Source of the DNA: a virus | Reading direction: 5' to 3' (one strand) | Virus record (IMG/VR): IMGVR_UViG_3300013132_005385 | Coordinates: 32,001 to 96,000 of that record | DNA length: 64,000 nt | Shown here: piece after piece, positions 1 through 64,000 of the stretch | Position numbering within the stretch: position 1 is the stretch's first letter | Layout: the number at the start of each line of letters is the position of its first letter | Made by a program: the position numbers and the translations under genes | Notes under the pieces: generated by a model | What the model was told of the DNA's origin: nothing | Databases searched by the model: none | What the model saw: only the letters and a program-made list of their open reading frames with translations

Positions 1-263
1 ACATATCTACCTAAACTATTTCTCGATTCAAACTCGTTGTGCCAAGCACTTGTGCCACAATTATATTCTACTATTTTTATTCTATCCCTGTATTTAGAAA
101 ATCTACTTTCTAAATTTTCACTTAGATATAAGGGTTTATCCTTGCCAGAAAATGTTTTTCTGGATTCACTTATCACCCAATAATCAATATAAGGAGAAGT
201 TATCTCCAGTCTAATTTCTAATAAATCCAGTTCATTGAAAAAAGGGAAACATTCTATTTTCAT
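1..263 (-). CDS. GT17-like (GnT-III family) glycosyltransferase, partial (runs off the window start)
   Basis: Not in the ORF track. Hand translation from ATG at 263: MKIECFPFFNELDLLEIRLEITSPYIDYWVISESRKTFSGKDKPLY, matching the GT17 N-terminal pattern F.NE.DLLEIRL...D.FVI.ES..TF.G..KPL. Confidence 0.75.
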   Translation of the reverse strand, partial: MKIECFPFFNELDLLEIRLEITSPYIDYWVISESRKTFSGKDKPLYLSENLESRFSKYRDRIKIVEYNCGTSAWHNEFESRNSLGRY

Positions 264-264
264 A

Positions 265-924
265 TTATTTACAATTATTTATATAATTAACAGCGTTATC
301 CAAAAGTGATTTTGCATGGAAGCCAAAACAATTATTTATATTATGCTGATCGTCGAGGGGAAATTCTATTGCAAATTTTCTAGCAACTTCCACTGGAGCT
401 ATCTTTATGCCTTGGGATTCGAGAATATGTCTATTAGTACAAACTAGGTAGGTGTCTTCATTAGACATAGTTCTTGGAAGTTTACTGGAGGCTTCTAAAA
501 ACTTTTTGCTTCTCAAAGAGAATCCGCCGTTTCCAACCTGTTGTCCCTCCTTGGGCCACCCGATATAAAGAGGCCATGGGGCTCCAATATAATCATAATC
601 ATAAAAAGAATCTTCCCATAGATATGGATTTAGAATAAATCCATCATCTTGAAAAACAAGACAGTAATCACTATCTATGTGATTATTTAATTCGGTAACG
701 CAAAAATTGGAGTATTGTCCAATTCCCATTGGATCTATTAAGGTATTTTTAATTCCATCAATATTAAGATCAAATGTAGTAAAAACTTTTACATCATAGA
801 AATTTACCCGGTTAATCATAAAATCAATGATTTTTTGGTATCTTAGGGTTCTTTCAGAATCTTCTATCCTGCCATCCAAGCAGAATAGTGTTACATTACT
901 AAGATCTATTTTTGAGAAATCCAT
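265..924 (-). CDS. DUF5672-type putative glycosyltransferase
   Basis: Motifs LVFQDDGFILNP..W, YDYIGAPW, VGNGGFSLRSKK, NED, FGFH. Confidence 0.7.
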   Translation of the reverse strand: MDFSKIDLSNVTLFCLDGRIEDSERTLRYQKIIDFMINRVNFYDVKVFTTFDLNIDGIKNTLIDPMGIGQYSNFCVTELNNHIDSDYCLVFQDDGFILNPYLWEDSFYDYDYIGAPWPLYIGWPKEGQQVGNGGFSLRSKKFLEASSKLPRTMSNEDTYLVCTNRHILESQGIKIAPVEVARKFAIEFPLDDQHNINNCFGFHAKSLLDNAVNYINNCK

Positions 925-1628
925 TCTATTATTTTTTTAGGAACTTCCCCTCTAAAATCCTCGGGGGATAGATCAAAATTATTCTGCAATCTGCCTTTAA
1001 AAACATCCATTCCTCTATAAAAAGTAGATTGATTTTTATCATCAATGGCATCCTTATCGTGATAAAGCTTAGTATAATGAAGATGAGCAAATTCCACATC
1101 TGATGCCTCAACAACACATCCTAAAATACTGGCAACGCATGTGAGTTCGGTATCACAGAACATATGTTCATAGGATGGATTATATATGTAGGGAAAGCTA
1201 TCAAGATATTCCCTCGAAAATATAGGCATTGTGATAAGGTCATTACTCATCCCATCCGATGTTTTAATTACATATTTTCCCGACAATTCAGAAGCAATAT
1301 CTCTCAGTTTATCATCCCAGTATTCAAAGCAATCTGTATCATCGGAAAAAACCAAAATTAAATCTCCATCTATATGTGGTTTAATAGAATTTATAGCCTC
1401 TACCGTACATGTATTAGGATTAATTACTACATCGATTCTCGTATTATATTCAACTGATAATTTATCCATTAACTCCAAATATTGATTAGTGGTAGGATCG
1501 CTGTTATCTATGGATATAATCACTCTTATAGATTCCGTGTTATTTGCATTTTCCAGCCATTTCTTAACAACCCTATACATTCTTACGGGCCTTTGCCTGG
1601 ATGCAGCAACTATGTTTATTTTAATCAT
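906..1628 (-). CDS. GT-A fold (GT2-like) glycosyltransferase
   Basis: ASRQRP N-terminus, LVFSDDTD acidic motif, YNPSYEHMFCDTEL, F.HLH. Confidence 0.65.
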   Translation of the reverse strand: MIKINIVAASRQRPVRMYRVVKKWLENANNTESIRVIISIDNSDPTTNQYLELMDKLSVEYNTRIDVVINPNTCTVEAINSIKPHIDGDLILVFSDDTDCFEYWDDKLRDIASELSGKYVIKTSDGMSNDLITMPIFSREYLDSFPYIYNPSYEHMFCDTELTCVASILGCVVEASDVEFAHLHYTKLYHDKDAIDDKNQSTFYRGMDVFKGRLQNNFDLSPEDFRGEVPKKIIEWISQK

Positions 1629-2466
1629 AATTTTTCACTTTATTAAAAATCAAAGAATCCGCAGAATGTAATTTAGTAACAATCTCCAGGTTTTCCCTGA
1701 TATATTCGATTTTTGAATCGTAAAGATCTTTATTGAGAAGACTCAAATTAAAATTATCACTCCATTTAATTATTCCGTTAATATTAAAGTCTTCCTCTAT
1801 TTTATCAGTTCCCCAGTATATCGGAATTACACCCAAAGCAAAGCAATCGGTTATTTTTTCGGTATAATACTTATCAATTTTTGCATTCTCAAAAACTATA
1901 GAGAACATATACGGAGCAAGGGCTTCTTCCTTGGATCTCCACCAGTCTCCGTTAGGCCCTATTCCCGTTCCTATCCTTGTAGTTCCAGCTGCTCCCCCAA
2001 AAACATCTGCAGAATTTTTTAATCTCGATGCTATCTCCAGTCTTTTTTTATGCCCCGTGGTCATATTCTTGGAGCTGGCTATCATTGAGCAAATCCTACT
2101 CTTCTCTGGTATTCTATAATTTTCCGGTCTAGTCCAAGGAAGATTAGAGCCAGGAGGATTAAAGATAAAAAAGCTAGGATCCCTAGATATGATCTCGTGA
2201 TCACAGGTAAAAATAGCAGTATAATGATTTTTATATCTTGGGTAATTATGTATTAGATCATTTTTAAGAGATGGAAGGACCTCAGAAGATTCGCAGAACC
2301 ATCCAAAATTACCTCTGGCTGGACCTGTGTGATTCGTCATATTATTATCAATCCATACCGTTGCTATTCCTTCTCCTTTTGACCATTCAAAATTGCTAGG
2401 TTTAAAAGATGAGCAGGACGAGTACTCAACAGGAAATGGAGACCACGTTGTTTTTAGTTTATTCAT
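1621..2466 (-). CDS. GT10 (fucosyltransferase-like) glycosyltransferase
   Basis: GT10 signature YMFSIVFEN....YYTEKITDCF..GVIPIYWG. Confidence 0.75.
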   Translation of the reverse strand: MNKLKTTWSPFPVEYSSCSSFKPSNFEWSKGEGIATVWIDNNMTNHTGPARGNFGWFCESSEVLPSLKNDLIHNYPRYKNHYTAIFTCDHEIISRDPSFFIFNPPGSNLPWTRPENYRIPEKSRICSMIASSKNMTTGHKKRLEIASRLKNSADVFGGAAGTTRIGTGIGPNGDWWRSKEEALAPYMFSIVFENAKIDKYYTEKITDCFALGVIPIYWGTDKIEEDFNINGIIKWSDNFNLSLLNKDLYDSKIEYIRENLEIVTKLHSADSLIFNKVKNYD

Positions 2467-3293
2467 ACGATTATAAAATCTTTATTAGTGTAATTAAATG
2501 GGCGATGGGGATTAAGTTCCTTCATTATATTCATTATAGATCTCTTATTAGGGGCTTCTGAATTGATATTTTCTAAAAATCTTCCATTATGAAAATCAGA
2601 TCCGCTAAGTTTAATTTTGACAGTGGATCTAAATTGGGGTATTATTGAATGCTTTATGGCATCATGATCTAATTCCGGCTGTCCAGTTTCAACTTTTTCT
2701 GTGCAATGATCAGCCCATGCAGTTATAACTCTAAAAGCTTCACTAGTGTTTCTTATAAATATAGGGGATGCAACAAATCCATTTATATCGTTAGTATACG
2801 ACACAAGACCAAGATCAAATTCATCTGATAAATTACAAAAGGAAGCTAGGGATTCTTTTAAATTTGTGTCTCCGTCCACCCAAACAACGTCTTTTGAATA
2901 TTTTTTGATTATCTCTTGTATGAAAACGGGTTTGTAACAGCAATTCTGAAAATATTCCCTATCTGATTCATATTGTCTAATTAGATAATTTAATCCAAAA
3001 AAATGAACTTTTCTTACCAGTTCTGTTATGCGGGAGGAATAGAAATTTGATCCTATAGGATCAGATATAAATGATATGATCATAGGTCCATCATTGTCTA
3101 TCCTACTCCATTCATTCAATATATTTCTATCCCTTGAATTTTTTAAGGGCGGAAATAAACTCATGTTTTCTTTTTTATTTGTTAAGGAATTTGGGAGTTC
3201 ATTATTTGGGACGTTAGAAATATTTCTGTGATTTTTATTTGAAATTTCCCTGGTTACCCTCATTCTTCTTCTTGATTCAAAATCCATAATCAT
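2463..3293 (-). CDS. nucleotide-diphospho-sugar transferase (GT77/GT34-like)
   Basis: YKPVFI...DVVWVDGDT DxD motif, ASP, DHD; paralog of 3277..3918. Confidence 0.6.
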   Translation of the reverse strand: MIMDFESRRRMRVTREISNKNHRNISNVPNNELPNSLTNKKENMSLFPPLKNSRDRNILNEWSRIDNDGPMIISFISDPIGSNFYSSRITELVRKVHFFGLNYLIRQYESDREYFQNCCYKPVFIQEIIKKYSKDVVWVDGDTNLKESLASFCNLSDEFDLGLVSYTNDINGFVASPIFIRNTSEAFRVITAWADHCTEKVETGQPELDHDAIKHSIIPQFRSTVKIKLSGSDFHNGRFLENINSEAPNKRSIMNIMKELNPHRPFNYTNKDFIIV

Positions 3294-3918
3294 TAATGTT
3301 TAATTTGTTAAAATTTAAGCTTCTAGAACTATTTTTATTAATTACCACTCTCATCTGGACATCTTTATCGGGAATTCTTGATATTCCATTCATAATAATA
3401 GATCCATCCGTATAGTCTATATACCTCTCCCCGCTACCAAGGATCTGCGCGGAAATTTTTCCAGCATATTTAGGCATGATCTCATACTTTAGAACGTCAT
3501 GATCGAAATCTATTTCTCCTCCTCTAATTTTACTAGAACACACATCGCCCCAATCTTTTAGAAATTCCAAACACTTGCCATTATACTTGAATCCCAATGG
3601 TGATGCCTTTATTCCATTTATTTCACCTGTGTGAGAGGCAAAAAGAATATCAGAGTCCCACTTTTTTAGATTATTGGGAGCTGAGAAAATTTGTGTATCA
3701 ACATCTATCCAAACAACGTCTCTATTAAACTCCATGATTTTTTCAAGTATGTATAGGGGCTTATAAAGAGTGTTCTTCCAGTATGCACCTAAATCCTTTA
3801 CATTTTCAATATGAATATTTAAACCTAATGATTCACATGATTTTTTTAGTGATTCTGATGCTGTCTTATAATATTGGTTCCCAGTATAATAAGAGATGCA
3901 AATAGCATTATTCTCCAT
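3277..3918 (-). CDS. nucleotide-diphospho-sugar transferase (GT77/GT34-like)
   Basis: SYYT..Y...A..L..S, W..N..YKP.YI, DVVWIDVDT, DHD. Confidence 0.6.
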   Translation of the reverse strand: MENNAICISYYTGNQYYKTASESLKKSCESLGLNIHIENVKDLGAYWKNTLYKPLYILEKIMEFNRDVVWIDVDTQIFSAPNNLKKWDSDILFASHTGEINGIKASPLGFKYNGKCLEFLKDWGDVCSSKIRGGEIDFDHDVLKYEIMPKYAGKISAQILGSGERYIDYTDGSIIMNGISRIPDKDVQMRVVINKNSSRSLNFNKLNINDYGF

Positions 3919-4165
3919 CGATAATAGTTTTTAAATATTCATCCAAGCTCATCTCAGCTCCCATGAATAGAACTCTATGTAGCATTTCTCCCCTGTCCAT
4001 CATTTCGGGTGTAGTGACATCAATTAGTCTTGGAAAAGCTGATATATCTATAAGATATTGATTTATATCAGACAAAATTGATTTTCTGGTATCATCATTA
4101 TTAGTCTCGAAGGCATAACCACTTAGTATGTCATTGATGTCCTGATAAATTTTAAATTTTTCCAT
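3908..4165 (-). CDS. small protein resembling the C-terminal domain of the tail sheath
   Basis: DINDILSGYAFETNNDDTRKSILSDINQYL aligns without gaps to sheath AIEDILNNYVFDFNEDNIRLEIKTLVDNYL (12 of 30 identical, hand count). Confidence 0.45.
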   Translation of the reverse strand: MEKFKIYQDINDILSGYAFETNNDDTRKSILSDINQYLIDISAFPRLIDVTTPEMMDRGEMLHRVLFMGAEMSLDEYLKTIIDGE

Positions 4166-4180
4166 TATATTGGTTTTTTA

Positions 4181-4912
4181 TTATAGTCCTAATCTTCTGA
4201 AAAGATCCCCGCAAATTTCCCTATTGTTTGAAAGGGGTCTGGGAATATGACAGTCAATATAATCATATGGATTATAATCACCCTTCGGCCAGATAGCCTT
4301 ATCCAGTCTCCTAGTAGCATATTTTTCTTCGATCCAGCCCCTTTCAAGATGTTTGATTTGTATACCCGGTTTAATTCTGGATTGGTTATAAAAAAACTTT
4401 TGATCCGTACCAAACCTGATATTCATTCTCATTAATCTCCTGAGAAAAACCTTATGATCCGAATCACTAAGATCCAGCAAATCAGTAAAACTCCGTGGAT
4501 CACCAGCGAGATAACACATGGGGTACTGTGGATTAGTTCTGTACCATCTATATTGAATAACATCAGAGCTGTATGACACTATACCCCTATCTCCTATCTG
4601 GCTCGCACCATTTTCATAATACTCCCGAGATATAGGAAGCATATCCATATCTGAAATGATAAAAGGTGCATCTAATATTCTTGCACCCCAAAATCTTATG
4701 CACTGAGCTTGTTGGGCAATATTCCATTCTGGGATCGATTCCAGATAAATTGTTCTACCATATTCCGTCACATTTTGGGAAGGACCTTGGGAATCAATAT
4801 AAATTAGAACTGGTTCTATTCCAAGCTTCTGCCACATAGCTGCCACATAGGGCCAAAAATCCAGATACTCGGGATTAGCATTAGAACTCACTACGGCGTA
4901 CTTAATCTTCAT
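4181..4912 (-). CDS. putative glycosyltransferase
   Basis: ISDMDMLP DxD motif, YPMCY, TDQ, YIDCH.PRP; lies inside the GT cluster. Confidence 0.5.
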   Translation of the reverse strand: MKIKYAVVSSNANPEYLDFWPYVAAMWQKLGIEPVLIYIDSQGPSQNVTEYGRTIYLESIPEWNIAQQAQCIRFWGARILDAPFIISDMDMLPISREYYENGASQIGDRGIVSYSSDVIQYRWYRTNPQYPMCYLAGDPRSFTDLLDLSDSDHKVFLRRLMRMNIRFGTDQKFFYNQSRIKPGIQIKHLERGWIEEKYATRRLDKAIWPKGDYNPYDYIDCHIPRPLSNNREICGDLFRRLGL

Positions 4913-5523
4913 CTACGGATTATATTTCTGGCAGGTCTTTTATGAACGTTACGGCTCTCCTGAAAGTGTTCTATGATAGGTTTAAGCCCAGGGTACATAT
5001 TTCGTGTGTGATCGAAGATATAAGTGTACTCCGGAGGAAGATTACAATAAACTAGATCTGGATTCTCCCGAACAGCAGTTTGCATGTGTTTTTGCTCCCA
5101 TGTTTCGGGCTTAGATCTCTCGGCGGGTATTTTTGAGTTGATCTCTATCCACCTTTTTACCAGTGACACAGTCTTAAGATTGTTTCTTAAAAAAATTGTC
5201 CCTGATAATGCTTCGTCCTTTCTCCATCTAAAATCTTCCGTCCTATATGCTATATCACAATCTAGAGAATTAAAAAGATCTGGAAAGCTTCTAAAGGCAG
5301 CGTCAACATCCACATAGACTAAATTTTGATCTAGCTTCTCGAGACACTCCAGAATGAAATGTGCTTTATAATGTGTGTTCTTTTCCCAGCTTCCAAGGTC
5401 TCCTATGGGTTTAATGTAATGCGGAATTGAAAAGTTTTGGAGAGATTCCCGTAGTCTACCAGCTAAACTTTGGTAGTTTGAGTTTTGGGTGTAATAAGCT
5501 ATAACTAAAAATTGGGGGCTCAC
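4909..5523 (-). CDS. nucleotide-diphospho-sugar transferase (GT77-like)
   Basis: AYYT..Y...A.RL..SL, GSWEKNTHYKA.FI, VYVDVDA, SGTIF, WEQ, LPPEY..IFD, IEHFQESR; GTG start. Confidence 0.65.
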   Translation of the reverse strand: MSPQFLVIAYYTQNSNYQSLAGRLRESLQNFSIPHYIKPIGDLGSWEKNTHYKAHFILECLEKLDQNLVYVDVDAAFRSFPDLFNSLDCDIAYRTEDFRWRKDEALSGTIFLRNNLKTVSLVKRWIEINSKIPAERSKPETWEQKHMQTAVRENPDLVYCNLPPEYTYIFDHTRNMYPGLKPIIEHFQESRNVHKRPARNIIRR

Positions 5524-5677
5524 AAGTAATATATTATATAATAGAATTCATCCCCGGGATTTACTTCGTAAAAATTTTAGTCTGCCCTGGGTGGAAAGTT
5601 TCAGTTTCTTGAAAATTTTTTTTAGAAAGAAATAAAACCGCTCTTTCTATATATAATACGTATCATCCTAATGAACA

Positions 5678-6406
5678 ATGAAAATACTAAAGCCTTATTG
5701 GTTTCTAGAGAAGCCGGTCGATAAAGAACACAAATATTATGTGTTAATGGCTTATTTGCAATCCATTGAAAAGGACTTCTCCAATGGAGAATATGTTAAA
5801 CAGCTAACTAATGTACTTAGAATTCAAAAGGATCTTTGGAGCTTTAAGAACAAGGGTGTGCTATCAGTGAAATCAAATTCACATTTAACCGAAAGGGAAT
5901 TGGAAAAAACCCACGATCTCATAGATGATTTTTTACTTTCAGATGAAAGAGATGAAATAATAGAGGAGTCATTATCCACTATAGAAAAGTTTCTAGGAAA
6001 ACATGACTCAGTAATTAGAGAATATGATCAAATGGTAGAGGTAACTCATTCAGGATCTATAAATCAGACATGGGATAGGGGATTTCTCATTATCAGAAAA
6101 AACCTGGAGAGTATGCTTAGAATATTTTCTTGGAGTTTTTCTATTATTAAGATAGACGGGAATGAAAGCGTAGCCCTATTAATGACCGAGCTTCTTGATC
6201 CTGTGTGTGGATTTACCGAGGATGACAGAGAAGTTAAGAAGTTTTTAATACAGAATTTAAAATCTTCTATAATTAGTCCCAATGATGCTATTCTTTTTGG
6301 AAAAATCACTGAAGAGCTAGAACTGGATCTTGGTGTGGATCTATCCAAAGAAAAAGCTGTTGATATAATAGTGAAAAACTATAAGAAATCAATCGATCTC
6401 CTTTAG
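5678..6406 (+). CDS. hypothetical protein
   Basis: 242-aa ORF with TATATATA motif at 5648-5655 upstream. Confidence 0.6.
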   Translation: MKILKPYWFLEKPVDKEHKYYVLMAYLQSIEKDFSNGEYVKQLTNVLRIQKDLWSFKNKGVLSVKSNSHLTERELEKTHDLIDDFLLSDERDEIIEESLSTIEKFLGKHDSVIREYDQMVEVTHSGSINQTWDRGFLIIRKNLESMLRIFSWSFSIIKIDGNESVALLMTELLDPVCGFTEDDREVKKFLIQNLKSSIISPNDAILFGKITEELELDLGVDLSKEKAVDIIVKNYKKSIDLL

Positions 6407-6931
6407 CAGTAGGAATTTTTCTAAATTTTCCCCCTCAATACCGAAGCTCCCTGGATTGAACTGATCAATCTTAAAGATTAGACTTTCTTCTTCCCCTCCC
6501 GCTTCTGTTGTCACAACCTCTATCTTAGTTTTCTTTCTGTTTATGTAAAAGTCGCACGATTTACCATCCGGCGAAATGTGGTCTCTAAGAAATAAAAAAG
6601 ATCCGCTAGGCATTTCTATCAATTCTGGAGCTCCCCCCGTTTCTATTACTTTTTCCACCTTAGATATAAATTCTTTTAGTGCTGTTGAATCTAGATCCCT
6701 TATCGAAGAAGCACCAAACGATTCTGCATATTTACTTATTATCTGAGAGATCATTTTCTTTATTTGTGGGGTTTTATCTCCATAAAAATGAATGTCATTT
6801 ATCAGATCATCTATAAAATATCCATCCCTAAGATCTTTCTTAGCAAATTTGAATGATATGGACTCCTTAAATTTTGACCCTGCACTGGAGCTTTCCAAAA
6901 TAAATTTTGAGAAGTTGGAGATTCTATTCAT
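6389..6931 (-). CDS. putative capsid-internal protein (CTS-like N-terminus)
   Basis: N-terminus MNRISNFSKFILES resembles the T4 capsid-targeting sequence MKTYQEFIAE. Confidence 0.45.
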   Translation of the reverse strand: MNRISNFSKFILESSSAGSKFKESISFKFAKKDLRDGYFIDDLINDIHFYGDKTPQIKKMISQIISKYAESFGASSIRDLDSTALKEFISKVEKVIETGGAPELIEMPSGSFLFLRDHISPDGKSCDFYINRKKTKIEVVTTEAGGEEESLIFKIDQFNPGSFGIEGENLEKFLLLKEID

Positions 6932-7340
6932 GATTTGATTTCTTTTTTTGTAATTTTTGCGCCTCGGTATATGAAGAAAATCTAAAATCTTGAATATTCA
7001 GCGGCATTTCTATTTGTTCTAATAAATCTGGACCAAATTCAGGCCTATCCAAATTAGATATTCTGATTAAATTGGGATCAAATGCTGGCTCATAGGGCTT
7101 ACATTCCACTAATATTTCATCCTCTAGAGTTGAAAAAAATAGGCCATTTTTTAGAATAAAAAGATAATCTCCCAGATTTGCTGAAATTTTATTCCATACG
7201 GGTCTAAGAATTTTATATCCTCTATAAACAAAAGTTGTATCCTCATCACCTGTTCTTATCCACACATCAGTTTTGTGTGTGAATTTGTAATAGGATGGAG
7301 ATTCATAGGATTCCCCCGATAGCGATGAAAAATTACTCAT
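6924..7340 (-). CDS. hypothetical protein (late promoter upstream)
   Basis: 138-aa ORF; AATATATA at 7346-7353 on the minus strand. Confidence 0.55.
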   Translation of the reverse strand: MSNFSSLSGESYESPSYYKFTHKTDVWIRTGDEDTTFVYRGYKILRPVWNKISANLGDYLFILKNGLFFSTLEDEILVECKPYEPAFDPNLIRISNLDRPEFGPDLLEQIEMPLNIQDFRFSSYTEAQKLQKKKSNHE

Positions 7341-7343
7341 TAG

Positions 7344-7383
7344 GATATATATTCAATGACAGAATCTGTTAAATAGATATATA
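7344..7383. promoter_or_regulatory. divergent putative late promoters (RATATATA)
   Basis: AATATATA (-, 7346-7353) and GATATATA (+, 7376-7383) face the divergent ATGs at 7340 and 7393. Confidence 0.6.
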
Positions 7384-7392
7384 TAAAGACAA

Positions 7393-8115
7393 ATGATAGA
7401 AATAATCAAATTTGAGGAATTTAGATCAAAAAACGCTCCTATAGACAGGGAGGTTTTTGAACATCAGGTCGAGTTCATAGAAAGCGAGATCAGAAGAATG
7501 CGCAGGGAGGGATTAAGTGCAGATGAAATTAACGAAAACGTATTTTCCGATATTCTTTCCGGACTAGGAGGGGGTTTTTCCGATATTGTTAAGGATTACG
7601 TTATAGATTGGGCAGCTCAAAAAATGGGAGTCCAAACCCATGACGAAGCTGGTCAACCAACCATATTTTATCAGATGATACGTAATATCATAGAAAAAAT
7701 GGAATGGACCAAAATAGGATCGTATTTCGGAAAAGGATCATGTTCTCATTGGGCTAAAGCTATCGTTTTGGGTCTTGCTGATACCATAGAAGAAAAAGCC
7801 ATAGCTGCTATTCTTGGTGCTTTAGGTATGCAAATAGATGAAAGGGGGGGATTAGCTACAACACTAGCATTGTCTATAAGACAAGGATTACAGAACGCGG
7901 TTAATAACACAGATTTCATGAAGAATATAGAAAAAATGATATCAGGTAAATTGTGTGGAGCTAATTTTGGTGACATACTAAGTGGTATAACCAGATCTGA
8001 TCAAGATAAAGTGACTGACCAGATTCAGAGAGCTGCAGAAGATGACCCAAATATACTTAAAAAAGTAGCAACATCCGGGATAATGGATGTATTAACAAAA
8101 ACAGTTGCACCATGA
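7393..8115 (+). CDS. putative capsid-internal helical protein (CTS-like)
   Basis: MIEIIKFEEF N-terminus, INE putative protease site, late promoter upstream. Confidence 0.5.
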   Translation: MIEIIKFEEFRSKNAPIDREVFEHQVEFIESEIRRMRREGLSADEINENVFSDILSGLGGGFSDIVKDYVIDWAAQKMGVQTHDEAGQPTIFYQMIRNIIEKMEWTKIGSYFGKGSCSHWAKAIVLGLADTIEEKAIAAILGALGMQIDERGGLATTLALSIRQGLQNAVNNTDFMKNIEKMISGKLCGANFGDILSGITRSDQDKVTDQIQRAAEDDPNILKKVATSGIMDVLTKTVAP

Positions 8116-8363
8116 ACGTAAAAAACGTAAAAAAAAGAGAAATTCTAGATTACAAGCAATTCATTAAGGTTGCTTCGGATCCATTCAATAAACAAAACTT
8201 GAGCAAGGAGGACAGAACGGGTTTTAATAAAATTAAACCGGAAAAGCCATATGCTTATGTTGGATTTCAAGACCCTATATTTAATAAGGTATCAAAAATA
8301 GATTATCCAGGGAAAGGAGCTACAGAAAGCGGGATCACTGCTGAATTTGGAACTAGCGAATAA
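8112..8363 (+). CDS. small putative virion protein
   Basis: REILDYKQFIK CTS-like motif; overlaps the upstream stop (ATGA). Confidence 0.5.
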   Translation: MNVKNVKKREILDYKQFIKVASDPFNKQNLSKEDRTGFNKIKPEKPYAYVGFQDPIFNKVSKIDYPGKGATESGITAEFGTSE

Positions 8364-8379
8364 AAAATAAAAAATAAAA

Positions 8380-8979
8380 ATGGGAACTAAAATATTATCA
8401 TGGGAGGAATTCAGTAAGGAAAAAAAACAGCCTGATGTACCTCTTTTTAGCGACGATAACATGGCTAAAATACCTACTGAAGAAATCGATGGAATTGAAG
8501 AGGAGGAGGACGAGGATGCCATAGATTCTGAAGAAGTAAAGACGTTAAAGAATCAAACCGATGTCCAATCGGACGAGGACGATACTGAGGAAGAAGATAC
8601 TGAGGAAGAAGATACTGAGGAAGAAGATACTGAAGAGGAAGACGAGGACGATACTGAGGAGGAAGATACTGAGGAAGAAGATACTGAAGAGGAAGACGAG
8701 GACGATACTGAGGAAGAAGACGATACTGAGGAAGAAGACGAGGACGATACTGAGGAAGAAGATACTGAGGAAGAAGACGAGGACGATACTGAGGAAGAAG
8801 ATACTGAGGAAGAAGATACTGAAGAGGAAGACGAGGACGATACTGAGGAAGAAGATACTGAAGAGGAAGACGAGGACGATACTGAGGAAGAAGACGAGGA
8901 CGACCAGACCGAAGATGAAGATAGCGCGGAATCTACGGAGGAGCCAGTGGTAATAAGATTTGATACCTTTTTAGATTAA
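8380..8979 (+). CDS. polyacidic (DTEEE)n repeat protein
   Basis: 17 DTEEE units with DED spacers; KILSWEEF at the N-terminus and VIRFDTFLD at the C-terminus. Confidence 0.7.
   Translation: MGTKILSWEEFSKEKKQPDVPLFSDDNMAKIPTEEIDGIEEEEDEDAIDSEEVKTLKNQTDVQSDEDDTEEEDTEEEDTEEEDTEEEDEDDTEEEDTEEEDTEEEDEDDTEEEDDTEEEDEDDTEEEDTEEEDEDDTEEEDTEEEDTEEEDEDDTEEEDTEEEDEDDTEEEDEDDQTEDEDSAESTEEPVVIRFDTFLD
8572..8903 (+). repeat. tandem 15-bp repeat GATACTGA(G/A)GA(A/G)GAA with GACGAGGAC inserts
   Basis: Directly visible in the sequence. Confidence 0.95.
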
Positions 8980-8999
8980 AAAAATAAATATCGGCAGGA

Positions 9000-9024
9000 A
9001 AAAGCCTACCCTCGGTAGGCTTTT
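9000..9024. terminator. rho-independent terminator hairpin
   Basis: aaaagcctacc-ctc-ggtaggctttt perfect inverted repeat with T tail. Confidence 0.8.
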
Positions 9025-9048
9025 ATTTTGTTTGCGAATATATACATT

Positions 9049-10533
9049 ATGCCTATAGAACAGTTATCGGATTTTAAATTTAAGGGAATAAAGGGTAAGG
9101 AAAAAATGCCAACCGTTATAATACTAACGGGTAGACTTGGCAAAAATGGAAAAGCCCCAACTACCGATAAGATAGCAAAAATTTGCGAGTCTAAAGGAGC
9201 TCCTTGTATAATAGTGAATTCTGAAAAGGGAGTGGTTGAAAAAACACAGAGCGGAATAGTTTTGGTTGGAAATAAGAACGAGAAGCTCAGAGAAATATAT
9301 CTAGATAACACTGTGGTTCTAGCCAGAAGAACAGCCATAAACAATAATGCCTCCAAGACATTTTTTAAAAAATTGGAAGAATTAGGACTTCCGTGCGTTA
9401 ATACATACGATGCGGTCAATCTTTGTGAGGATAAATTACAAACCACAAGGGCATTACAAAGAAACAAGATCCCTGTACCCAAAACAGCCTTGGTTTCTGG
9501 AGAAGATGATATTGACAAATCAGTTAAGGAGGTAGGAGGAAAATTCCCGATTGTTTGTAAATTTATCTCCGGTACTAAAGGTATTGGAGTATTCAGCGTT
9601 GATTCAAGACCTAGCTTAGTTTCTACCCTTCAAGCAATGTGGAATTTATCTCCATCAACGGAGATAGTTATGCAAGAGAAGATAGAAGCTGATTATGACC
9701 TTAGAATACATGTTTTAGGAACAAGTGATGGAATGGGAGGCAGAGAATATAAAGTTATTGCCGCTATGAAAAGATTAAAAATAGAGGGTGATTTTAGAAC
9801 TAATTTTTCATTAGGCGGAGAAATAGAAGCTGTTGAGCTTGACAAAAAAACAAAAAAGATAGCAATAGAATCAGCTAAGGCAGTCGGCTGTCTTTGGGCA
9901 GGAGTTGATATCATTATAGATAAAAATACTGGAGATCCATATGTTCTAGAAGTTAACTCTTCCCCTGGAACGGATGGCATAGAAAAAGCCACGGGGATGA
10001 ATATTAGCCAAATTATTGCCGACTTTTTGGCTAATAAAGATAACTGGCTAAAACCTAAAAAAATTAGCGGATTTAGAGAAATAGTAACGATCCCGGGTGT
10101 TGGAAGCTTTGTAGCAAAACTAGACACCGGAAACGGAGCAGCGTCATGTTCCTTGCATGCTGATACTGTTGATGAAGAAGATGGATACCTAATATGGAGC
10201 ATGGGGGGAGAAACATATAGAAATAAAATACTAGGAACCTCAAGAGCTGAAGTTGGAAAAAATCTTCATATTAGGCCAATCATATCTTTAGATGTTGAAT
10301 TTAATGGTGCCAATTATAGAAAAATAAGATTCTCTTTGGTCGATAGAACAGAAAAGAGTACCCCTGTACTATTAAACAGAGATTTTATGTCTCTCGCAGG
10401 AATAGTAGTTGATCCCTCAGAAGATTTTATATTAACAGATCGTCCCGATGGATATTCGCCAAAAGACGCCAAGGGTAATCCAAAAGCAGGAGTTGTTATG
10501 GGAGACGACTCAGATGAGGATAATGACAATTAA
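9049..10533 (+). CDS. rimK: RimK-family ATP-grasp ligase fused to a C-terminal retropepsin-like aspartic peptidase (RimB/DUF785-like)
   Basis: ATP-grasp motifs DKLQT, PVPKT, PIVCK...GTKGIGV, MQEKI, DLRIHV, FRTNFSLGG, AGVDII, VLEVNSSPG; peptidase AKLDTGN..CSLHA, RP, FSLVDR.....PVLLNRDF. Start placed at ATG 9049, just after the AATATATA motif at 9037-9044. Confidence 0.85.
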   Translation: MPIEQLSDFKFKGIKGKEKMPTVIILTGRLGKNGKAPTTDKIAKICESKGAPCIIVNSEKGVVEKTQSGIVLVGNKNEKLREIYLDNTVVLARRTAINNNASKTFFKKLEELGLPCVNTYDAVNLCEDKLQTTRALQRNKIPVPKTALVSGEDDIDKSVKEVGGKFPIVCKFISGTKGIGVFSVDSRPSLVSTLQAMWNLSPSTEIVMQEKIEADYDLRIHVLGTSDGMGGREYKVIAAMKRLKIEGDFRTNFSLGGEIEAVELDKKTKKIAIESAKAVGCLWAGVDIIIDKNTGDPYVLEVNSSPGTDGIEKATGMNISQIIADFLANKDNWLKPKKISGFREIVTIPGVGSFVAKLDTGNGAASCSLHADTVDEEDGYLIWSMGGETYRNKILGTSRAEVGKNLHIRPIISLDVEFNGANYRKIRFSLVDRTEKSTPVLLNRDFMSLAGIVVDPSEDFILTDRPDGYSPKDAKGNPKAGVVMGDDSDEDNDN

Positions 10534-11933
10534 GAAAGGAAGATATCCACTGCTTTTTTTCTATAGTCCATAGGATCTTCCACTATTTTAGAATTTTTAA
10601 GGGCAAGTTTTTTTCTATCAATAACACAATCGGGCACCAATCCTCTGAAAGTGTCTTTAAGAATCTTTTTATTTTTTCTTTCTTCAAAAGGCAGAGACAT
10701 TGCAAATCTCACAATGTCCAGATTTAAAAAAGGATTTCTAAGCTCTAGAGTGTGCGCCATTGAAAGTTTATCCAGTCTTGGAAGATGATAATATGTCAGT
10801 TCGTGAAATATATCGGATAATTGGGAGTCATACTCATTTATCCTTCTATATCCTCCAAACAGTTCGTCTGCACCGTCACCTGAAATGACTATTCTAGTCT
10901 TTGATCCTTTTTTAATAGCATCAAATAGATGATATTGGGGAATAACGCTACCAAGATCTACTGGACTTTCATTCCATTTCCGATAGACCTCTTTCAAAAA
11001 GTCTAAATTATTTGCATCATCTGTGTCCATTGAATATTTTAGCCTATGTGATGATATTTCCCAGTAATTTTCACACGCTTTTATGTGCTCCTCGTCTTCT
11101 CCATTTTCTATTGAATAGAATTGAACGTCTGCACCTAGCTTGAGAAGCAATCCACCAATTATAGATGAATCCAGGCCTCCAGACAGAAGAAGAGAAGTTG
11201 GATAGTTTTTAGAGAGAAGTCTTGCCCTTGTTGCAGACTCTAATTTCTCCCAAAGCCAGTCCATTTTAGCTTCGTAGTTTTCAAACTCTATGTCGAAGGC
11301 GCTAAAATTGTAATATAGCGCGCTTTTATGGGTAAATGATGGATTATCCAAGTTCCAATAAACAAATGTGTTATTGGGCAGTTTAGCGATGTTTTTGAAG
11401 GGGGTTTCATCCGATACCAAGTAGCCACTTTTTAAAACTCCGCTGATGAAGGCCCCATTAGAAATTTCATCCCCTTTTAATAGGCCTTTTATCTCTGAGC
11501 AGACTGATCCGTCGCTACTTTTATAAAGGGATTTTTTACCTAGCGGATCGGTGAAGGCATAGACATCTTTAGTTTTTGTGTCAACCAAAACAATCGCCCA
11601 AAATCCGTCCCACGAACAGATATGTGGCTTAAATATTGCCTCAAACATGGGTAATCCCCCAAAATGAAAATTTGAAAACAACTTTTGTAAATATTCAGTG
11701 TCCGAATCATATCCCGAAGGGTAATTAAATATCTCCCCATTAAAAAGCATATACCTGTTTTCCCCGATTGGAACTGGCTGAGACCATCCATCTCCATCTA
11801 GAGTCTGTATAGGAAGTCTATGATGACACATGGTTATTCCATTTTCCCTGATAGTCTTATGCTCAATACCTCTATGGGAGATAGATTTTATTTGGCTCTC
11901 GGAAAGGTCTTTTCCTATTAAGATCCCGCACAT
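10530..11933 (-). CDS. asnB: asparagine synthetase B-family glutamine amidotransferase
   Basis: MCGI (Ntn Cys), HHRLPI, FNGEIFNY, SDTE, LSGGLDSS, SGDGADELFGGY, LDKLSMAHTLELRNPFL. Confidence 0.85.
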   Translation of the reverse strand: MCGILIGKDLSESQIKSISHRGIEHKTIRENGITMCHHRLPIQTLDGDGWSQPVPIGENRYMLFNGEIFNYPSGYDSDTEYLQKLFSNFHFGGLPMFEAIFKPHICSWDGFWAIVLVDTKTKDVYAFTDPLGKKSLYKSSDGSVCSEIKGLLKGDEISNGAFISGVLKSGYLVSDETPFKNIAKLPNNTFVYWNLDNPSFTHKSALYYNFSAFDIEFENYEAKMDWLWEKLESATRARLLSKNYPTSLLLSGGLDSSIIGGLLLKLGADVQFYSIENGEDEEHIKACENYWEISSHRLKYSMDTDDANNLDFLKEVYRKWNESPVDLGSVIPQYHLFDAIKKGSKTRIVISGDGADELFGGYRRINEYDSQLSDIFHELTYYHLPRLDKLSMAHTLELRNPFLNLDIVRFAMSLPFEERKNKKILKDTFRGLVPDCVIDRKKLALKNSKIVEDPMDYRKKAVDIFLS

Positions 11934-12481
11934 ATTAATTTATCAATTAGTTTTAGAAAATTTTCTTCGGATTGCGGGTCGAAGTGATTGCTGAATTGGT
12001 GTACTCTGATTCCCGCATCCGACATATAATCGGAAACCTTTTCAAATATTGAAAGCTCCTTTAGCCTTTCCTCGTTGTTTTCTAAATGATCCCAATGATC
12101 TTTATTTTTTCTAAATTTCATCGGAACATCCGATTTGATCAATATGATATCCACATCGTCAAATAATCCGCTAGAGATCATAAAATCTATTTCTGAGAAA
12201 ACATGGGCGTAGCTTACTCTTTCCTGATATATTCCCCATACCTCGTTGGTTAATATACCTCGATCTACTATCAGATTGTTTCCGAGGAATCCCTTAGAAT
12301 AGAGCTGATGCAGCATTATTTCCTTTCCCAGACCTAAAGAATGTGTTGTTTTTCCGTTAGTGGGAAGATTAAGCCCGCCATAAACTCCAGTAAAATCAAA
12401 CTTGAATTTTGACTGTGTAATTTTATCGGAAAGATGGGTTTTTCCTGAATTTCTTGGTCCTTCTAAAAGAATAAGGGGCAT
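11918..12481 (-). CDS. P-loop (deoxy)nucleotide monophosphate kinase-like protein
   Basis: LILLEGPRNSGKT Walker A and IVDRG motif typical of thymidylate/dNMP kinases. Confidence 0.65.
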   Translation of the reverse strand: MPLILLEGPRNSGKTHLSDKITQSKFKFDFTGVYGGLNLPTNGKTTHSLGLGKEIMLHQLYSKGFLGNNLIVDRGILTNEVWGIYQERVSYAHVFSEIDFMISSGLFDDVDIILIKSDVPMKFRKNKDHWDHLENNEERLKELSIFEKVSDYMSDAGIRVHQFSNHFDPQSEENFLKLIDKLICAGS

Positions 12482-12496
12482 AATCCTATTTTATGA

Positions 12497-12523
12497 TTAT
12501 ACCCCAAATTTAATAAAAATTCC
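12497..12523 (-). promoter_or_regulatory. putative phage ECF-sigma promoter GGAAT-N16-GTATAA
   Basis: Same architecture as 40174-40200 and 54882-54908; also contains TAAATTTG at 12505-12512. Confidence 0.5.
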
Positions 12524-12535
12524 GAATTTATTATC

Positions 12536-14734
12536 TTATAATGATTGGGAAAACTTTTTAATTACTTTTTTGATCTCTTCTGTGTTTGTCCATTCATCAG
12601 ATAGATCATCAAAAAGATTGCTTGACTTTCCTTTAGAGTTTAAAAAACTTTTATATCCGCTGGCGAGTAGCTTAATCTCTTCTGGCTTCCATTTTAAAAG
12701 CTCGTTATATAGCTTTTTATCTCTAAAGCTTGAACCATAAATATCCCTGTAAAGAGCGGTTATTTTTTTAGCATACTTATCGGGAGTTATTTTAGAAGCT
12801 AAGACTGAAAGCTTATCTGTTGATCCATCATTGCCTTTAAAAGAGTCATTTTCAGTGTCATAATATCCCATAACTTTGTCCCATAATCTGAGAGCCACCC
12901 CATTTTCATAGAATCTCAATCCTGGACAAGTTGCTATGGCCATATTTGTTCCTCCGTTATAGCCTTCGTTCTTTTTAACACCCTTTATTTTAACCAATTC
13001 CTGAACCTTTTTCTCTCTGTTGAAATCGCCTTTAACTTTGTTTACTGCGTCCTCAACGGCTTTTTTAATATCATCCGATGATATTTTTTTATCCGTTCCT
13101 GACTCTTTAGCAGCGGACTTTACTTCACCTTTGTTGACCTCTTCTGTTTTTCCTCTTGATCCCCCAGATTCTACAGTTTTCTTGAAAGCATCTCCATTAA
13201 AAGCTTCTAGGATTCCTTTATTTAACCTTTCAAAATCTCTAAAAGTAAGGACAGGAGATTTAGATTCCGTGAGTTTTTCGGTCTCTATTTTGTTTACTAA
13301 TTCTGCAGTTATGTCGGAAGATGAGTCTTTTAAATCAAATCCCGCCTTTAACCCTTGTATAATTCCAGCAGTAGACGATCCAAAAAGTCCATCCGCTCCA
13401 TATTTAGAAAATTTCTTCCAAATATCTGTTTCTGTTACCGCCTTTACATTTTTAAATTTGTTCAATATCAATTTTTGAAAAGCCTCAACATCTGGATTTT
13501 TCTTTCCGCCGGATTCTGATCTTTTAATTGGTTTTTTAAGATCTATTTCGGATTTAGTCTCCTTCTTTTCTCCCTCTCCTTCTTTCTTGGATGCTTCTGC
13601 TGCTTTTAGGATCTCCTCTGTTGCTGCTCCCCTTTCCTCATCGCCCTTATTTTTTAATTCCACTGCCTTGGAAAGAATCTCAGCCACTTTGGAATACTTA
13701 AGACTTTTAAGATAATTTATTCTTTCGTCTTTTATTTTGGAATCAAAATTGGATGAGCTCTCTTCAAGTTCCGATTTAATCTCAGTGTAAAGATCATTAT
13801 ATTTAGAGATAAGATCATCATCTTTGATCTTTCTTCCGTCTTCTTTTCTAGTTGTTTTTGCATCATTCATAAGCTCATTAGCTCTGTTAAGAAGCTGCTT
13901 GAATTTCTCCTCGTATTGACCTGGAGTTTTTAACTCCGGAGATGCTGAACTGTAGGTAGCTGCCTGATCTATTTTTGATTGAATTTGCGAGATCATGGTC
14001 TTACAGTTGTTTATAAAAGAAACCATATTTCCTTTCTTAGAAAATCTCTCCGCCCTTTTGCTCTCCAACGATTCAATAATAAATAATGACTCTTTTACCT
14101 CGCCTTTATTGGAAGAAAGAATCTTGATGGTTTCATCTAAAATGGATGCTATCTTATCACCTAAGAACTTCTTGGTTGATTCCGAGTCAAATTTATCGGG
14201 ATCTTGTTTTTTGAGCTCGTCTAGTGCCTGCTTATAAAGATCCATAGAAAGTTCATAGTTCTTAAAAGCCTGTTCAAATCCCTTACCCCCCGGATCCTTT
14301 ATTGCTCCCGCAAGAAAGTCTGTAAAAGCATTAGAGATCTTATCCATCACCGATTTTGGTGCTGAATCTGACTTAAGTCCCTGTAAAGCTGCATTAAATT
14401 TTGAACTAAACTCATCTTTAAATTTACCAGCAGGAAAAGAAACAACTGTAGATGTCATTATTGCATATGCACCAAAGATGATTTCGCTTAGAATTTTCTC
14501 CAAATCACTAATTTTCTTCTCGGCGGGTGCGGTAGAAGTTTTGGTTGTCTCTTCCTTTTTAGCCGTGGAGTCTCCTGGTTTTGCTGCTGTTTCTGGCTTA
14601 GCAGGATCAGCAGGCTTTTTCTCTGCCCCCGCTGCTTCCTGTTCATTCAAAGATGAATTCAAAGTCTGATATCTTTGAGCCTTTTCAAGAAGCTGATTAA
14701 ATAGCGGGTTTTGTATAAGATCTTGTTTTCTCAT
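12536..14734 (-). CDS. large helical virion/ejection protein with a peptidoglycan-binding-like domain and C-terminal annexin-like repeat
   Basis: VEAFQKLI...ADGLFGSSTAGII (PGBD pattern); LNEQ, VKES, IIES, LTES, ILEA putative gp21 sites; C-terminal LYRDIYG...LFDDLSDE. Confidence 0.5.
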   Translation of the reverse strand: MRKQDLIQNPLFNQLLEKAQRYQTLNSSLNEQEAAGAEKKPADPAKPETAAKPGDSTAKKEETTKTSTAPAEKKISDLEKILSEIIFGAYAIMTSTVVSFPAGKFKDEFSSKFNAALQGLKSDSAPKSVMDKISNAFTDFLAGAIKDPGGKGFEQAFKNYELSMDLYKQALDELKKQDPDKFDSESTKKFLGDKIASILDETIKILSSNKGEVKESLFIIESLESKRAERFSKKGNMVSFINNCKTMISQIQSKIDQAATYSSASPELKTPGQYEEKFKQLLNRANELMNDAKTTRKEDGRKIKDDDLISKYNDLYTEIKSELEESSSNFDSKIKDERINYLKSLKYSKVAEILSKAVELKNKGDEERGAATEEILKAAEASKKEGEGEKKETKSEIDLKKPIKRSESGGKKNPDVEAFQKLILNKFKNVKAVTETDIWKKFSKYGADGLFGSSTAGIIQGLKAGFDLKDSSSDITAELVNKIETEKLTESKSPVLTFRDFERLNKGILEAFNGDAFKKTVESGGSRGKTEEVNKGEVKSAAKESGTDKKISSDDIKKAVEDAVNKVKGDFNREKKVQELVKIKGVKKNEGYNGGTNMAIATCPGLRFYENGVALRLWDKVMGYYDTENDSFKGNDGSTDKLSVLASKITPDKYAKKITALYRDIYGSSFRDKKLYNELLKWKPEEIKLLASGYKSFLNSKGKSSNLFDDLSDEWTNTEEIKKVIKKFSQSL

Positions 14735-14745
14735 TTTTTTATTTT

Positions 14746-14997
14746 TTATTTTTTTTCCAGGTCCTCCATTTTTTTAACGGCCACAGATTTTTTTTGGAGT
14801 GCAGCTACTTTCTTTTGTAGTTCCATAGCTTGTTGACGCAAAGACTCTGATTGGGTTATTTCTTTCTTATTGACTCTGTCTTTAAGATAAGAAACAGCAA
14901 GATCGGCTTTAGATATTTCCTTATCTATATTTTGGATCTCGAGGTCTATCGATGATTCCTCGTTCAGTAAAAAATCATTAATTCTCTTGAGCTGCAT
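14746..14997 (-). CDS. small coiled-coil putative head protein
   Basis: MQLKRINDFLLNEES CTS-like start. Confidence 0.5.
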   Translation of the reverse strand: MQLKRINDFLLNEESSIDLEIQNIDKEISKADLAVSYLKDRVNKKEITQSESLRQQAMELQKKVAALQKKSVAVKKMEDLEKK

Positions 14998-15817
14998 ACT
15001 TTCTTTTACTTACTTTTTCTACCCTATATATCTTATCCCTAGTATCTTTGTGCTCCTTTCTATATGAGGATTCTATTTCTCTAATCTCCTTCCTAATGAC
15101 AGATTCAGCATACACATCATCTTCCTTTCTAGCTCTTGTCAATTGTTTTCTAAGGTTTAGAGTTGCATTGTCCATTAGCTTTTGAAGAGACCAGGTGTAT
15201 TTCTTTAGTGATCTCTCAAGGGAATCTAGTTCCCTGGTGGAGATGCTTTGTATGTGTGATTCAAATTCTCCGGTAGACATAGATAAAACTCTTTCAACCT
15301 CAGGATCAACATCTATAGGGGATGAATCAGGTAAGGAGTAAATAGATGAATCATCCTTCATTTTTTTATCCGCTATTGCGGTCATTCTTTCTAGGTCAGA
15401 TGTCAATTTTCTAAGCGTTTCATCCGATTCATATCCCTTTGATTTTTTTAGGGTCTCTTCGGCAGCTTCTATTTCTATTTTTGCCAATTTAGATTGGAAG
15501 TGACTTAGAAGATCCGATTTGTTTCCTATGATTTCATATGCTTCTTTTTTCAGATTCTCCGCCTCTCTATTCTTTGCTAGCTGATAATTACTAAGAGATT
15601 TTTTAAGCATCTCCACTTCAAAAGATGATTCTTCTCCCGATTTGTACAGGTCGAAAATTTCTTTTTTTATCTTACCTGACTCCTTAACAAAATCCATCCT
15701 GGATTCTTTAATTTTATTAAGTATAGAGTCCAATTTTGATTTTTTACCCATAATAGATGAGAACAATCCGCTTAGAATTCCCTCACTTACAAACTCTTCA
15801 AATCTGTATATCTTCAT
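14978..15817 (-). CDS. coiled-coil putative head-internal protein
   Basis: MKIYRFEEFVSEG CTS-like start. Confidence 0.55.
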   Translation of the reverse strand: MKIYRFEEFVSEGILSGLFSSIMGKKSKLDSILNKIKESRMDFVKESGKIKKEIFDLYKSGEESSFEVEMLKKSLSNYQLAKNREAENLKKEAYEIIGNKSDLLSHFQSKLAKIEIEAAEETLKKSKGYESDETLRKLTSDLERMTAIADKKMKDDSSIYSLPDSSPIDVDPEVERVLSMSTGEFESHIQSISTRELDSLERSLKKYTWSLQKLMDNATLNLRKQLTRARKEDDVYAESVIRKEIREIESSYRKEHKDTRDKIYRVEKVSKRKYAAQEN

Positions 15818-16797
15818 TATGATACTTTAACTTCCGTCATTTTAATTTTACCTCCGTCCTTGGCTTTAAGAAGAAATTTCACTACCTTTTGATTCTCCTC
15901 GTTAAGATCTAGAAATTTTTCGACCATATCTGGTGAATATTCTCCTCCTGATATTTCTTCCACAACTTGCTTGTGTAGGGAGTCCAATTTTTTAACTGCA
16001 TCTTCTATTTTTCCTCCCGATGTTTTTATCTGTTGGAATTTTTTAGTGAAAACAGACAACATATCATCACTTATAGGATGTATATTAGCTGCTTCTCTTT
16101 GAGCATCTTCCTCTGCTTTTTTAGCGAGCTCTCTTGATTTATCCACATCTTTACTTATCTTATCAAAATCAACACCAAAGAATTTTTCAAGCTGATCAAC
16201 ATCTTCTTTATACATCTTGCTGAGTTCCTTTGATTTATTATATCTGTCGATCTGAGTTTCTAAAACATCAGAAGCTCTCTGTACGTTGAAATACTTCTTT
16301 TTTCTGTTACTGTCCTTTGTTAGGGATTTAACCTTTTCTTCCAATGAATTAAATATGGTATCGTGGGTTTTTACGAGTTCTTTTAGGGTGTTATTTAGCA
16401 TTCTTCTGGAATCAGTTATTGCCTTTAGCATTTCATCTCTCTTTGGATTTGTGCTGTCTTTTTCAAGTGCTTTTTGCTTTTTTATCAACCCGTAAAAATC
16501 CTTGAATATAGTGAATTCTTCCTTATTAAACTTTAATTCCTGTTCTTTCATCTGGGTTAAGGCTGTCTTTAACTTGCTGATATCCCCACCAATTTTGCTG
16601 CTGATAAAATTTATGATGGAATCTTTTAATCCCTCATTAATTAAAGATAGCTCAGCTGCAAGGTCATCTGTGTTAGCTGATTCAAATAAAGGCCCCTGGT
16701 ACTTTCTTAGGACGTTAATTGCAGCTTTGATATCACCTTTACTTTCCATAAGGGCTTTTTCTGCTGCTTCAAATTTATCAAAGGAATCGATTATCAT
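15817..16797 (-). CDS. coiled-coil putative head-internal protein
   Basis: MIIDSFDKF, LMES/LFES/INEG sites; GATATATA at 16815-16822. Confidence 0.55.
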   Translation of the reverse strand: MIIDSFDKFEAAEKALMESKGDIKAAINVLRKYQGPLFESANTDDLAAELSLINEGLKDSIINFISSKIGGDISKLKTALTQMKEQELKFNKEEFTIFKDFYGLIKKQKALEKDSTNPKRDEMLKAITDSRRMLNNTLKELVKTHDTIFNSLEEKVKSLTKDSNRKKKYFNVQRASDVLETQIDRYNKSKELSKMYKEDVDQLEKFFGVDFDKISKDVDKSRELAKKAEEDAQREAANIHPISDDMLSVFTKKFQQIKTSGGKIEDAVKKLDSLHKQVVEEISGGEYSPDMVEKFLDLNEENQKVVKFLLKAKDGGKIKMTEVKVS

Positions 16798-16850
16798 TGT
16801 TTTTTTCTTTTATCTATATATCCAAAAAATGGATAGTAAACCCAACAAAC

Positions 16851-16882
16851 AAAAAAGAGCCCTGAAAAATTCAGGGCTCTTT
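16851..16882 (-). terminator. rho-independent terminator after the major capsid gene
   Basis: aaagagccctga-loop-tcagggctcttt stem with T tail on the minus strand. Confidence 0.8.
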
Positions 16883-16903
16883 GATATACCGATTCTAATA
16901 AGA

Positions 16904-18625
16904 TTAGACGATACCACCAGTTGGCATTGAAACGTACAATGTCAAGTACATGGACTGTGGGTGGTGACCAGCCTCTACAAGCGCATATCTTGATTTGACA
17001 GCGATTTTTGGAGACATAGTACCTTCTGAGATAGTCTGGATAGATTCAGCCATCATGTAAGGCATGAATTTCAATCCTGGCTCATCATCAGCACCTTTTC
17101 TACCAACAAGCACTCTAGTGTCGTTGAAGTTCATGTTTTGATCAACATAAACGGTCATACCAGCAAGAGAACCTACAGGGTACAAAGTACCGTTGTTCTG
17201 AGTAAGAGTGTTAGTGAAAGGAGCGAAAGTGAACTGGCTGATATCTTGCAACGCAGACGCAACTTGTGAGTTGGTAACGATGAAGTTAGCAGGACCTCTT
17301 CTTCCTCTGTTAGCTACTACGTTAGCAGCTGCAAGGACTCTAGAGAACAATCTTCTTTGTAGAGTAGATTGGTTTTCGAAAGAAGTACCTGAAGGACCAG
17401 CTGGGATAGCCATTGTGAATCCAGTGTTGTCTTTTCCGATGTAAGCAGATGTAACAGAAGCACTACCAGACAACTGAAGATTAAGGTTAAGGTTTGTTCC
17501 CTCTGTGTTCTTAAACTCGTTGTGGTTTGACCAACCAAGTGCAAAAGCTCTTGAAAGGATGTGCTTGTTGATCGCCTGAGAAACCTCGTTAACGAGAGCG
17601 TTTTCGATCATAGAAACTACGTCAATACCGAATTGCTTGTTAAGGTCTTGGATTTGCTCAGTTGTTACAGAAGCAGCAACTTGGAAAGTACCAGCTTCTA
17701 CGAACTTAGTGAAAGTAGAAAGACCAAGTGACTTGTAGTAAGTGCTTTCTCCTATTCCTCTGCTCATTGGATCATAAACCTGAGTTCCGTCTACGTAAGG
17801 ACCTTGGAAATTAGCGGTATTGTTAACTCCAGCACCACTAAATCCTTGGATGTGATCTTCTAAGGTTTTAACCAATTGAGCAGCTGCAGATACGAAAGAT
17901 AATGCTGAACCTGTAGATCCAGAAGAAGCTGTAGTATCGTTATCCAGCGCGGCTCTAATTTCAGAGTTAGCAGTAACTGCATCAGCAATAGAATCGTTAT
18001 TTGTTAAAGCTGTAACTTTGAAGATAGGGAATCCGTCGATACGAGAATATCCTACGAATGCACCTTTAAGAGTTGGGTCTGTACCTGCGGTTGTTCCTGT
18101 TACGAAGATAACATATTGAGTACCAACAGTTAAAGTACCAAATACCGGAGATGCAGCAGATACTGGAACTTTGATTAAATCTGGGGAGTTCGCAGTGAAA
18201 GGTGAAGTTGTATCACTTCCTGTAAGTTTTCCACCTGCATAAACATAGTCAAGGTAGGAAAGAACTCCAGTTGGACCGCTCATAGGAATAACCGGAACGA
18301 TGTCAAAACCGATAGTTTTTGCAGCTACCTGAATAGCTAGAGGAAGAAGGGATGGGAATTTGTCGCCAGATCCAAGACCAGTTCCTGAATATGTTCCACC
18401 AGCGTAGAATCCAGCAGGACCTTGTCCAAGATTTCCGGCAGCAGTGATTGCGCCCATACCATTGAGTACGCCAAGAGAGTTATACGCTCCGGCAGACTCG
18501 TTAAGAGAGTGGAAGTGGCAGTAAGTTGAAAGCCATTCTACTTTACCTCTCTCAGTGAGACCTGTTTTGCTCTCGATTATCGGAGCCCAGGTTTCATAAA
18601 TTTCATGTTGATTAATTAGTTGCAT
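16904..18625 (-). CDS. gp23: major capsid protein (T4 gp23-like)
   Basis: W.PIIE, IGFDIVPVIPMSGPTG, TTEQIQDLNKQFGID, EVSQAINKHIL, RGRRGPANFIVT, VGSLAG.TVYVD, FMPY, PKIAVKSRYAL. Confidence 0.92.
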   Translation of the reverse strand: MQLINQHEIYETWAPIIESKTGLTERGKVEWLSTYCHFHSLNESAGAYNSLGVLNGMGAITAAGNLGQGPAGFYAGGTYSGTGLGSGDKFPSLLPLAIQVAAKTIGFDIVPVIPMSGPTGVLSYLDYVYAGGKLTGSDTTSPFTANSPDLIKVPVSAASPVFGTLTVGTQYVIFVTGTTAGTDPTLKGAFVGYSRIDGFPIFKVTALTNNDSIADAVTANSEIRAALDNDTTASSGSTGSALSFVSAAAQLVKTLEDHIQGFSGAGVNNTANFQGPYVDGTQVYDPMSRGIGESTYYKSLGLSTFTKFVEAGTFQVAASVTTEQIQDLNKQFGIDVVSMIENALVNEVSQAINKHILSRAFALGWSNHNEFKNTEGTNLNLNLQLSGSASVTSAYIGKDNTGFTMAIPAGPSGTSFENQSTLQRRLFSRVLAAANVVANRGRRGPANFIVTNSQVASALQDISQFTFAPFTNTLTQNNGTLYPVGSLAGMTVYVDQNMNFNDTRVLVGRKGADDEPGLKFMPYMMAESIQTISEGTMSPKIAVKSRYALVEAGHHPQSMYLTLYVSMPTGGIV

Positions 18626-18637
18626 GATATTTTAGAG

Positions 18638-20638
18638 TTATTTTTTGAATTTCTTTTCCAATTCAGCTGCTATGTTTGTCAGATAATCTGATCCATAACC
18701 TTTAGCTGGCTGTGATTGGTTCTGAGATTCGTCTAATTTTTGAACGTTAGATGATTGGTTTCTAAATCCTCTAGTAGCCCAGAAGTTATTGATCTGATAA
18801 GGGGTTTCAAGTTTATAAAACTTGCTTTGAGCAATAACCGAAGCTTTTTGAGTTTGGTTTAAGCTTTCCCAAATTGGAACGATATCCTTTGGCATCATAT
18901 CTAGGAATTTTTCGCCAGATTTAACTTGTTCAGTTAGAGCGGATCCCATAATTTGAATTACATCCGTACCCGAATTGTAATTCTGCTCGTTTAGAGCCTT
19001 AACGACCTTGTGTTTTTCGGCCTCGTTGAGAGATAAAAATCCTTTTTTAGTCTGATCGTCGACCAGTTTTAGGAAAGAATATTTATTCTCATTTATGATC
19101 TCATCTGTTTTTTGTTTGTTAACAGATTCTATGAGTTGATCTACTTTTTCAGTTAATGAAGAGTAATCTCCAGAAAGTTTTGAGGTTCTTTTTCCTTCTT
19201 TAACAGATTCTGAAACCTCTTCAACCAAAGAATTTTCTTTGGACTTTTTACCTTTATTTAAAGATTCTGCTACATATTCAGTGAATCCTATATTAGTAGA
19301 AAGTTTTTCAGCTAAATAGTCAGAATAGGAAATAGTTCTATCAAGGTTTTCTGCGATATACTCAGAGTATGAAATGTTTTTGTCTAAGTTTTCAGCAAGA
19401 TACTCAGAGTATGAAATATTCTTATCAAGGTTTTCTGCGATATACTCAGAGTATGAAATGTTTTTGTCTAAGTTTTCAGCAAGATACTCAGTGTAGGAAA
19501 TATTTTGGTCTAAACTCTCAGCAAGATACTCAGAGTATGAAATATTTTTATCCAAGTTCTCAGCAAGGTATTTGCTATAAGAAATATTTTTATCTAAATT
19601 TTCTCCCAAATACTCAGAGTAGGAGATGTTATTATCTACGTGCTCTGCTATGTACTTAGAATACGAAATTGCCTTATCTAGGTTTTCAGCTAAATACTTG
19701 TTATATGATATGGATCCTTCTAGATTCTCAGCAAGATAATCACCATATTTAATAGCAGTTTCTAAATTTTCAGCAAGATAATCTGCGTATTTTTCTAGCT
19801 TCGCCACTCTCGCTGCTAACTTGGAATCTGTTCCTGCTTGTGAACTTTCGTTTAGTGGAGCAGTTTTTAATTTGGCAACCTGACTTTTGATACCCTCCAT
19901 TTCTTTTTTCAAAATGAGAGAATATTCATTAAGCTCTTCGGCTGTAACAAAATTTTGGTCCATATTTTTTGGTTTATTTGAGCTTTCTTTTAGTAGTTTC
20001 TCTATCTTTTCTACGTCTTTGATTCTATATATCTGAACGTTTGAATTTTTCTCCAGCCCCATGCTTTCATTGATATTGGAGAGAGACGATATAATAGAAG
20101 ATTCCATTGATCCTTGAAGAGCCTGCATTCCTAAGCTTTCATATACTCTTTCAAGTTCAGCTGCTTTTCCAAATCCGCCATCAGCAACAAGATCATAAGT
20201 AAAGATCTTTTTAATCTCTACCTTTTTATTCTCTTGTACTGATCCAGCTGCTCTGGATGAAATAGAGATAGGAATTCCTGCATCAACTAGGCTTTTAGCA
20301 ATTTTACCAGCAGGGGTATCGAGCAATTTCACTCTAATTCTTACTGTTCTGTCACCTTTGTTATATTTAAGATCCTGTACTATGTGTGAGATATTCTTAA
20401 GTGAAACATCGAATTCTTTAGGGTGATCCAATTCACCAACTAATCTTTTGGAATTAATTTTATCTTGAAGATATTCCATATGAGGAAGGTATTCTTGCTC
20501 CTCATATATTCTTCTGTTTTCGTTCTCTTTCCCAAAAACAGCAGCTACACCTTCAAGGATGTAATCTTTGCCGCTTTTTTTAGCAGTCAAATTAGAGCTT
20601 GACTTTTCGAGAATCAGTATGTAATCCTTATCTTTCAT
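18638..20638 (-). CDS. gp21: prohead protease (gp21-like) fused to a repeat-containing scaffold/core domain (gp22-like)
   Basis: LEGV, N.NRRIY, GELDHP, ISH, LLDTPAGKI, ISSRAAGSV, TYDLVADGGF; followed by 13 tandem 14-aa repeats; GATATATA at 20654-20661. Confidence 0.88.
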   Translation of the reverse strand: MKDKDYILILEKSSSNLTAKKSGKDYILEGVAAVFGKENENRRIYEEQEYLPHMEYLQDKINSKRLVGELDHPKEFDVSLKNISHIVQDLKYNKGDRTVRIRVKLLDTPAGKIAKSLVDAGIPISISSRAAGSVQENKKVEIKKIFTYDLVADGGFGKAAELERVYESLGMQALQGSMESSIISSLSNINESMGLEKNSNVQIYRIKDVEKIEKLLKESSNKPKNMDQNFVTAEELNEYSLILKKEMEGIKSQVAKLKTAPLNESSQAGTDSKLAARVAKLEKYADYLAENLETAIKYGDYLAENLEGSISYNKYLAENLDKAISYSKYIAEHVDNNISYSEYLGENLDKNISYSKYLAENLDKNISYSEYLAESLDQNISYTEYLAENLDKNISYSEYIAENLDKNISYSEYLAENLDKNISYSEYIAENLDRTISYSDYLAEKLSTNIGFTEYVAESLNKGKKSKENSLVEEVSESVKEGKRTSKLSGDYSSLTEKVDQLIESVNKQKTDEIINENKYSFLKLVDDQTKKGFLSLNEAEKHKVVKALNEQNYNSGTDVIQIMGSALTEQVKSGEKFLDMMPKDIVPIWESLNQTQKASVIAQSKFYKLETPYQINNFWATRGFRNQSSNVQKLDESQNQSQPAKGYGSDYLTNIAAELEKKFKK
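19260..19789 (-). repeat. 13 x 42-bp tandem repeat encoding YSEYLAENLDKNIS
   Basis: Counted in the translation from YADYLAEN to FTEYVAES. Confidence 0.9.
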
Positions 20639-20692
20639 TTTCTGTAATTAGATTATATATCTTTAGATCTTTGGATTTCTTTCCTTAGATTA

Positions 20693-23083
20693 TTATTCTT
20701 CTGTTTCTTCTACTTCTCCGGATACCCCGTCAGTTAATTCTTCCATGGCCTCCGATAATTTTTCCAGATCTTCTTCCTTAAGATCCTTAATATTTTCTTC
20801 TACCTTAGAATTATTTTTATTAAGCATAGCCAATCCTTGTTTACAAGCATCCAGGGCGTTATCAAAATCTGCTGGACTGCCAGTTAAAGGATCTTTAGTT
20901 TTAAATCTAGGAAGAGCGGGAATTTCGTCCATGTCTGTTACGATATCTTTGAAGAATCCTGCTATACCTTCTTCGCCAACTATTCCCTGTATACTCGATT
21001 CTATCGATTCACCAGCATAGGTTTGAAAATTTTTCTTAATCTGACTCCATGCCGAAACTGCCTTACCGTCTCCATTGTCGGTATAAGTACCTCTACAAAG
21101 AACTAATGTAGACATTATTGCAAGGAGATCCTGTGATGATACCGTTCCTTTTAAACTGTTGGATAATCCCCTAGCCATAGCATTAACAGCAATATTTTCA
21201 ATATAGCCATTAAAGACTAAAACAGTAACCGGCTGTCTATCTGATCCTACCCATTTAGCTATTGTAGATCCACCTACAGCGCCAGAAGCGAGAGTAATAG
21301 CTCCAGCAGTAGTTCCTAAACTACCCGCTGCTCCAACTGCTCCTGCGAGACCGCTTGCCCCTAGAGAAGATGCTCCGAGTAGGGTTCCTCCAACAGGTAT
21401 AGCAATGCCAGCAGCTCCAGCAGTGACAATTACTGCACCAACTAGAATTCCAGCAACAATTGCTCCTTTAGAGAAATCCCCCCACCATTCACTCCAGCTT
21501 TCATCGTAATACACTGTATATGCACCATTTCTAACTGGCTTATATCCTTTCCAGATTATTTCCTCATTTTTCTTTTCCCCTTCCCCGCCTTCGTCTTTTT
21601 TAGCTTTGATACACTCGAGATCTATTTGTTCAGTTTCTATTGATTTATTCAAACACTCTTCAGGAATTTTATATCCTATAGTTTTGCTTTTATCCTCTTC
21701 CGCTACCAGTTTATATGACGGATTTTTTGAAATAGTTTGCGCAAATGAATCAAATCTTAGCACCGGAACTCCCTCGTTGAACTCAGCTTCAAATATTCTA
21801 TCTTTTAAATACTTATCAAATCCGATGGATTCTTTTGCTGCGCTGTCTATTGTTTTTATCTTTCTTTCGATGTCTTTTTCTTCCAGAGCCATAATGGAAT
21901 CATATCCGTCTTTGGTTAGATCTCCAACTAGACTGATGTCTTTGTTTTTATTGAGATATCCAAGAATTATATTTACACATTTGGATGTTCCCTTTCCATA
22001 TTTACCATCGGCTTTTCCTCTTGATTCTAGGAAAGTAGCAATTGCAGGAAATAACTCCATTATTTTAGTTTGAAGCTTTTGTACTTCTTCACACTTTGCT
22101 GATCCCACTCTAACAGGAAAAGTACATTTACCTGTCGGTGTTGGTGTTGGTGTTGGTTTTGTTTCGTCTTTAACTTCCGGTTTTGGAACCACAACAACAG
22201 GAATTGGCTGAGGTGTATAAGAGATCTCTGCTTTAGTTAGCAATAAATCTTTTATTCTTCTGTACTCTTTTTTCTGTCTGATTATTTCGTTAATTAATGA
22301 ATCAATCTTAACCTTATAATCTTTTCTTTTATATTGTGTTCCTCCTGCTGTAACTATCTTAAGTCCTTTCCTGTCTACCAGTTGAAGATTCTTGGCTTGA
22401 ACTAGTAGATCGTTTGCAGTTTTTTCAAATTTCTGAACCTGAGGATCCTCAGCCATTAATTTTGTGTATTTGTCTCTAGTGATTTCACCAGTGAATGCTA
22501 ATGCAGCATCCATCGCTTCTTTTGATCTATCAAAAGCAGGGCCTTCAAATTGACCAGACTCAACATTTGATTCCTCGCCTGTTTTACGATCCTGTTCGAG
22601 TATAGATGATTCTTTTATATTTGATATCTTGGTCTTCTTTAGATCGTTAGCCCTATTTTGAAGGTCAGCCTTAAAATTTCTGACCATTTCACCTATAGTT
22701 TGGCTAACTTTAGAAAATGCCTTTTCATCTTTCAGTATTGGCTCTAGAGGAATTAAATTTGATTCTATGAATTTTACGTTCTGCTCCGCATAATTTTTAT
22801 CGATCTTTCCTGATACAGCCAAGCTTTTTGCTGATTGCATTACGGAATTTTTAAACGATGCAAAATCCTTGGAAGATACAATTTTACTACCAACAAAAGA
22901 TTCAAATCCTTCCGGAGTTTTATATGCTTCCTCTTTTGAATCTAATACCATGGTGAATAGAGTACTAAGTGATGCAGTTAAATTCACTGCGGGATCCACT
23001 TTAGTGTCCTTCTCATAAAGTTTAGATGTTTTGAGCATGCTCTCAAATACTGGATTAGCCCCCTTGTAAATGTTTTGATTCAT
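20693..23083 (-). CDS. large virion/ejection protein with a PG-binding-like domain and a Gly/Ala-rich hydrophobic hairpin
   Basis: VQKLQTKI...ADGKYGKGT; long hydrophobic GAIVAGILVGAVIVTAGAAG...ASGAVGG segment; many xxE sites; ends EETEE. Confidence 0.5.
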   Translation of the reverse strand: MNQNIYKGANPVFESMLKTSKLYEKDTKVDPAVNLTASLSTLFTMVLDSKEEAYKTPEGFESFVGSKIVSSKDFASFKNSVMQSAKSLAVSGKIDKNYAEQNVKFIESNLIPLEPILKDEKAFSKVSQTIGEMVRNFKADLQNRANDLKKTKISNIKESSILEQDRKTGEESNVESGQFEGPAFDRSKEAMDAALAFTGEITRDKYTKLMAEDPQVQKFEKTANDLLVQAKNLQLVDRKGLKIVTAGGTQYKRKDYKVKIDSLINEIIRQKKEYRRIKDLLLTKAEISYTPQPIPVVVVPKPEVKDETKPTPTPTPTGKCTFPVRVGSAKCEEVQKLQTKIMELFPAIATFLESRGKADGKYGKGTSKCVNIILGYLNKNKDISLVGDLTKDGYDSIMALEEKDIERKIKTIDSAAKESIGFDKYLKDRIFEAEFNEGVPVLRFDSFAQTISKNPSYKLVAEEDKSKTIGYKIPEECLNKSIETEQIDLECIKAKKDEGGEGEKKNEEIIWKGYKPVRNGAYTVYYDESWSEWWGDFSKGAIVAGILVGAVIVTAGAAGIAIPVGGTLLGASSLGASGLAGAVGAAGSLGTTAGAITLASGAVGGSTIAKWVGSDRQPVTVLVFNGYIENIAVNAMARGLSNSLKGTVSSQDLLAIMSTLVLCRGTYTDNGDGKAVSAWSQIKKNFQTYAGESIESSIQGIVGEEGIAGFFKDIVTDMDEIPALPRFKTKDPLTGSPADFDNALDACKQGLAMLNKNNSKVEENIKDLKEEDLEKLSEAMEELTDGVSGEVEETEE

Positions 23084-23086
23084 GAT

Positions 23087-23848
23087 TTATTCATTATATA
23101 TTTTCGAATAGGCCTTAGAAATTAGATCTATTAGTTTTTCTATATATCCTTCATTCCTTAACTTTTTAAAGGCTAGATTTTCCACTGAAAATTCCCCGCT
23201 GTTAGCTAGTCCCTCTTTTCTTGATTTTAAAATTCTAGACTTTACCCTCTGCGTGTGATCATATAATTCCCTGGCTTCTTCCTCTGAGGATACTGATGTT
23301 GAAAGCTTATTTTCCAGTTCGTGTATATCATTTACGAAGCCATGAAATTTCACGTCAACGTCTCTGTAGTCTATTTGGGGATCTGTTGGTTTTGGGACTC
23401 TGATCCATTCATTACGTAGGAGTGAAAAAAGTCCAGAAGATGTGTGTGGTTCTTCTATATCCTGCACGTAAAGCTCAACGTCATGAGATCTGATAATCAC
23501 ATCATGCCTTAGATTCCAGATAAACCTCTGTCCATCTAATCCCTTTTTAACTAGTTCCACATTAGGATCTACCCTAGAAAAATCTATTAGAACGTGAATA
23601 TCAAGGTCTGAATATTTGGTCCAATTATAGTTTGCTAATGACCCCGTTAATTGTATATCAGCTATAGGAACATCGACTTTCATATCGCCAAAAAAATCTT
23701 TGGCTATTTCCAATAATTTTTTTCTTACCCCCTGGTCAAATTCGCCATCTTCAGTCCAGAAAGAAGAATTCAATTCTTTTTTATAGAATTCATCCCTGAC
23801 CTCTTCCTGTTCTATGATCCATGATTCTAATTTTGCTATATGTGACAA
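23087..23848 (-). CDS. Pol-beta superfamily nucleotidyltransferase
   Basis: LTGSLANYNWTKYSDLDIHV (GS...DxD), VELYVQD, GEFSVENLAFKKLRN; TTG start after GATATATA at 23865-23872. Confidence 0.8.
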   Translation of the reverse strand: MSHIAKLESWIIEQEEVRDEFYKKELNSSFWTEDGEFDQGVRKKLLEIAKDFFGDMKVDVPIADIQLTGSLANYNWTKYSDLDIHVLIDFSRVDPNVELVKKGLDGQRFIWNLRHDVIIRSHDVELYVQDIEEPHTSSGLFSLLRNEWIRVPKPTDPQIDYRDVDVKFHGFVNDIHELENKLSTSVSSEEEARELYDHTQRVKSRILKSRKEGLANSGEFSVENLAFKKLRNEGYIEKLIDLISKAYSKIYNE

Positions 23849-23895
23849 TGCTGGAATTTTTTTCTATATATCCATATTGTCTAACCAAAGGCCGC

Positions 23896-23918
23896 AAAAA
23901 AAGCGGCAGAAGCCGCTT
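23896..23918 (-). terminator. rho-independent terminator
   Basis: aagcggc-agaa-gccgctt stem with T tail on the minus strand. Confidence 0.65.
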
Positions 23919-23939
23919 GATGTGAATACTGGGTGTAAA

Positions 23940-24638
23940 TTAAAAGCTCATTTTAAGAAAGCATTCCATCGTCACCCTTACGTCTCCCTCGCAGTATTTT
24001 TTAATTCCCTCAAAATTCTTATTGTTCCAAAATTCCCCATGTACCATTGCCCCGTTCATTTCGTCTTTAGGAGAGCTTACTCCTAGAACGCATGACATCA
24101 GATCCAGTGATGTGTATGTCTGACCCCAAGCTCCAAAGGAGAATATTTCTGCAATATCCAGAAATCCAGTTTCCCATGGTTTTTTACTCCAGACTTGAAT
24201 CAGAGACGATGGCTCTATACTATTAATTAGCATCCTTTTCCCTAGAGTGGGGATATCAAAGTTTTTGATGGTGTGTCCCCCCAGTCTCCATCCTTTTCCC
24301 CGGGAATTCTCTAACACCTTATTGGTCTTATTTAGAATATCCGACTCATCGTCAGAACAAAAAGAATTTATTCTAATGTTCATATTTTGATCAAAAGCTC
24401 CCATAGAAACACAAACGACCCTTGAGAATTCCGCATGTAGTGCTGATTTTTTAAGCCAAAATTCGTCATCGGATGAATTTTGATCCTCTGGAGAATTTTT
24501 TCTTAGCCATACGCTTCTTTTTAACCAAAGTTCGTATAGTCTTGGGTCTGATGCTTCTAGATCTCTTAATGTCTGATATGCACCCGTAGTCTCTATGTCA
24601 AAAAATAGAGTGGTTTGAAGATGTTGCTTCGTTATCAT
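23940..24638 (-). CDS. DEDD 3'-5' exonuclease (PolB exo2-like)
   Basis: FFDIETT, HTIKNFDIP, SLD, YCEGDV. Confidence 0.85.
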   Translation of the reverse strand: MITKQHLQTTLFFDIETTGAYQTLRDLEASDPRLYELWLKRSVWLRKNSPEDQNSSDDEFWLKKSALHAEFSRVVCVSMGAFDQNMNIRINSFCSDDESDILNKTNKVLENSRGKGWRLGGHTIKNFDIPTLGKRMLINSIEPSSLIQVWSKKPWETGFLDIAEIFSFGAWGQTYTSLDLMSCVLGVSSPKDEMNGAMVHGEFWNNKNFEGIKKYCEGDVRVTMECFLKMSF

Positions 24639-24662
24639 TGATATATAAAATTAAAAATTACA

Positions 24663-24896
24663 ATGTCTGAATATTCTAAACTTGGATATAAAAACATATC
24701 CGCTCAAGATTCTATATCCAGGGGAGAGACTTTTGTTTCGGATACTCCTTCAGGTGATCAATTAACATATGGAAATTTTGTTAACCTTAAGAAGGTCGGA
24801 AACTGGGGAATGCCTGGACAAACTCTACAGAATATGAAAACAATAGAGGAGTTTTTAAAATCTGGAGAGATTGCGGGAAAGATAGTGGAAAAATAA
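24663..24896 (+). CDS. small late protein
   Basis: GATATATA at 24640-24647; internal MKTIEEFLKS CTS-like motif. Confidence 0.5.
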   Translation: MSEYSKLGYKNISAQDSISRGETFVSDTPSGDQLTYGNFVNLKKVGNWGMPGQTLQNMKTIEEFLKSGEIAGKIVEK

Positions 24897-24897
24897 A

Positions 24898-25698
24898 TTA
24901 TTTTCTCCATTTTTTATCGATCCAAAATCTTCTTCCTGTCTTATCCACTATCCCAATCGCTCTATCTTTCCTTTGATAGAATTGGACCCAATCCTGGAAA
25001 GTATTCCACTTTTCTCCCTGTTGATCCTCGTAATTATACCAGTCCTTAAATTGCCCGCCTCCTAGAACATAGGCTTCCTGTGGTATTTGTTTACAGAGAT
25101 GAAAAAGCTCATCTCCATGTTTTTCTATATAGACACAAGCAGGCCAAGTGGGATCGCAATCTATTCTTCCCAGAATCTCTGCTCTAAGATAATTTCCTAT
25201 GCCATTAAACCATTTTTGATTCATGATTAGTTCTAATATTGGTTTTTTGAAATCCCTATTTGAGATGCTGGATATAATGTTACTGATAAACTCGGGATGT
25301 TCTTTAACTGGATCTGGACCTCTATCCTGACTCCAAGAATCTGACCATTTCCATCTTGCGAATCTTCTCACATCATGAAGACATAATGTTCCAGCGTTCG
25401 AAGAAAAAATTAAATGGGAGTGTTTTGGATAGATCTCGCCTGGAGCGACGAATGCCCAATTGGCTGACATTCCCATCATGAAAAACATCGAGAGATTTTT
25501 GCCTCCAAAATCAAAGGTCATTCTGAGTTCTTTTCCTCTGCTGTCAGCTTTAATCTTAAATTGTAAGTTTTCGTTGAGCGGGGAAAGATCTGTATTAGAC
25601 TTCTTTTCTTCGCTTTTTCTGGCAGATCTGTAATAGATCCCAGAGGATTTGGAGTTGATGAACTCCGACATAATTCTTATCTCTGATAGTTCGGGCAT
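24898..25698 (-). CDS. nei: Fpg/Nei DNA glycosylase/AP lyase, NEIL1-like
   Basis: Catalytic MPE N-terminus, RGKEL, GMS, DVRRFARW, H2TH NQKWFNGIGNYLRAEIL, zincless finger DKTGRRFW. Confidence 0.88.
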   Translation of the reverse strand: MPELSEIRIMSEFINSKSSGIYYRSARKSEEKKSNTDLSPLNENLQFKIKADSRGKELRMTFDFGGKNLSMFFMMGMSANWAFVAPGEIYPKHSHLIFSSNAGTLCLHDVRRFARWKWSDSWSQDRGPDPVKEHPEFISNIISSISNRDFKKPILELIMNQKWFNGIGNYLRAEILGRIDCDPTWPACVYIEKHGDELFHLCKQIPQEAYVLGGGQFKDWYNYEDQQGEKWNTFQDWVQFYQRKDRAIGIVDKTGRRFWIDKKWRK

Positions 25699-25712
25699 AG
25701 TAATTTTTTACC

Positions 25713-25720
25713 CAAATATA
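25713..25720 (-). promoter_or_regulatory. Bacteroidota-type -7 element TATATTTG
   Basis: Matches TAnnTTTG, 14 nt upstream of the nei ATG. Confidence 0.45.
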
Positions 25721-25731
25721 GATTAAAAAAA

Positions 25732-26511
25732 TTAAATTTTATCAGGATCCGGTAAACTATTATCAAAAATTATATCAAGATTTATCCCATATGGATTCAT
25801 TTCGTCTCTGGTTAGAGTGGTTCCATGTGGGAGATAAATGATCATAGGGGAAGTACCCTTTGGCCAGGAAGAAGCCGCTAGAAAGAGAGATTCTTTATAT
25901 GTCAAGCTTCCCTGGTTTGTTGGAAATGATGTGCTGCGAAAAATTATAGGGATTTTATTTGATGCTGTTACACCGGGTAGCAGATCCTTAACTGAAAAAA
26001 GACTTGGCTTATCATCATTAATCACGCAGATCCTATTCTTCAATGAGTCCGGAAGAAGATAATGGAATTCGCAAAATCTCTCCATAATACCTTTTCTATC
26101 ACCCTGTGCACTACCAATATGGATTATTAGGGGCGATACGAAATCGGAAGGAAGCTTAAGTAGATCCATCATTCCACCTATAAGTTTGATCTCGCTAACT
26201 GCCTTTTCCTCTGTATTGGTATCAGTGGTTGAAAAGTAGTTACCTGATTTAATATAGAATCCAATTCTAAATTTTAGATCCTCAATAAAATGATTTATTC
26301 TTTCGATTTCAGAATCCGACGGAATGAAAGATTTTTCAAAGTCCCAATCAGTGATCTCAAAAATAAAACATGTGTGTCCAGTGGGGATTAGCTCCTTGAT
26401 CTTATCACAGATCTCTCTGGTGAGATTGACGGGTTTAGACCTCGACGGCCTTTCCAGTCTGATAATTATTCCCGTCCTCGTTTTTATTCCGTTATAAATG
26501 TTTCCAAGCAT
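25732..26511 (-). CDS. UV-damage endonuclease (UvdE/UvsE) homolog with substituted metal ligands
   Basis: IIHIG..QGDRK...RF....LP..LKNR..INDDK..FSVKDLL...IPIIF...W...P scaffold retained; ENDD changed to INDD and D.HH to RSTS. Confidence 0.7.
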   Translation of the reverse strand: MLGNIYNGIKTRTGIIIRLERPSRSKPVNLTREICDKIKELIPTGHTCFIFEITDWDFEKSFIPSDSEIERINHFIEDLKFRIGFYIKSGNYFSTTDTNTEEKAVSEIKLIGGMMDLLKLPSDFVSPLIIHIGSAQGDRKGIMERFCEFHYLLPDSLKNRICVINDDKPSLFSVKDLLPGVTASNKIPIIFRSTSFPTNQGSLTYKESLFLAASSWPKGTSPMIIYLPHGTTLTRDEMNPYGINLDIIFDNSLPDPDKI

Positions 26512-26559
26512 TATTTTCCCTGTATAATACTTTCTATTGGAAAATTAATAAATGTTTCT

Positions 26560-27348
26560 CTAAAACGCTTTAAATTCGTCTATAGACATCTTAGGCCATG
26601 ATTCAATTGCACTCGATGGAGATAGGTTAGCTATTTTTATTCCCCTATTACTTAGCTCTCTCCCTAACTGGGCATATTCATCATCAATGAGTTTCGTATT
26701 TCTAGATAAAACATGGTTTCCTGTTTTTGAAAAGAAGTGATTTGGTGTGAAATCAACACCGACCAAACCAATCTTTGATGCCCCCAACTGGTAAGCAACT
26801 ATCACCGCCATATATGGGGAATTCATGGTGTAGTCAACTTTGCTTCTGTCATCTAAATTTAATTTTCCTCTGGATCCAAGGTTAATCTTTACTAATGATC
26901 TTCTATTGTTTAATACTCCAGGATCTATATGACTAAGAATAACCGGGGATTTTGATCTCGTGACCCATTCGAATCTTCCCCTAGAAAATGTTCTTTGGTG
27001 ATTAACAACAACCAAATAATTTGGCGTTAAAATTCTTTCAACATCATTAATCCCAACAACCAAAAAATCAGAGAAATCATTAAATTGGTTTAACGACTCC
27101 CCACACCCAGCAACTATAAAAGGTTTCCCCTTTTGCGAGTCTATATAATCTGGGGAAAAATTAGCCCCAATGTAAGTGTTTATGTTTTGTGTTTGTATTC
27201 TGCCTTCCAGTGGAACTAATGATTCATTTAAACCTTCTGTGGGAATTGAATCATTTTGAACTTCATTCTTTCTACCAAACAAGAATGAATTTCCTCTAAA
27301 TATCTCTTTGGAAATCTGCATTCTTCTTCTTTTCTCTTCTATATTCAT
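26560..27348 (-). CDS. Maf/DUF115-like (sialyltransferase-related) putative glycosyltransferase
   Basis: FIVAGCGESLN, VVGIND, PNYLVVV, NSPYMA..VAYQLGASKIGLVGVDF...HFF. Confidence 0.6.
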   Translation of the reverse strand: MNIEEKRRRMQISKEIFRGNSFLFGRKNEVQNDSIPTEGLNESLVPLEGRIQTQNINTYIGANFSPDYIDSQKGKPFIVAGCGESLNQFNDFSDFLVVGINDVERILTPNYLVVVNHQRTFSRGRFEWVTRSKSPVILSHIDPGVLNNRRSLVKINLGSRGKLNLDDRSKVDYTMNSPYMAVIVAYQLGASKIGLVGVDFTPNHFFSKTGNHVLSRNTKLIDDEYAQLGRELSNRGIKIANLSPSSAIESWPKMSIDEFKAF

Positions 27349-28187
27349 TACTTGAAAAGGCTTAACATATTATAGACTTTTTCTCCGTAAGTATCCTTAG
27401 CTTCTCCATAAGAGATGGAGTTTTTTTCTGGAAATCTAGAGACTAGAATACTATATGCTCCCTTTTCATTTCTATTATGAAGGGTTGCTATCGACATAAG
27501 ATCCTTAATTAATGGCCCGCATTCATTCAGATCTGGATGATTATTAAAGAATGTTTCTATCTCCGTGGCCTTTATATGATCGATTAAATCTTTCCCGTGT
27601 GTAGGTTTTGATATGTGTATACAATCCCCCTTTAATTCGGTTTGGTAATCAGAATCTTCTTCAAGCTTTATGAAATACCCAGTCCCCATAGGACCGACTA
27701 TTCTACCATTTTGATCCTCGGATAACTCTGAGTCCCAATCTTTCGATTCCATTGATCCCCAAACTATTTTTCCACCGGAATACTTTGCGTTCTGAGCAAC
27801 CCTTTCCCCTGCAGTGATATTTGCTTTCATCGGGGACTTAATATTCCCAGTGTCCAGGTTAAATTCTATTGTTCCGGGGATTGTTTCGTAAACCTTTTTA
27901 GTTTTAACACTCTGAATTGTAACCAGTGAATATTTTCCATCCTCAGATATCTTAGCGGAAATAACTTGACCCAAAACTTTATTCTTAAGTCCTTTAACAT
28001 TAGCTTTCACATAGTCTCCATTTCTAAAAGCAGAATCTTTTATGTCCTTCGTGGGATCCACCGTGATTTCTGAACTTCTGGAAAGATCCCTATATGGATG
28101 ATAATTAACCTTGAAAACCCCATTAGAACTATTAAATGAGGATCCTGTTAGGGTTTGTGAAAAAAACTCATATAATCTCTTGATCAT
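27348..28187 (-). CDS. putative virion protein with an SH3-like segment
   Basis: MIKRLYEF start; FRNGDYVKA...GQVI segment; in the late fibre operon. Confidence 0.4.
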   Translation of the reverse strand: MIKRLYEFFSQTLTGSSFNSSNGVFKVNYHPYRDLSRSSEITVDPTKDIKDSAFRNGDYVKANVKGLKNKVLGQVISAKISEDGKYSLVTIQSVKTKKVYETIPGTIEFNLDTGNIKSPMKANITAGERVAQNAKYSGGKIVWGSMESKDWDSELSEDQNGRIVGPMGTGYFIKLEEDSDYQTELKGDCIHISKPTHGKDLIDHIKATEIETFFNNHPDLNECGPLIKDLMSIATLHNRNEKGAYSILVSRFPEKNSISYGEAKDTYGEKVYNMLSLFK

Positions 28188-28190
28188 TTC

Positions 28191-28727
28191 TTAGTTCTTT
28201 TTTTTATATGAATCCATTAGATCCTTAATCTTTGAGGCCAACTCATAGTTCTCTTCCTTAATGGCTTCTTCCAGCCTCATATTCAAATCCTTCTGACTAT
28301 CCTGAGGAGATTCATTTTTTCTAATAGGTTCAACTCTTTCCTGTGAAATTGCTATGATTGGTGAAAATAAAATTTCTAGTACAGAATCATTTATGGGAAC
28401 GTATATTCTGTCTTCCTCGTGTACATCGTCATTTTCAGATTCCTCTGAAATATCAATTTCCCATTCCCCGTTAACCCATATGATGCTCCATGGTCCATAA
28501 TTTAATTCAGGGAGGTCATTATCTATGGCGTAATTTATTATGGCCAAAACCTCTTCCTTTATTAATTCACTAGACATTTTCTCTCCTTTGACAATCTTTT
28601 TTATTCCCGGAATTTTAGTTGGCTCTACACCAACGCTTCTCTTTAGCATTTTATAGATCTTTAGAACTAAGTCCCAATCAATAGAATCTATTACCCTGTC
28701 TACTAAAATCTTGTTTTTTGGATTCAT
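28191..28727 (-). CDS. protein with a C-terminal UvrB/UvrC (UVR) coiled-coil motif
   Basis: LEEAIKEENYELASKIKDLM. Confidence 0.65.
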   Translation of the reverse strand: MNPKNKILVDRVIDSIDWDLVLKIYKMLKRSVGVEPTKIPGIKKIVKGEKMSSELIKEEVLAIINYAIDNDLPELNYGPWSIIWVNGEWEIDISEESENDDVHEEDRIYVPINDSVLEILFSPIIAISQERVEPIRKNESPQDSQKDLNMRLEEAIKEENYELASKIKDLMDSYKKKN

Positions 28728-28739
28728 GCAATTGTTTTT

Positions 28740-31700
28740 TTATGCGTCTATATCATCGATCACAAGAGCCTCCGAATCGTCGAAGAATCTTAATCTCAAA
28801 GGTTGACCAGTTGAGTAATTCTTTTTATATATGGTACAGGAATAATCCTGATACACGTAGGTAGCTGGGGTGAAATCTATATTGCTAACTTGACATTCCG
28901 TAATATTATATTGGAAATTATTTAATATGATATTGCCATCTCCAGGAGATCCTGATCCAGCACCAAATAAATGCCTGATTGTGTTATTAGTGAAATTATC
29001 TTCTATTGAATTAAGATTAAAAAGCCCTCTAATTTCATTTTCTAAGAAATCATTTCCAATTGAATTGTGAGCAAAATCATTATCAATATAATTGGACGAA
29101 AATCCGCTTCCTATCCTATTATTGTAAAATGTCCCATATATTCTGTTATTATAGGCTCCGTCACCTATAATATTAAACTGCATCTCAAATTTAACTGTAT
29201 TTTCCCCTATTATGCCGAAGGAGTTATTTGCGGACAAACTTCCGAGATCATTCGAATAAGAAATGTTATAGAACACATTATTGGAGAGGAGAAATGTTCC
29301 GGAATTGAGAGCAAAAATTGAGTGGTTACCAATCTTATTATCCGCTGTTAAATATAGATTATTAAAAGTGGTAAATTCACTATATGATCCCGTGTTGTTG
29401 TCATATGAAAGTATATAATCACCAGTGGGAACTGCAGCATAATAATTTACCCCTGTTGATGCGTATGAATAATTATTCGACACCAAAGTTGCCGATGTGT
29501 TTGTTGTAATTAACGAGATCTTAAAGCTTAACCCCCCAACTAAAATTACGTCTCCATTAGAAAGTTCTGTTGTAAAAAGGGTTCCAACCCCAGTCAACGA
29601 TGTACCCGAAATGGTAACGGTGCCCGTTTTTACCGAACCTTGTGAGTAATTCTCATATCTTTTAAACTCAACACTTCGGTGATCATAATCCGTTCTGTTG
29701 CCAAGATCGTCTATTCTTTCTGTGATCCTGCCCTTCGCTGGAGCTCCCATAACCTCAGTTGTATTAAAGAATATGTCATATTTTAATTCGTCTGCTGGAT
29801 AAATTAAAGACCAAGCATTAGGAGCTAATGTGCTTCCGCTAGTTGCCAGCACACAAATAGGTTCAATCGATGATGTTTTCGTCGTAACTGATCCTTTTGG
29901 TGTGTATGTTAAAGAGCCATCGAAAGTAAAATCTGGCTGGTCGTAAACTGTCTGATAGTCGCTGATAACATATAACGTTCCCGGAGATAAAGATCCAGGA
30001 CTGGAAGTTATAGTATTGTATAAAGCGCTGTATGTGGTGACGATAATTCCTCCTAAGCTTCCTGGACCTGTCATACCTGTGGGTCCAGTGGGTCCGATGT
30101 TTCCTTGTAATGTAACTATTGAAATAGAAGTAGATCCAGATCCCTTAATTTCAATGTTGCTCCCAGATCCCACCGTGTAATCTACTCTAACCCAGAATCT
30201 TTCCCCCGCCTGTACATCTAATATTGCATTAGCTGTTATGACTTCGTCGGGTGTATATGATGCTTCAGACAGAATTGAATTATACCCTCTGAATCCATCA
30301 ACAGCCAATGGCCCTGATGTATTCTTCATTAAATCCGTTACGATTTTAGATTCCCCTCCTGTTACAGAATGTGTGACTGTAACCCTATATGAAATTAGGT
30401 ATCTTCCACTTTGAAGTATTTCCACGTATGTTCCAGTCTGTCCGGAATTGGTAAAGTTATTATATGAGTAATATGAACCATCTACTATTGGGTATGTGTC
30501 CAATAAAACCGGGGATGTTGATCCTGAAGATAGTGCAGGCTGAGATCCTAATCTATATCCATTAAATGAATATAAACTTGTGGGAATTCCTATAGGACCT
30601 GTGGGACCAATATTCCCGATAGGACCAATATCCCCAGTTGGTCCAGAATCACCTGTGGGACCAACACTCCCTGTTGGGCCTGTCTCTCCAGTAGATCCCG
30701 ATATTCCCGTAGGACCAGTAGCACCAGTAGTCCCTGTAGGTCCAAATATGGTGTAACCTGCATAAACCCACGAGGATGTTCCAGAATTCCACTGGTAAAC
30801 TTGTCCGTCGTTACCGTCTATATAAAGATCCCCGTCTATGCCCGAAAATATAGGCATACCAAATCCTGTGTATATCCCAGGTCCTTTATCTCCGGTTGGG
30901 CCTGTCTCTCCGGTGGCACCAAATCCAGTCATACCCGTGGGACCTGTTGATCCGGTAAACCCTGTTTGTCCTTGAGCTCCGGTAAACCCTGTTTGTCCTT
31001 GAGCTCCGGTAGGTCCAATAGTACCAACAGATCCTATTGGTCCTTGTGCTCCTGTTGGACCTGTTGATCCAGTAAAACCAGTAGTTCCTGCAGTTCCTGC
31101 TGCTCCGGTTGGTCCAGTTACCCCAGTAGCTCCAGTTGGCCCGGTTGGCCCAGTTGGCCCGGTTGACCCAGTTGTGCCAGTGTCGCCTGTGGGTCCTCCA
31201 GAAGGTCCAGTTGGACCTGTAAGTCCTGTAGCACCAGTTGATCCATTAGATCCAGTTGTTCCCGATAGAAAAGAAACCCAAGCATCAAATCCGTCTATGC
31301 CTCCAGAAAGACTTCCAGACGAGATGTTTGTTGACACAGTTCCCGTAATCAGTACAGCGTGTGAATTGGCAGATGCTCCTAAACCAGCATTTGCTATGAT
31401 GGTAACGGTGTTAAGAGAAAATGAGGCAAGACAGGGAACTGATAAATTTTGGAGAATATTAGTTACTAAAAGCTCCGCCGTGGTCACATTATCAATAGTC
31501 CAGGAAGCTGTTCCTGCTAAAACCGGACCTCCACCATTATCATAGTAAACCGATATGGTTTGTCCAGATGATCCCCCTGAATTAATATCAAATTGAAAAG
31601 TTGCCTTAGTCTCGCCAAAACTTAAATATCCTTGGTAGTCGTCGCCAGTAAATCTGACCTGTCCGACCAATCCAGGCTGAAGAGTTGGAAGAGGAGCAGT

Positions 31701-32066
31701 CCTATCCTCTATGAGTCTAAGTCTTCCCCCTGAATTTTTATTTCCAACCACGGCATGCCTGCCTATGAATATATCATTAATAAGGTTAATTCCCGATGCG
31801 AGAATTTCGCCATTATCTCCTTTAATCTCTATAGATGGATTTCCCGAGACCGGCAAATTAATAAGGTTTGCCTTAATAATGTTAGTGTTAAGCCTGCCCG
31901 TGGGAAAATTCAAGGATTTATCCTGAATGCTTATTCCAAAAGCTTTATTTAGAATAGCAAATCCTTGTCTTAATTGATCAAAATTACTATTTGAAACCTG
32001 GTTATTAGCTCCAACTGTATTTGTGGCTAACAGCTGTCTAATTGTAATATCGCTAAGTTCGTTCAT
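28740..32066 (-). CDS. collagen-like fibre protein (GxT triplets, C1q/BclA-like domain, C-terminal beta-helix)
   Basis: Three G-X-T blocks; [10 protein letters not shown]...AGERFWVRV; [17 protein letters not shown]; N.IG..F..N repeats; GATATATA at 32086-32093. Confidence 0.7.
30580..31263 (-). repeat. collagen G-X-Y (mostly GPT/GxT) coding repeats
   Basis: Visible in the translation; includes a 27-bp duplication encoding GAQGQTGFT. Confidence 0.85.
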
Positions 32067-32113
32067 TTAACGGGCATATTTTGTTTATATATCCCGTTTA
32101 GATAACTTAGGAT

Positions 32114-32509
32114 CTAAAAATATACCTCTTTTATCTCTTTTACCCAAGAAGCAAACTTTTCGGGATAAAATTCTTGGATTTCCCTTATTTCTCGAGATGA
32201 AATATTATATTTTTCTTTGATAAAGAGGAGAACATCCTCTGACACTGGATCTTTTTCTTTTTTATCTCTTTTTATGGTTGACGTAAATATCCACTTTGGA
32301 GAGTTTTTATAGATTCTAGAGATATTATCTTTCCACCAATCTATAGTTCTATCCGGCTGAATCTTTATATGATTAAACATTCCAGCTTGAAGTGGATATT
32401 CGATAGACATGATCCTGTTGATCATGAAGAAATTTCGAGATTTATCTCTGTCTTTTATTTTATTCCAGTTTTTACCATGGAATGATTTTATTATATCAAA
32501 TGGACTCAT
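32114..32509 (-). CDS. putative clamp loader small subunit (gp62-like)
   Basis: PFDIIKS, FMINR.MS, KW pattern; operon context with gp44 and rnh. Confidence 0.45.
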   Translation of the reverse strand: MSPFDIIKSFHGKNWNKIKDRDKSRNFFMINRIMSIEYPLQAGMFNHIKIQPDRTIDWWKDNISRIYKNSPKWIFTSTIKRDKKEKDPVSEDVLLFIKEKYNISSREIREIQEFYPEKFASWVKEIKEVYF

Positions 32510-32511
32510 AG

Positions 32512-33648
32512 TTAAAATAAATCAAATGGATCAAATTGTTTAGGAGTAGCTGAGACATCTCCCCATGGGGAATTCCCTATCATAGTCTTTTTATTTAAAA
32601 GAGGCGTCTTGGTTTCGTTGATCTGGTTGGAGGATATTATATTCATCCTGGTTATCAGATCCATAGGTATAACTTCAGAGTTAAGCCAAACTAATTTTGC
32701 ATTCTCGAAATAATTTTGCCTTGCAATTTCTCTCTTTTCTGTTGTGTCGCTTTCCCCGACTGATCTTAGAATAAATCCAGAAATCCACTCCAGAAACTCA
32801 GGATCTTTCCAGATCAATTCCAATCTGCGCCCAGACCATTTTCCCTGAGTAAAAGCTGCCCATATTTTATCCGCCTTAGAATCTGTTAATCTCGTAACAT
32901 TTCCCTTGGAGTTCAAAAATTCATAAACGGACGGAACATCATCTTTCTTATCGCCTATTAGAACTTTCTTGAAGATAAATTCATGTGGATCTATTTCTTC
33001 AATTATACACATCTTTAGGAAAGAATCCAGTTGCTGTCCCTCATCAGTACTAGTTGGAGTAACATCAAAGATTGACATTTCTCTTTCCTCAGATTTGATA
33101 GCATCAAGCCATCCTTTTGAGCAGACTATCTTATTATTTTTTGAATTTGCGTTCCATACTATGGTCCAGTTCTCTCCATCATGTTCAACAAGCTGGTGCA
33201 TGTCCTTATCTCCTGTAAAAATTAAAACGCTTCTACCAGATTCCCTGAATTTTTTATTCCAGTGCCACAATAGATCGTCACCTTCTGACCCCTGTACTTT
33301 TGAGTAATGAAATCCACTGTTTTCAAGAAAAGATCCAAACTCTTCCATTAGCTGAAAGAACGATGACCAATCAACTCCCTCTTCTTTGACCCTGCTTTCC
33401 TTATAAACGCTTCGTGATATTTTAAAATCTTTTCTCCATGACCTAGAGTCCTTACAAAATACCACTTGATCTATTCCCGGGATAAGATTAAGCGAGTAGC
33501 ATAGATCAGTCATAATTTTTTTCATTAGCATTGATCTATCCCCCGGGGAACTAAGAAAGTCACCAGGATTCTTGTCACCATATCCAGAAATCACTCCGAA
33601 TGTTTTATGAAATAGGTAATTTCCGTCAACTAGTACATTTATTCCCAT
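32512..33648 (-). CDS. rnh: 5'-3' exonuclease / RNase H (T4 rnh, FEN family)
   Basis: LVDGNYL, D.RSWRK, YKESR, EGDD, TGDKDMHQL, GDKKDDVP. Confidence 0.85.
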   Translation of the reverse strand: MGINVLVDGNYLFHKTFGVISGYGDKNPGDFLSSPGDRSMLMKKIMTDLCYSLNLIPGIDQVVFCKDSRSWRKDFKISRSVYKESRVKEEGVDWSSFFQLMEEFGSFLENSGFHYSKVQGSEGDDLLWHWNKKFRESGRSVLIFTGDKDMHQLVEHDGENWTIVWNANSKNNKIVCSKGWLDAIKSEEREMSIFDVTPTSTDEGQQLDSFLKMCIIEEIDPHEFIFKKVLIGDKKDDVPSVYEFLNSKGNVTRLTDSKADKIWAAFTQGKWSGRRLELIWKDPEFLEWISGFILRSVGESDTTEKREIARQNYFENAKLVWLNSEVIPMDLITRMNIISSNQINETKTPLLNKKTMIGNSPWGDVSATPKQFDPFDLF

Positions 33649-33673
33649 CTTTAATTTTTATTTTTCTTGTGAT

Positions 33674-34144
33674 TTAAAAATCCTCATTTTTTATTTGCAC
33701 ATCAAATATATCAAAATTTTCAAAATCCATCCTATCAGCACTAATTCTTCTCTCTGTTGAATCAGCATCTTTTCTTAGATTCATCCTTTTTCTCCTTATT
33801 TCCTCTGAAGGATTTATATAGATTATGAAAGAATTTTCTATGACATCCTTTGGAAGATTATTAACCCCTCCCGGAGTTATAACGAAAACATCGCTCTTTA
33901 AAAATTCTGCGTGTGTGGTTCCATAGTACCATCCATTAAATTTCTCTAACTCGATGAATTTTTCCGGATTCTCAAGAAAAAAAGAATCCTCTTTAAAGTG
34001 ATAATCTACACCATCCATTTCTCCCTCCCTCATCGGTCTGGAAGTACATGAAACCGAATGTCTGAACCCCTTCTTTTCTAATCTCTTTCTTAATACGTCC
34101 TTGCCTGACCCTCCAGGACCAACAATGATTAATCTTTTGCTCAC
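33674..34144 (-). CDS. gmk: guanylate kinase
   Basis: GPGGSGKD, SCTSRPMREGEMDGVDYHF, WYYGT. Confidence 0.88.
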   Translation of the reverse strand: MSKRLIIVGPGGSGKDVLRKRLEKKGFRHSVSCTSRPMREGEMDGVDYHFKEDSFFLENPEKFIELEKFNGWYYGTTHAEFLKSDVFVITPGGVNNLPKDVIENSFIIYINPSEEIRRKRMNLRKDADSTERRISADRMDFENFDIFDVQIKNEDF

Positions 34145-35085
34145 GGTAATAATTTCTGTATGGAAAAGAATAGGCCAAGAAGAGAAACAACCGGATCTAT
34201 CACGAGATTTCTTTCCGCCTGATATTTTGCTGTTAAAATTAATATCTGCGGGATATACTGTATTAGGTTTGATTTATTCTCCTTAATCCACAGAATAAAA
34301 TCATTAGAGAGTGAGTTCATCACCTCATCAACTCTACCTGAGTACTGACCAACAATCAATTGGTAATTTTTAATCGGATCCTTATCCTCTGTTAACATAA
34401 TAAAAAGTTCTTCAAAACTCCAAAAATTCTCATGAATTTTCTTATCGGAAATCTCGCTGATGCCTTCTATCATCCACCTTTGAATGGTGTTCAGAGCAGA
34501 TCTCATATCAGGAAAATATTTATTTGAAAAATCGGATAAAGCTTTTTCTGATATTTCTATTTCCATCTTTTCCAGAATAAGCTTAACCCTTTTATTCCAT
34601 TCTTCCTGAATTTCTCTTTCTTCCTCCTTATCAATGGGGTCAAAATCAAAGATCTCGAATCTGCTCTTTATTGGATCTGGGAGCTTATTTAGATAATTGC
34701 ATGTAGCGATGAATCTAGTTCCTTTAGCGAACTTTTCGATTGTTCCCCTTAGTGCTTTATAGAATTGGTCCGAAGCTCCATCAAACTCATCTAAAACGAC
34801 TATTTTGATGGCGTTCTTACCATCCATAATAGAAACCGTCGAACAGAAGTCTGTAATTTTTGATCTTACTGTGTCAACAGAGCTTTCATCTGACACGTTA
34901 ATGAATAAATGCGGATGATCCTTCATTAGGATTTTAGCCATAGAAGATTTCCCACATCCGGGGGATCCCGATAGCAGCACATTTTGCTGGATTCCCTGTG
35001 AGAAAACGTTTCTGATTCTTTTAGGCAGAATCATGTGCTCTATCTTTTTTGGACGGAGCTTCTCGGTAAGTAATTCTTGAACCAT
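34141..35085 (-). CDS. gp44: clamp loader large subunit (gp44/RFC-like AAA+)
   Basis: EKLRPK, GSPGCGKS, LDEFD, ALRGTIE, FIATCN, SRF, FPDMR. Confidence 0.88.
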   Translation of the reverse strand: MVQELLTEKLRPKKIEHMILPKRIRNVFSQGIQQNVLLSGSPGCGKSSMAKILMKDHPHLFINVSDESSVDTVRSKITDFCSTVSIMDGKNAIKIVVLDEFDGASDQFYKALRGTIEKFAKGTRFIATCNYLNKLPDPIKSRFEIFDFDPIDKEEEREIQEEWNKRVKLILEKMEIEISEKALSDFSNKYFPDMRSALNTIQRWMIEGISEISDKKIHENFWSFEELFIMLTEDKDPIKNYQLIVGQYSGRVDEVMNSLSNDFILWIKENKSNLIQYIPQILILTAKYQAERNLVIDPVVSLLGLFFSIQKLLP

Positions 35086-35181
35086 AGTAATAGTTTAAAT
35101 TGATTAATGATTCCAATCTTATCGATTGTATTTAACTATTATATGGGTGGATAGAAATTAAAATTCGAAAATTTCTGGATT

Positions 35182-35442
35182 TTATCTCCCTAAATTTATC
35201 CCGCACGATTTACACGGATCGTCTATCTCTGAATTTAACAATTTACACCATCCTATTTTATAGTCGGGAAATTCAAGATCTATTTCGTCCTGATACTCTT
35301 CCGGCTTTTCGGATGCCTTTATGTATTTGAATTGTGGACATGATTTTATGTGATAGATCCCAGTCTCTATATCGAAACTAATTCCGGTGTAGCAATAAAT
35401 CCCTTCGGGAATTTGTTTTTTAACCTTTCTTGGTACTTTCAT
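35182..35442 (-). CDS. small Cys-containing hypothetical protein
   Basis: 86-aa ORF; IPEGIYCY, CP, GWC, DPCKSCG. Confidence 0.55.
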   Translation of the reverse strand: MKVPRKVKKQIPEGIYCYTGISFDIETGIYHIKSCPQFKYIKASEKPEEYQDEIDLEFPDYKIGWCKLLNSEIDDPCKSCGINLGR

Positions 35443-35450
35443 CTAATATA

Positions 35451-37082
35451 CTATTCTCCCTCAGCCGGGGTCTCTTCTGATGCAGGGGTTTCTGCTGCTG
35501 GAGCTTCTTCACCCTCTACAGGTTTGGATTCTTCCCCTGCTTCTTTCTCCTTGTCTAGATAAATATTATTCATTTTTCGGTCTTCGTTATTCAGTCCCAA
35601 ATATTTGTCTATTAAAAAGTCCTGATCGAAGAAAGGAACCTCTTCCTCTCCTTTTTTCTCCTTGATTTCTGAAGCTGCGGCAATAAAGTCTATTGTTTTA
35701 ATTAGCTGTTCTATTTCTCTGGATTCACCAAAAATATTATCACTTTCAAATTTTATACCCAATTGGCTTCTGAATAGTGCATCCTCCTTCAGTTCAGGAA
35801 AATCCAGGGCCATCTGAATCCAAAGGGGTTTGATAATAATTTCCTGAAATATAGATCTTATTCTAGTTACGAACTTGCCGTATCTTACCTCGTCTCTTTC
35901 CGCTCCCTCTGCTGCTATCTTAAACATTCCAGCTTGACCTCCGCTTCTCGCAGCGAATCTGTTATATGGGATTTTTGAATCCATTTTTAGCTTGTTAGAA
36001 AAATATACCACGGCATCCATTACGTTCATATTTGGACCCTGAGGATTAATGGTTTCAACCTTAGGTGTTTCCCCTCCCATCTGCGGAAACAAATAGTTTT
36101 TATAGAACTGAAGGTTTGGCCTCCCGTTAATACTTAAAGATCCTGAAGTGGTATCCAGTTTAATATCCTCTTTATATACGGACATAAGTTCGCCCAAGGT
36201 TTCTTTAGCTTTCTGTGGTGATTTACTACCAACCGGAATAGTCATTTTTATTCGATACTGGGAATTCATGACGTTCCATATAATCCTGGTGTGTTCCATT
36301 ATCCTTAAAAGATTATAGGACCTGACTAATCTTTCACAATATGATGTCCTTGTTACTTGACTTCCTTTTGCGTATGATATGTAGATCAGCTGCCCGTCAT
36401 ACAATTTTCTCTGTCTAACAGAATCCCCATAATATTGGTACCAGATCTGAACGTGTGATCCATCGGGCTGTTTTTCCACTGACGGGGTTAAAGAAACTGG
36501 GTCAAGCTCTTTAAATCCAACGATTTTCTTTGCGTCTGATGAATATATTATTTCAAAAGATAAAAATCCATCTACTAAGAGCTGTCTGAAATATTGCCAC
36601 CCAGTCAGAGCATTAACCATTCCATGAAGAACGTATATTCTTCTGAAATTTTCTCTAATAGCACTGATTACTTCAGGCTTAAGATCTAAATTTAATAGGG
36701 AAGGATGACAGAAAAAGTTTTTTTCGTCATAGACTATACCATCGTCACACAAAGTATCCAGAATATATTCTATTTCGGAGTTCATCGCGAACTTCCTTAA
36801 GAAATCTATTTTAAAAGGAACCTCCTTATCTAAACTAGCAATATACTTCCTATTTGAAGTGTCTTGAGACGCTATAGAATAAATAAAGTCCTCGTCCTCC
36901 TGGGCAAACCCAAATCTTTCTCTCATAGAAAGCTCTGCAGCCCCCATAGCCTGTGAGTTTTTAATCACTAGGTCCTTATACTCCATCCCGAAATTACCCA
37001 ATTTTCTAGCAGTTTCTGCTATTCTTGAGAAAATACCTGATGAGTTTGATGATCCTCCTAAATTATCTAAAAATCCAGCCAT
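35451..37082 (-). CDS. gp20: portal protein, copy B (T4 gp20-like)
   Basis: EIEYILDTLCDD.IV, FRQLLVDG, ELDP, NLLRIMEHTRIIW, KIPYNRF, RDEVRYGKFVTRIRSIF. Confidence 0.85.
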   Translation of the reverse strand: MAGFLDNLGGSSNSSGIFSRIAETARKLGNFGMEYKDLVIKNSQAMGAAELSMRERFGFAQEDEDFIYSIASQDTSNRKYIASLDKEVPFKIDFLRKFAMNSEIEYILDTLCDDGIVYDEKNFFCHPSLLNLDLKPEVISAIRENFRRIYVLHGMVNALTGWQYFRQLLVDGFLSFEIIYSSDAKKIVGFKELDPVSLTPSVEKQPDGSHVQIWYQYYGDSVRQRKLYDGQLIYISYAKGSQVTRTSYCERLVRSYNLLRIMEHTRIIWNVMNSQYRIKMTIPVGSKSPQKAKETLGELMSVYKEDIKLDTTSGSLSINGRPNLQFYKNYLFPQMGGETPKVETINPQGPNMNVMDAVVYFSNKLKMDSKIPYNRFAARSGGQAGMFKIAAEGAERDEVRYGKFVTRIRSIFQEIIIKPLWIQMALDFPELKEDALFRSQLGIKFESDNIFGESREIEQLIKTIDFIAAASEIKEKKGEEEVPFFDQDFLIDKYLGLNNEDRKMNNIYLDKEKEAGEESKPVEGEEAPAAETPASEETPAEGE

Positions 37083-37085
37083 TTT

Positions 37086-38678
37086 TTATAGTTTAACTTC
37101 TTCGGTTTCCCCGCCTCCTTCTTTCGGCTCTTCATCAGGTTTTTCCTCTTCCTTTTTCTCTTCCGCCCTTTTCTTATACCTTTCGTTTGCTAATCTGTCC
37201 TGATCATTCATACCCCAATACCTATCTAGAACATATTTCATACTGAAATAATTTGTTCCGTCCGCTTTTTTAAGACCCGCAATTTTAATAACTTGGTCCT
37301 TTCTCGCAGTCAGAAGCTCTATCTCTTTTTGCTTAGTGAATTGATTCTCTTTGACGTAATCAAGTCCAAACTCGCTTTTCAGAAGATAGTCTGATTTTAG
37401 CTCCGGATGATCCAAACAAAACTGAACCCAAACTGGCTTTACCAAAATGTCCTGAAATATGGATCTCAACCTATTTATGAATTTGCCGAATCTTATTTCT
37501 TCCTGATCTAATCCATCAGCACCTGAACTAAATGTTCCCATGCTATTCTGCTCGTTCTGATTAAATCTAGAGAATGGAATTTTAGAATCTAGTTTCAATT
37601 TATCCGAAAAATATTGAAGTGCTTTGGTGTCAGTAAAAGCAGTGGCATCACCAGATCCACCTAGGGGTTGTATATCCGGAGTTCCGTTCTGACTTGATGG
37701 CATCAGGTAATTTTTAAAAAACTGAATGTTTGGTCTACCATTCACAAATAATTCCCCAGAATCTGAATCCAATCTAATATCCTCCTTATAGATTGACATT
37801 AGCTCTCCAAGAGTCTGCTTAGCCTTCTGTGGTGATTTGGTTCCTATCGGAACCGTCATTGTCATTCTATATGATGAATTCATCACATTCCATATTACCC
37901 TCGTATGCTCCATTATTCTAAGAAGATTGAATGATCTAATCAATCTCTCAATATAACTTATACGAAGAGATGTTCCACTCCCTTTAGCGTAGCTTATATA
38001 GATTATTTGGGAATCATATAATTTTCGGCTCATTGATGGATTATCAGGAAATTGGATCCATGTTTCAACATAAGATCCGTCTTCTTGTCTCTCGGTTCCC
38101 TGCACCAGAGTAGACGGGTCTAATTCTTTGAATCCTATAATTTTTTTACCCTTAGAGTCAAAAATTATTTCAAATGATAGAATTCCCTCAATTAAAAATT
38201 TTCTGAATATGTGCCATGCAAAGATATCCTGATTAAATCCAAAAAGATTATAAATCTCTTTATATCTGTCGTTTATTTCCTCGCATATTTCATCCTTAAG
38301 GTCCTTGTGTTGCATGAAAGAAAAATAGGACCAGAAGTTTTTTTCATCATAAACTATGGATTCGTCGCAAATAGTATCCAGAATAAATTCTATCTCCGGG
38401 TTTGCTGCAAATCCCTGACAGTATGCTCTTTTTGATTTGAAATCTTTATCAAAATAAGCAATATATTGCTTGGAGGTTGAATCTGCCCTTCTTATTGTGT
38501 ATAAAAATCCCTGGTCGGTTATTCCACCACCTTTAAGAAATTGGGCTTCAGTAACACCTACCGCCTGTGAATTTTTAACAACAAGATCTCCATAAGCCAT
38601 TCCAAAAGAGCCTATCTTTTTGACGCTATTCATAATGGAGTTTATAAAATTACCTCTCTGATCTGTAAATCCTGCCAT
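37086..38678 (-). CDS. gp20: portal protein, copy A (T4 gp20-like)
   Basis: PEIEFILDTICDESIV, FRKFLIEG, ELDP, NLLRIMEHTRVIW, KIPFSRF, EEIRFGKFINRLRSIF. Confidence 0.85.
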   Translation of the reverse strand: MAGFTDQRGNFINSIMNSVKKIGSFGMAYGDLVVKNSQAVGVTEAQFLKGGGITDQGFLYTIRRADSTSKQYIAYFDKDFKSKRAYCQGFAANPEIEFILDTICDESIVYDEKNFWSYFSFMQHKDLKDEICEEINDRYKEIYNLFGFNQDIFAWHIFRKFLIEGILSFEIIFDSKGKKIIGFKELDPSTLVQGTERQEDGSYVETWIQFPDNPSMSRKLYDSQIIYISYAKGSGTSLRISYIERLIRSFNLLRIMEHTRVIWNVMNSSYRMTMTVPIGTKSPQKAKQTLGELMSIYKEDIRLDSDSGELFVNGRPNIQFFKNYLMPSSQNGTPDIQPLGGSGDATAFTDTKALQYFSDKLKLDSKIPFSRFNQNEQNSMGTFSSGADGLDQEEIRFGKFINRLRSIFQDILVKPVWVQFCLDHPELKSDYLLKSEFGLDYVKENQFTKQKEIELLTARKDQVIKIAGLKKADGTNYFSMKYVLDRYWGMNDQDRLANERYKKRAEEKKEEEKPDEEPKEGGGETEEVKL

Positions 38679-38680
38679 GC

Positions 38681-39265
38681 TTAGATCTTATACATTTTCT
38701 TATATATCTCCTCTAGTGTAGACCCGGATATAGATCTTGTATTAAGGTATACCATTTTGTGCCATTCTTGATACGGAACCTCATGAACGTTCCTTATTTT
38801 TTCTATTGAATATTTAGAATATGACTTCTTATAGTTTATCCCTGTCATTAAAGCCTCTAGATTTTTATACTCTATTTTTAATTGATCCTGTGATTTTATA
38901 CCCTCTTTCTCTTTCTGTAAATTTCCCTCTATTATAGAATTAAAAGATGAAAAAATTCTTAGGAAAAAATTTAAGCGGTCTAACGGGGGCATTAGAATAA
39001 TATCTAATCCTTCTATAGTGGGTTTGGAACTGGCCTTATCTCTACCTAAGAAAAAAACTAGTGGTCTTTTATTAACGAACTTCCCCTTTTCTGGATCTGA
39101 ATCATAATAAAATGTATATAGCTTCCCAGTCAGAAAAAGGCTGGGATTAAACTGGGATGGAGCTAAATATTTTTCTCCATATTCAAAAAAAGAATTTTCT
39201 GCCATTCCTGCAGGGGATTTCATTTGAATCCTGTATTTTTCGAAATCCTCTCTGAAATTGATCAT
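38681..39265 (-). CDS. gp2: DNA end protector (T4 gp2-like)
   Basis: GKLYTFYYD, PLV, GLD...PP..R, VP..EW; adjacent to gp4. Confidence 0.6.
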   Translation of the reverse strand: MINFREDFEKYRIQMKSPAGMAENSFFEYGEKYLAPSQFNPSLFLTGKLYTFYYDSDPEKGKFVNKRPLVFFLGRDKASSKPTIEGLDIILMPPLDRLNFFLRIFSSFNSIIEGNLQKEKEGIKSQDQLKIEYKNLEALMTGINYKKSYSKYSIEKIRNVHEVPYQEWHKMVYLNTRSISGSTLEEIYKKMYKI

Positions 39266-39747
39266 CCGAATAAGAAATTTTCATCAACAGCTCCGAATTT
39301 GTATCCTATAGATTCCGCATATCTCTTAGCAGCTTCCATTTTTGCCCTGTTAGTTATCCATACTTTCATTCTCTCGTTATATGCTCGGACCTTTTTTTCC
39401 GTAAGTGGACCTTTTATCTCCTCGGGTCTCTTATCTAAGGCATATTGATTCTCGGGTTTTATTTCTATAAACCAGTCTTCTTGTAAGTCGCCTTTTTGAA
39501 CCTTAATATAAAAGTCTATATGATAGTCGTGTTCCTTTTTATCTATTGGATTCCAATATTTAACCGAGGCTGGCTCAGAGCTCCATTTTAGAATTTCTGT
39601 CTTCAAATCGCAATATTGACAGAATTTTCTTTCCCAAGAGGATCGATAAATTATATTATTGATATCACCGATATATTTTTCGGGATTGACTGGAGAGTAT
39701 TTTCCGGATTTCCATTCACCAGAGGGCTTAAGCTTTTTAATGTCCAT
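39262..39747 (-). CDS. gp4: head completion nuclease (T4 gp4, TnsA-like)
   Basis: G.Y.P.NPEKYIGD...IIYRSSWERKF...CD...I.KWSSE, Y..DF, IEIKP, N.AK..AA. Confidence 0.88.
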   Translation of the reverse strand: MDIKKLKPSGEWKSGKYSPVNPEKYIGDINNIIYRSSWERKFCQYCDLKTEILKWSSEPASVKYWNPIDKKEHDYHIDFYIKVQKGDLQEDWFIEIKPENQYALDKRPEEIKGPLTEKKVRAYNERMKVWITNRAKMEAAKRYAESIGYKFGAVDENFLFG

Positions 39748-40103
39748 TATACGTTCATGTTAGAATCTTCTTCTCTCATGATTCTGGAAAAAGGAACTGC
39801 CTTTATCGATCTAGTGGAGTGTATTTTTTTCCATCCTTTTTGCATTCCATTTTTTGCTATCTGAGAAATAAAAGCGAATGAATTATCAGAAACTTCTGGA
39901 TTATATCTATTCCAATATTTCAGGAGATCCTCCATACCAAAGGATATGCAGTCTTCTCTATCTTCAGGATATTTATAAGATCTTGTCTTAGCCATGCCAT
40001 CCACGATTAACATGAACATTTTAATAGTTTCTGGTGTTAGTTCGCCTTTTTCTTTGCTCTCCTTTAGAGCTCTTTTAAGGTCTTTGTTTTTTACATATTC
40101 CAT
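39747..40103 (-). CDS. gp55: late-transcription sigma factor (T4 gp55-like), short
   Basis: YVKNKDL, REDCIS.G.E..LKY...YNPE.S.N.FAF.SQIA.N. Confidence 0.8.
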   Translation of the reverse strand: MEYVKNKDLKRALKESKEKGELTPETIKMFMLIVDGMAKTRSYKYPEDREDCISFGMEDLLKYWNRYNPEVSDNSFAFISQIAKNGMQKGWKKIHSTRSIKAVPFSRIMREEDSNMNV

Positions 40104-40173
40104 TAAGTGTCTGGGAATTATTTTTGGGAATTCTTATCCCCGGTTCTATATTTTCCCTAATAAATCATAATCT

Positions 40174-40200
40174 TTTTACCACTAGAATCATAGAAGTTTC
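40174..40200 (-). promoter_or_regulatory. putative ECF-sigma promoter GAAAC-N16-GTAAAA upstream of gp55
   Basis: Spacing identical to 12497-12523 and 54882-54908. Confidence 0.5.
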
Positions 40201-40240
40201 CAAAATCTTAAAAATATCAATTTATATTGGAATTAATTTA

Positions 40241-40280
40241 AAAAACAAATCCGCCTCTGAGACAGTCTCAGAAGCGGATC
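40241..40280 (-). terminator. rho-independent terminator
   Basis: atccgc.tctgagac-a-gtctcaga.gcggat stem followed by a T-rich tail on the minus strand. Confidence 0.7.
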
Positions 40281-40303
40281 TAATAATTTGGACGACTGGT
40301 ATT

Positions 40304-42613
40304 TTACTTTGAATTTTTCTTACCCGGAGCAGAAGATAGATTAGCTCTTTTTAGGTCCTCTGTGAATTTCTTCCCATTTTTCTTGGAATTTCCATGAGCT
40401 CCTGATAAATTAGCATTTTTTTCGTTCTCTATGTGTTTTTTTGGATCCTTTATACCTTTAGCTGCTGGAGCTTTTTCGATTGACTTGTTTTTTTGTCCTT
40501 CTGTTAAGGCTAAATTATGATCTTTTAAATCATCTATAAATTTTGAAGCAGATTTGATGCTGCTTTCTGGTGCTTTAGCTAATCCATGAATTCCAAGATC
40601 CTGTACAAATTTTGAACCGGCTTTACCTCCTGTTTTAGAAGGTGCCTGTGACAAATTTTGGTTTCCCAATCCTTTAGTTACCCCAATTTTACCTGTTTTT
40701 TTAACATAAGAAGCATTTGCAAGATTATGATTTTTTTCGTTGTCAGCAAATACCGGAGAAGCGGAAGCGCTTGTTCCTGGGGCTTTAGCCATCATTTTCT
40801 TGGAGTTTTTTTCGGTTTTTGTGTCCTTTTTACCTTTAAGACCTTTCCCCATAGGAGCAACTGCCATTTGAGTTAATCCTTCTGATGTTGCTTCCCCTTC
40901 TAAATCTGTATTAGAAACCTCATCGATTGCATTTTCTACGTCTCCGAAGAAATACTCACTAGTTGTTCCATTCTCCATCATTACAGTGTATGTCCTTGAA
41001 TTCCCATCAACACCTATTATTTTTCCCTTAGCTCCGTTTCTTAAAACCCTAACTTCAGTTTCTAAAGGATATCCTATATTTTCATTTACATCCTCTGAGA
41101 TCTCATTTTTAGATTTTTCAAATTTTTTGATCTCAAAGTTAATTTGGTTCCATCTTTGCTTTAGAGTTTCTGTTTCTTGTTCTATTGATTCTCTGATTGA
41201 TGCTAGCTCAACTGAATTTTTAAGAAGCGGGTTTTTCTGAATAGCGTTATCAATTTTTGCCATTTCTGCCTCTAGGACCTGTATATTATTAGAGATCTGA
41301 GTTCTGTCATTATACATTACGCTTCTGATTGCATCTTCTCTATCCAAAAATTCAGTTAGTGATTCTGAAATATCAAATCTGATAAATTCTTTTATAATGC
41401 TTGTAGCCTGTGTTGCATTTCCTTCATAAACCTTATTCAGTTTCATTGAAGGATTGCATGTTTGAACATATATTTTACCGCTAACCTTGAATATGTTAGC
41501 TTCAACACCTTCGTAAATTTTCGAAGCTATTTTCTTTCCAAAATCTATATCCATCAATTCTTCCGCTATTTTGGAGATCCCACTAATTTTATTAATGATT
41601 TGATTTGATCCCTCAAAAATTGTGTGCAGATTAAGACTTAAAGCCTTAGGAAGATCTGCCTCTTTTATGGAATTACCATTAAATAATACTTTTTTGTCAT
41701 CTCCCTCAAAAATAAAATCCACTCTGTTTTTTCCCGTAAAGCAAGATACCTTATTTTCTGATACTTTTACCATGGGATCATTGATAAGTTCTACTTTATT
41801 TAGAAATTCTGCTGGCAAAAGAGAAGCTTCTTTTTCAGATAAAACCCCCATTTCACTTTCAGTAACATAGAAGAATTTTCCTGATGTATGGAAAATACTT
41901 CTAGATTCTTCCACTAAGAGAGGAGAGTATATGTTTAGAATCTCTGACTGTGAATTATCAGATTTAACTTGCAATGAATTTTTTGATCTCGACTCATGTT
42001 CTCCAAGGAAATTAACCAAATTTCTTACTATCGGATTGAATCCCCATTTTTTAAGTCCGGAAGCTAAAACCATTGAGTCTCTATTCTCTGTAACTAACCA
42101 CTTAGACATAGATTCTGTTGCATCGCTGAAAAGCTCTCTTCCTGGAGCATTTTTAATGGCCTCATATGATTTAACAACCTCTATTTCTCTTCTTCTGTGC
42201 TCATATATTTTATTCAAATTTGCAAGTGCTGATTTGGCTGAATTCTCCCATTCAAACCCTTTAAGTTCTACTAAAACATTTTCGATTAAAAAAGCTTCCG
42301 AAATTCCCTTGTTAACTAAAAGGTTCTCGAATTTTTCAAGAATAATTCTAGCTGATGGTATTTCATAAAGAGAAGAATTCTTAAGAGCTAGCACTGTGCT
42401 GAGAACCCCAAAAGAATACACTTTCTTGTTGCTTTTTGGTTTTAATGACCCCGTGTTTACGGATTCGTTTATTTTTTTGTCTTCTATGTAAGATCCGCTA
42501 TTGGTAGATCTGTGGGAATTTGATCCTCCCCATTGCTGAGCTAATTTAGCAGCTGCAGCTTTTGATGCCTCCAATTGTATTTGCGAGATGTTGTTCGAAA
42601 AGTTTTGTTCCAT
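40304..42613 (-). CDS. large putative prohead core/internal protein
   Basis: More than 12 [ILVF]-x-E-[SGAN] sites, coiled coil, SH3-like GKIIGVDG...YTV, Lys-rich (N/G)L(A/S).AP repeats; GATATATA at 42631-42638. Confidence 0.5.
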   Translation of the reverse strand: MEQNFSNNISQIQLEASKAAAAKLAQQWGGSNSHRSTNSGSYIEDKKINESVNTGSLKPKSNKKVYSFGVLSTVLALKNSSLYEIPSARIILEKFENLLVNKGISEAFLIENVLVELKGFEWENSAKSALANLNKIYEHRRREIEVVKSYEAIKNAPGRELFSDATESMSKWLVTENRDSMVLASGLKKWGFNPIVRNLVNFLGEHESRSKNSLQVKSDNSQSEILNIYSPLLVEESRSIFHTSGKFFYVTESEMGVLSEKEASLLPAEFLNKVELINDPMVKVSENKVSCFTGKNRVDFIFEGDDKKVLFNGNSIKEADLPKALSLNLHTIFEGSNQIINKISGISKIAEELMDIDFGKKIASKIYEGVEANIFKVSGKIYVQTCNPSMKLNKVYEGNATQATSIIKEFIRFDISESLTEFLDREDAIRSVMYNDRTQISNNIQVLEAEMAKIDNAIQKNPLLKNSVELASIRESIEQETETLKQRWNQINFEIKKFEKSKNEISEDVNENIGYPLETEVRVLRNGAKGKIIGVDGNSRTYTVMMENGTTSEYFFGDVENAIDEVSNTDLEGEATSEGLTQMAVAPMGKGLKGKKDTKTEKNSKKMMAKAPGTSASASPVFADNEKNHNLANASYVKKTGKIGVTKGLGNQNLSQAPSKTGGKAGSKFVQDLGIHGLAKAPESSIKSASKFIDDLKDHNLALTEGQKNKSIEKAPAAKGIKDPKKHIENEKNANLSGAHGNSKKNGKKFTEDLKRANLSSAPGKKNSK

Positions 42614-42716
42614 TTTTTCGGATTTTTTAATATATATCTAAGATCTGTAAAGATTCCCATCATGCATTATGGAAATACATTCAATAGATCTTTTATTTTT
42701 ATAATTAGTCTAGCTT

Positions 42717-43946
42717 CTACCATGTATCCCCCGACCATTGGATACGCTTCCAGATTTGTTTTGGTGGATCATCATCTGTTAAAGTCCAAACAAATCCGTT
42801 GCTAATATTCATCACAGTGTTGGAAAACCCTAAATCATATCTATCTCCTCCTAGAGGAGTAACGCTAGTAATAGTAAGAGGACCTATAGAACCGGGAGGA
42901 TCATTTTGTGGACCGCTTATAGTCCAGCCGATTTCTGGAACTCTTTCAGTACTAGAGAACGGTATTGAGGTTAATCCACCAGCAATTCCTCCCCAAGCTC
43001 CTCCACTGTCTATTGTTATAGTACTATCATGCGAAACATAGTTTTCCGTGCAATAGTATATGTACCCGCTTGCTATAACGATCGTACCTTCTACATCACC
43101 CGGAGCTCCTACACTTGAAACTGGAACCGAGTTTCCATATTTCATTGATCCTCCGTCAGGAAAGATTAGAAAACCATCTGTGCTGAATATGAAATTGTTA
43201 TTATTGCTTGCAATAGTTACCGGCGGATTTGAGCCTTCTCCAATTTTAACATGACTATTTTCTCCGCCCAAGAACAATACAGCATTAGAGTCATCTTGAG
43301 TTCCCCCTGCACGGATATGAATGTGGGGAGGTTCCCCAATCGTTGGGTCTATAATGATATACTGATCGTTATTCTTTAATGAAGAATCAGGCACTAGTTC
43401 GATAGTACCGTTTTCGCTGCCGTCTCCACTTCCAGTACCGCCTCCAATAATAGAAATTCCATCGAATGTTATATCTCCTGTGTTTGCTCCTCCCCCCAAT
43501 ACTGAATTACCTTCACTATCTAAAATATCTCCGTTTGCTGGAAGAGTTAAATTACCATCCCTATCAAAAGACCATAATTTATCATTACTTTGTAAATTTA
43601 CCGATCCGCTGGCATCTATTAATATTTCATCGCTTTCATCGTTTTCCACATTTATATGAAGAACCATCTGTTCACCTTCAACAGGATAATATTTAATGCT
43701 AGCTGTATCTCCGCTTCCTCCGTTAGGATCCTTCGGAAATACGATTCCATTTGTACCAGTTCCAGATGTAGGATAAATCACTCTAGGAGCTGTTCCGGAT
43801 CCTCCAACAGTAAATTGTTTTCCGCCTTCAGTTACACCATCACCAATCTTTAATTCATTCGTTGGTGTAAGAAATAATGTTCCTTCAGAAAAAATGGTAT
43901 TCGAATCTCCGGAAATTTCACTGATATTTAATTTTCTAAATTTCAT
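42717..43946 (-). CDS. tail/head fibre protein (Mtd/hyaluronidase-type N-terminus)
   Basis: EG.L......ELKIGDGVTEGG, W.F...G.L.LP..G repeats, P.SS.G..GD..G......YIYYC, IWKRI.W..W. Confidence 0.6.
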   Translation of the reverse strand: MKFRKLNISEISGDSNTIFSEGTLFLTPTNELKIGDGVTEGGKQFTVGGSGTAPRVIYPTSGTGTNGIVFPKDPNGGSGDTASIKYYPVEGEQMVLHINVENDESDEILIDASGSVNLQSNDKLWSFDRDGNLTLPANGDILDSEGNSVLGGGANTGDITFDGISIIGGGTGSGDGSENGTIELVPDSSLKNNDQYIIIDPTIGEPPHIHIRAGGTQDDSNAVLFLGGENSHVKIGEGSNPPVTIASNNNNFIFSTDGFLIFPDGGSMKYGNSVPVSSVGAPGDVEGTIVIASGYIYYCTENYVSHDSTITIDSGGAWGGIAGGLTSIPFSSTERVPEIGWTISGPQNDPPGSIGPLTITSVTPLGGDRYDLGFSNTVMNISNGFVWTLTDDDPPKQIWKRIQWSGDTW

Positions 43947-43984
43947 ATTTGTTTATCTTTTATTATTTAACCTATGGCACACCG

Positions 43985-46255
43985 CTAAGCGGGGCGACTT
44001 CCTGTTTCTTGTCCATAGAACATGGTTGCTTTCCATTGAACCTTAATTAGATCCTCATAACCATCGATTCTCCATGCGGCTAGTTGACCTTCTCTCGGAT
44101 CGTCTGGATTTCTATAAGATTCCCAAAGAATAACAGAAGATGTATCGCTGCTTCCGGAAGTTGATTCAGAATGCGTGACGTTGAAATCTTCACCATCATT
44201 AGAAACGATGATATTTCCTACTATCGTTCCAGAATTCTCACTATACGCATGATAATCAATAACTGCCCCTCTGAAATTTCCAAATCCTCCAGGACTATCA
44301 TCCGGGTTAAACCAAACCTGTGGATCACCTCCTCTAGTGTATCTTATGGTTAAAGGATCTCCTTGAGTTATATCTAATACATTGGCTCCTTCGCCTGTCC
44401 GTACTTGAACATACCATCCTCCGGAATCCCCATAACCTGCAGCTCTCACCCCATTCCAACTATCTCCGGAATCCGAGCTAATAAATATATTTCTAACTCC
44501 GGGTTGATTGAATTCGGTAGCTTCTGTTTCATTATCTACTTCGAAATAAGCATAGGGCCCATCAGAATCGAATTTGGCGGTGGATCCTATTTCATAATTT
44601 ACAGATCGAGTCACTAAAACTTCTTTGTAACCATACCATTCTTCGATTCTTCTATGAAAAGGTCCTTTGAATTTTATATGATTATTAGCGGAAGTTTTTT
44701 GAAGAGTTCCATCAGCAAATCGTATTCCTTCATTTATTTTAGTTAAATCAATTTCAGTTCGTATGTAACTGAAAGCTCCACCTCCATCTCTTTGCCAATT
44801 TGTGAATTTAATTGTATAGTATTTACTAGTTGAAGGTACTTTCATTACTGCTTCGGCTCCATCTATCTTATTTCCAATTCCCCAATATCCTTGAGCAGCG
44901 AAGAAATTCGTATATTCTCGAGATTCAATATCACTAAGATCTTCATTTCCTTCGAAATTCCAAAGAGTTCCTCCAGGACTCACGTCCTCATCCCAAGAAC
45001 CTTCGTCATAGGGGTTGTAAATTGCTTTTGAAGAATCTCTGGTTATAGCAATTACTCCAGGTTCGATTTCGTCTATTTCGCTTCCGTCAGTTGTGTGAAC
45101 AAACATAATATCCGGATCGATTTGTTGTCTGGTATAATTGAATCCTCCTCCATTTCCTTGTCCGGTCCATTGGTTAAATTTAATAGCCCAATATTTGTCG
45201 TTGATTTCATCGTACATGACCCATTCAGTGCCTACTATGTATTGACCAACGTTCCCAACAAAAGCCTCAACCCAATTTTTGTAGATTCTGCTCTTTATAT
45301 TTGTTAGATCTGCCCAACCATCGATATTCCATTTAGTTCCTTTAGGGCTTAAATATCCACTAACTGGTAAATTATCATTCCATCCCGCTTCCAGTTCAGT
45401 ATTAAATATTCCTTGATTTGAACCTCGGCTGATGCTTAGACCTGCATCTATCACATCATTCACGAAGAAAGGATCGGAATAACCCGGTTTTGTAAAAGTA
45501 ACTAACTCTCCGATATCTTCTCCTGTAACTCCATCTACTTGTTGTCGAGTATAAGCAAAAGGAGCACCAGAATTAGCATTACCCCATTGAGTGAAATCTA
45601 TTTTGTAGTATTTGTTGTTAGCTTCATCTTTCATAATGAAGTTTGGCGCAAGAACATTATTTCCTAAAGATCCCCCGACTGCATCGTAAAATGTTTCGTA
45701 CTCTCTAGCATTAAGATTTGTTAGATCTCCCCATCCTTCTGTATTCCATCCTGTATTTTTTGGGCTCTTATGAAGTTCAAAATCATTATCGTTACCATCC
45801 CATTCAGGCTCTAATTCTGGATTGTATATTCCTTGATTTTCGCCTCTAGTGATAGAAATATCCGTATCAATCGAATCAACTTCATCTCCGTAATTTGTTT
45901 TGGTGAAATTGACAGGCTCTCCTATGAAAAAATTGATGGTTGTGGCATCGTTGGTAAGTTCAAGGTTTGTTATCGTTGTAGATCCTTCTCCTCCAGATCC
46001 GGTAGGTCCTTGTGGACCGGTAGCTCCTAGATCCCCTTGTGGACCGGTAGCTCCTAGATCCCCTTGTGGACCGGTAGCTCCTAGATCACCTTGTGGACCC
46101 GTTGATCCTTGTGGACCTGTTGGACCAGAAGAAATTTCCGTTATAAATAGATTCCCGGGAAATTTTTTGGTGATCCCCTCCTGTGATCCTAAAATGTAAT
46201 CCCCCGGTCCTAAAGTTGATGCTGGGGGAAATTCCGTTATTTTTCTTTTTGCCAT
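43985..46255 (-). CDS. fibre protein: short collagen plus three tandem ~130-140-aa domains
   Basis: KITEFP N-terminus; GPQGDLGAT repeats; three copies of ITR...IYN....W....SP..T.WN..G..DL...R.Y..F...KY..I.F..W....G..F.Y.R. Confidence 0.6.
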   Translation of the reverse strand: MAKRKITEFPPASTLGPGDYILGSQEGITKKFPGNLFITEISSGPTGPQGSTGPQGDLGATGPQGDLGATGPQGDLGATGPQGPTGSGGEGSTTITNLELTNDATTINFFIGEPVNFTKTNYGDEVDSIDTDISITRGENQGIYNPELEPEWDGNDNDFELHKSPKNTGWNTEGWGDLTNLNAREYETFYDAVGGSLGNNVLAPNFIMKDEANNKYYKIDFTQWGNANSGAPFAYTRQQVDGVTGEDIGELVTFTKPGYSDPFFVNDVIDAGLSISRGSNQGIFNTELEAGWNDNLPVSGYLSPKGTKWNIDGWADLTNIKSRIYKNWVEAFVGNVGQYIVGTEWVMYDEINDKYWAIKFNQWTGQGNGGGFNYTRQQIDPDIMFVHTTDGSEIDEIEPGVIAITRDSSKAIYNPYDEGSWDEDVSPGGTLWNFEGNEDLSDIESREYTNFFAAQGYWGIGNKIDGAEAVMKVPSTSKYYTIKFTNWQRDGGGAFSYIRTEIDLTKINEGIRFADGTLQKTSANNHIKFKGPFHRRIEEWYGYKEVLVTRSVNYEIGSTAKFDSDGPYAYFEVDNETEATEFNQPGVRNIFISSDSGDSWNGVRAAGYGDSGGWYVQVRTGEGANVLDITQGDPLTIRYTRGGDPQVWFNPDDSPGGFGNFRGAVIDYHAYSENSGTIVGNIIVSNDGEDFNVTHSESTSGSSDTSSVILWESYRNPDDPREGQLAAWRIDGYEDLIKVQWKATMFYGQETGSRPA
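46000..46126 (-). repeat. 27-bp collagen repeat (GPQGDLGAT)
   Basis: ccttgtggaccggtagctcctagat repeated three times. Confidence 0.85.
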
Positions 46256-46265
46256 TTTTTTAATT

Positions 46266-46856
46266 TTATTCGAAATCTATATAGTATCCATTTTCCGATG
46301 TAATAAAATAGCCATCCTCTGAAGTGATATAGTCACTGTTAGATGGAGTTACCGTGTTTGGAGGATTGGATCCTATTATAACTTGTATATTTATCCTTAC
46401 CGTTTGGGGATTATATAGAAGCATTCCGCCCTGTTCAAAATAAGGAGAGGATATGCCACTTCCGTCCGGAGATATGTCCCACCCCCTGCCCGGAGCATCA
46501 GAAGCTGGATTTCCTGTTAATACCATAATATCACCCATGGGAAGCGTTCTCCCCTGGTTTATAAAATTAATAAACCTTAGAGACGGATCTAATGATGTGG
46601 GATATGATGCCTTTATTATTATGAGCTTTACTTCTCCGTTTATATCTATTCCCTCCGGATTTAAAAGAAATGATAGTCCAGGTTCAAGGCAAGTGCTAAA
46701 GGCTGAAAAATCATCTATCGAAATTCCAAAATCGCAAAGACTAAACGTGGATTTTACTGTTGTTCCCTCGAGCATTTTAATCTCGCACCTGTCCATGACT
46801 ATTCCCTGGAAGGTATTATAAACACTCGAAGAGCAAACTAGTGGAGGAGTAGCCAT
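46266..46856 (-). CDS. putative virion structural protein (paralog of 46856..47428)
   Basis: SLCD, G.V..II.K..YP.SL....R.I.F...G, MVL.G, GWD, GG.LL.NP shared; C-terminal ITSEDG.FITSENG. Confidence 0.55.
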   Translation of the reverse strand: MATPPLVCSSSVYNTFQGIVMDRCEIKMLEGTTVKSTFSLCDFGISIDDFSAFSTCLEPGLSFLLNPEGIDINGEVKLIIIKASYPTSLDPSLRFINFINQGRTLPMGDIMVLTGNPASDAPGRGWDISPDGSGISSPYFEQGGMLLYNPQTVRINIQVIIGSNPPNTVTPSNSDYITSEDGYFITSENGYYIDFE

Positions 46857-47428
46857 TAATTAAAAATCATTATTTCAACCTGAACGGCCGCTATGTTTGG
46901 ATTACTTAATAAAAATCCACCGAAAGATATACTTGGAGATGCTGGTGTTGGTTGTATAGAAGGTGAAAAAGGAGGAACGGGATTGTTTCCTGAATAATTA
47001 GTCATGTCCCATCCATTATATAATGCTCTTCCAGATAAAACCATGAGAGTTTCTATCGGTCCCACCCATCCATTATATTCAAAAGTAATGTATCTATCGG
47101 CACCGACCAAGGAACTTGGATATTTAACCTTAAATATTATCATTTGAACTTGCCCGGTACTTCCCACTATCTCCGGTGCTGTAATGATTTGATTTCCATT
47201 AGCAGCAAGAACTATGGATTTTTTTATGAAACCCCCGCATCCATCAAATCCTGGGAAAGCATCAGCTTTATTTAGACTAAGATCGCAAAGACTTACCGAT
47301 GATAAAACACTTGAACCTTCACTAAGAGTTAATTCGCACCCTTGAAAAGATACCACCCTTTGTTTGGTTGGTGAGCAGTTTAGATATTTAATATATCTTT
47401 GATCTGTTGAGTTAATACTTCCTATCAT
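46856..47428 (-). CDS. putative virion structural protein
   Basis: Paralog of 46266..46856; AATATATA at 47455-47462. Confidence 0.55.
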   Translation of the reverse strand: MIGSINSTDQRYIKYLNCSPTKQRVVSFQGCELTLSEGSSVLSSVSLCDLSLNKADAFPGFDGCGGFIKKSIVLAANGNQIITAPEIVGSTGQVQMIIFKVKYPSSLVGADRYITFEYNGWVGPIETLMVLSGRALYNGWDMTNYSGNNPVPPFSPSIQPTPASPSISFGGFLLSNPNIAAVQVEIMIFN

Positions 47429-47480
47429 TCTGAATATAACTTGGCCTTGTCTTGTATATATTCATATTCTGTAGAAGTTA

Positions 47481-48644
47481 CTATCTAAGTTTGGTTGGAT
47501 CAACAGCTTGTTTAGGGGCAATAATTTTATCCTGCTTGTATCCAAGAAATTTTCCATTTCTTGTTGATGTTACCACGGTTAAATCCTCTTTAATCTCTGG
47601 ACTTGATATCACATGAGATTTGTCCATTTCATCTGGATCTAAAATTATATTTTCCATATTGGAATTTTCAATTAAATCCCCTTGGATATGATATTCTGTG
47701 CTTTCGCTTTGATCTAAGAATTCATTTGAATCTGATATCTCATGGTTAATTGCTTTTTCTTTATTATCTGCAGATGAAATTTCTAAATCTGATACATTTT
47801 TCTCTGATTTATCCTCCTCGTTAACTTCTTCCTTATTTTTGGATGGTTCTGAATTCTTCGAAAACGCAAAATTGGCTGCAATTACTAAGGCAATTGCTAG
47901 TGGATCAAACACTAACATTAAAGCAATTATATACCAATTAACAACGGTTGATAGGGATTTTCCTGTTATCCCTGCTATATACTTTATTGGCCCAATTTCT
48001 TGAGCTATATCTTTATTAGAGTTTATCTTCATAATCTCTACATCCTTAGAAGCTATCTGTCTATTCTTTGATGATAGAGAATCATTAAGTACCTTAAGCT
48101 CAGAATCCAAAGTCTTTATATTAGACTCTACACCAGCAATTTGTGATGTGATTGATCTTGTGGACTTGTTGGCGTTAATTAAATTGTCTTGTGTTCCTTG
48201 CTGTTTGGTCCTTATTTCAGATAGAGATCCTATTCTTTTATTTTTATCATTTATCTGCCTTGTTATGTTTTCTATTTCACTTTGCAATATCTTCTTGTCC
48301 CCCTCTATTAGTTCTATTTCTTGTTTACTGTTCTCTAATTTAAAAGCGGTCTCCTGATATGCAGAGGATAAAAATCCATAGATCCCTGCCGATGTGATCC
48401 CTATAAGTATTAAAACAGAGATCATAAAATATATTCTCAGCAGCTTATTAATAGATCCCCAGTACTGATGTAGAAGAGATGCTATGACTATTTTGGCAAA
48501 CTCCAAGCTTCCAGCCATTATCATAACCTGAAGAGATGCGCCTGCAAACATTTTCCCTATCCCGTAAACGGAATAGAATGCCGCAGAACCAGAAACTAGA
48601 AAAGCAGACAAAGCTATTAAATATGGAAAGATTTTTTGCTTCAT
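47481..48644 (-). CDS. membrane-anchored coiled-coil protein
   Basis: Three N-terminal hydrophobic segments, long heptad region, EIGPIKYI, VFDPLAIALVIAAN segment. Start moved to MKQK at 48644, downstream of GATATATA at 48665-48672. Confidence 0.6.
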   Translation of the reverse strand: MKQKIFPYLIALSAFLVSGSAAFYSVYGIGKMFAGASLQVMIMAGSLEFAKIVIASLLHQYWGSINKLLRIYFMISVLILIGITSAGIYGFLSSAYQETAFKLENSKQEIELIEGDKKILQSEIENITRQINDKNKRIGSLSEIRTKQQGTQDNLINANKSTRSITSQIAGVESNIKTLDSELKVLNDSLSSKNRQIASKDVEIMKINSNKDIAQEIGPIKYIAGITGKSLSTVVNWYIIALMLVFDPLAIALVIAANFAFSKNSEPSKNKEEVNEEDKSEKNVSDLEISSADNKEKAINHEISDSNEFLDQSESTEYHIQGDLIENSNMENIILDPDEMDKSHVISSPEIKEDLTVVTSTRNGKFLGYKQDKIIAPKQAVDPTKLR

Positions 48645-48678
48645 AATTATCCAAATTCTTTTTGTATATATCGGAAAA

Positions 48679-48703
48679 TAAAAAGGCCCCATGAAAGGGC
48701 CTT
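48679..48703 (-). terminator. rho-independent terminator
   Basis: aaggccc-catgaaa-gggcctt stem with T tail on the minus strand. Confidence 0.6.
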
Positions 48704-48728
48704 AATTTTAGATCTAAATTTTTATGAT

Positions 48729-49202
48729 TTAAGCAGTTTCAAGACCCTGCTGTGCAGCTGCTAATTCAGCTTCTAAATCCTTAATTTCCTTGTTATCCGG
48801 AGCCAATGAGTATAAAGCTTCTTCCATATTTTTTAAAATTGCAATGTGAGAAATAGCTTGCACCGATCCTTTTCCTTTATGAGAGTTCAGAAAGAAATGC
48901 GATGCTTCTATTTCTAGGTTTCTCAAATAGATCACATTGTCTTTTATCCCATTTTTTTCAATCTCCGATATTCTTTTGTTTATCTCAACTACGCCTAATG
49001 ACTGTTTACCAATCCATTCAACATCATTTTCAAAGAATGTTTTATACGATTCAAAATCGGTTTTTCCCATTTTTACCGCATACAACTTGGTAGAAATCTC
49101 CTTTCTCTTCTTCTCGAGTTTATTTGTGAGGTCTTTGACCTTTTTTTCGTCGATTTTTGGTGCTGAATTTTCCATAGTGACTACTTTAACTTCTTTTTCC
49201 AT
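48729..49202 (-). CDS. hypothetical coiled-coil protein
   Basis: Likely start MEKE after an A-rich leader; the track start at 49280 overlaps the upstream gene. Confidence 0.55.
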   Translation of the reverse strand: MEKEVKVVTMENSAPKIDEKKVKDLTNKLEKKRKEISTKLYAVKMGKTDFESYKTFFENDVEWIGKQSLGVVEINKRISEIEKNGIKDNVIYLRNLEIEASHFFLNSHKGKGSVQAISHIAILKNMEEALYSLAPDNKEIKDLEAELAAAQQGLETA

Positions 49203-49236
49203 TTTAATATGTTTTAACCTTTTTAGATAATATTGA

Positions 49237-49989
49237 TTAGATAGTTTCCAGATCCATATAGTTGTTTCTAAATTTTTCAAGTAAATCTAGAAATATTCTA
49301 AGGTAATCTTTTAGCTCGTGGTCGTGAACTATAAAAGTTTGTATTTGGTTTGAATTCTCATTGGATACTCTAATCCTACCCATAACAGGAATCTCTCCAT
49401 ATTTCTCTGCACACATAAACATATATGCAGCTATTTGTAATTTATACCCTAGAATATCCTCTTCATTCTTTTCGCTCGTTGATGATTTGAAATCGTCTAC
49501 CACTAATTTTTTATCATGATTTCTGAAAACAAAATCCGAAGCTCCTGCCCAGCCTCCTTTGAATTTTGTCCAAAGAAAAACTTCATTTTCAACCACCTCG
49601 GATATGGATTCCCAGAAATTGTCATGATAAAAATTCCAGAACAGGTTTCTAGCTTTATTTACTATTTTCATTCTCGCTACATCAGAGTTATTTGCCTCCT
49701 CTAATGCGTATTCTTGAGCTGTTTTAAGAGCTTTTTCAACATCCCTTGATTTATCCCATTCGAGGAGAAATAATTCAAGCATACGGTGCATAATTGTGCC
49801 TCTGTCAGCTGCATTGGATAAGATCTTTTCCCACCTATCATTTCCAAACTCCTCCCTTAATTTTTCATATTTTTTATTCTCGAGAAGCTTAAGCACAGTA
49901 GTAACTGAGGGGAATATCATTTCATTATCACCTTCCTTTACTACATATGCTCTACCCCACGGATAGGCCCTTCTTTCTATTGTCTGCAT
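49237..49989 (-). CDS. PD-(D/E)XK exonuclease (Cas4/lambda-exo-like phage nuclease)
   Basis: PSVTTVL, AADRGT.MH, E, AG.SD, DFKSS, LQIAAY. Confidence 0.82.
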   Translation of the reverse strand: MQTIERRAYPWGRAYVVKEGDNEMIFPSVTTVLKLLENKKYEKLREEFGNDRWEKILSNAADRGTIMHRMLELFLLEWDKSRDVEKALKTAQEYALEEANNSDVARMKIVNKARNLFWNFYHDNFWESISEVVENEVFLWTKFKGGWAGASDFVFRNHDKKLVVDDFKSSTSEKNEEDILGYKLQIAAYMFMCAEKYGEIPVMGRIRVSNENSNQIQTFIVHDHELKDYLRIFLDLLEKFRNNYMDLETI

Positions 49990-50492
49990 TACGCTTTAAT
50001 AAAATCTATAAGAGATAGGAGTCCTGAAGAAGTTTTCGATATAAGAAAGGTGAAAATTGAAAATTTCATTTGGAGCCACCACAATAATACTATACCAAAT
50101 ATTCTAGTAAAGATCCAGGTCAAAGAAAATCTTTGAAAAACCGGATAATAAATTACTAGGTATGAATCTGTTCCCTCGAGTGGTTTAAATTCTGGCATTA
50201 TGATCTCATGTAAATTAAGACTTGTCAGATACTCGTTAATGGGGCGAATTTCCTCTAGAACATAAGCAGGCCGGATCTCTTCGGGAGCATCAGGTGATAA
50301 AGTTACCTCTGGTGGAAGATTCACAACTGTGTATATTCTTCCTATCCAGTCGGATCTGAGATTAAATTTTTGCCAAGTAATGGTATTTCTTTCTTTCTTA
50401 ATAGTTTTTTTAAGAAATAGGTAATTGTTTATATCATTAATTACCTGAAAAAATGGAAGTCTCATATGATAATAATTTAGTCGACGAAACAT
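49989..50492 (-). CDS. hypothetical membrane protein
   Basis: LRSDWIGRIYTVVNLPPE; C-terminal hydrophobic segment. Confidence 0.55.
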   Translation of the reverse strand: MFRRLNYYHMRLPFFQVINDINNYLFLKKTIKKERNTITWQKFNLRSDWIGRIYTVVNLPPEVTLSPDAPEEIRPAYVLEEIRPINEYLTSLNLHEIIMPEFKPLEGTDSYLVIYYPVFQRFSLTWIFTRIFGIVLLWWLQMKFSIFTFLISKTSSGLLSLIDFIKA

Positions 50493-51085
50493 AATTTAGC
50501 ATCGGGAAACATTTCCCTTACTTTTAGACGTGCCCTTCTAATTCTTGTTGCAACTGCTCTTTTCTTCATGCCGTGTTTTTCCGCAATGTCCTGATATTTC
50601 ATTTTATGAATTTCTCTATCTATAAGTATTTCTTTATAGATCTCGGGAAGATCTTTCATTTTGTGAACCACATTGTCATATAAGCAGTCTAGTTCTCCAA
50701 ATCTGTCACTAAGGTTCCAATCCGGTTCTGAATATGATTCTAGCTCAGAATGAACTGTTTCCTCGCCGGACTCATTTACTCTGATAGATTCAGTAATTAG
50801 AGGCATATATCTATTTTTAGTCTTCTTTATTAGCAATGATTCATTTCTTGCTATATTATATGCCCACGTTGAAAAATTTCCCCTTAAGGGATCGTACTGT
50901 GACATCTTTGTCCATATCTTAGCCATTGTGTTCGAGAAGGCATCTTCCGAAGTTTCTTCGTCTATTAAAATAGCCCTGCAATGGTTAAGTAGTCCGGGCT
51001 TTAGTCTTTTATATAAATCTATAAAGTGTTTTTCATCTGAAGTGTTTAAAAAGTTTTCTGCTAGTTCCTGTATGTTTTTTGGCAT
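50477..51085 (-). CDS. ECF-type (sigma-70 group 4) RNA polymerase sigma factor
   Basis: Region 2 EDAFSNTMAKIW...YDP.RGNFSTWAYNIARNE; region 4 LPEIYKEIL......MKYQDIAEKHG....AVATRIRRAR. Confidence 0.85.
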   Translation of the reverse strand: MPKNIQELAENFLNTSDEKHFIDLYKRLKPGLLNHCRAILIDEETSEDAFSNTMAKIWTKMSQYDPLRGNFSTWAYNIARNESLLIKKTKNRYMPLITESIRVNESGEETVHSELESYSEPDWNLSDRFGELDCLYDNVVHKMKDLPEIYKEILIDREIHKMKYQDIAEKHGMKKRAVATRIRRARLKVREMFPDAKLCFVD

Positions 51086-51095
51086 TTTCCCCTGA

Positions 51096-51551
51096 TTATT
51101 TTAAATTTATTCGTATTATTTCTATTCCTGCTTTTTGGAAGAGATTAAAAGAATCTGTGTTTCTATACATTTCAGAAAAAACTATTCTTTTGATCCCCGC
51201 CTGAATTATTAGCTTAGCGCAGCTAAAGCATGGCGAGAGTGTCACATATAAAGTGGATCCTTGCGAGCTTACTGTGCTTTTGGCTAACTTTGTAATGGCG
51301 TTTGCTTCTGCGTGAAGAACAATATCCAGGGTTTCTCCCTTTTCATTTTCACAGCAATTTGGAAATCCGGATGGAGTACCATTATATCCATCTGATATTA
51401 TCACACGATCCTTCACTATAAGACAACCGACCTGGCTTCTCTTACAATGAGAATTTTCAGCCCATATATGAGCCATTCTCAAGTATACCGAATCTATCTT
51501 ATATTGTTTTGGATCTGGATTCTGATTAGGACTGTGGATCTGTAGAGTCAT
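51096..51551 (-). CDS. dCMP deaminase
   Basis: SHCKRSQVGC, DGYNGTPSG, HAEANAI, TLSPCFSCAK. Confidence 0.9.
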   Translation of the reverse strand: MTLQIHSPNQNPDPKQYKIDSVYLRMAHIWAENSHCKRSQVGCLIVKDRVIISDGYNGTPSGFPNCCENEKGETLDIVLHAEANAITKLAKSTVSSQGSTLYVTLSPCFSCAKLIIQAGIKRIVFSEMYRNTDSFNLFQKAGIEIIRINLK

Positions 51552-51774
51552 CTCTCACCTCTATTACCTCGGTTCTGAATCTTTCCACTAGTTGATATAC
51601 TTCTCCTAGTCTAAAAGTTCCTAGAAGAACTATAACGGAATTAATCTCATCTTCTGATAATTCCGATTTCTCTTGATCGTTTAAAACGTCAAGTGCTTTT
51701 TTGTAGCCTCCGTATGAATTTAAAAATTCCAAAACGTCAGCTTTTAATTCCTGTGTGATCTTAAAATTTGCCAT
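51526..51774 (-). CDS. hypothetical protein
   Basis: First gene of the operon, behind TATATTTGCA. Confidence 0.6.
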   Translation of the reverse strand: MANFKITQELKADVLEFLNSYGGYKKALDVLNDQEKSELSEDEINSVIVLLGTFRLGEVYQLVERFRTEVIEVRDDSTDPQS

Positions 51775-51790
51775 AGTTTATTTTTTTCTG

Positions 51791-51798
51791 CAAATATA
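51791..51798 (-). promoter_or_regulatory. Bacteroidota-type -7 element TATATTTG(CA)
   Basis: Matches the TAnnTTTG consensus; heads the operon containing the ECF sigma. Confidence 0.55.
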
Positions 51799-51824
51799 AA
51801 AAAAATTTTTGAATGTTTCTGATA

Positions 51825-53621
51825 TTAATCAAATTTATTTCCTGAGCTGGTTACAATAAGGGGTCCATTTAGTGTTTCTCTGATTTCCTGCATCACCATA
51901 AGTATGGAAGCAAGTACTTCCTGATCTGATCCACCTTTTGAACCCTCCGATGATTTTTCGCTCGAGGACCCTGTACTTTTTACTGCGGATTCAGTTTTTG
52001 TTTCACTCATTACACCAGCTTCTCCTGTTGCTTGTGATTCAGGTTTTTCATTTTCCACTTGTGAAGCGGATACTGATTCCTGTGAAGTCTTAGATACTGG
52101 AGCGGGTATCTCCTTGGACATCTTTAATGGGGAACTTTCTATTTTAGCCTGTAATGCAGATGGTGACTTAGCTGTTTGTTCCGTCTGTTTTATTGATTCT
52201 ATAGAAACAGGAGATGTTGTTTGGGCAATTTCCTTGGATACCTCCTGTATTTTTTTACCCTCCGTTTTCTTCTCAGTCTTCTCCCCTGATTCTGACTCTT
52301 TTGTGGATTTCTTTTTAAGCCCACTAAGTAATCCTCCAAGACCTAAGCTATCTAAAAATCCCTGCATTGGGGATTCGGCAGCAGACTCACCCTTTTCTTC
52401 TGTTGAAACAGGCTCTACTGCTCCTGATGCAGGCTCCGTTTTTTCTGTTGATTCAGATCCCTCTATTTTTTGTATAGAAGCAGGTTGAGAAGCAGTCGTA
52501 GAGGGAGTGGACGGTGGTGCTGAAACAGCAGGGGTTTCCAATGATTTAGCCTCGCCTACGCTTTCCATTGAAGGCTTAGAAACTTCCGTTTTAATTCCGG
52601 CTTCAGTTTTTATTTCCCCCGCTTCTGGGGATTTTAAAGCGGACGAAACAGCTTCCACTGGTGCGGGTTCTTTTTTCTCTCCGATTGAGATAGTTTCCTC
52701 CTTGGGTATAGCTATCGGTTCTTTAGATCCCTCTGTTTTTTTAGCTTCTTCCCCTACCGATTCTATACTTTTTGTTTCGCTCTTGAGAGTTTCTAATGTT
52801 TTTGTTTCGCTCTTGAGAGTTTCTAATGTTTTAGTTTCGGTTTTTTCTGTAGTTGTGCTAGATGTTTCCTTCTCCTTTGTCGTCTCGGTCTTAATCTCAT
52901 TTTTTACGCCTTCTAGCGATTTAGGATTAAATGATTTTAGGGCTTCGTCGAATTTTTTTTCCGCATCATTAAAATCGGGGTTTTTTATCCCAAGTTCTTT
53001 TAGAAGTAAAGCTACTCCATTTAATAATATATTATGCTTAGATAGGGTATCATTGAGCATTTTCATGTTCATTTCCGGACCCGGATTTTTAACAAGATCT
53101 TCAGTTTGTAGAAAAAGATCCATTAGACTCCTTAAAGTACCAGCACCAGATTCTTCCACTCTACTTGACACGTCTTCGAATGAATCTGCTCCTTCCAAAT
53201 CCTTTATTCTGATGTGCCCTGAAATAATTTCGGATATTGGTCTGGTTAATATATCATTAGCATACCTAGACCTTGTTGCTGCGACCTTCTCAGCTTTTTC
53301 TTTGATTGCTACCTCCTCTATGGATTCGCCTTCTTCTAATTTCTTCTTGAATGATGTTATCTCTTTCCCTATGACAGGGGAAAAGAAATCATAAGCTTCC
53401 TTCTTGGATGCTTTTTCAGGATCTATTTTTTGTTCAGCTGCTGAAACCTCTTCAATGAATGCCTTTCTTACCTCTCCTGATACCTCCCCTACAGCTTTAA
53501 TGTTCTTAGCTGAATCACCCAATTCAGTAGTTCCTCTTGATGCAATAAACCGATCAAGGGTTTTTTTATCCTCCGTAATATCTTTTCCAGAAAAAACCCG
53601 TCCTTTATTTTCTTCAGCCAA
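51825..53621 (-). CDS. low-complexity tail-associated protein (baseplate hub/tape-measure position)
   Basis: E/K/S/T-rich; follows the tail chaperones; TTG start; 30-bp tandem duplication (TLETLKSETK). Confidence 0.4.
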   Translation of the reverse strand: MAEENKGRVFSGKDITEDKKTLDRFIASRGTTELGDSAKNIKAVGEVSGEVRKAFIEEVSAAEQKIDPEKASKKEAYDFFSPVIGKEITSFKKKLEEGESIEEVAIKEKAEKVAATRSRYANDILTRPISEIISGHIRIKDLEGADSFEDVSSRVEESGAGTLRSLMDLFLQTEDLVKNPGPEMNMKMLNDTLSKHNILLNGVALLLKELGIKNPDFNDAEKKFDEALKSFNPKSLEGVKNEIKTETTKEKETSSTTTEKTETKTLETLKSETKTLETLKSETKSIESVGEEAKKTEGSKEPIAIPKEETISIGEKKEPAPVEAVSSALKSPEAGEIKTEAGIKTEVSKPSMESVGEAKSLETPAVSAPPSTPSTTASQPASIQKIEGSESTEKTEPASGAVEPVSTEEKGESAAESPMQGFLDSLGLGGLLSGLKKKSTKESESGEKTEKKTEGKKIQEVSKEIAQTTSPVSIESIKQTEQTAKSPSALQAKIESSPLKMSKEIPAPVSKTSQESVSASQVENEKPESQATGEAGVMSETKTESAVKSTGSSSEKSSEGSKGGSDQEVLASILMVMQEIRETLNGPLIVTSSGNKFD

Positions 53622-53658
53622 TTTAGTGAGATTTTTGATTTATATACCCCAAAATTAC

Positions 53659-53847
53659 CTACTTGTTGGAAAAGGAGAATATTTCTGTTAGATCCCCATT
53701 GTTGCGGGATTTATTTATGGATTCTATCTTGGCGTTTAGTCTCTCTATGATATCATAGAATTCGAAATAGGGCATTCTTTCAAAAATATCCGGAGACATT
53801 TTAAATTCCTCCCAAAGCCTAAATCTCAGCTCATAATAGTTGTCCAA
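53659..53847 (-). CDS. short tail-assembly chaperone extension (possible frameshift product)
   Basis: LDNYY..RF.L......S....E.MPYFEF..I...L pattern; no in-frame ATG near its start; overlaps the upstream gene in the +1 frame. Confidence 0.55.
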   Translation of the reverse strand: MDNYYELRFRLWEEFKMSPDIFERMPYFEFYDIIERLNAKIESINKSRNNGDLTEIFSFSNK

Positions 53848-54868
53848 GGATATCTGAAATAACGAAAAAGGATCGAAAGCCTCCGCGAAAGGTTAAGGGA
53901 GCGGTGACCTCTCCACCGCATTTTTCACAATTGAATTTTACTTCAGCTTTTGTGGAAAATTTAATTGTTTTGGATATTTGATCCGCTATAGAAAATTGTG
54001 TTACGTCCCATTCTTTGGATGCTCTCTCGTAATTATCATACATTGATTCATCAAGATCCCTCCAATTGGGTATAATGTATGGGGCAACGTCGACGAAGCT
54101 CTCGTCGTACTTTTTATTTTTTGATCTTTTAAAATCTATTATTTTTCTAATTATTGTGGTAACTCCCACGCTAGGGATGAAAAGTTCAAGTCCAGCTCCA
54201 CCATTTTTAGGAATGAGGTCAAAACACATTTTTTCGTTGCTGAATTTGGATTTAATCTCAGGTGAAAGCTTAAAACTATCAAGTATGCTGGATCTAAGCT
54301 CTATTGAGTCTGGTATATCGCATGTCTCACCTGTACAATTCTTTTTGGCTGATAAAAATATTCTATTTTCGCCTTTTGGAAAAGTGTAATCCCTGATCGC
54401 CATAATCAGATAAAATCTATCTTCATAATGTATATCATAGTGACTTAAAGGTCCTCCGCTCCATCTGATTTTGCAGCATTTGCTAATTATGTGATTTAAT
54501 TTATCATCCATATCTAAACGATCGTTCTCATCTATTATGGAGTAATATTTTATCTCTGAAACATCAGCCGGGCGAATTGCTATTTCCATTCCATCTGGAT
54601 ACCCAAATCCATCTGATGGAAGATTGGAGAGTGGTATATTTTTCCAATATTCTCCTATTCCCAGAGGCATCTCTGCTACAAACGATGCCTTGCCCAGGCT
54701 TTTTGGCTTTTCCGGTTCCTGAGCTAGTACAGGTTCTTTTTTCTCTTGTGATATTTCTTGAATCCAGGATGGAATTTTAGCATCCTTAACATCCTCATCA
54801 TACTCCAGAGGAGACGATGCTTCTTTTCTTCTGAGTTCATTCATCAATTCTTCGTCTATATTATTCAT
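53831..54868 (-). CDS. baseplate hub / tail assembly chaperone (T4 gp26-like)
   Basis: LPS.G..Y, IRP....E, DRFYL...IR..T, C....C, P..G, CEKCG zinc pair, terminal F..FF. Confidence 0.65.
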   Translation of the reverse strand: MNNIDEELMNELRRKEASSPLEYDEDVKDAKIPSWIQEISQEKKEPVLAQEPEKPKSLGKASFVAEMPLGIGEYWKNIPLSNLPSDGFGYPDGMEIAIRPADVSEIKYYSIIDENDRLDMDDKLNHIISKCCKIRWSGGPLSHYDIHYEDRFYLIMAIRDYTFPKGENRIFLSAKKNCTGETCDIPDSIELRSSILDSFKLSPEIKSKFSNEKMCFDLIPKNGGAGLELFIPSVGVTTIIRKIIDFKRSKNKKYDESFVDVAPYIIPNWRDLDESMYDNYERASKEWDVTQFSIADQISKTIKFSTKAEVKFNCEKCGGEVTAPLTFRGGFRSFFVISDILGQLL

Positions 54869-54881
54869 TGATCTTTTTAGA

Positions 54882-54908
54882 TTATACTACCAATATTAAT
54901 TTTGTTCC
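54882..54908 (-). promoter_or_regulatory. putative ECF-sigma promoter GGAAC-N16-GTATAA
   Basis: Best match to the motif; 13 nt upstream of ATG 54868. Confidence 0.55.
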
Positions 54909-55102
54909 GATTTTTTATCATTGGATAATACCCGATACACTCCAAAGCAGAGCGCCGAAAGGAAATAAAAAATTACAACAGTATGCCAATACGACTTCGT
55001 CCAATTCATTATATTTGCGAAAAGGATATCGAATCCAAAGGGACAGAAAAAAGTCCCGAGAACCAAGAAGAGACTTGCTATTTTTCGTTTCGTATTTTTC
55101 AC
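54896..55102 (-). CDS. small two-TM membrane protein
   Basis: Basic N-terminus plus two hydrophobic helices; GTG start. Confidence 0.5.
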   Translation of the reverse strand: MKNTKRKIASLFLVLGTFFCPFGFDILFANIMNWTKSYWHTVVIFYFLSALCFGVYRVLSNDKKSEQN

Positions 55103-55131
55103 TATTAGGGTCGTCCATGTATGTATAAATT

Positions 55132-55167
55132 AAAATCCCCTGTGATTCACTAGGAAAAACAGGGGAT
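55132..55167 (-). terminator. putative terminator after the tail tube genes
   Basis: atcccctgt...acaggggat stem followed by TTTAATTT on the minus strand. Confidence 0.55.
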
Positions 55168-55197
55168 AATCCTTTGTAGAGAATCTTTTTATATATC

Positions 55198-55776
55198 TTA
55201 GTTGAAAACGTCCTCGAAAAAGTCCGCTCTGAAAGACATTCTTATTTTATATGCTTGGTTACCATTGGTGTAATCTAAATCCAGAGGTTTGATTGGTTCC
55301 ACAGGGAAGCAGTTCAATAGTTTTATTCTTCTGTAGACATCTCCCTGTTTATTAAACATTGATATTAACATATATGTCTGATTTGCATACACTGATTTAA
55401 TACCCATTGCACCTGTTAGAGGATTATAAACAAGGTCGGACCATTGCCTAAGAGTATTAAACACATAGTTTGAGTTATTATCATCCAGGTTTGTCTCAAA
55501 TTCTACTGCAACCTTAATTCCAGTGTCATCAAGAGCAGCTGCTGCATATCTTCTTCTAGAGAATTTATACCTCTGCTCCATAATCCCTGGATTTTTATCA
55601 ACGGCCAATCCGCTAACAGATAATATATTTTCAACCAATAGCGTTTTTCCTATATTTCCTAAAGGATTAGATACTGCTGGTGGCGGTTGAATTATAACCT
55701 CAAACTGGTTTAAGAATACCGGTTCGTATAGATTAACCGCTGCTTTGGAATTTGTAAAATGTGGTAGTCCTGCCAT
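55198..55776 (-). CDS. gp19: tail tube protein, copy B (gp19-like)
   Basis: EPVFLNQFEV, RQWSDLVYNPLTG, FNKQGDVYRRI...CFP, LDY, F.AD.F. Confidence 0.75.
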   Translation of the reverse strand: MAGLPHFTNSKAAVNLYEPVFLNQFEVIIQPPPAVSNPLGNIGKTLLVENILSVSGLAVDKNPGIMEQRYKFSRRRYAAAALDDTGIKVAVEFETNLDDNNSNYVFNTLRQWSDLVYNPLTGAMGIKSVYANQTYMLISMFNKQGDVYRRIKLLNCFPVEPIKPLDLDYTNGNQAYKIRMSFRADFFEDVFN

Positions 55777-55787
55777 TTTTTAATTTT

Positions 55788-56360
55788 TTATATGAATACA
55801 TCATCGAAATGGTCGACTGCCCATGTTAAGGATATCTCATAGATATTTGTTCCTGTATAGTTCAGCGCCATTTCCGTAATCGCCGTCATTGGAAAGCAGT
55901 CTTTACAAGTTATTCTTCTAAATACATCTCCCGCCTTATTGAACACATTAATTACTATGGTTCCTGTATAGTCTTTCTTCAGACCCATAGCTCCAGTAAG
56001 TGGATTATAGATTAGATCCGACCACTGCCTCATAGTCTTAAAAACATACATCGAATTGTTATCATCAAGGTTAATCTCGAAAGACATCTCCAGATCAAAT
56101 CCAGTTTTAGTTGGGGCTGCTCCGGAATAATATCTTTTAGCAAACTTGAATTGCTGAGAGATCTCGCCTGGGTTTTGATCTACTCCTAATCCAGATATTC
56201 TCTTAATTTGTTCCAAAAGGATATTCCCATTTCCAGGAACTCCATTTATTGGAACAACAGCAGTTGGAGGAGTAATTGTCACCTCGAACTGGTTTAAGAA
56301 TACCGGTTCAAATTTATTGACTGAAGCCTTAGAGCTAGTAAAATGTGGTAGTCCTGCCAT
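55788..56360 (-). CDS. gp19: tail tube protein, copy A (gp19-like)
   Basis: Same motifs; directly downstream of the sheath; AATATATA at 56373-56380. Confidence 0.75.
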   Translation of the reverse strand: MAGLPHFTSSKASVNKFEPVFLNQFEVTITPPTAVVPINGVPGNGNILLEQIKRISGLGVDQNPGEISQQFKFAKRYYSGAAPTKTGFDLEMSFEINLDDNNSMYVFKTMRQWSDLIYNPLTGAMGLKKDYTGTIVINVFNKAGDVFRRITCKDCFPMTAITEMALNYTGTNIYEISLTWAVDHFDDVFI

Positions 56361-56403
56361 TCCTTTTTATTTTATATATTTGTCCTTATCAACTGGACAA
56401 AAA

Positions 56404-59400
56404 TTAGCTGAACTGTATAAATCCTCCAGAGCTGATTCCTCCAGTTCTAGTAACCGTCAATCTGTTGATAAACTTATGAATACCTCTTGCAGGCTCAACT
56501 ATAACATCGATTATTCCCAAGTTTTGATCTATGATTGCCGGAGTATTATTAGAAGAATCCATAATAGTCAGGTAATTGTAGATACCTCCAACAGACTTAA
56601 CTCCTGAAAGATAATTATCAACGAGAGTCTTAATTTCAAGTCTAATGTTGTCCTCGTTAAAGTCGAACACGTAGTTATTAAGAATATCTTCGATAGCTTC
56701 TTCTACAGTGATTAACAGATCCCTAACATGCAAGTTGTTGAAAGCTGAATTAGTTCTTTGATATCCAGTTTGGTTACCGTATATTACTAGTCCTATGCCT
56801 CTTCTTCTAACAATAGGGTTAATTCCAAAAGGCTCTAGAAAATCCCTGTCATCGTTACCAAAATCATATTCCAAACCGATTAGATTTGCTCCTGAAAGTA
56901 TACCCCTTTTCTGACCAGCTACGATTGAATAAGGCTCTCCAGTGATGAATTTTCTAATAAAGTTATTAGAAACGTGAGCAGCAGGAGGTATGTTCAAATT
57001 CTTACCATTTTCTCTAATTGTTAGGAAAGGGGAGAAGAATCCGCAGAATTTAGCTCCCAAATCTTCATCAGGAAGAGTAAATCTAAATGAAGGATTCAAT
57101 GATAGATTTCCTCCGTCTGCTATGTATTTAGGATTCAATAGAGGCTGTGGCTCTGTTGCTGTTGGTAATTCTGTAAATCTAGGATCTATAGAGTCGATGA
57201 ACTTCTTAATAGATGGAGAATTACAGATTGCCAAACATTTTTGACGAAGCTTAGCAAGTCTTGATAACTGATTTTTTGAATTAGTTTGAAGACCTCCATC
57301 GAACGTATCAACAATGTATCTGAATGTAATAATGTTTCTATCAGCAAGGGTTTTAGCGAGATTAGTGTTGAAAAGAACATCTAATATCTCGTTTAGTCTA
57401 GTTTCAGTCCCATCGGGTTTATGTGAGGCCTTAATCTTAAATCCAGGAAGGTATGACAAGGTGTACGTGTTAATAAACTTGTGTATTGCCTTGAATTTGT
57501 TAACCTTAGAAGGTACCCCAGGATAAAGCTTGATAGGTCTATCTGTTTTTACGTAGATAGTATACTGACCTGGAGATCCAGGAATAGGAACCTTTCTTAC
57601 CTCGATTATTCTTGTTAATCTACTTTGAACGTTTTCTACTGATGGGTTATCAAACAACTGAAGATCCGTAGATACCAAGAGATCCCCAACCCTAATGAAT
57701 TTATTATTTGCTTCGGTAGTCGTGATTTCAACGACATTCTGAGAAACCTGAGATATAATATCTACATATTCGTTAAGGTTGCCTGCAAGAGAAACTATAA
57801 CAAACTCATATGTGCCTGCCTGGTTCAATGGAACCGCTACTGAGCTTTTATATGTAAGACCAAAATCCTCGACTGATTCTGCAGATGAGAAATCTGAATC
57901 TTGATATGCTCTGATTATTAAGTAATCAAATCCGTCTCTATCAATATTCTTTTCAAATTTAAGATATTGCACGCTTGATCCTGTTGAATCTTTCCAAGCT
58001 ACGTCACCATCAGTAACGTTTCCTATGGTCCAATCCTGGTATGCTGGGGAGTTCTCGTAAGCGATGTAGCTATCATTTACTCCAACTAATTCTCCAGGAA
58101 TATCGGGTGATCCAAAAACATCATCGTAGTCAAAGTAATCTGGACTACCAAGCTGGTATGCGTTGCTTGATGTGTTTTTGTTGGTGTCGTCCCAAGGTTC
58201 AATATAAGTGGTACCTGCAGTAGATCCTACTAAAGGATGACTAAATCTAATTCTAAGCTGAGTTTGATATCCAACTGGTAGAGTTCCGTCGGTAACAAAT
58301 TTCACCTCTTCAACTTTCAATTTCGCTAATTCATCCACGAAAAATCCAAGGTATCCAGCTGCAGGAAGAGTATTCATAACCTTACCTATGATAAATCTCT
58401 TAGAAGGAGATGATGTTGTTGGCGTAAGATAAGCCTTCAAAGTTGTGATCTGATCTGCATAATTTACTCCAGTAAATGCTGTTTGTAAATAAGGGAGTCC
58501 TCCATCTCTTGCGGATGCTGAGTATGTTTGCATATCAGCAATATCAATACCTTTATCTCCAAGTGAAGTGAAGGAAGTAAAGAGATTGTCTCCTAATAAA
58601 GATCCTGTTTCTATTAGGGATAGACCCGGAGAAGATGCTTCAGCAATCTCTGTTCCTGTAGATGATCCGTCTATGCTCTTAGCGTAGATGAAATCTGAAA
58701 CTAAAACTTGGTTATATGAAAGAAAATCAACTTTTTTAGGGATTGATACGATGTCAGAGTCAACTGAGATCTCATCTATTAAATGGTGTCCAACAAGATC
58801 AACCAAACTAGTGTTAGATCCTAAATCGTCCAATGCCTCTTCGTTTACCGCACAAAGTATTCCGGTTTGTCCAGTCTCGTTATTGATTAGGGTCTTAACG
58901 TATCTGTTAATTCCGTTTTGATCAACAAAATCAGGGATAAAAGTTCCTGTAATGCTTAGAACAACGTTTATCTGGTTGAGAGATAAAAAGTCGTCTATTC
59001 TAGACTTGATGAATCCTTTTGTGGTAAAATATGAGCTAAATATTGGATCGTTTGCCAATGTAGCATAATTTGTCCAATTTCCGCTTATTACGATCACATC
59101 AACAAAATAGTCTGAGATGTAATCATAAGGGTGCATGAAGCTTGGTACGTTCGCAGCACCAAAATATTCGGATGCTAAGATATCGAATCCATTTAATGGA
59201 ATTCTAGAATCCAGTGACTTTTTAACTATAACGCTAACGGGATTTTGTCCAAGGTTAACTATATGAAAAAGCTTATTCTTATCCGGTTGTGTTCCGCTAG
59301 AATCTGCAGTAGCCAATAGATAGTTAGGATCTGGGAACCAGAATTTCTCCTTATTAAAATATGAAGAAACCAATTTATCTTGGTTTTCTAAAACGGAAGA

Positions 59401-59814
59401 ATAGTCAGTTGTAGCATTCCCACCATTTATTTCCTCTGTGTCAACAGAAAATGATCTATATCTAGCCACATCGGCTCCTGCTGCATAATCAGGATCGCCG
59501 TTAACATCTACCGAATTATTTAGTTTGAGCAGGTTTAAAGCAAAAACAGGTCCTAGCTGTAAGCAGGTTTGGATTGATCTATGGAAGAAAGATCCTTTCT
59601 TTTCCAAAGTTTTGTCAATATCACCAAAAACTGCAAGTGCTGTTCTAATATCCGGGATATAAACCGGTGTATTAAAAGGACCAACATTTGAGAATCCTAC
59701 AACCAATCGGATGGTCTGTGGATTAACAATTAAGTTTTCTGAAGCATCAAATTCCAGGGTGTAAACTCCGGAGCTTTTGAAAACCGAAAGATCCAATTTC
59801 AATTTCTTAGCCAT
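56404..59814 (-). CDS. gp18: contractile tail sheath protein (gp18-like), enlarged
   Basis: SSGVYTLEFD.S, VGFS..GPFNTPV, FG; C-terminal PPAAHV, AG..RG, INPI, YGNQT, SAFNNLHVRDLL, VFDFN, D.SNNT..IID; AATATATA at 59831-59838. Confidence 0.9.
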   Translation of the reverse strand: MAKKLKLDLSVFKSSGVYTLEFDASENLIVNPQTIRLVVGFSNVGPFNTPVYIPDIRTALAVFGDIDKTLEKKGSFFHRSIQTCLQLGPVFALNLLKLNNSVDVNGDPDYAAGADVARYRSFSVDTEEINGGNATTDYSSVLENQDKLVSSYFNKEKFWFPDPNYLLATADSSGTQPDKNKLFHIVNLGQNPVSVIVKKSLDSRIPLNGFDILASEYFGAANVPSFMHPYDYISDYFVDVIVISGNWTNYATLANDPIFSSYFTTKGFIKSRIDDFLSLNQINVVLSITGTFIPDFVDQNGINRYVKTLINNETGQTGILCAVNEEALDDLGSNTSLVDLVGHHLIDEISVDSDIVSIPKKVDFLSYNQVLVSDFIYAKSIDGSSTGTEIAEASSPGLSLIETGSLLGDNLFTSFTSLGDKGIDIADMQTYSASARDGGLPYLQTAFTGVNYADQITTLKAYLTPTTSSPSKRFIIGKVMNTLPAAGYLGFFVDELAKLKVEEVKFVTDGTLPVGYQTQLRIRFSHPLVGSTAGTTYIEPWDDTNKNTSSNAYQLGSPDYFDYDDVFGSPDIPGELVGVNDSYIAYENSPAYQDWTIGNVTDGDVAWKDSTGSSVQYLKFEKNIDRDGFDYLIIRAYQDSDFSSAESVEDFGLTYKSSVAVPLNQAGTYEFVIVSLAGNLNEYVDIISQVSQNVVEITTTEANNKFIRVGDLLVSTDLQLFDNPSVENVQSRLTRIIEVRKVPIPGSPGQYTIYVKTDRPIKLYPGVPSKVNKFKAIHKFINTYTLSYLPGFKIKASHKPDGTETRLNEILDVLFNTNLAKTLADRNIITFRYIVDTFDGGLQTNSKNQLSRLAKLRQKCLAICNSPSIKKFIDSIDPRFTELPTATEPQPLLNPKYIADGGNLSLNPSFRFTLPDEDLGAKFCGFFSPFLTIRENGKNLNIPPAAHVSNNFIRKFITGEPYSIVAGQKRGILSGANLIGLEYDFGNDDRDFLEPFGINPIVRRRGIGLVIYGNQTGYQRTNSAFNNLHVRDLLITVEEAIEDILNNYVFDFNEDNIRLEIKTLVDNYLSGVKSVGGIYNYLTIMDSSNNTPAIIDQNLGIIDVIVEPARGIHKFINRLTVTRTGGISSGGFIQFS

Positions 59815-59890
59815 TTGAGATTTTTATTTGTATATATTTAGAAGTTGGGATTTTTCTATCCTCCTCTTTCTCTATATATATCTTTTCTCT

Positions 59891-61708
59891 TTAGGAATCA
59901 AGGAGGGAATTTACAAATCGATAGGAGCTTAAATCCGAATTCATTTGAGCATTAGGATCGTTGGAGTTATTTCCAAGCTTAGTCTCTATCTCTTTTTTGA
60001 ATTTTTCCGGTATTGTATCATAGACATCCATCACAAGATCGTCAAAATCACTACTCTCAAAACATGACGCTGTATTAACTATGGTCATTGCTATATCATC
60101 CTTACCAACCTGGCTAGAATATGACCCCCTGGACGTTATTCCAAAATTAGAAAGCTCAAAAACAGAGTTTTTTTCAGTTATTACTATTCTATTGTTTCTG
60201 CAAAGTGATTTGGTATCCTCGCAGTATTTTTCCTTATTCTTTGGGGTTAGCTTCACCCCTGGTCTTAACTGTTTGGTCGATTCCGAATGTTTGGAATAAA
60301 CAAACATCTCCTGAACTATTTCGTCACCCTCGAGAAGCTTATCCATTAGATTTTCTCCCTTATAATCTAATTCCAATACAATTTTCACATTTTCATTACC
60401 CAATACCCTGGAGCAAAGAATCTCAATTATTATTTTAAGTTCCTCAATCTGAACCACATTAGATCTGAACATTCCCACCTGTAAAAGACAGAAAAAATCA
60501 CTTTCAGACTCAAAAAATCTCCTTTCCTGAATTGCTGATGTTGGCATGGGAGACACCTTAAATATATTTACTACTGAGAAGTCTCCTCCCCCACCTCCTG
60601 CAGTGTCTATAGAAATGACGAATCTCTGACTTGCATCACTTTCGAAAATTGATGTTGGGTCAAACTTGGGATGCCACACTAATCCGGAATAATCAACCTG
60701 GCTGTTTTCAAAAGGGGAAAGATCATGAAAAATAAAATCATTTTGATTTTTTCTCATCTTCTTAAGCGTTGATGAGTCCAATAAGAGCCTAGAACTCGCC
60801 AAAAACTGACATCCGTATTCCTGATTAAAATCTTCTTCGGATCCCAAACTGGCTATCTCCTTTCTTCTCCATTCCTCGTCTCTCCCTGGTACCTGCCACC
60901 ATTCGACCCTTATCGGGTTGAAATCATTCTCCTTATTCAATGCCGCCTTGTATATCTCATAGAATTTATTCTGTCCATTGGGCGTAGATGTGATAATAAT
61001 CCTTGCTATCTGTGAGGAAGAAATTGTGGGGTATACAGATCTAAAGAAGCTGTCTATGAAGTTAGCATTAATGTGAGCAAACTCGTCCATGTATAACATA
61101 TGAACAGTATAACCGATTGAAGATGTTTTGGTTGTGGTCTTAGCCATGATTCTACAACCATTATCGAATCTCATCGTCATTACATTATAGATTTTCAATC
61201 CAGGTTTCATAAAAAATGGAAGTCCCTTCATAATAATCTTGATCTTGTCCATTAATTCCGCAGCAGTATCCCCGATATTCGCCATAATTATGGCGTTCTT
61301 CTCGAAGTTAAATAATAGATACCATAGCAGAAATATTGAAGATGTGATAGTCTTTCCCGATTGCCTAGGTGAAACAAATATGTTTTTGCGATGATTTTGA
61401 TATTGCCTTAGAATCTGGATCTGATAATCCCTTAGAATTATCTGTCTGATCCCTTCATCTGTCATTACGTGACAATATTTGTCCGCAAAATAAACAACAT
61501 CCGTCGCGCACTTTTTTATTTCTTCTAGCTCTTCCTCGGTGTACTCAAAAAGGACGTCACCCTTTCTTAATTCTGGATCGTTCTCATGGAATGGGTTATC
61601 AAATTCCTTGTAATCTATACCAATCTCTTCTGCATCTCTGAGAAGTTTGTTTACTCTCTCAGTAGACCAATAATTTCCCCTTTCTGTATTTTGTGTGCTA
61701 TTATCCAT
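59891..61708 (-). CDS. gp17: terminase large subunit (gp17-like)
   Basis: LRDYQ, SPRQSGKT, YMDEFAH, IITSTPNG.N.FY, F.QEY.C.F, IDTAGG..GDFS, KDDIAM. Confidence 0.93.
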   Translation of the reverse strand: MDNSTQNTERGNYWSTERVNKLLRDAEEIGIDYKEFDNPFHENDPELRKGDVLFEYTEEELEEIKKCATDVVYFADKYCHVMTDEGIRQIILRDYQIQILRQYQNHRKNIFVSPRQSGKTITSSIFLLWYLLFNFEKNAIIMANIGDTAAELMDKIKIIMKGLPFFMKPGLKIYNVMTMRFDNGCRIMAKTTTKTSSIGYTVHMLYMDEFAHINANFIDSFFRSVYPTISSSQIARIIITSTPNGQNKFYEIYKAALNKENDFNPIRVEWWQVPGRDEEWRRKEIASLGSEEDFNQEYGCQFLASSRLLLDSSTLKKMRKNQNDFIFHDLSPFENSQVDYSGLVWHPKFDPTSIFESDASQRFVISIDTAGGGGGDFSVVNIFKVSPMPTSAIQERRFFESESDFFCLLQVGMFRSNVVQIEELKIIIEILCSRVLGNENVKIVLELDYKGENLMDKLLEGDEIVQEMFVYSKHSESTKQLRPGVKLTPKNKEKYCEDTKSLCRNNRIVITEKNSVFELSNFGITSRGSYSSQVGKDDIAMTIVNTASCFESSDFDDLVMDVYDTIPEKFKKEIETKLGNNSNDPNAQMNSDLSSYRFVNSLLDS

Positions 61709-61713
61709 AAAAA

Positions 61714-62469
61714 TTAAGCGTCAAATAATTCATCATCTATATCTAAAAAACAATCGTCTCCATCTTCACCCAATGGATTTTCCTTCTTAGCTGGGTTAAC
61801 TAGACTATCATCGTGGTCTATTATTTCGGCCTCTTTCACAATAACATTGGTCTTCATTAAGTTCTGCAGGCCCTCCATTAGAGATTTATTTCCCCTAACT
61901 TTTAGGGTCTCGCCTGGGTTTATAGATGTTACATTTCCATTTTCATCTAAAGCTATGGGATTAGAATTCTGTTTGTGTTCAGCCTCAACTTTAAGCTGTT
62001 TATAGCTTTTTTCCATCTGCGTCATATAGGAAGAAAAGTTTTTAGGCATCTGCATCATCTGATTTTGGAGCTGTGCTAAAACCTCAAACATTCTAGGCTG
62101 GAAGTTTCCCGAGTCTATTTCTTCAAGAAGCTTAGTTATTGCATGCTGTGCGGTTCTAACATTAAAAGCCATGATCGATACGTTTAAGGCATCTATTTTT
62201 TGCTTTTCATTAATATATTCTTTACCTTCTAATAAATTTGGATCCCAATAAAAATCGGCCAGGGCATTAAGAATTCTTTTTGCCTCTGACTCCACATCAT
62301 TTTTTATGACATCAATGTTCATAGCCCTTTGAGGCTTTAGCGGAGGTAAATTTGGGTTTTCTATCCCATTAAGCATCTCATCAGCTAGGAGTATTTCATC
62401 TAAACTCTTTTTAAGTTCCAGCTCCTTTTGCTTGTTAAGTTCTCTATTTTTTGGTTTTCTTCTTGGCAT
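61714..62469 (-). CDS. putative terminase small subunit (gp16-like)
   Basis: PRMFEVLAQL motif; immediately upstream of the large terminase. Confidence 0.5.
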   Translation of the reverse strand: MPRRKPKNRELNKQKELELKKSLDEILLADEMLNGIENPNLPPLKPQRAMNIDVIKNDVESEAKRILNALADFYWDPNLLEGKEYINEKQKIDALNVSIMAFNVRTAQHAITKLLEEIDSGNFQPRMFEVLAQLQNQMMQMPKNFSSYMTQMEKSYKQLKVEAEHKQNSNPIALDENGNVTSINPGETLKVRGNKSLMEGLQNLMKTNVIVKEAEIIDHDDSLVNPAKKENPLGEDGDDCFLDIDDELFDA

Positions 62470-62472
62470 AAA

Positions 62473-64000
62473 TTATCTATTTCTTGCTACCTTTGGAAGT
62501 CTAAGAATTGGCTTAGCATTATCTATAATGATTGCTAACTGAGCATCTCCTACAACGTTCTGATTAAGTATAGCTGATTGTTTTCCCTCTTCTATCATGT
62601 TCTGGAATATTCTTATGTTTGTCAGGAGAAGAGGAGACGAAGAGACTTTATAAGAATAATTATTGGTACCGTAAAATTCGCTGTCATAATCTGTTTCTAT
62701 AACTTCCGGTATATCAAAAGTATATGCTTGATTTATAGTTCCAACTAGGGAATGGACCAGACTTAAATCGGAGGTCTGAGCCATCGGATTGCTGGGGTCG
62801 TATGTCATTTTCCATACGTTTAATGAATACTGCTTGAATATATTGGAGAAATTAAAAACAAAACCGTACCAATCTTCCAAATCTGGAATAAACTCTCCCA
62901 AAACACTGGATATATTTTTACCGAATGGTGAATATATCTCTAGGTTATTTATCTTCACTCTAAAACTTCCAGTTTGAATGTATTCATTCTTGCCGGGCTC
63001 GTTTGTTCCGCTCCAAATCACATCCATTCTTATACCCGATCCCGAATAATACCCATTAATTAGGTTTCTTAGCTGGGCTTTTTGCATTTTCCATAAAGCT
63101 GTGGATGCGGGGAGAGGCGCCCCCGAGTCCTTAACAATAAAAGTGTATTGGTCTGGAATAGAGATAACCTCGAAACCACCAGATCTAACTCCATCACCCA
63201 ATATGGAAACAAATCCATCTGGATTAGGTCCTAAAGAGAGATCATGTGGGATAGGAGCGGTTGTATAAGTTATTGTTCCCGGAGCAGTTGCTAATATGCT
63301 GAGGGATAACTTGGGAGCTGGTCTAAAAACTAGCTTGGATTTGTCTATATAATTTTGAGCTCTAAACCAGCAAGTAAAACTTCTTTCCTCATCGTTACCT
63401 AATACGGGCCTTGATTTCCATCTGACCGCGTCTTTTTCCTCGTCTTTTAAAATCTGAGGCGGTGAAGTAGGAGTAACCGTGTTTGGATCATCGACAAACA
63501 ATCTTGCCAGATCATAATAAGCATTAAATACTATGGTCCAGTTGTTATTTAGATCATACTCAATTATAGGTAATAGCTTGTGAATATATGATCTCGTTGG
63601 ATCCTCGAATCTTCTCTGTGATGTTGTCACATATTGTTGGGGTTTAGTAAGCTTAGTTTGCTGATCCTCAACCTCTGCACCGAAAAGATCCTTTGTGTTT
63701 ATAGTGTAATCATGAAGACCCGCTTCTGCTGCTGGATCAACCCAATTTGTATTCTTTTGAATCTCATATTTAGCCAATTGGCACTTGAAATAAACCGGAT
63801 AATTATTAAAATCCCTAAATAAATATGTGGATTCTATCCTGTATATCCTGTTTGTTATTGGAAAATATATGATATCCCTTTTTCTTGGTTGTGATCCTTT
63901 ACCAAAAATAGATTCAAAATATCTCCTATCAATGTGTATTTCAAACGGAGTTTCAAACTGGAGACCAAAAGAATCGAAGTTTATTTTTGCATCAGGAAAA
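62473..64000 (-). CDS. neck protein (gp14-like) fused to a LamG-like domain, partial
   Basis: Frame stays open to the window end: FPDAKINFDSFGLQFETPFEIHIDRRYFESIFGKGSQPRKRDIIYFPITNRIYRIES...KCQLAKYE (gp14 pattern); later SFTCWF, WYGFVFN, LTNIRIF. Confidence 0.6.
   Translation of the reverse strand, partial: FPDAKINFDSFGLQFETPFEIHIDRRYFESIFGKGSQPRKRDIIYFPITNRIYRIESTYLFRDFNNYPVYFKCQLAKYEIQKNTNWVDPAAEAGLHDYTINTKDLFGAEVEDQQTKLTKPQQYVTTSQRRFEDPTRSYIHKLLPIIEYDLNNNWTIVFNAYYDLARLFVDDPNTVTPTSPPQILKDEEKDAVRWKSRPVLGNDEERSFTCWFRAQNYIDKSKLVFRPAPKLSLSILATAPGTITYTTAPIPHDLSLGPNPDGFVSILGDGVRSGGFEVISIPDQYTFIVKDSGAPLPASTALWKMQKAQLRNLINGYYSGSGIRMDVIWSGTNEPGKNEYIQTGSFRVKINNLEIYSPFGKNISSVLGEFIPDLEDWYGFVFNFSNIFKQYSLNVWKMTYDPSNPMAQTSDLSLVHSLVGTINQAYTFDIPEVIETDYDSEFYGTNNYSYKVSSSPLLLTNIRIFQNMIEEGKQSAILNQNVVGDAQLAIIIDNAKPILRLPKVARNR

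Follow-up and report, generated by a model that had tools for sequence, protein, structure and literature searches.

The window, by which we mean the whole stretch of 64,000 nt that was analysed (positions 32,001 to 96,000 of IMG/VR record IMGVR_UViG_3300013132_005385), carries at 8380-8979 on the plus strand a gene for a polyacidic repeat protein of 199 aa, 62% of which is Asp or Glu (47 Asp, 76 Glu and 24 Thr). The ORF and its sequence agreed with the initial annotation, in which 17 DTEEE units were flanked by KILSWEEF (residues 4-11) and VIRFDTFLD (residues 191-199). The units are encoded in a tandem array of 15-nt repeats at 8581-8903 (plus strand) with higher-order periods of 24, 39 and 54 nt, and Tandem Repeats Finder counted ~21 copies of the 15-nt period at 8581-8870. 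The longest Glu run was 4 and the longest D/E run was 7. The protein had no match in Pfam, PHROG or NCBIfam. When 17 acidic sequences were aligned (alignment A2), conservation was confined to the termini. In the N-terminal motif ILSWEEF (residues 5-11, 8392-8412, plus strand), I5 and F11 were at least 90% conserved and E10 was invariant; in the C-terminal motif VIRFDTF (residues 191-197, 8950-8970, plus strand), F194 was invariant and F197 at least 90% conserved, and in both motifs the aromatics stand at i and i+3. The N-terminal motif is followed by S-K-E in the window, while most orthologues have no Glu there. The acidic core turned over completely among relatives with its acidity retained, and the cores of orthologues L007 and L079 had just one Thr and one Ser, and no Lys. 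A Glu run of at least 5 was found in only 18 of 30 distinct acidic partners, and in none of the 11 distant-clade partners, whose ORFs end in RVLSFxDFF-type motifs.

The gene downstream, at 9049-10533 on the plus strand, encodes an enzyme of 494 aa, which was identified by profile, structure and alignment matches as a fusion in RimK-RimB (K-B) order. Its start is most plausibly the ATG at 9049, which was favoured over the TTG at 9028 because the latter sits within a terminator tail. Residues 1-17 (9049-9099, plus strand; MPIEQLSDFKFKGIKGK) form an N-terminal extension that was disordered (pLDDT <50) in an AlphaFold2 model with a mean pLDDT of 84.4, and in columns 1-30 of the homologue alignment A1 this extension aligned with the FLNEAK presequence of distant orthologues, which resembles the T4 capsid-targeting sequence (CTS). 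The RimK-family ATP-grasp ligase domain comprises residues 38-325 (9160-10023, plus strand). Pfam RimK (PF08443) matched residues 127-325 with 134 bits against a cut-off of 21 (6e-39), and the score for the NCBIfam model rimK_fam (TIGR00768) passed the cut-off (158.7 vs 143.4), whereas that for the S6--L-glutamate ligase equivalog NF007764 stayed below it (116.6 vs 331). In a search of the PDB with the A1 profile, the ligase part matched RimK 7qyr at 1.1e-42 and 4iwx at 1.2e-38, and ArgX/LysX at 1e-15 to 1e-13. The best Foldseek matches were RimK chains with TM-scores of 0.82-0.88; RimK and ArgX were not separable by fold alone, since ArgX 3vpb reached 0.88 too.

The second domain, residues 343-465 (10075-10443, plus strand), was assigned by profile and alignment to the retropepsin-like peptidases (RimB/RloA, PF05618). 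The RimB-type Pfam model PF05618, named 'Zn_protease', gave 26.6 bits over residues 405-462 (cut-off 27), and this match was precomputed for most close homologues of the enzyme; the RloA model NF052262 gave 27.2 against a cut-off of 280. With the A1 profile, residues 339-465 matched 9g59 (8.2e-7), 9g58 (9.3e-6) and 2pma (3e-5) in the PDB. The DTGNG at residues 359-363 was invariant in 20 of 20 aligned homologues, and D359-T360-G361, encoded at 10123-10131 (plus strand) and predicted to be catalytic, stood opposite the LDTG of 9g58 in a pairwise alignment. Judged by these sequence and fold comparisons, the enzyme joins an alpha-L-glutamate ligase of the RimK family to a retropepsin-like peptidase of the RimB type, for which specificity for glutamate tracts is predicted; the single-chain RimK-type ligase and DTG peptidase proposed earlier was thus recovered by TIGR00768, the PDB and Foldseek matches and the invariant DTG.

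The terminator reported between the two genes was found again as an intrinsic-terminator-like hairpin at 9000-9024 (plus strand), its 11-bp stem followed by a T-rich tail. Behind it, a AATATATA box at 9037-9044 (plus strand) lies 4 nt before the enzyme ATG. This box appeared to be conserved in relatives too, because longer alternative ORF translations there give IYIM and IYNM. The description of the box as late-type was consistent with its distribution, an upstream box being common to structural genes: ATATATA occurred within 40 nt upstream of 22 of the 125 ORFs of the 119.7-kb record, against ~0.8 expected from its genome-wide density, and these ORFs included the prohead protease, tail sheath and tail fibre genes in addition to the enzyme. 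The total count of ATATATA in the window was not above chance (30 vs 23.65 ± 7.25 in shuffles), so the signal is positional only, and it is inflated to some degree by AT-rich intergenic DNA. A motif search placed a ATATATATA box, a putative promoter, at 7377-7385 (plus strand) upstream of the gene string 7393-8115, 8112-8363 and 8380-8979. The acidic gene has no ATATATA box of its own. The first two genes of the string overlap by 4 nt and a gap of 16 nt precedes the acidic gene, so all three are probably transcribed together from the 7377-7385 box.

The genes around the pair belong to families with similar N-termini. The 240-aa protein of family C (7393-8115, plus strand; orthologues in 20 loci), which had no match in Pfam or PHROG, begins with MIEIIKFEEF, and orthologues begin with M-V-I-R-K-Y-S-Q-F-I-S-E-S. 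The 83-aa protein of family D (8112-8363, plus strand; orthologues in 20 loci) has REILDYKQF at residues 9-17 and a C-terminal Glu; its orthologues have [IV]-L-x-[YF]-K-x-F at residues 11-17, with the C-terminal Glu in 7 of 8 listed loci. On the minus strand, the 180-aa protein of family A (6389-6931) starts with MNRISNFSKFILE/SSSAG, a CTS-like presequence followed by hydrophobic-x-Glu (h-x-E), and its orthologues in 17 loci all followed the pattern M-[KR]-x-h-x-x-[FY]-x-x-[FL]-..-E-S-[ST]-A-(A)-G (16 of 16 distinct N-termini). Another 83-aa protein, encoded at 14746-14997 (minus strand), starts with MQLKRINDFLLNE/ES, and its orthologues of 87-102 aa begin with a like motif. The adjoining 279-aa, coiled-coil-like protein of family J (14978-15817, minus strand) starts with MKIYRFEEFVSE/G and was matched in 20 loci; head-module orthologues read ...[LI]-x-E-F-x-x-[LI]-[ND]-E-G, and the match in L024 was weak (20% identity over an internal stretch, without the N-terminal motif).

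Beyond these genes, the minus strand encodes a T4-type head module. A helical protein of 326 aa at 15817-16797, with the N-terminus MIIDSFDKFEAAE, adjoins the capsid gene and is a scaffold candidate. The major capsid protein (16904-18625, minus strand) belongs to the T4 gp23 family (Pfam Gp23, 9.5e-41) and has a possible maturation site, HSLNE/SAG, near residue 43, where L-x-E was present in 8 distinct orthologues; it was closest to phages of Prevotella, Tenacibaculum, Flavobacterium and Chryseobacterium, the nearest including Lak phages. The prohead protease of the T4 gp21/S77 family (18638-20638, minus strand) was identified by Pfam and PHROG (Peptidase_S77, 36.9 bits vs a cut-off of 27; phrog_207, 6.2e-33). 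Its long C-terminal extension contains tandem 14-aa units, NISYSEYLAENLDK, at 19300-19669 (minus strand), for which Tandem Repeats Finder gave a 42-nt period and 8 copies, and the units carry YSEYLAEN.

KILSWEEF and VIRFDTFLD belong to a motif class, aromatic-x-x-aromatic and then h-x-E, which by its letters resembles the CTS of T4, given as MKTYQEFIAE (PMC8442874). In T4, targeting is described as requiring residues 4 and 7, and processing residues 8 and 10 (PMC9026906). W8 and F11 of the acidic protein are aromatics three apart, as are the T4 targeting residues. The flanking motifs had been regarded as private to the acidic protein and its enzyme, which did not hold, for the class also occurs on non-acidic neighbours, the enzyme family and the prohead protease, and at the N-termini of at least seven neighbouring gene families in all. 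It was kept across orthologue families otherwise only 20-50% identical, and in distant loci the presequence recurs on many small, mutually unrelated ORFs around the enzyme.

The pattern [FYWL]xx[FYW]-h-(x)-x-E was found in the first 34 residues of 40 of 64 distinct enzymes, e.g. KVLDFWSFLNEAK, and all 40 are among the 47 distinct enzymes outside the window enzyme's own clade (the near clade). The near clade accounts for 17 of the 24 misses; its enzymes lack h-x-E and begin with LSDFKFKG or LLEKFVFKG. The window enzyme itself has only L6 and F9 at the targeting spacing, followed by KFKG without h-x-E. The site occurs in distant-clade enzymes (LNE/A) and also in families A, C and J of the neighbourhood, and it is weak in the acidic protein (SKE). 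The proposed packaging of the window enzyme therefore rests on homology. Among the flanking ORFs, 82 of 1051 distinct ones matched the pattern in the first 24 residues, compared with 10-23 in later segments and 20.2 ± 4.5 (maximum 33) for shuffled N-termini. In the window's record, a second pattern was matched by the N-termini of 8 of 128 ORFs (interior segments 0-2; shuffles 1.65 ± 1.28), and seven of these eight fall between 5.6 and 16.8 kb, next to the genes for the capsid protein and the protease. A looser pattern, aromatic-x-x-F/Y and then h-x-E, showed no N-terminal enrichment in that record (4 of 128 ORFs; interior segments 2-6; shuffles 2.65 ± 1.56).

The K-B fusion was encoded on at least 569 viral contigs. 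Flanks of ±6 kb were surveyed at 79 enzyme loci, consisting of 20 of the near clade and 59 distant ones, and the expectation that the acidic gene co-occurs with the enzyme in relatives was borne out. In the near clade an acidic ORF was present at 19 of 20 loci, immediately upstream and co-directional in 17 and three genes upstream on the opposite strand in 2; the twentieth locus was cut. In the distant loci, a convergent acidic ORF lay 180-313 nt downstream of the enzyme gene in 25 of 59. Across all 79 loci, every ORF with at least 35% D+E within the surveyed flanks was of the upstream or the convergent-downstream kind. No adjacent acidic ORF was found at the other 34 distant loci, so the enzyme does not depend on a neighbouring acidic gene. 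In a tree of the enzymes, the two arrangements belong to two of the three major clades, and the independent origins of the linkage were few (2-3). Enzyme and capsid genes are 2.1-3.8 kb apart in the clade that has no acidic neighbour. A bacterial K-B homologue, L088 from a Flavobacteriales MAG, had no presequence.

The two domain families of the enzyme, ligase and DTG retropepsin-like peptidase, are those of Pseudomonas RimK and RimB. RimB is described as an endopeptidase for Glu runs, internal ones included, which in Pseudomonas requires 5-6 contiguous Glu, and poly-alpha-glutamate was reported only where RimK and RimB acted together (PMC11957791). Like the phage enzyme, the natural RimBK hybrid of Desulfotalea psychrophila (DP2392), reported to be proteolytically active, is a single polypeptide (Little et al. 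2025, PMC11957791). Unlike that hybrid as described, in which RimB is N-terminal to RimK, the phage enzyme has the ligase at the N-terminus and the peptidase at the C-terminus, and its family has an extra N-terminal presequence. It also differs from the S6-ligating RimK in its score below the equivalog cut-off, and from the bacterial genes in lying in a head module beside a polyacidic gene, not by rimA/rpsF.

The resemblance to T4 lies in the head. The presequence, with aromatics three apart and then h-x-E, is like that of the T4 internal proteins (IPI-III, Alt), of which Alt is described as an enzyme with propeptides at both ends, and this phage likewise encodes a gp21/S77-type protease and a gp23-type capsid protein. 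The T4 internal proteins are portrayed as diverse anti-defence cargo with only the CTS in common (PMC3012670), and the candidate cargo here would be similarly diverse, sharing only the presequence. Unlike the T4 internal proteins, described as highly basic, it includes a strongly acidic protein; unlike the T4 CTS, the motif, whose targeting role is predicted from its letters, is also C-terminal and forms a tandem array in the protease. This is moreover a jumbo phage, with its capsid protein nearest to Lak, Tenacibaculum and Flavobacterium phages.

We tentatively favour, at somewhat less than an even chance, that both proteins are late, head-internal cargo, and that the enzyme acts on Glu-rich tails with the acidic neighbour as its likeliest substrate or primer. 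Both genes would be part of a late cargo-gene block in a jumbo myophage with a T4-type head. The presequence of the enzyme family would correspond to the T4 capsid-targeting pattern, with h-x-E as the cleavage motif of the gp21 protease, and together with the aromatic motif at both ends of the acidic protein it would mark both proteins for loading into the core of the prohead. Either at that site or late in the cytoplasm, the peptidase domain would cut acidic tracts and the ligase domain would extend Glu C-termini or make free poly-alpha-glutamate, and the product would be a polyanionic peptide pool inside the head, comparable to scaffold-derived acidic peptides. Of the roles suggested by the initial annotation, processing into polyanions during head maturation fitted the head-module context better than polyglutamylation of virion or host proteins. 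Counting against cargo with a glutamate-tract function are the 5-6 Glu required by RimB, compared with the maximum of 4 in the window's acidic protein, the distant loci without an acidic ORF, the lack of enrichment of the looser pattern, and the failed S6-ligase cut-off. The absence of h-x-E from the window enzyme and its near clade, the small number of independent origins of the linkage and the middle class given to the homologous gene of Yersinia phage YerA41 speak against it as well.

The same packaging evidence would serve equally for an enzyme that is packaged and delivered with the DNA like T4 Alt, and that rewrites the Glu tail of bS6 (RpsF) or another acidic-tailed host protein as infection begins; in that case a co-packaged decoy or inhibitor, the acidic protein, would keep the enzyme idle until ejection. 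RpsF is a known RimK acceptor and is trimmed by RimB, the RimK genes of cyanophages carry S6 glutaminyl transferase annotations, and the natural hybrid is described as concentrated in Flavobacteriales and Rhodobacterales; given the phages nearest to the capsid protein, the likely hosts would have a RimBK system. However, the ligase scored under the S6-ligase equivalog cut-off, no glutamylation of Pseudomonas RpsF by the D. psychrophila hybrid was seen in the reported experiments, and the long-maintained acidic linkage is left unexplained except by the putative inhibitor role, so that ejection to modify host proteins seems unlikely, though by no means negligible. The acidic protein may instead be an independent head-internal or injected polyanion, such as a DNA mimic, an anti-restriction decoy or an expendable scaffold filler, whose adjacency to the enzyme reflects only a common cargo block. 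The motif-bearing families of the block, at least seven, are unrelated in sequence, as are the small presequence-bearing ORFs around the enzyme in distant loci, and the core varies freely provided that acidity stays, all as the T4 internal proteins would lead one to expect. Mere adjacency is nevertheless distinctly unlikely in our estimate: no ORF with 35% D+E or more in the flanks surveyed at the 79 loci was further than three genes from the enzyme gene, the pairing outlasts the switch from co-directional upstream to convergent downstream, and both enzyme domains have, by analogy, glutamate-tract chemistry.

Graspetide (microviridin/plesiocin) maturases are enzymes of the ATP-grasp fold whose substrates are repeated acidic cores flanked by recognition peptides. 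By this precedent, the terminal motifs would be leader and follower, the ATP-grasp would cross-link or modify the core in the cytoplasm, and the peptidase would remove the recognition peptides. Short hydrophobic motifs are indeed conserved on either side of a variable core, graspetide ligases are RimK-like ATP-grasp folds, and PsnB and MdnC were among the structural matches of the enzyme (TM-score 0.67-0.70). Against this, the enzyme scored far under the cut-offs of the graspetide models (MvdC TIGR04185, 28.9 vs 425; TIGR04187, 26.6 vs 350), and RimK beat PsnB by at least 30 orders of magnitude in the PDB profile search. The partner cores have no conserved Thr, Ser or Lys and, to judge from L007 and L079, no conserved ester or amide donor, and the same motif occurs on non-acidic neighbours, the enzyme itself and the prohead protease. 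Any RiPP-like maturation is thus very improbable, and graspetide cross-linking, including the Thr-Glu esters once suggested for the DTEEE repeats, was rejected.

RimK/RimB chemistry has so far been known from bacteria, as a system that tunes ribosomes, and a RimK gene in a phage is usually regarded as a metabolic accessory. Described here is a fusion of opposite order to the described bacterial hybrid, spread over those 569 or more viral contigs, placed in head modules, tied to polyacidic proteins and bearing a lookalike of the T4-type head-loading tag. If head-internal packaging is confirmed, the enzymes carried in phage heads would extend past ADP-ribosyltransferases, polymerases and nucleases, the motif would allow head cargo of uncultivated Bacteroidota jumbo phages to be predicted from sequence by a simple rule, and the pair would offer a testable system for the long-standing question of what acidic peptides do in T4-type heads. 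A wider proposal, which we regard as rather unlikely, is that large phages of a widespread group package a polyglutamate writer/eraser, combined in one chain, and an encoded polyacid by T4-like targeting, either building or tuning a polyanionic peptide phase in the capsid, where it might act as counter-ion, spacer or ejection aid, or injecting a decoy. If this were true, enzymatic polyglutamylation would be part of virion construction.

Homologues were also found in T4-like cyanophages and, at full length, in two cultured phages. The RimK-like auxiliary genes of the cyanophages, labelled 'ribosomal protein S6 glutaminyl transferase' (phrog_2599), are homologous in the ATP-grasp, with 29-33% identity over residues ~89-332; the matches covered 45-49% of the query, that is the ligase part, without a peptidase domain. 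The same K-B architecture was present in the 'putative glutathione synthetase' of Pelagibacter phage Mosig (33% identity over 91% of the query) and in gp066, a 'structural protein', of Yersinia phage YerA41 (32% over 75%). Both genes sit among replication and nucleotide-metabolism genes and, unlike that in the window, have no acidic neighbour, the adjacent ORFs being 12-16% D+E. Particle association by LC-MS/MS is reported for the YerA41 homologue (g112, 'ribosomal protein modification protein'), in a set of 63 particle proteins in which contamination is possible because polymerases, a ligase, terminase and endolysin are included, and its gene is classed there as middle, not late (PMC7354516). 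The N-terminus of the Mosig homologue, PFKNYLEEA, fitted the presequence pattern.

The acidic protein was encoded on the plus strand at 8380-8979 (199 aa, with 47 Asp, 76 Glu and 24 Thr) and contained 17 DTEEE units, with Glu runs no longer than 4. Its gene was a tandem array with a 15-nt period and about 21 copies, and the protein had no match among the Pfam, PHROG and NCBIfam models. The gene was followed at 9000-9024 by a hairpin whose stem had 11 bp and whose tail was T-rich, then by a AATATATA box at 9037-9044 and by the enzyme ATG at 9049, from which a product of 494 aa was read on the same strand. Both the 17-unit DTEEE protein beside a RimK-peptidase fusion and the terminator hairpin between the two genes, as described in the initial annotation, were confirmed. 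The parent viral record was 119,741 bp long (the window being bases 32001-96000), with an estimated completeness of 39% and a G+C content of 36.7%; megablast of positions 6000-14000 against the phage collection gave no match.

Residues 38-325 of the enzyme passed the RimK family model TIGR00768 (158.7, cut-off 143.4) and stayed below the cut-off of every equivalog, among them S6 ligase, LysX, CofF and MptN. When the profile of the enzyme family alignment (20 sequences) was compared with solved structures, RimK was matched at 1e-42 to 1e-38 and ArgX/LysX at 1e-15 to 1e-13, while PsnB, a graspetide ligase, reached 7e-5. Graspetide-type cross-linking of the DTEEE repeats, which had been proposed before, was rejected. 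The AlphaFold2 model of the enzyme had a mean pLDDT of 84.4, with disorder at residues 1-17 and 486-494. In Foldseek RimK chains were closest (TM 0.82-0.88), and because ArgX reached a similar TM, the RimK assignment rests on sequence. Residues 343-465 of the window enzyme scored 26.6 bits against the retropepsin-like PF05618 (cut-off 27), and the family profile matched two solved RloA structures from P. aeruginosa (9g59 and 9g58) as well as 2pma. DTGNG at residues 359-363 was unchanged in all 20 aligned sequences, and the early description of an ATP-grasp fused to a DTG peptidase was borne out. According to Little et al. 2025 (PMC11957791), five to six contiguous Glu are required by RimB, a DTG-dependent endopeptidase, which also cleaves an internal E8 linker, and free poly-alpha-glutamate is detectable only when both RimK and RimB are present. 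The same study describes a natural hybrid, RimBK, mostly from Flavobacteriales and Rhodobacterales, in which RimB is N-terminal to RimK; both parts are common to RimBK and the phage enzyme, whereas their order is opposite in the phage protein. A literature search on phage-packaged RimK found only a PaBG gene list and this RimB paper.

Relatives of the enzyme were widespread. The word-index search gave 1971 proteins at E <= 0.001 out of 8000 scored, and the best 120 of these 1971 were mostly about 490 aa long, many with PF05618 precomputed, on contigs of up to 453 kb. In the viral-contig collection at least 569 contigs encoded a relative (569 of 600 pattern matches); an alignment-based scan was required, as a single-sequence scan gave 1 relative only, and 79 distinct loci were retrieved from the matches. 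Full-length relatives were present in the deposited Pelagibacter phage Mosig and the Yersinia phages YerA41 and GN1, and T4-like cyanophages carried the ligase part alone. In a set of one genome per prokaryotic species, 26 loci matched, and the 4 covering most of the enzyme were all on MAG contigs of 2.5-47.5 kb. Four further loci of this set matched residues 263-483. One of them was on a 102-kb contig of a Flavobacteriales MAG (L088), where the ORF at 4470-5681 (+) encoded a 403-aa protein that had no presequence; its ligase part was degenerate, and its peptidase part shared 47% identity with that of the phage. The ORF was surrounded by ordinary bacterial genes (purF-, fabD- and polyprenyl-synthase-like), and the ligase-peptidase order may have its bacterial origin in this protein. 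Capsid-protein relatives were found in Prevotella Lak phages and in phages of Tenacibaculum, Flavobacterium and Chryseobacterium; these relatives and the MAG labels are what the putative host assignment is drawn from.

The synteny of the acidic gene with rimK, a check suggested at the outset, held in many relatives. In a quick IQ-TREE maximum-likelihood tree, 20 loci whose enzymes were at least 54% identical to that of the window formed a near clade with 100% support. At 17 of them the ORF directly upstream on the same strand encoded 155-277 aa, of which 43-78% were D+E; at 2 of the 20 the acidic ORF was three genes upstream on the opposite strand, and one locus was cut 1.2 kb upstream. Among the other 59 loci, 13 contained an ORF whose D+E content was 35% or more, and when net charge and the C-terminal motif were used as the criterion, a convergent acidic ORF was identified 180-313 nt downstream in 25 (one locus, L069, was left out as its candidate was co-oriented and 2.3 kb distant). 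All flank ORFs with at least 35% D+E were these enzyme-linked acidic ORFs. One starred clade had the downstream arrangement in 19 of its 26 rows, and a third clade, with 17 rows, had none. From these distributions the linkage is old and has been maintained, yet it rests on few independent origins. The acidic cores (DTEEE, EESEE, EDED, DDMDLEDED) had no useful homology, and the ends alone were conserved.

These conserved ends resembled each other across several families. The near-clade acidic proteins started with M-x-K-K-I-L-S-F-E-E-F-S and ended with V-I-R-F-D-N-F-F-x, and the distant ones had a C-terminal R-V-L-S-[FY]-x-D-F-F. Similar starts were found in further genes of the conserved block. 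These encoded families of 180 aa (…F-x-x-F-[IV]-N-E-S-S-A-A-G), 240 aa (M-V-I-R-K-Y-S-Q-F-I-S-E-S), 279 aa (…L-x-E-F-x-x-L-N-E-G) and 83 aa (the last from upstream of the acidic gene), together with an 83-aa ORF at 14746-14997 and a 326-aa protein adjoining the capsid gene. Outside the near clade, enzymes carried the motif-headed N-termini KVLDFWSFLNEAK, LKYFSDFVNEAK and RLAYFNEFVINEA. A strict regex matched 40 of 64 distinct enzymes, and the 24 misses comprised 17 near-clade sequences and 7 others (3 with a two-residue insertion, 1 cut by a contig end); the presequence of the window enzyme was degenerate (LSDFKFKG). Within the first 24 residues, 82 of 1051 distinct flank ORFs matched, compared with 10-23 in later windows and 20.2 +/- 4.5 for shuffled N-termini. 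Of the 128 N-termini in the parent record of the window, 8 matched a related regex, compared with 0-2 matches in interior windows, and no N-terminal enrichment was seen with a looser one (4 of 128). Two large head-module proteins, at 20693-23083 (-) and 12536-14734 (-), contained internal copies of the C-terminal motif of the acidic protein (VPVLRFDSF and SPVLTFRDF) and had a common N-terminus type, NP[LV]F[EN]x[LM]L. At four distant loci (L034, L036, L040 and L061) the enzyme was flanked by runs of small unrelated ORFs starting MKHIxxFExF[LV]NE, which looks like a hyperplastic cargo-gene region comparable to the T-even internal-protein loci.

The capsid-targeting sequence (CTS) of T4 is MKTYQEFIAE according to PMC8442874, and a review (PMC9026906) assigns residues 4 and 7 to targeting and residues 8 and 10 to processing by gp21, with propeptides on both ends of Alt. 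The motif found here had aromatics three apart, then hydrophobic-x-Glu, then Ala/Ser/Gly. The window phage had a capsid protein of the gp23 family, in which an L-x-E around residue 43 was conserved, and a protease of the S77 (gp21) family, 666 aa at 18638-20638 (-). The C-terminal extension of the protease (repeat at 19300-19669) contained about 15 tandem 14-aa units of NISYSEYLAENLDK, the presequence motif in series, each T4 CTS-like with an L-A-E cleavage site, and may be a docking or co-assembly partner for presequences. The conserved block adjoined the capsid and protease genes, and 2.1-3.8 kb separated the enzyme gene from the capsid gene in the clade that lacked an acidic neighbour. Taken together, the motif, the gp23 and S77 genes and the position of the block look like head targeting. 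ATATATA occurred within 40 nt upstream of 22 of the 125 ORFs, among them the protease, sheath, fibre, scaffold-candidate, 240-aa and enzyme genes; its total count in the window was not above chance, and the gene-upstream position alone was unusual. As (G/A)ATATATA the box stood 4-30 nt upstream of 22 of the 125 ORFs across the whole record, mostly structural genes (for example at 7377-7385, 9037-9044, 16815-16821, 20654-20660, 56373-56379 and 59831-59837), and may serve phages of this group as a late promoter element. The enzyme box ended 4 nt before the ATG, which implies a leaderless or very-short-leader mRNA. In Table 3 of PMC7354516, the YerA41 homologue is starred as particle-associated; the list also includes many replication enzymes, and the homologue gene is classed as middle.

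We suggest that the enzyme and the acidic protein would be late-made cargo of the prohead core, that the enzyme would act on glutamate-rich tails, with the neighbouring acidic protein as the likeliest substrate or primer, and that its products in the head would be acidic peptides or poly-alpha-glutamate. Three weak points count against this joint packaging and glutamate-tail reading: the degenerate presequence of the window enzyme, the short Glu runs, and the 34 of 59 distant loci without an adjacent acidic partner. A run of at least 5 Glu was present in 18 of 30 distinct acidic partners, and such a run, required by Pseudomonas RimB, is absent from the acidic protein of the window. In the main rival explanation the enzyme would still be packaged and its target would be bS6 in the host; the score of the enzyme against the S6 ligase equivalog was 116.6, with a cut-off of 331. 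In the second, the acidic protein would be an independent cargo. Complex prediction from the two family alignments (20 enzyme and 17 acidic sequences) scored 0.00 in 2 runs without controls and carries no weight either way. A role in DNA hypermodification, considered because YerA41 DNA is reported to be T-modified, was dropped, as nothing ties the enzyme family to DNA and in view of the head-module context and the presequence.

Downstream, a convergent gene at 10530-11933 (-) encoded an asparagine-synthase-like glutamine amidotransferase (TIGR01536, 196 bits, under the cut-off of 267), followed by a 187-aa P-loop protein at 11918-12481 (-), also convergent with the enzyme gene. This pair was present at 20/20 near-clade loci and at none of the other 59 within the flanks, and a putative carboxylate-amidating enzyme beside a polyacid system is suggestive. 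The convergent AsnB-like gene had raised the option of an NAGGN-like trio (ATP-grasp, AsnB-like amidotransferase and peptidase), which was rejected on equivalog scores far under the cut-offs (TIGR03104, 107.3 against 570; TIGR03103, 32.4 against 569). Beside the head module, a 253-aa protein at 23087-23848 (-) had a weak nucleotidyltransferase match (24 bits) and a SidM N-terminal domain-like match under the cut-off (22.4 bits). In YerA41 (L002), the annotation of YerA41_074 (9769-10149), 3.6 kb downstream of the RimK-peptidase gene, notes some resemblance to LysW, the acidic-tailed carrier of the RimK-family ligase LysX. Glu was the last residue of the 83-aa protein encoded upstream of the acidic gene (8112-8363, +), as in 7 of the 8 orthologues listed; the 796-aa head-module protein at 20693-23083 (-) ended in ...VEETEE and the portal protein at 35451-37082 (-) in ...PAEGE, and a ligase that adds glutamate to C-termini might use these three proteins as acceptors.
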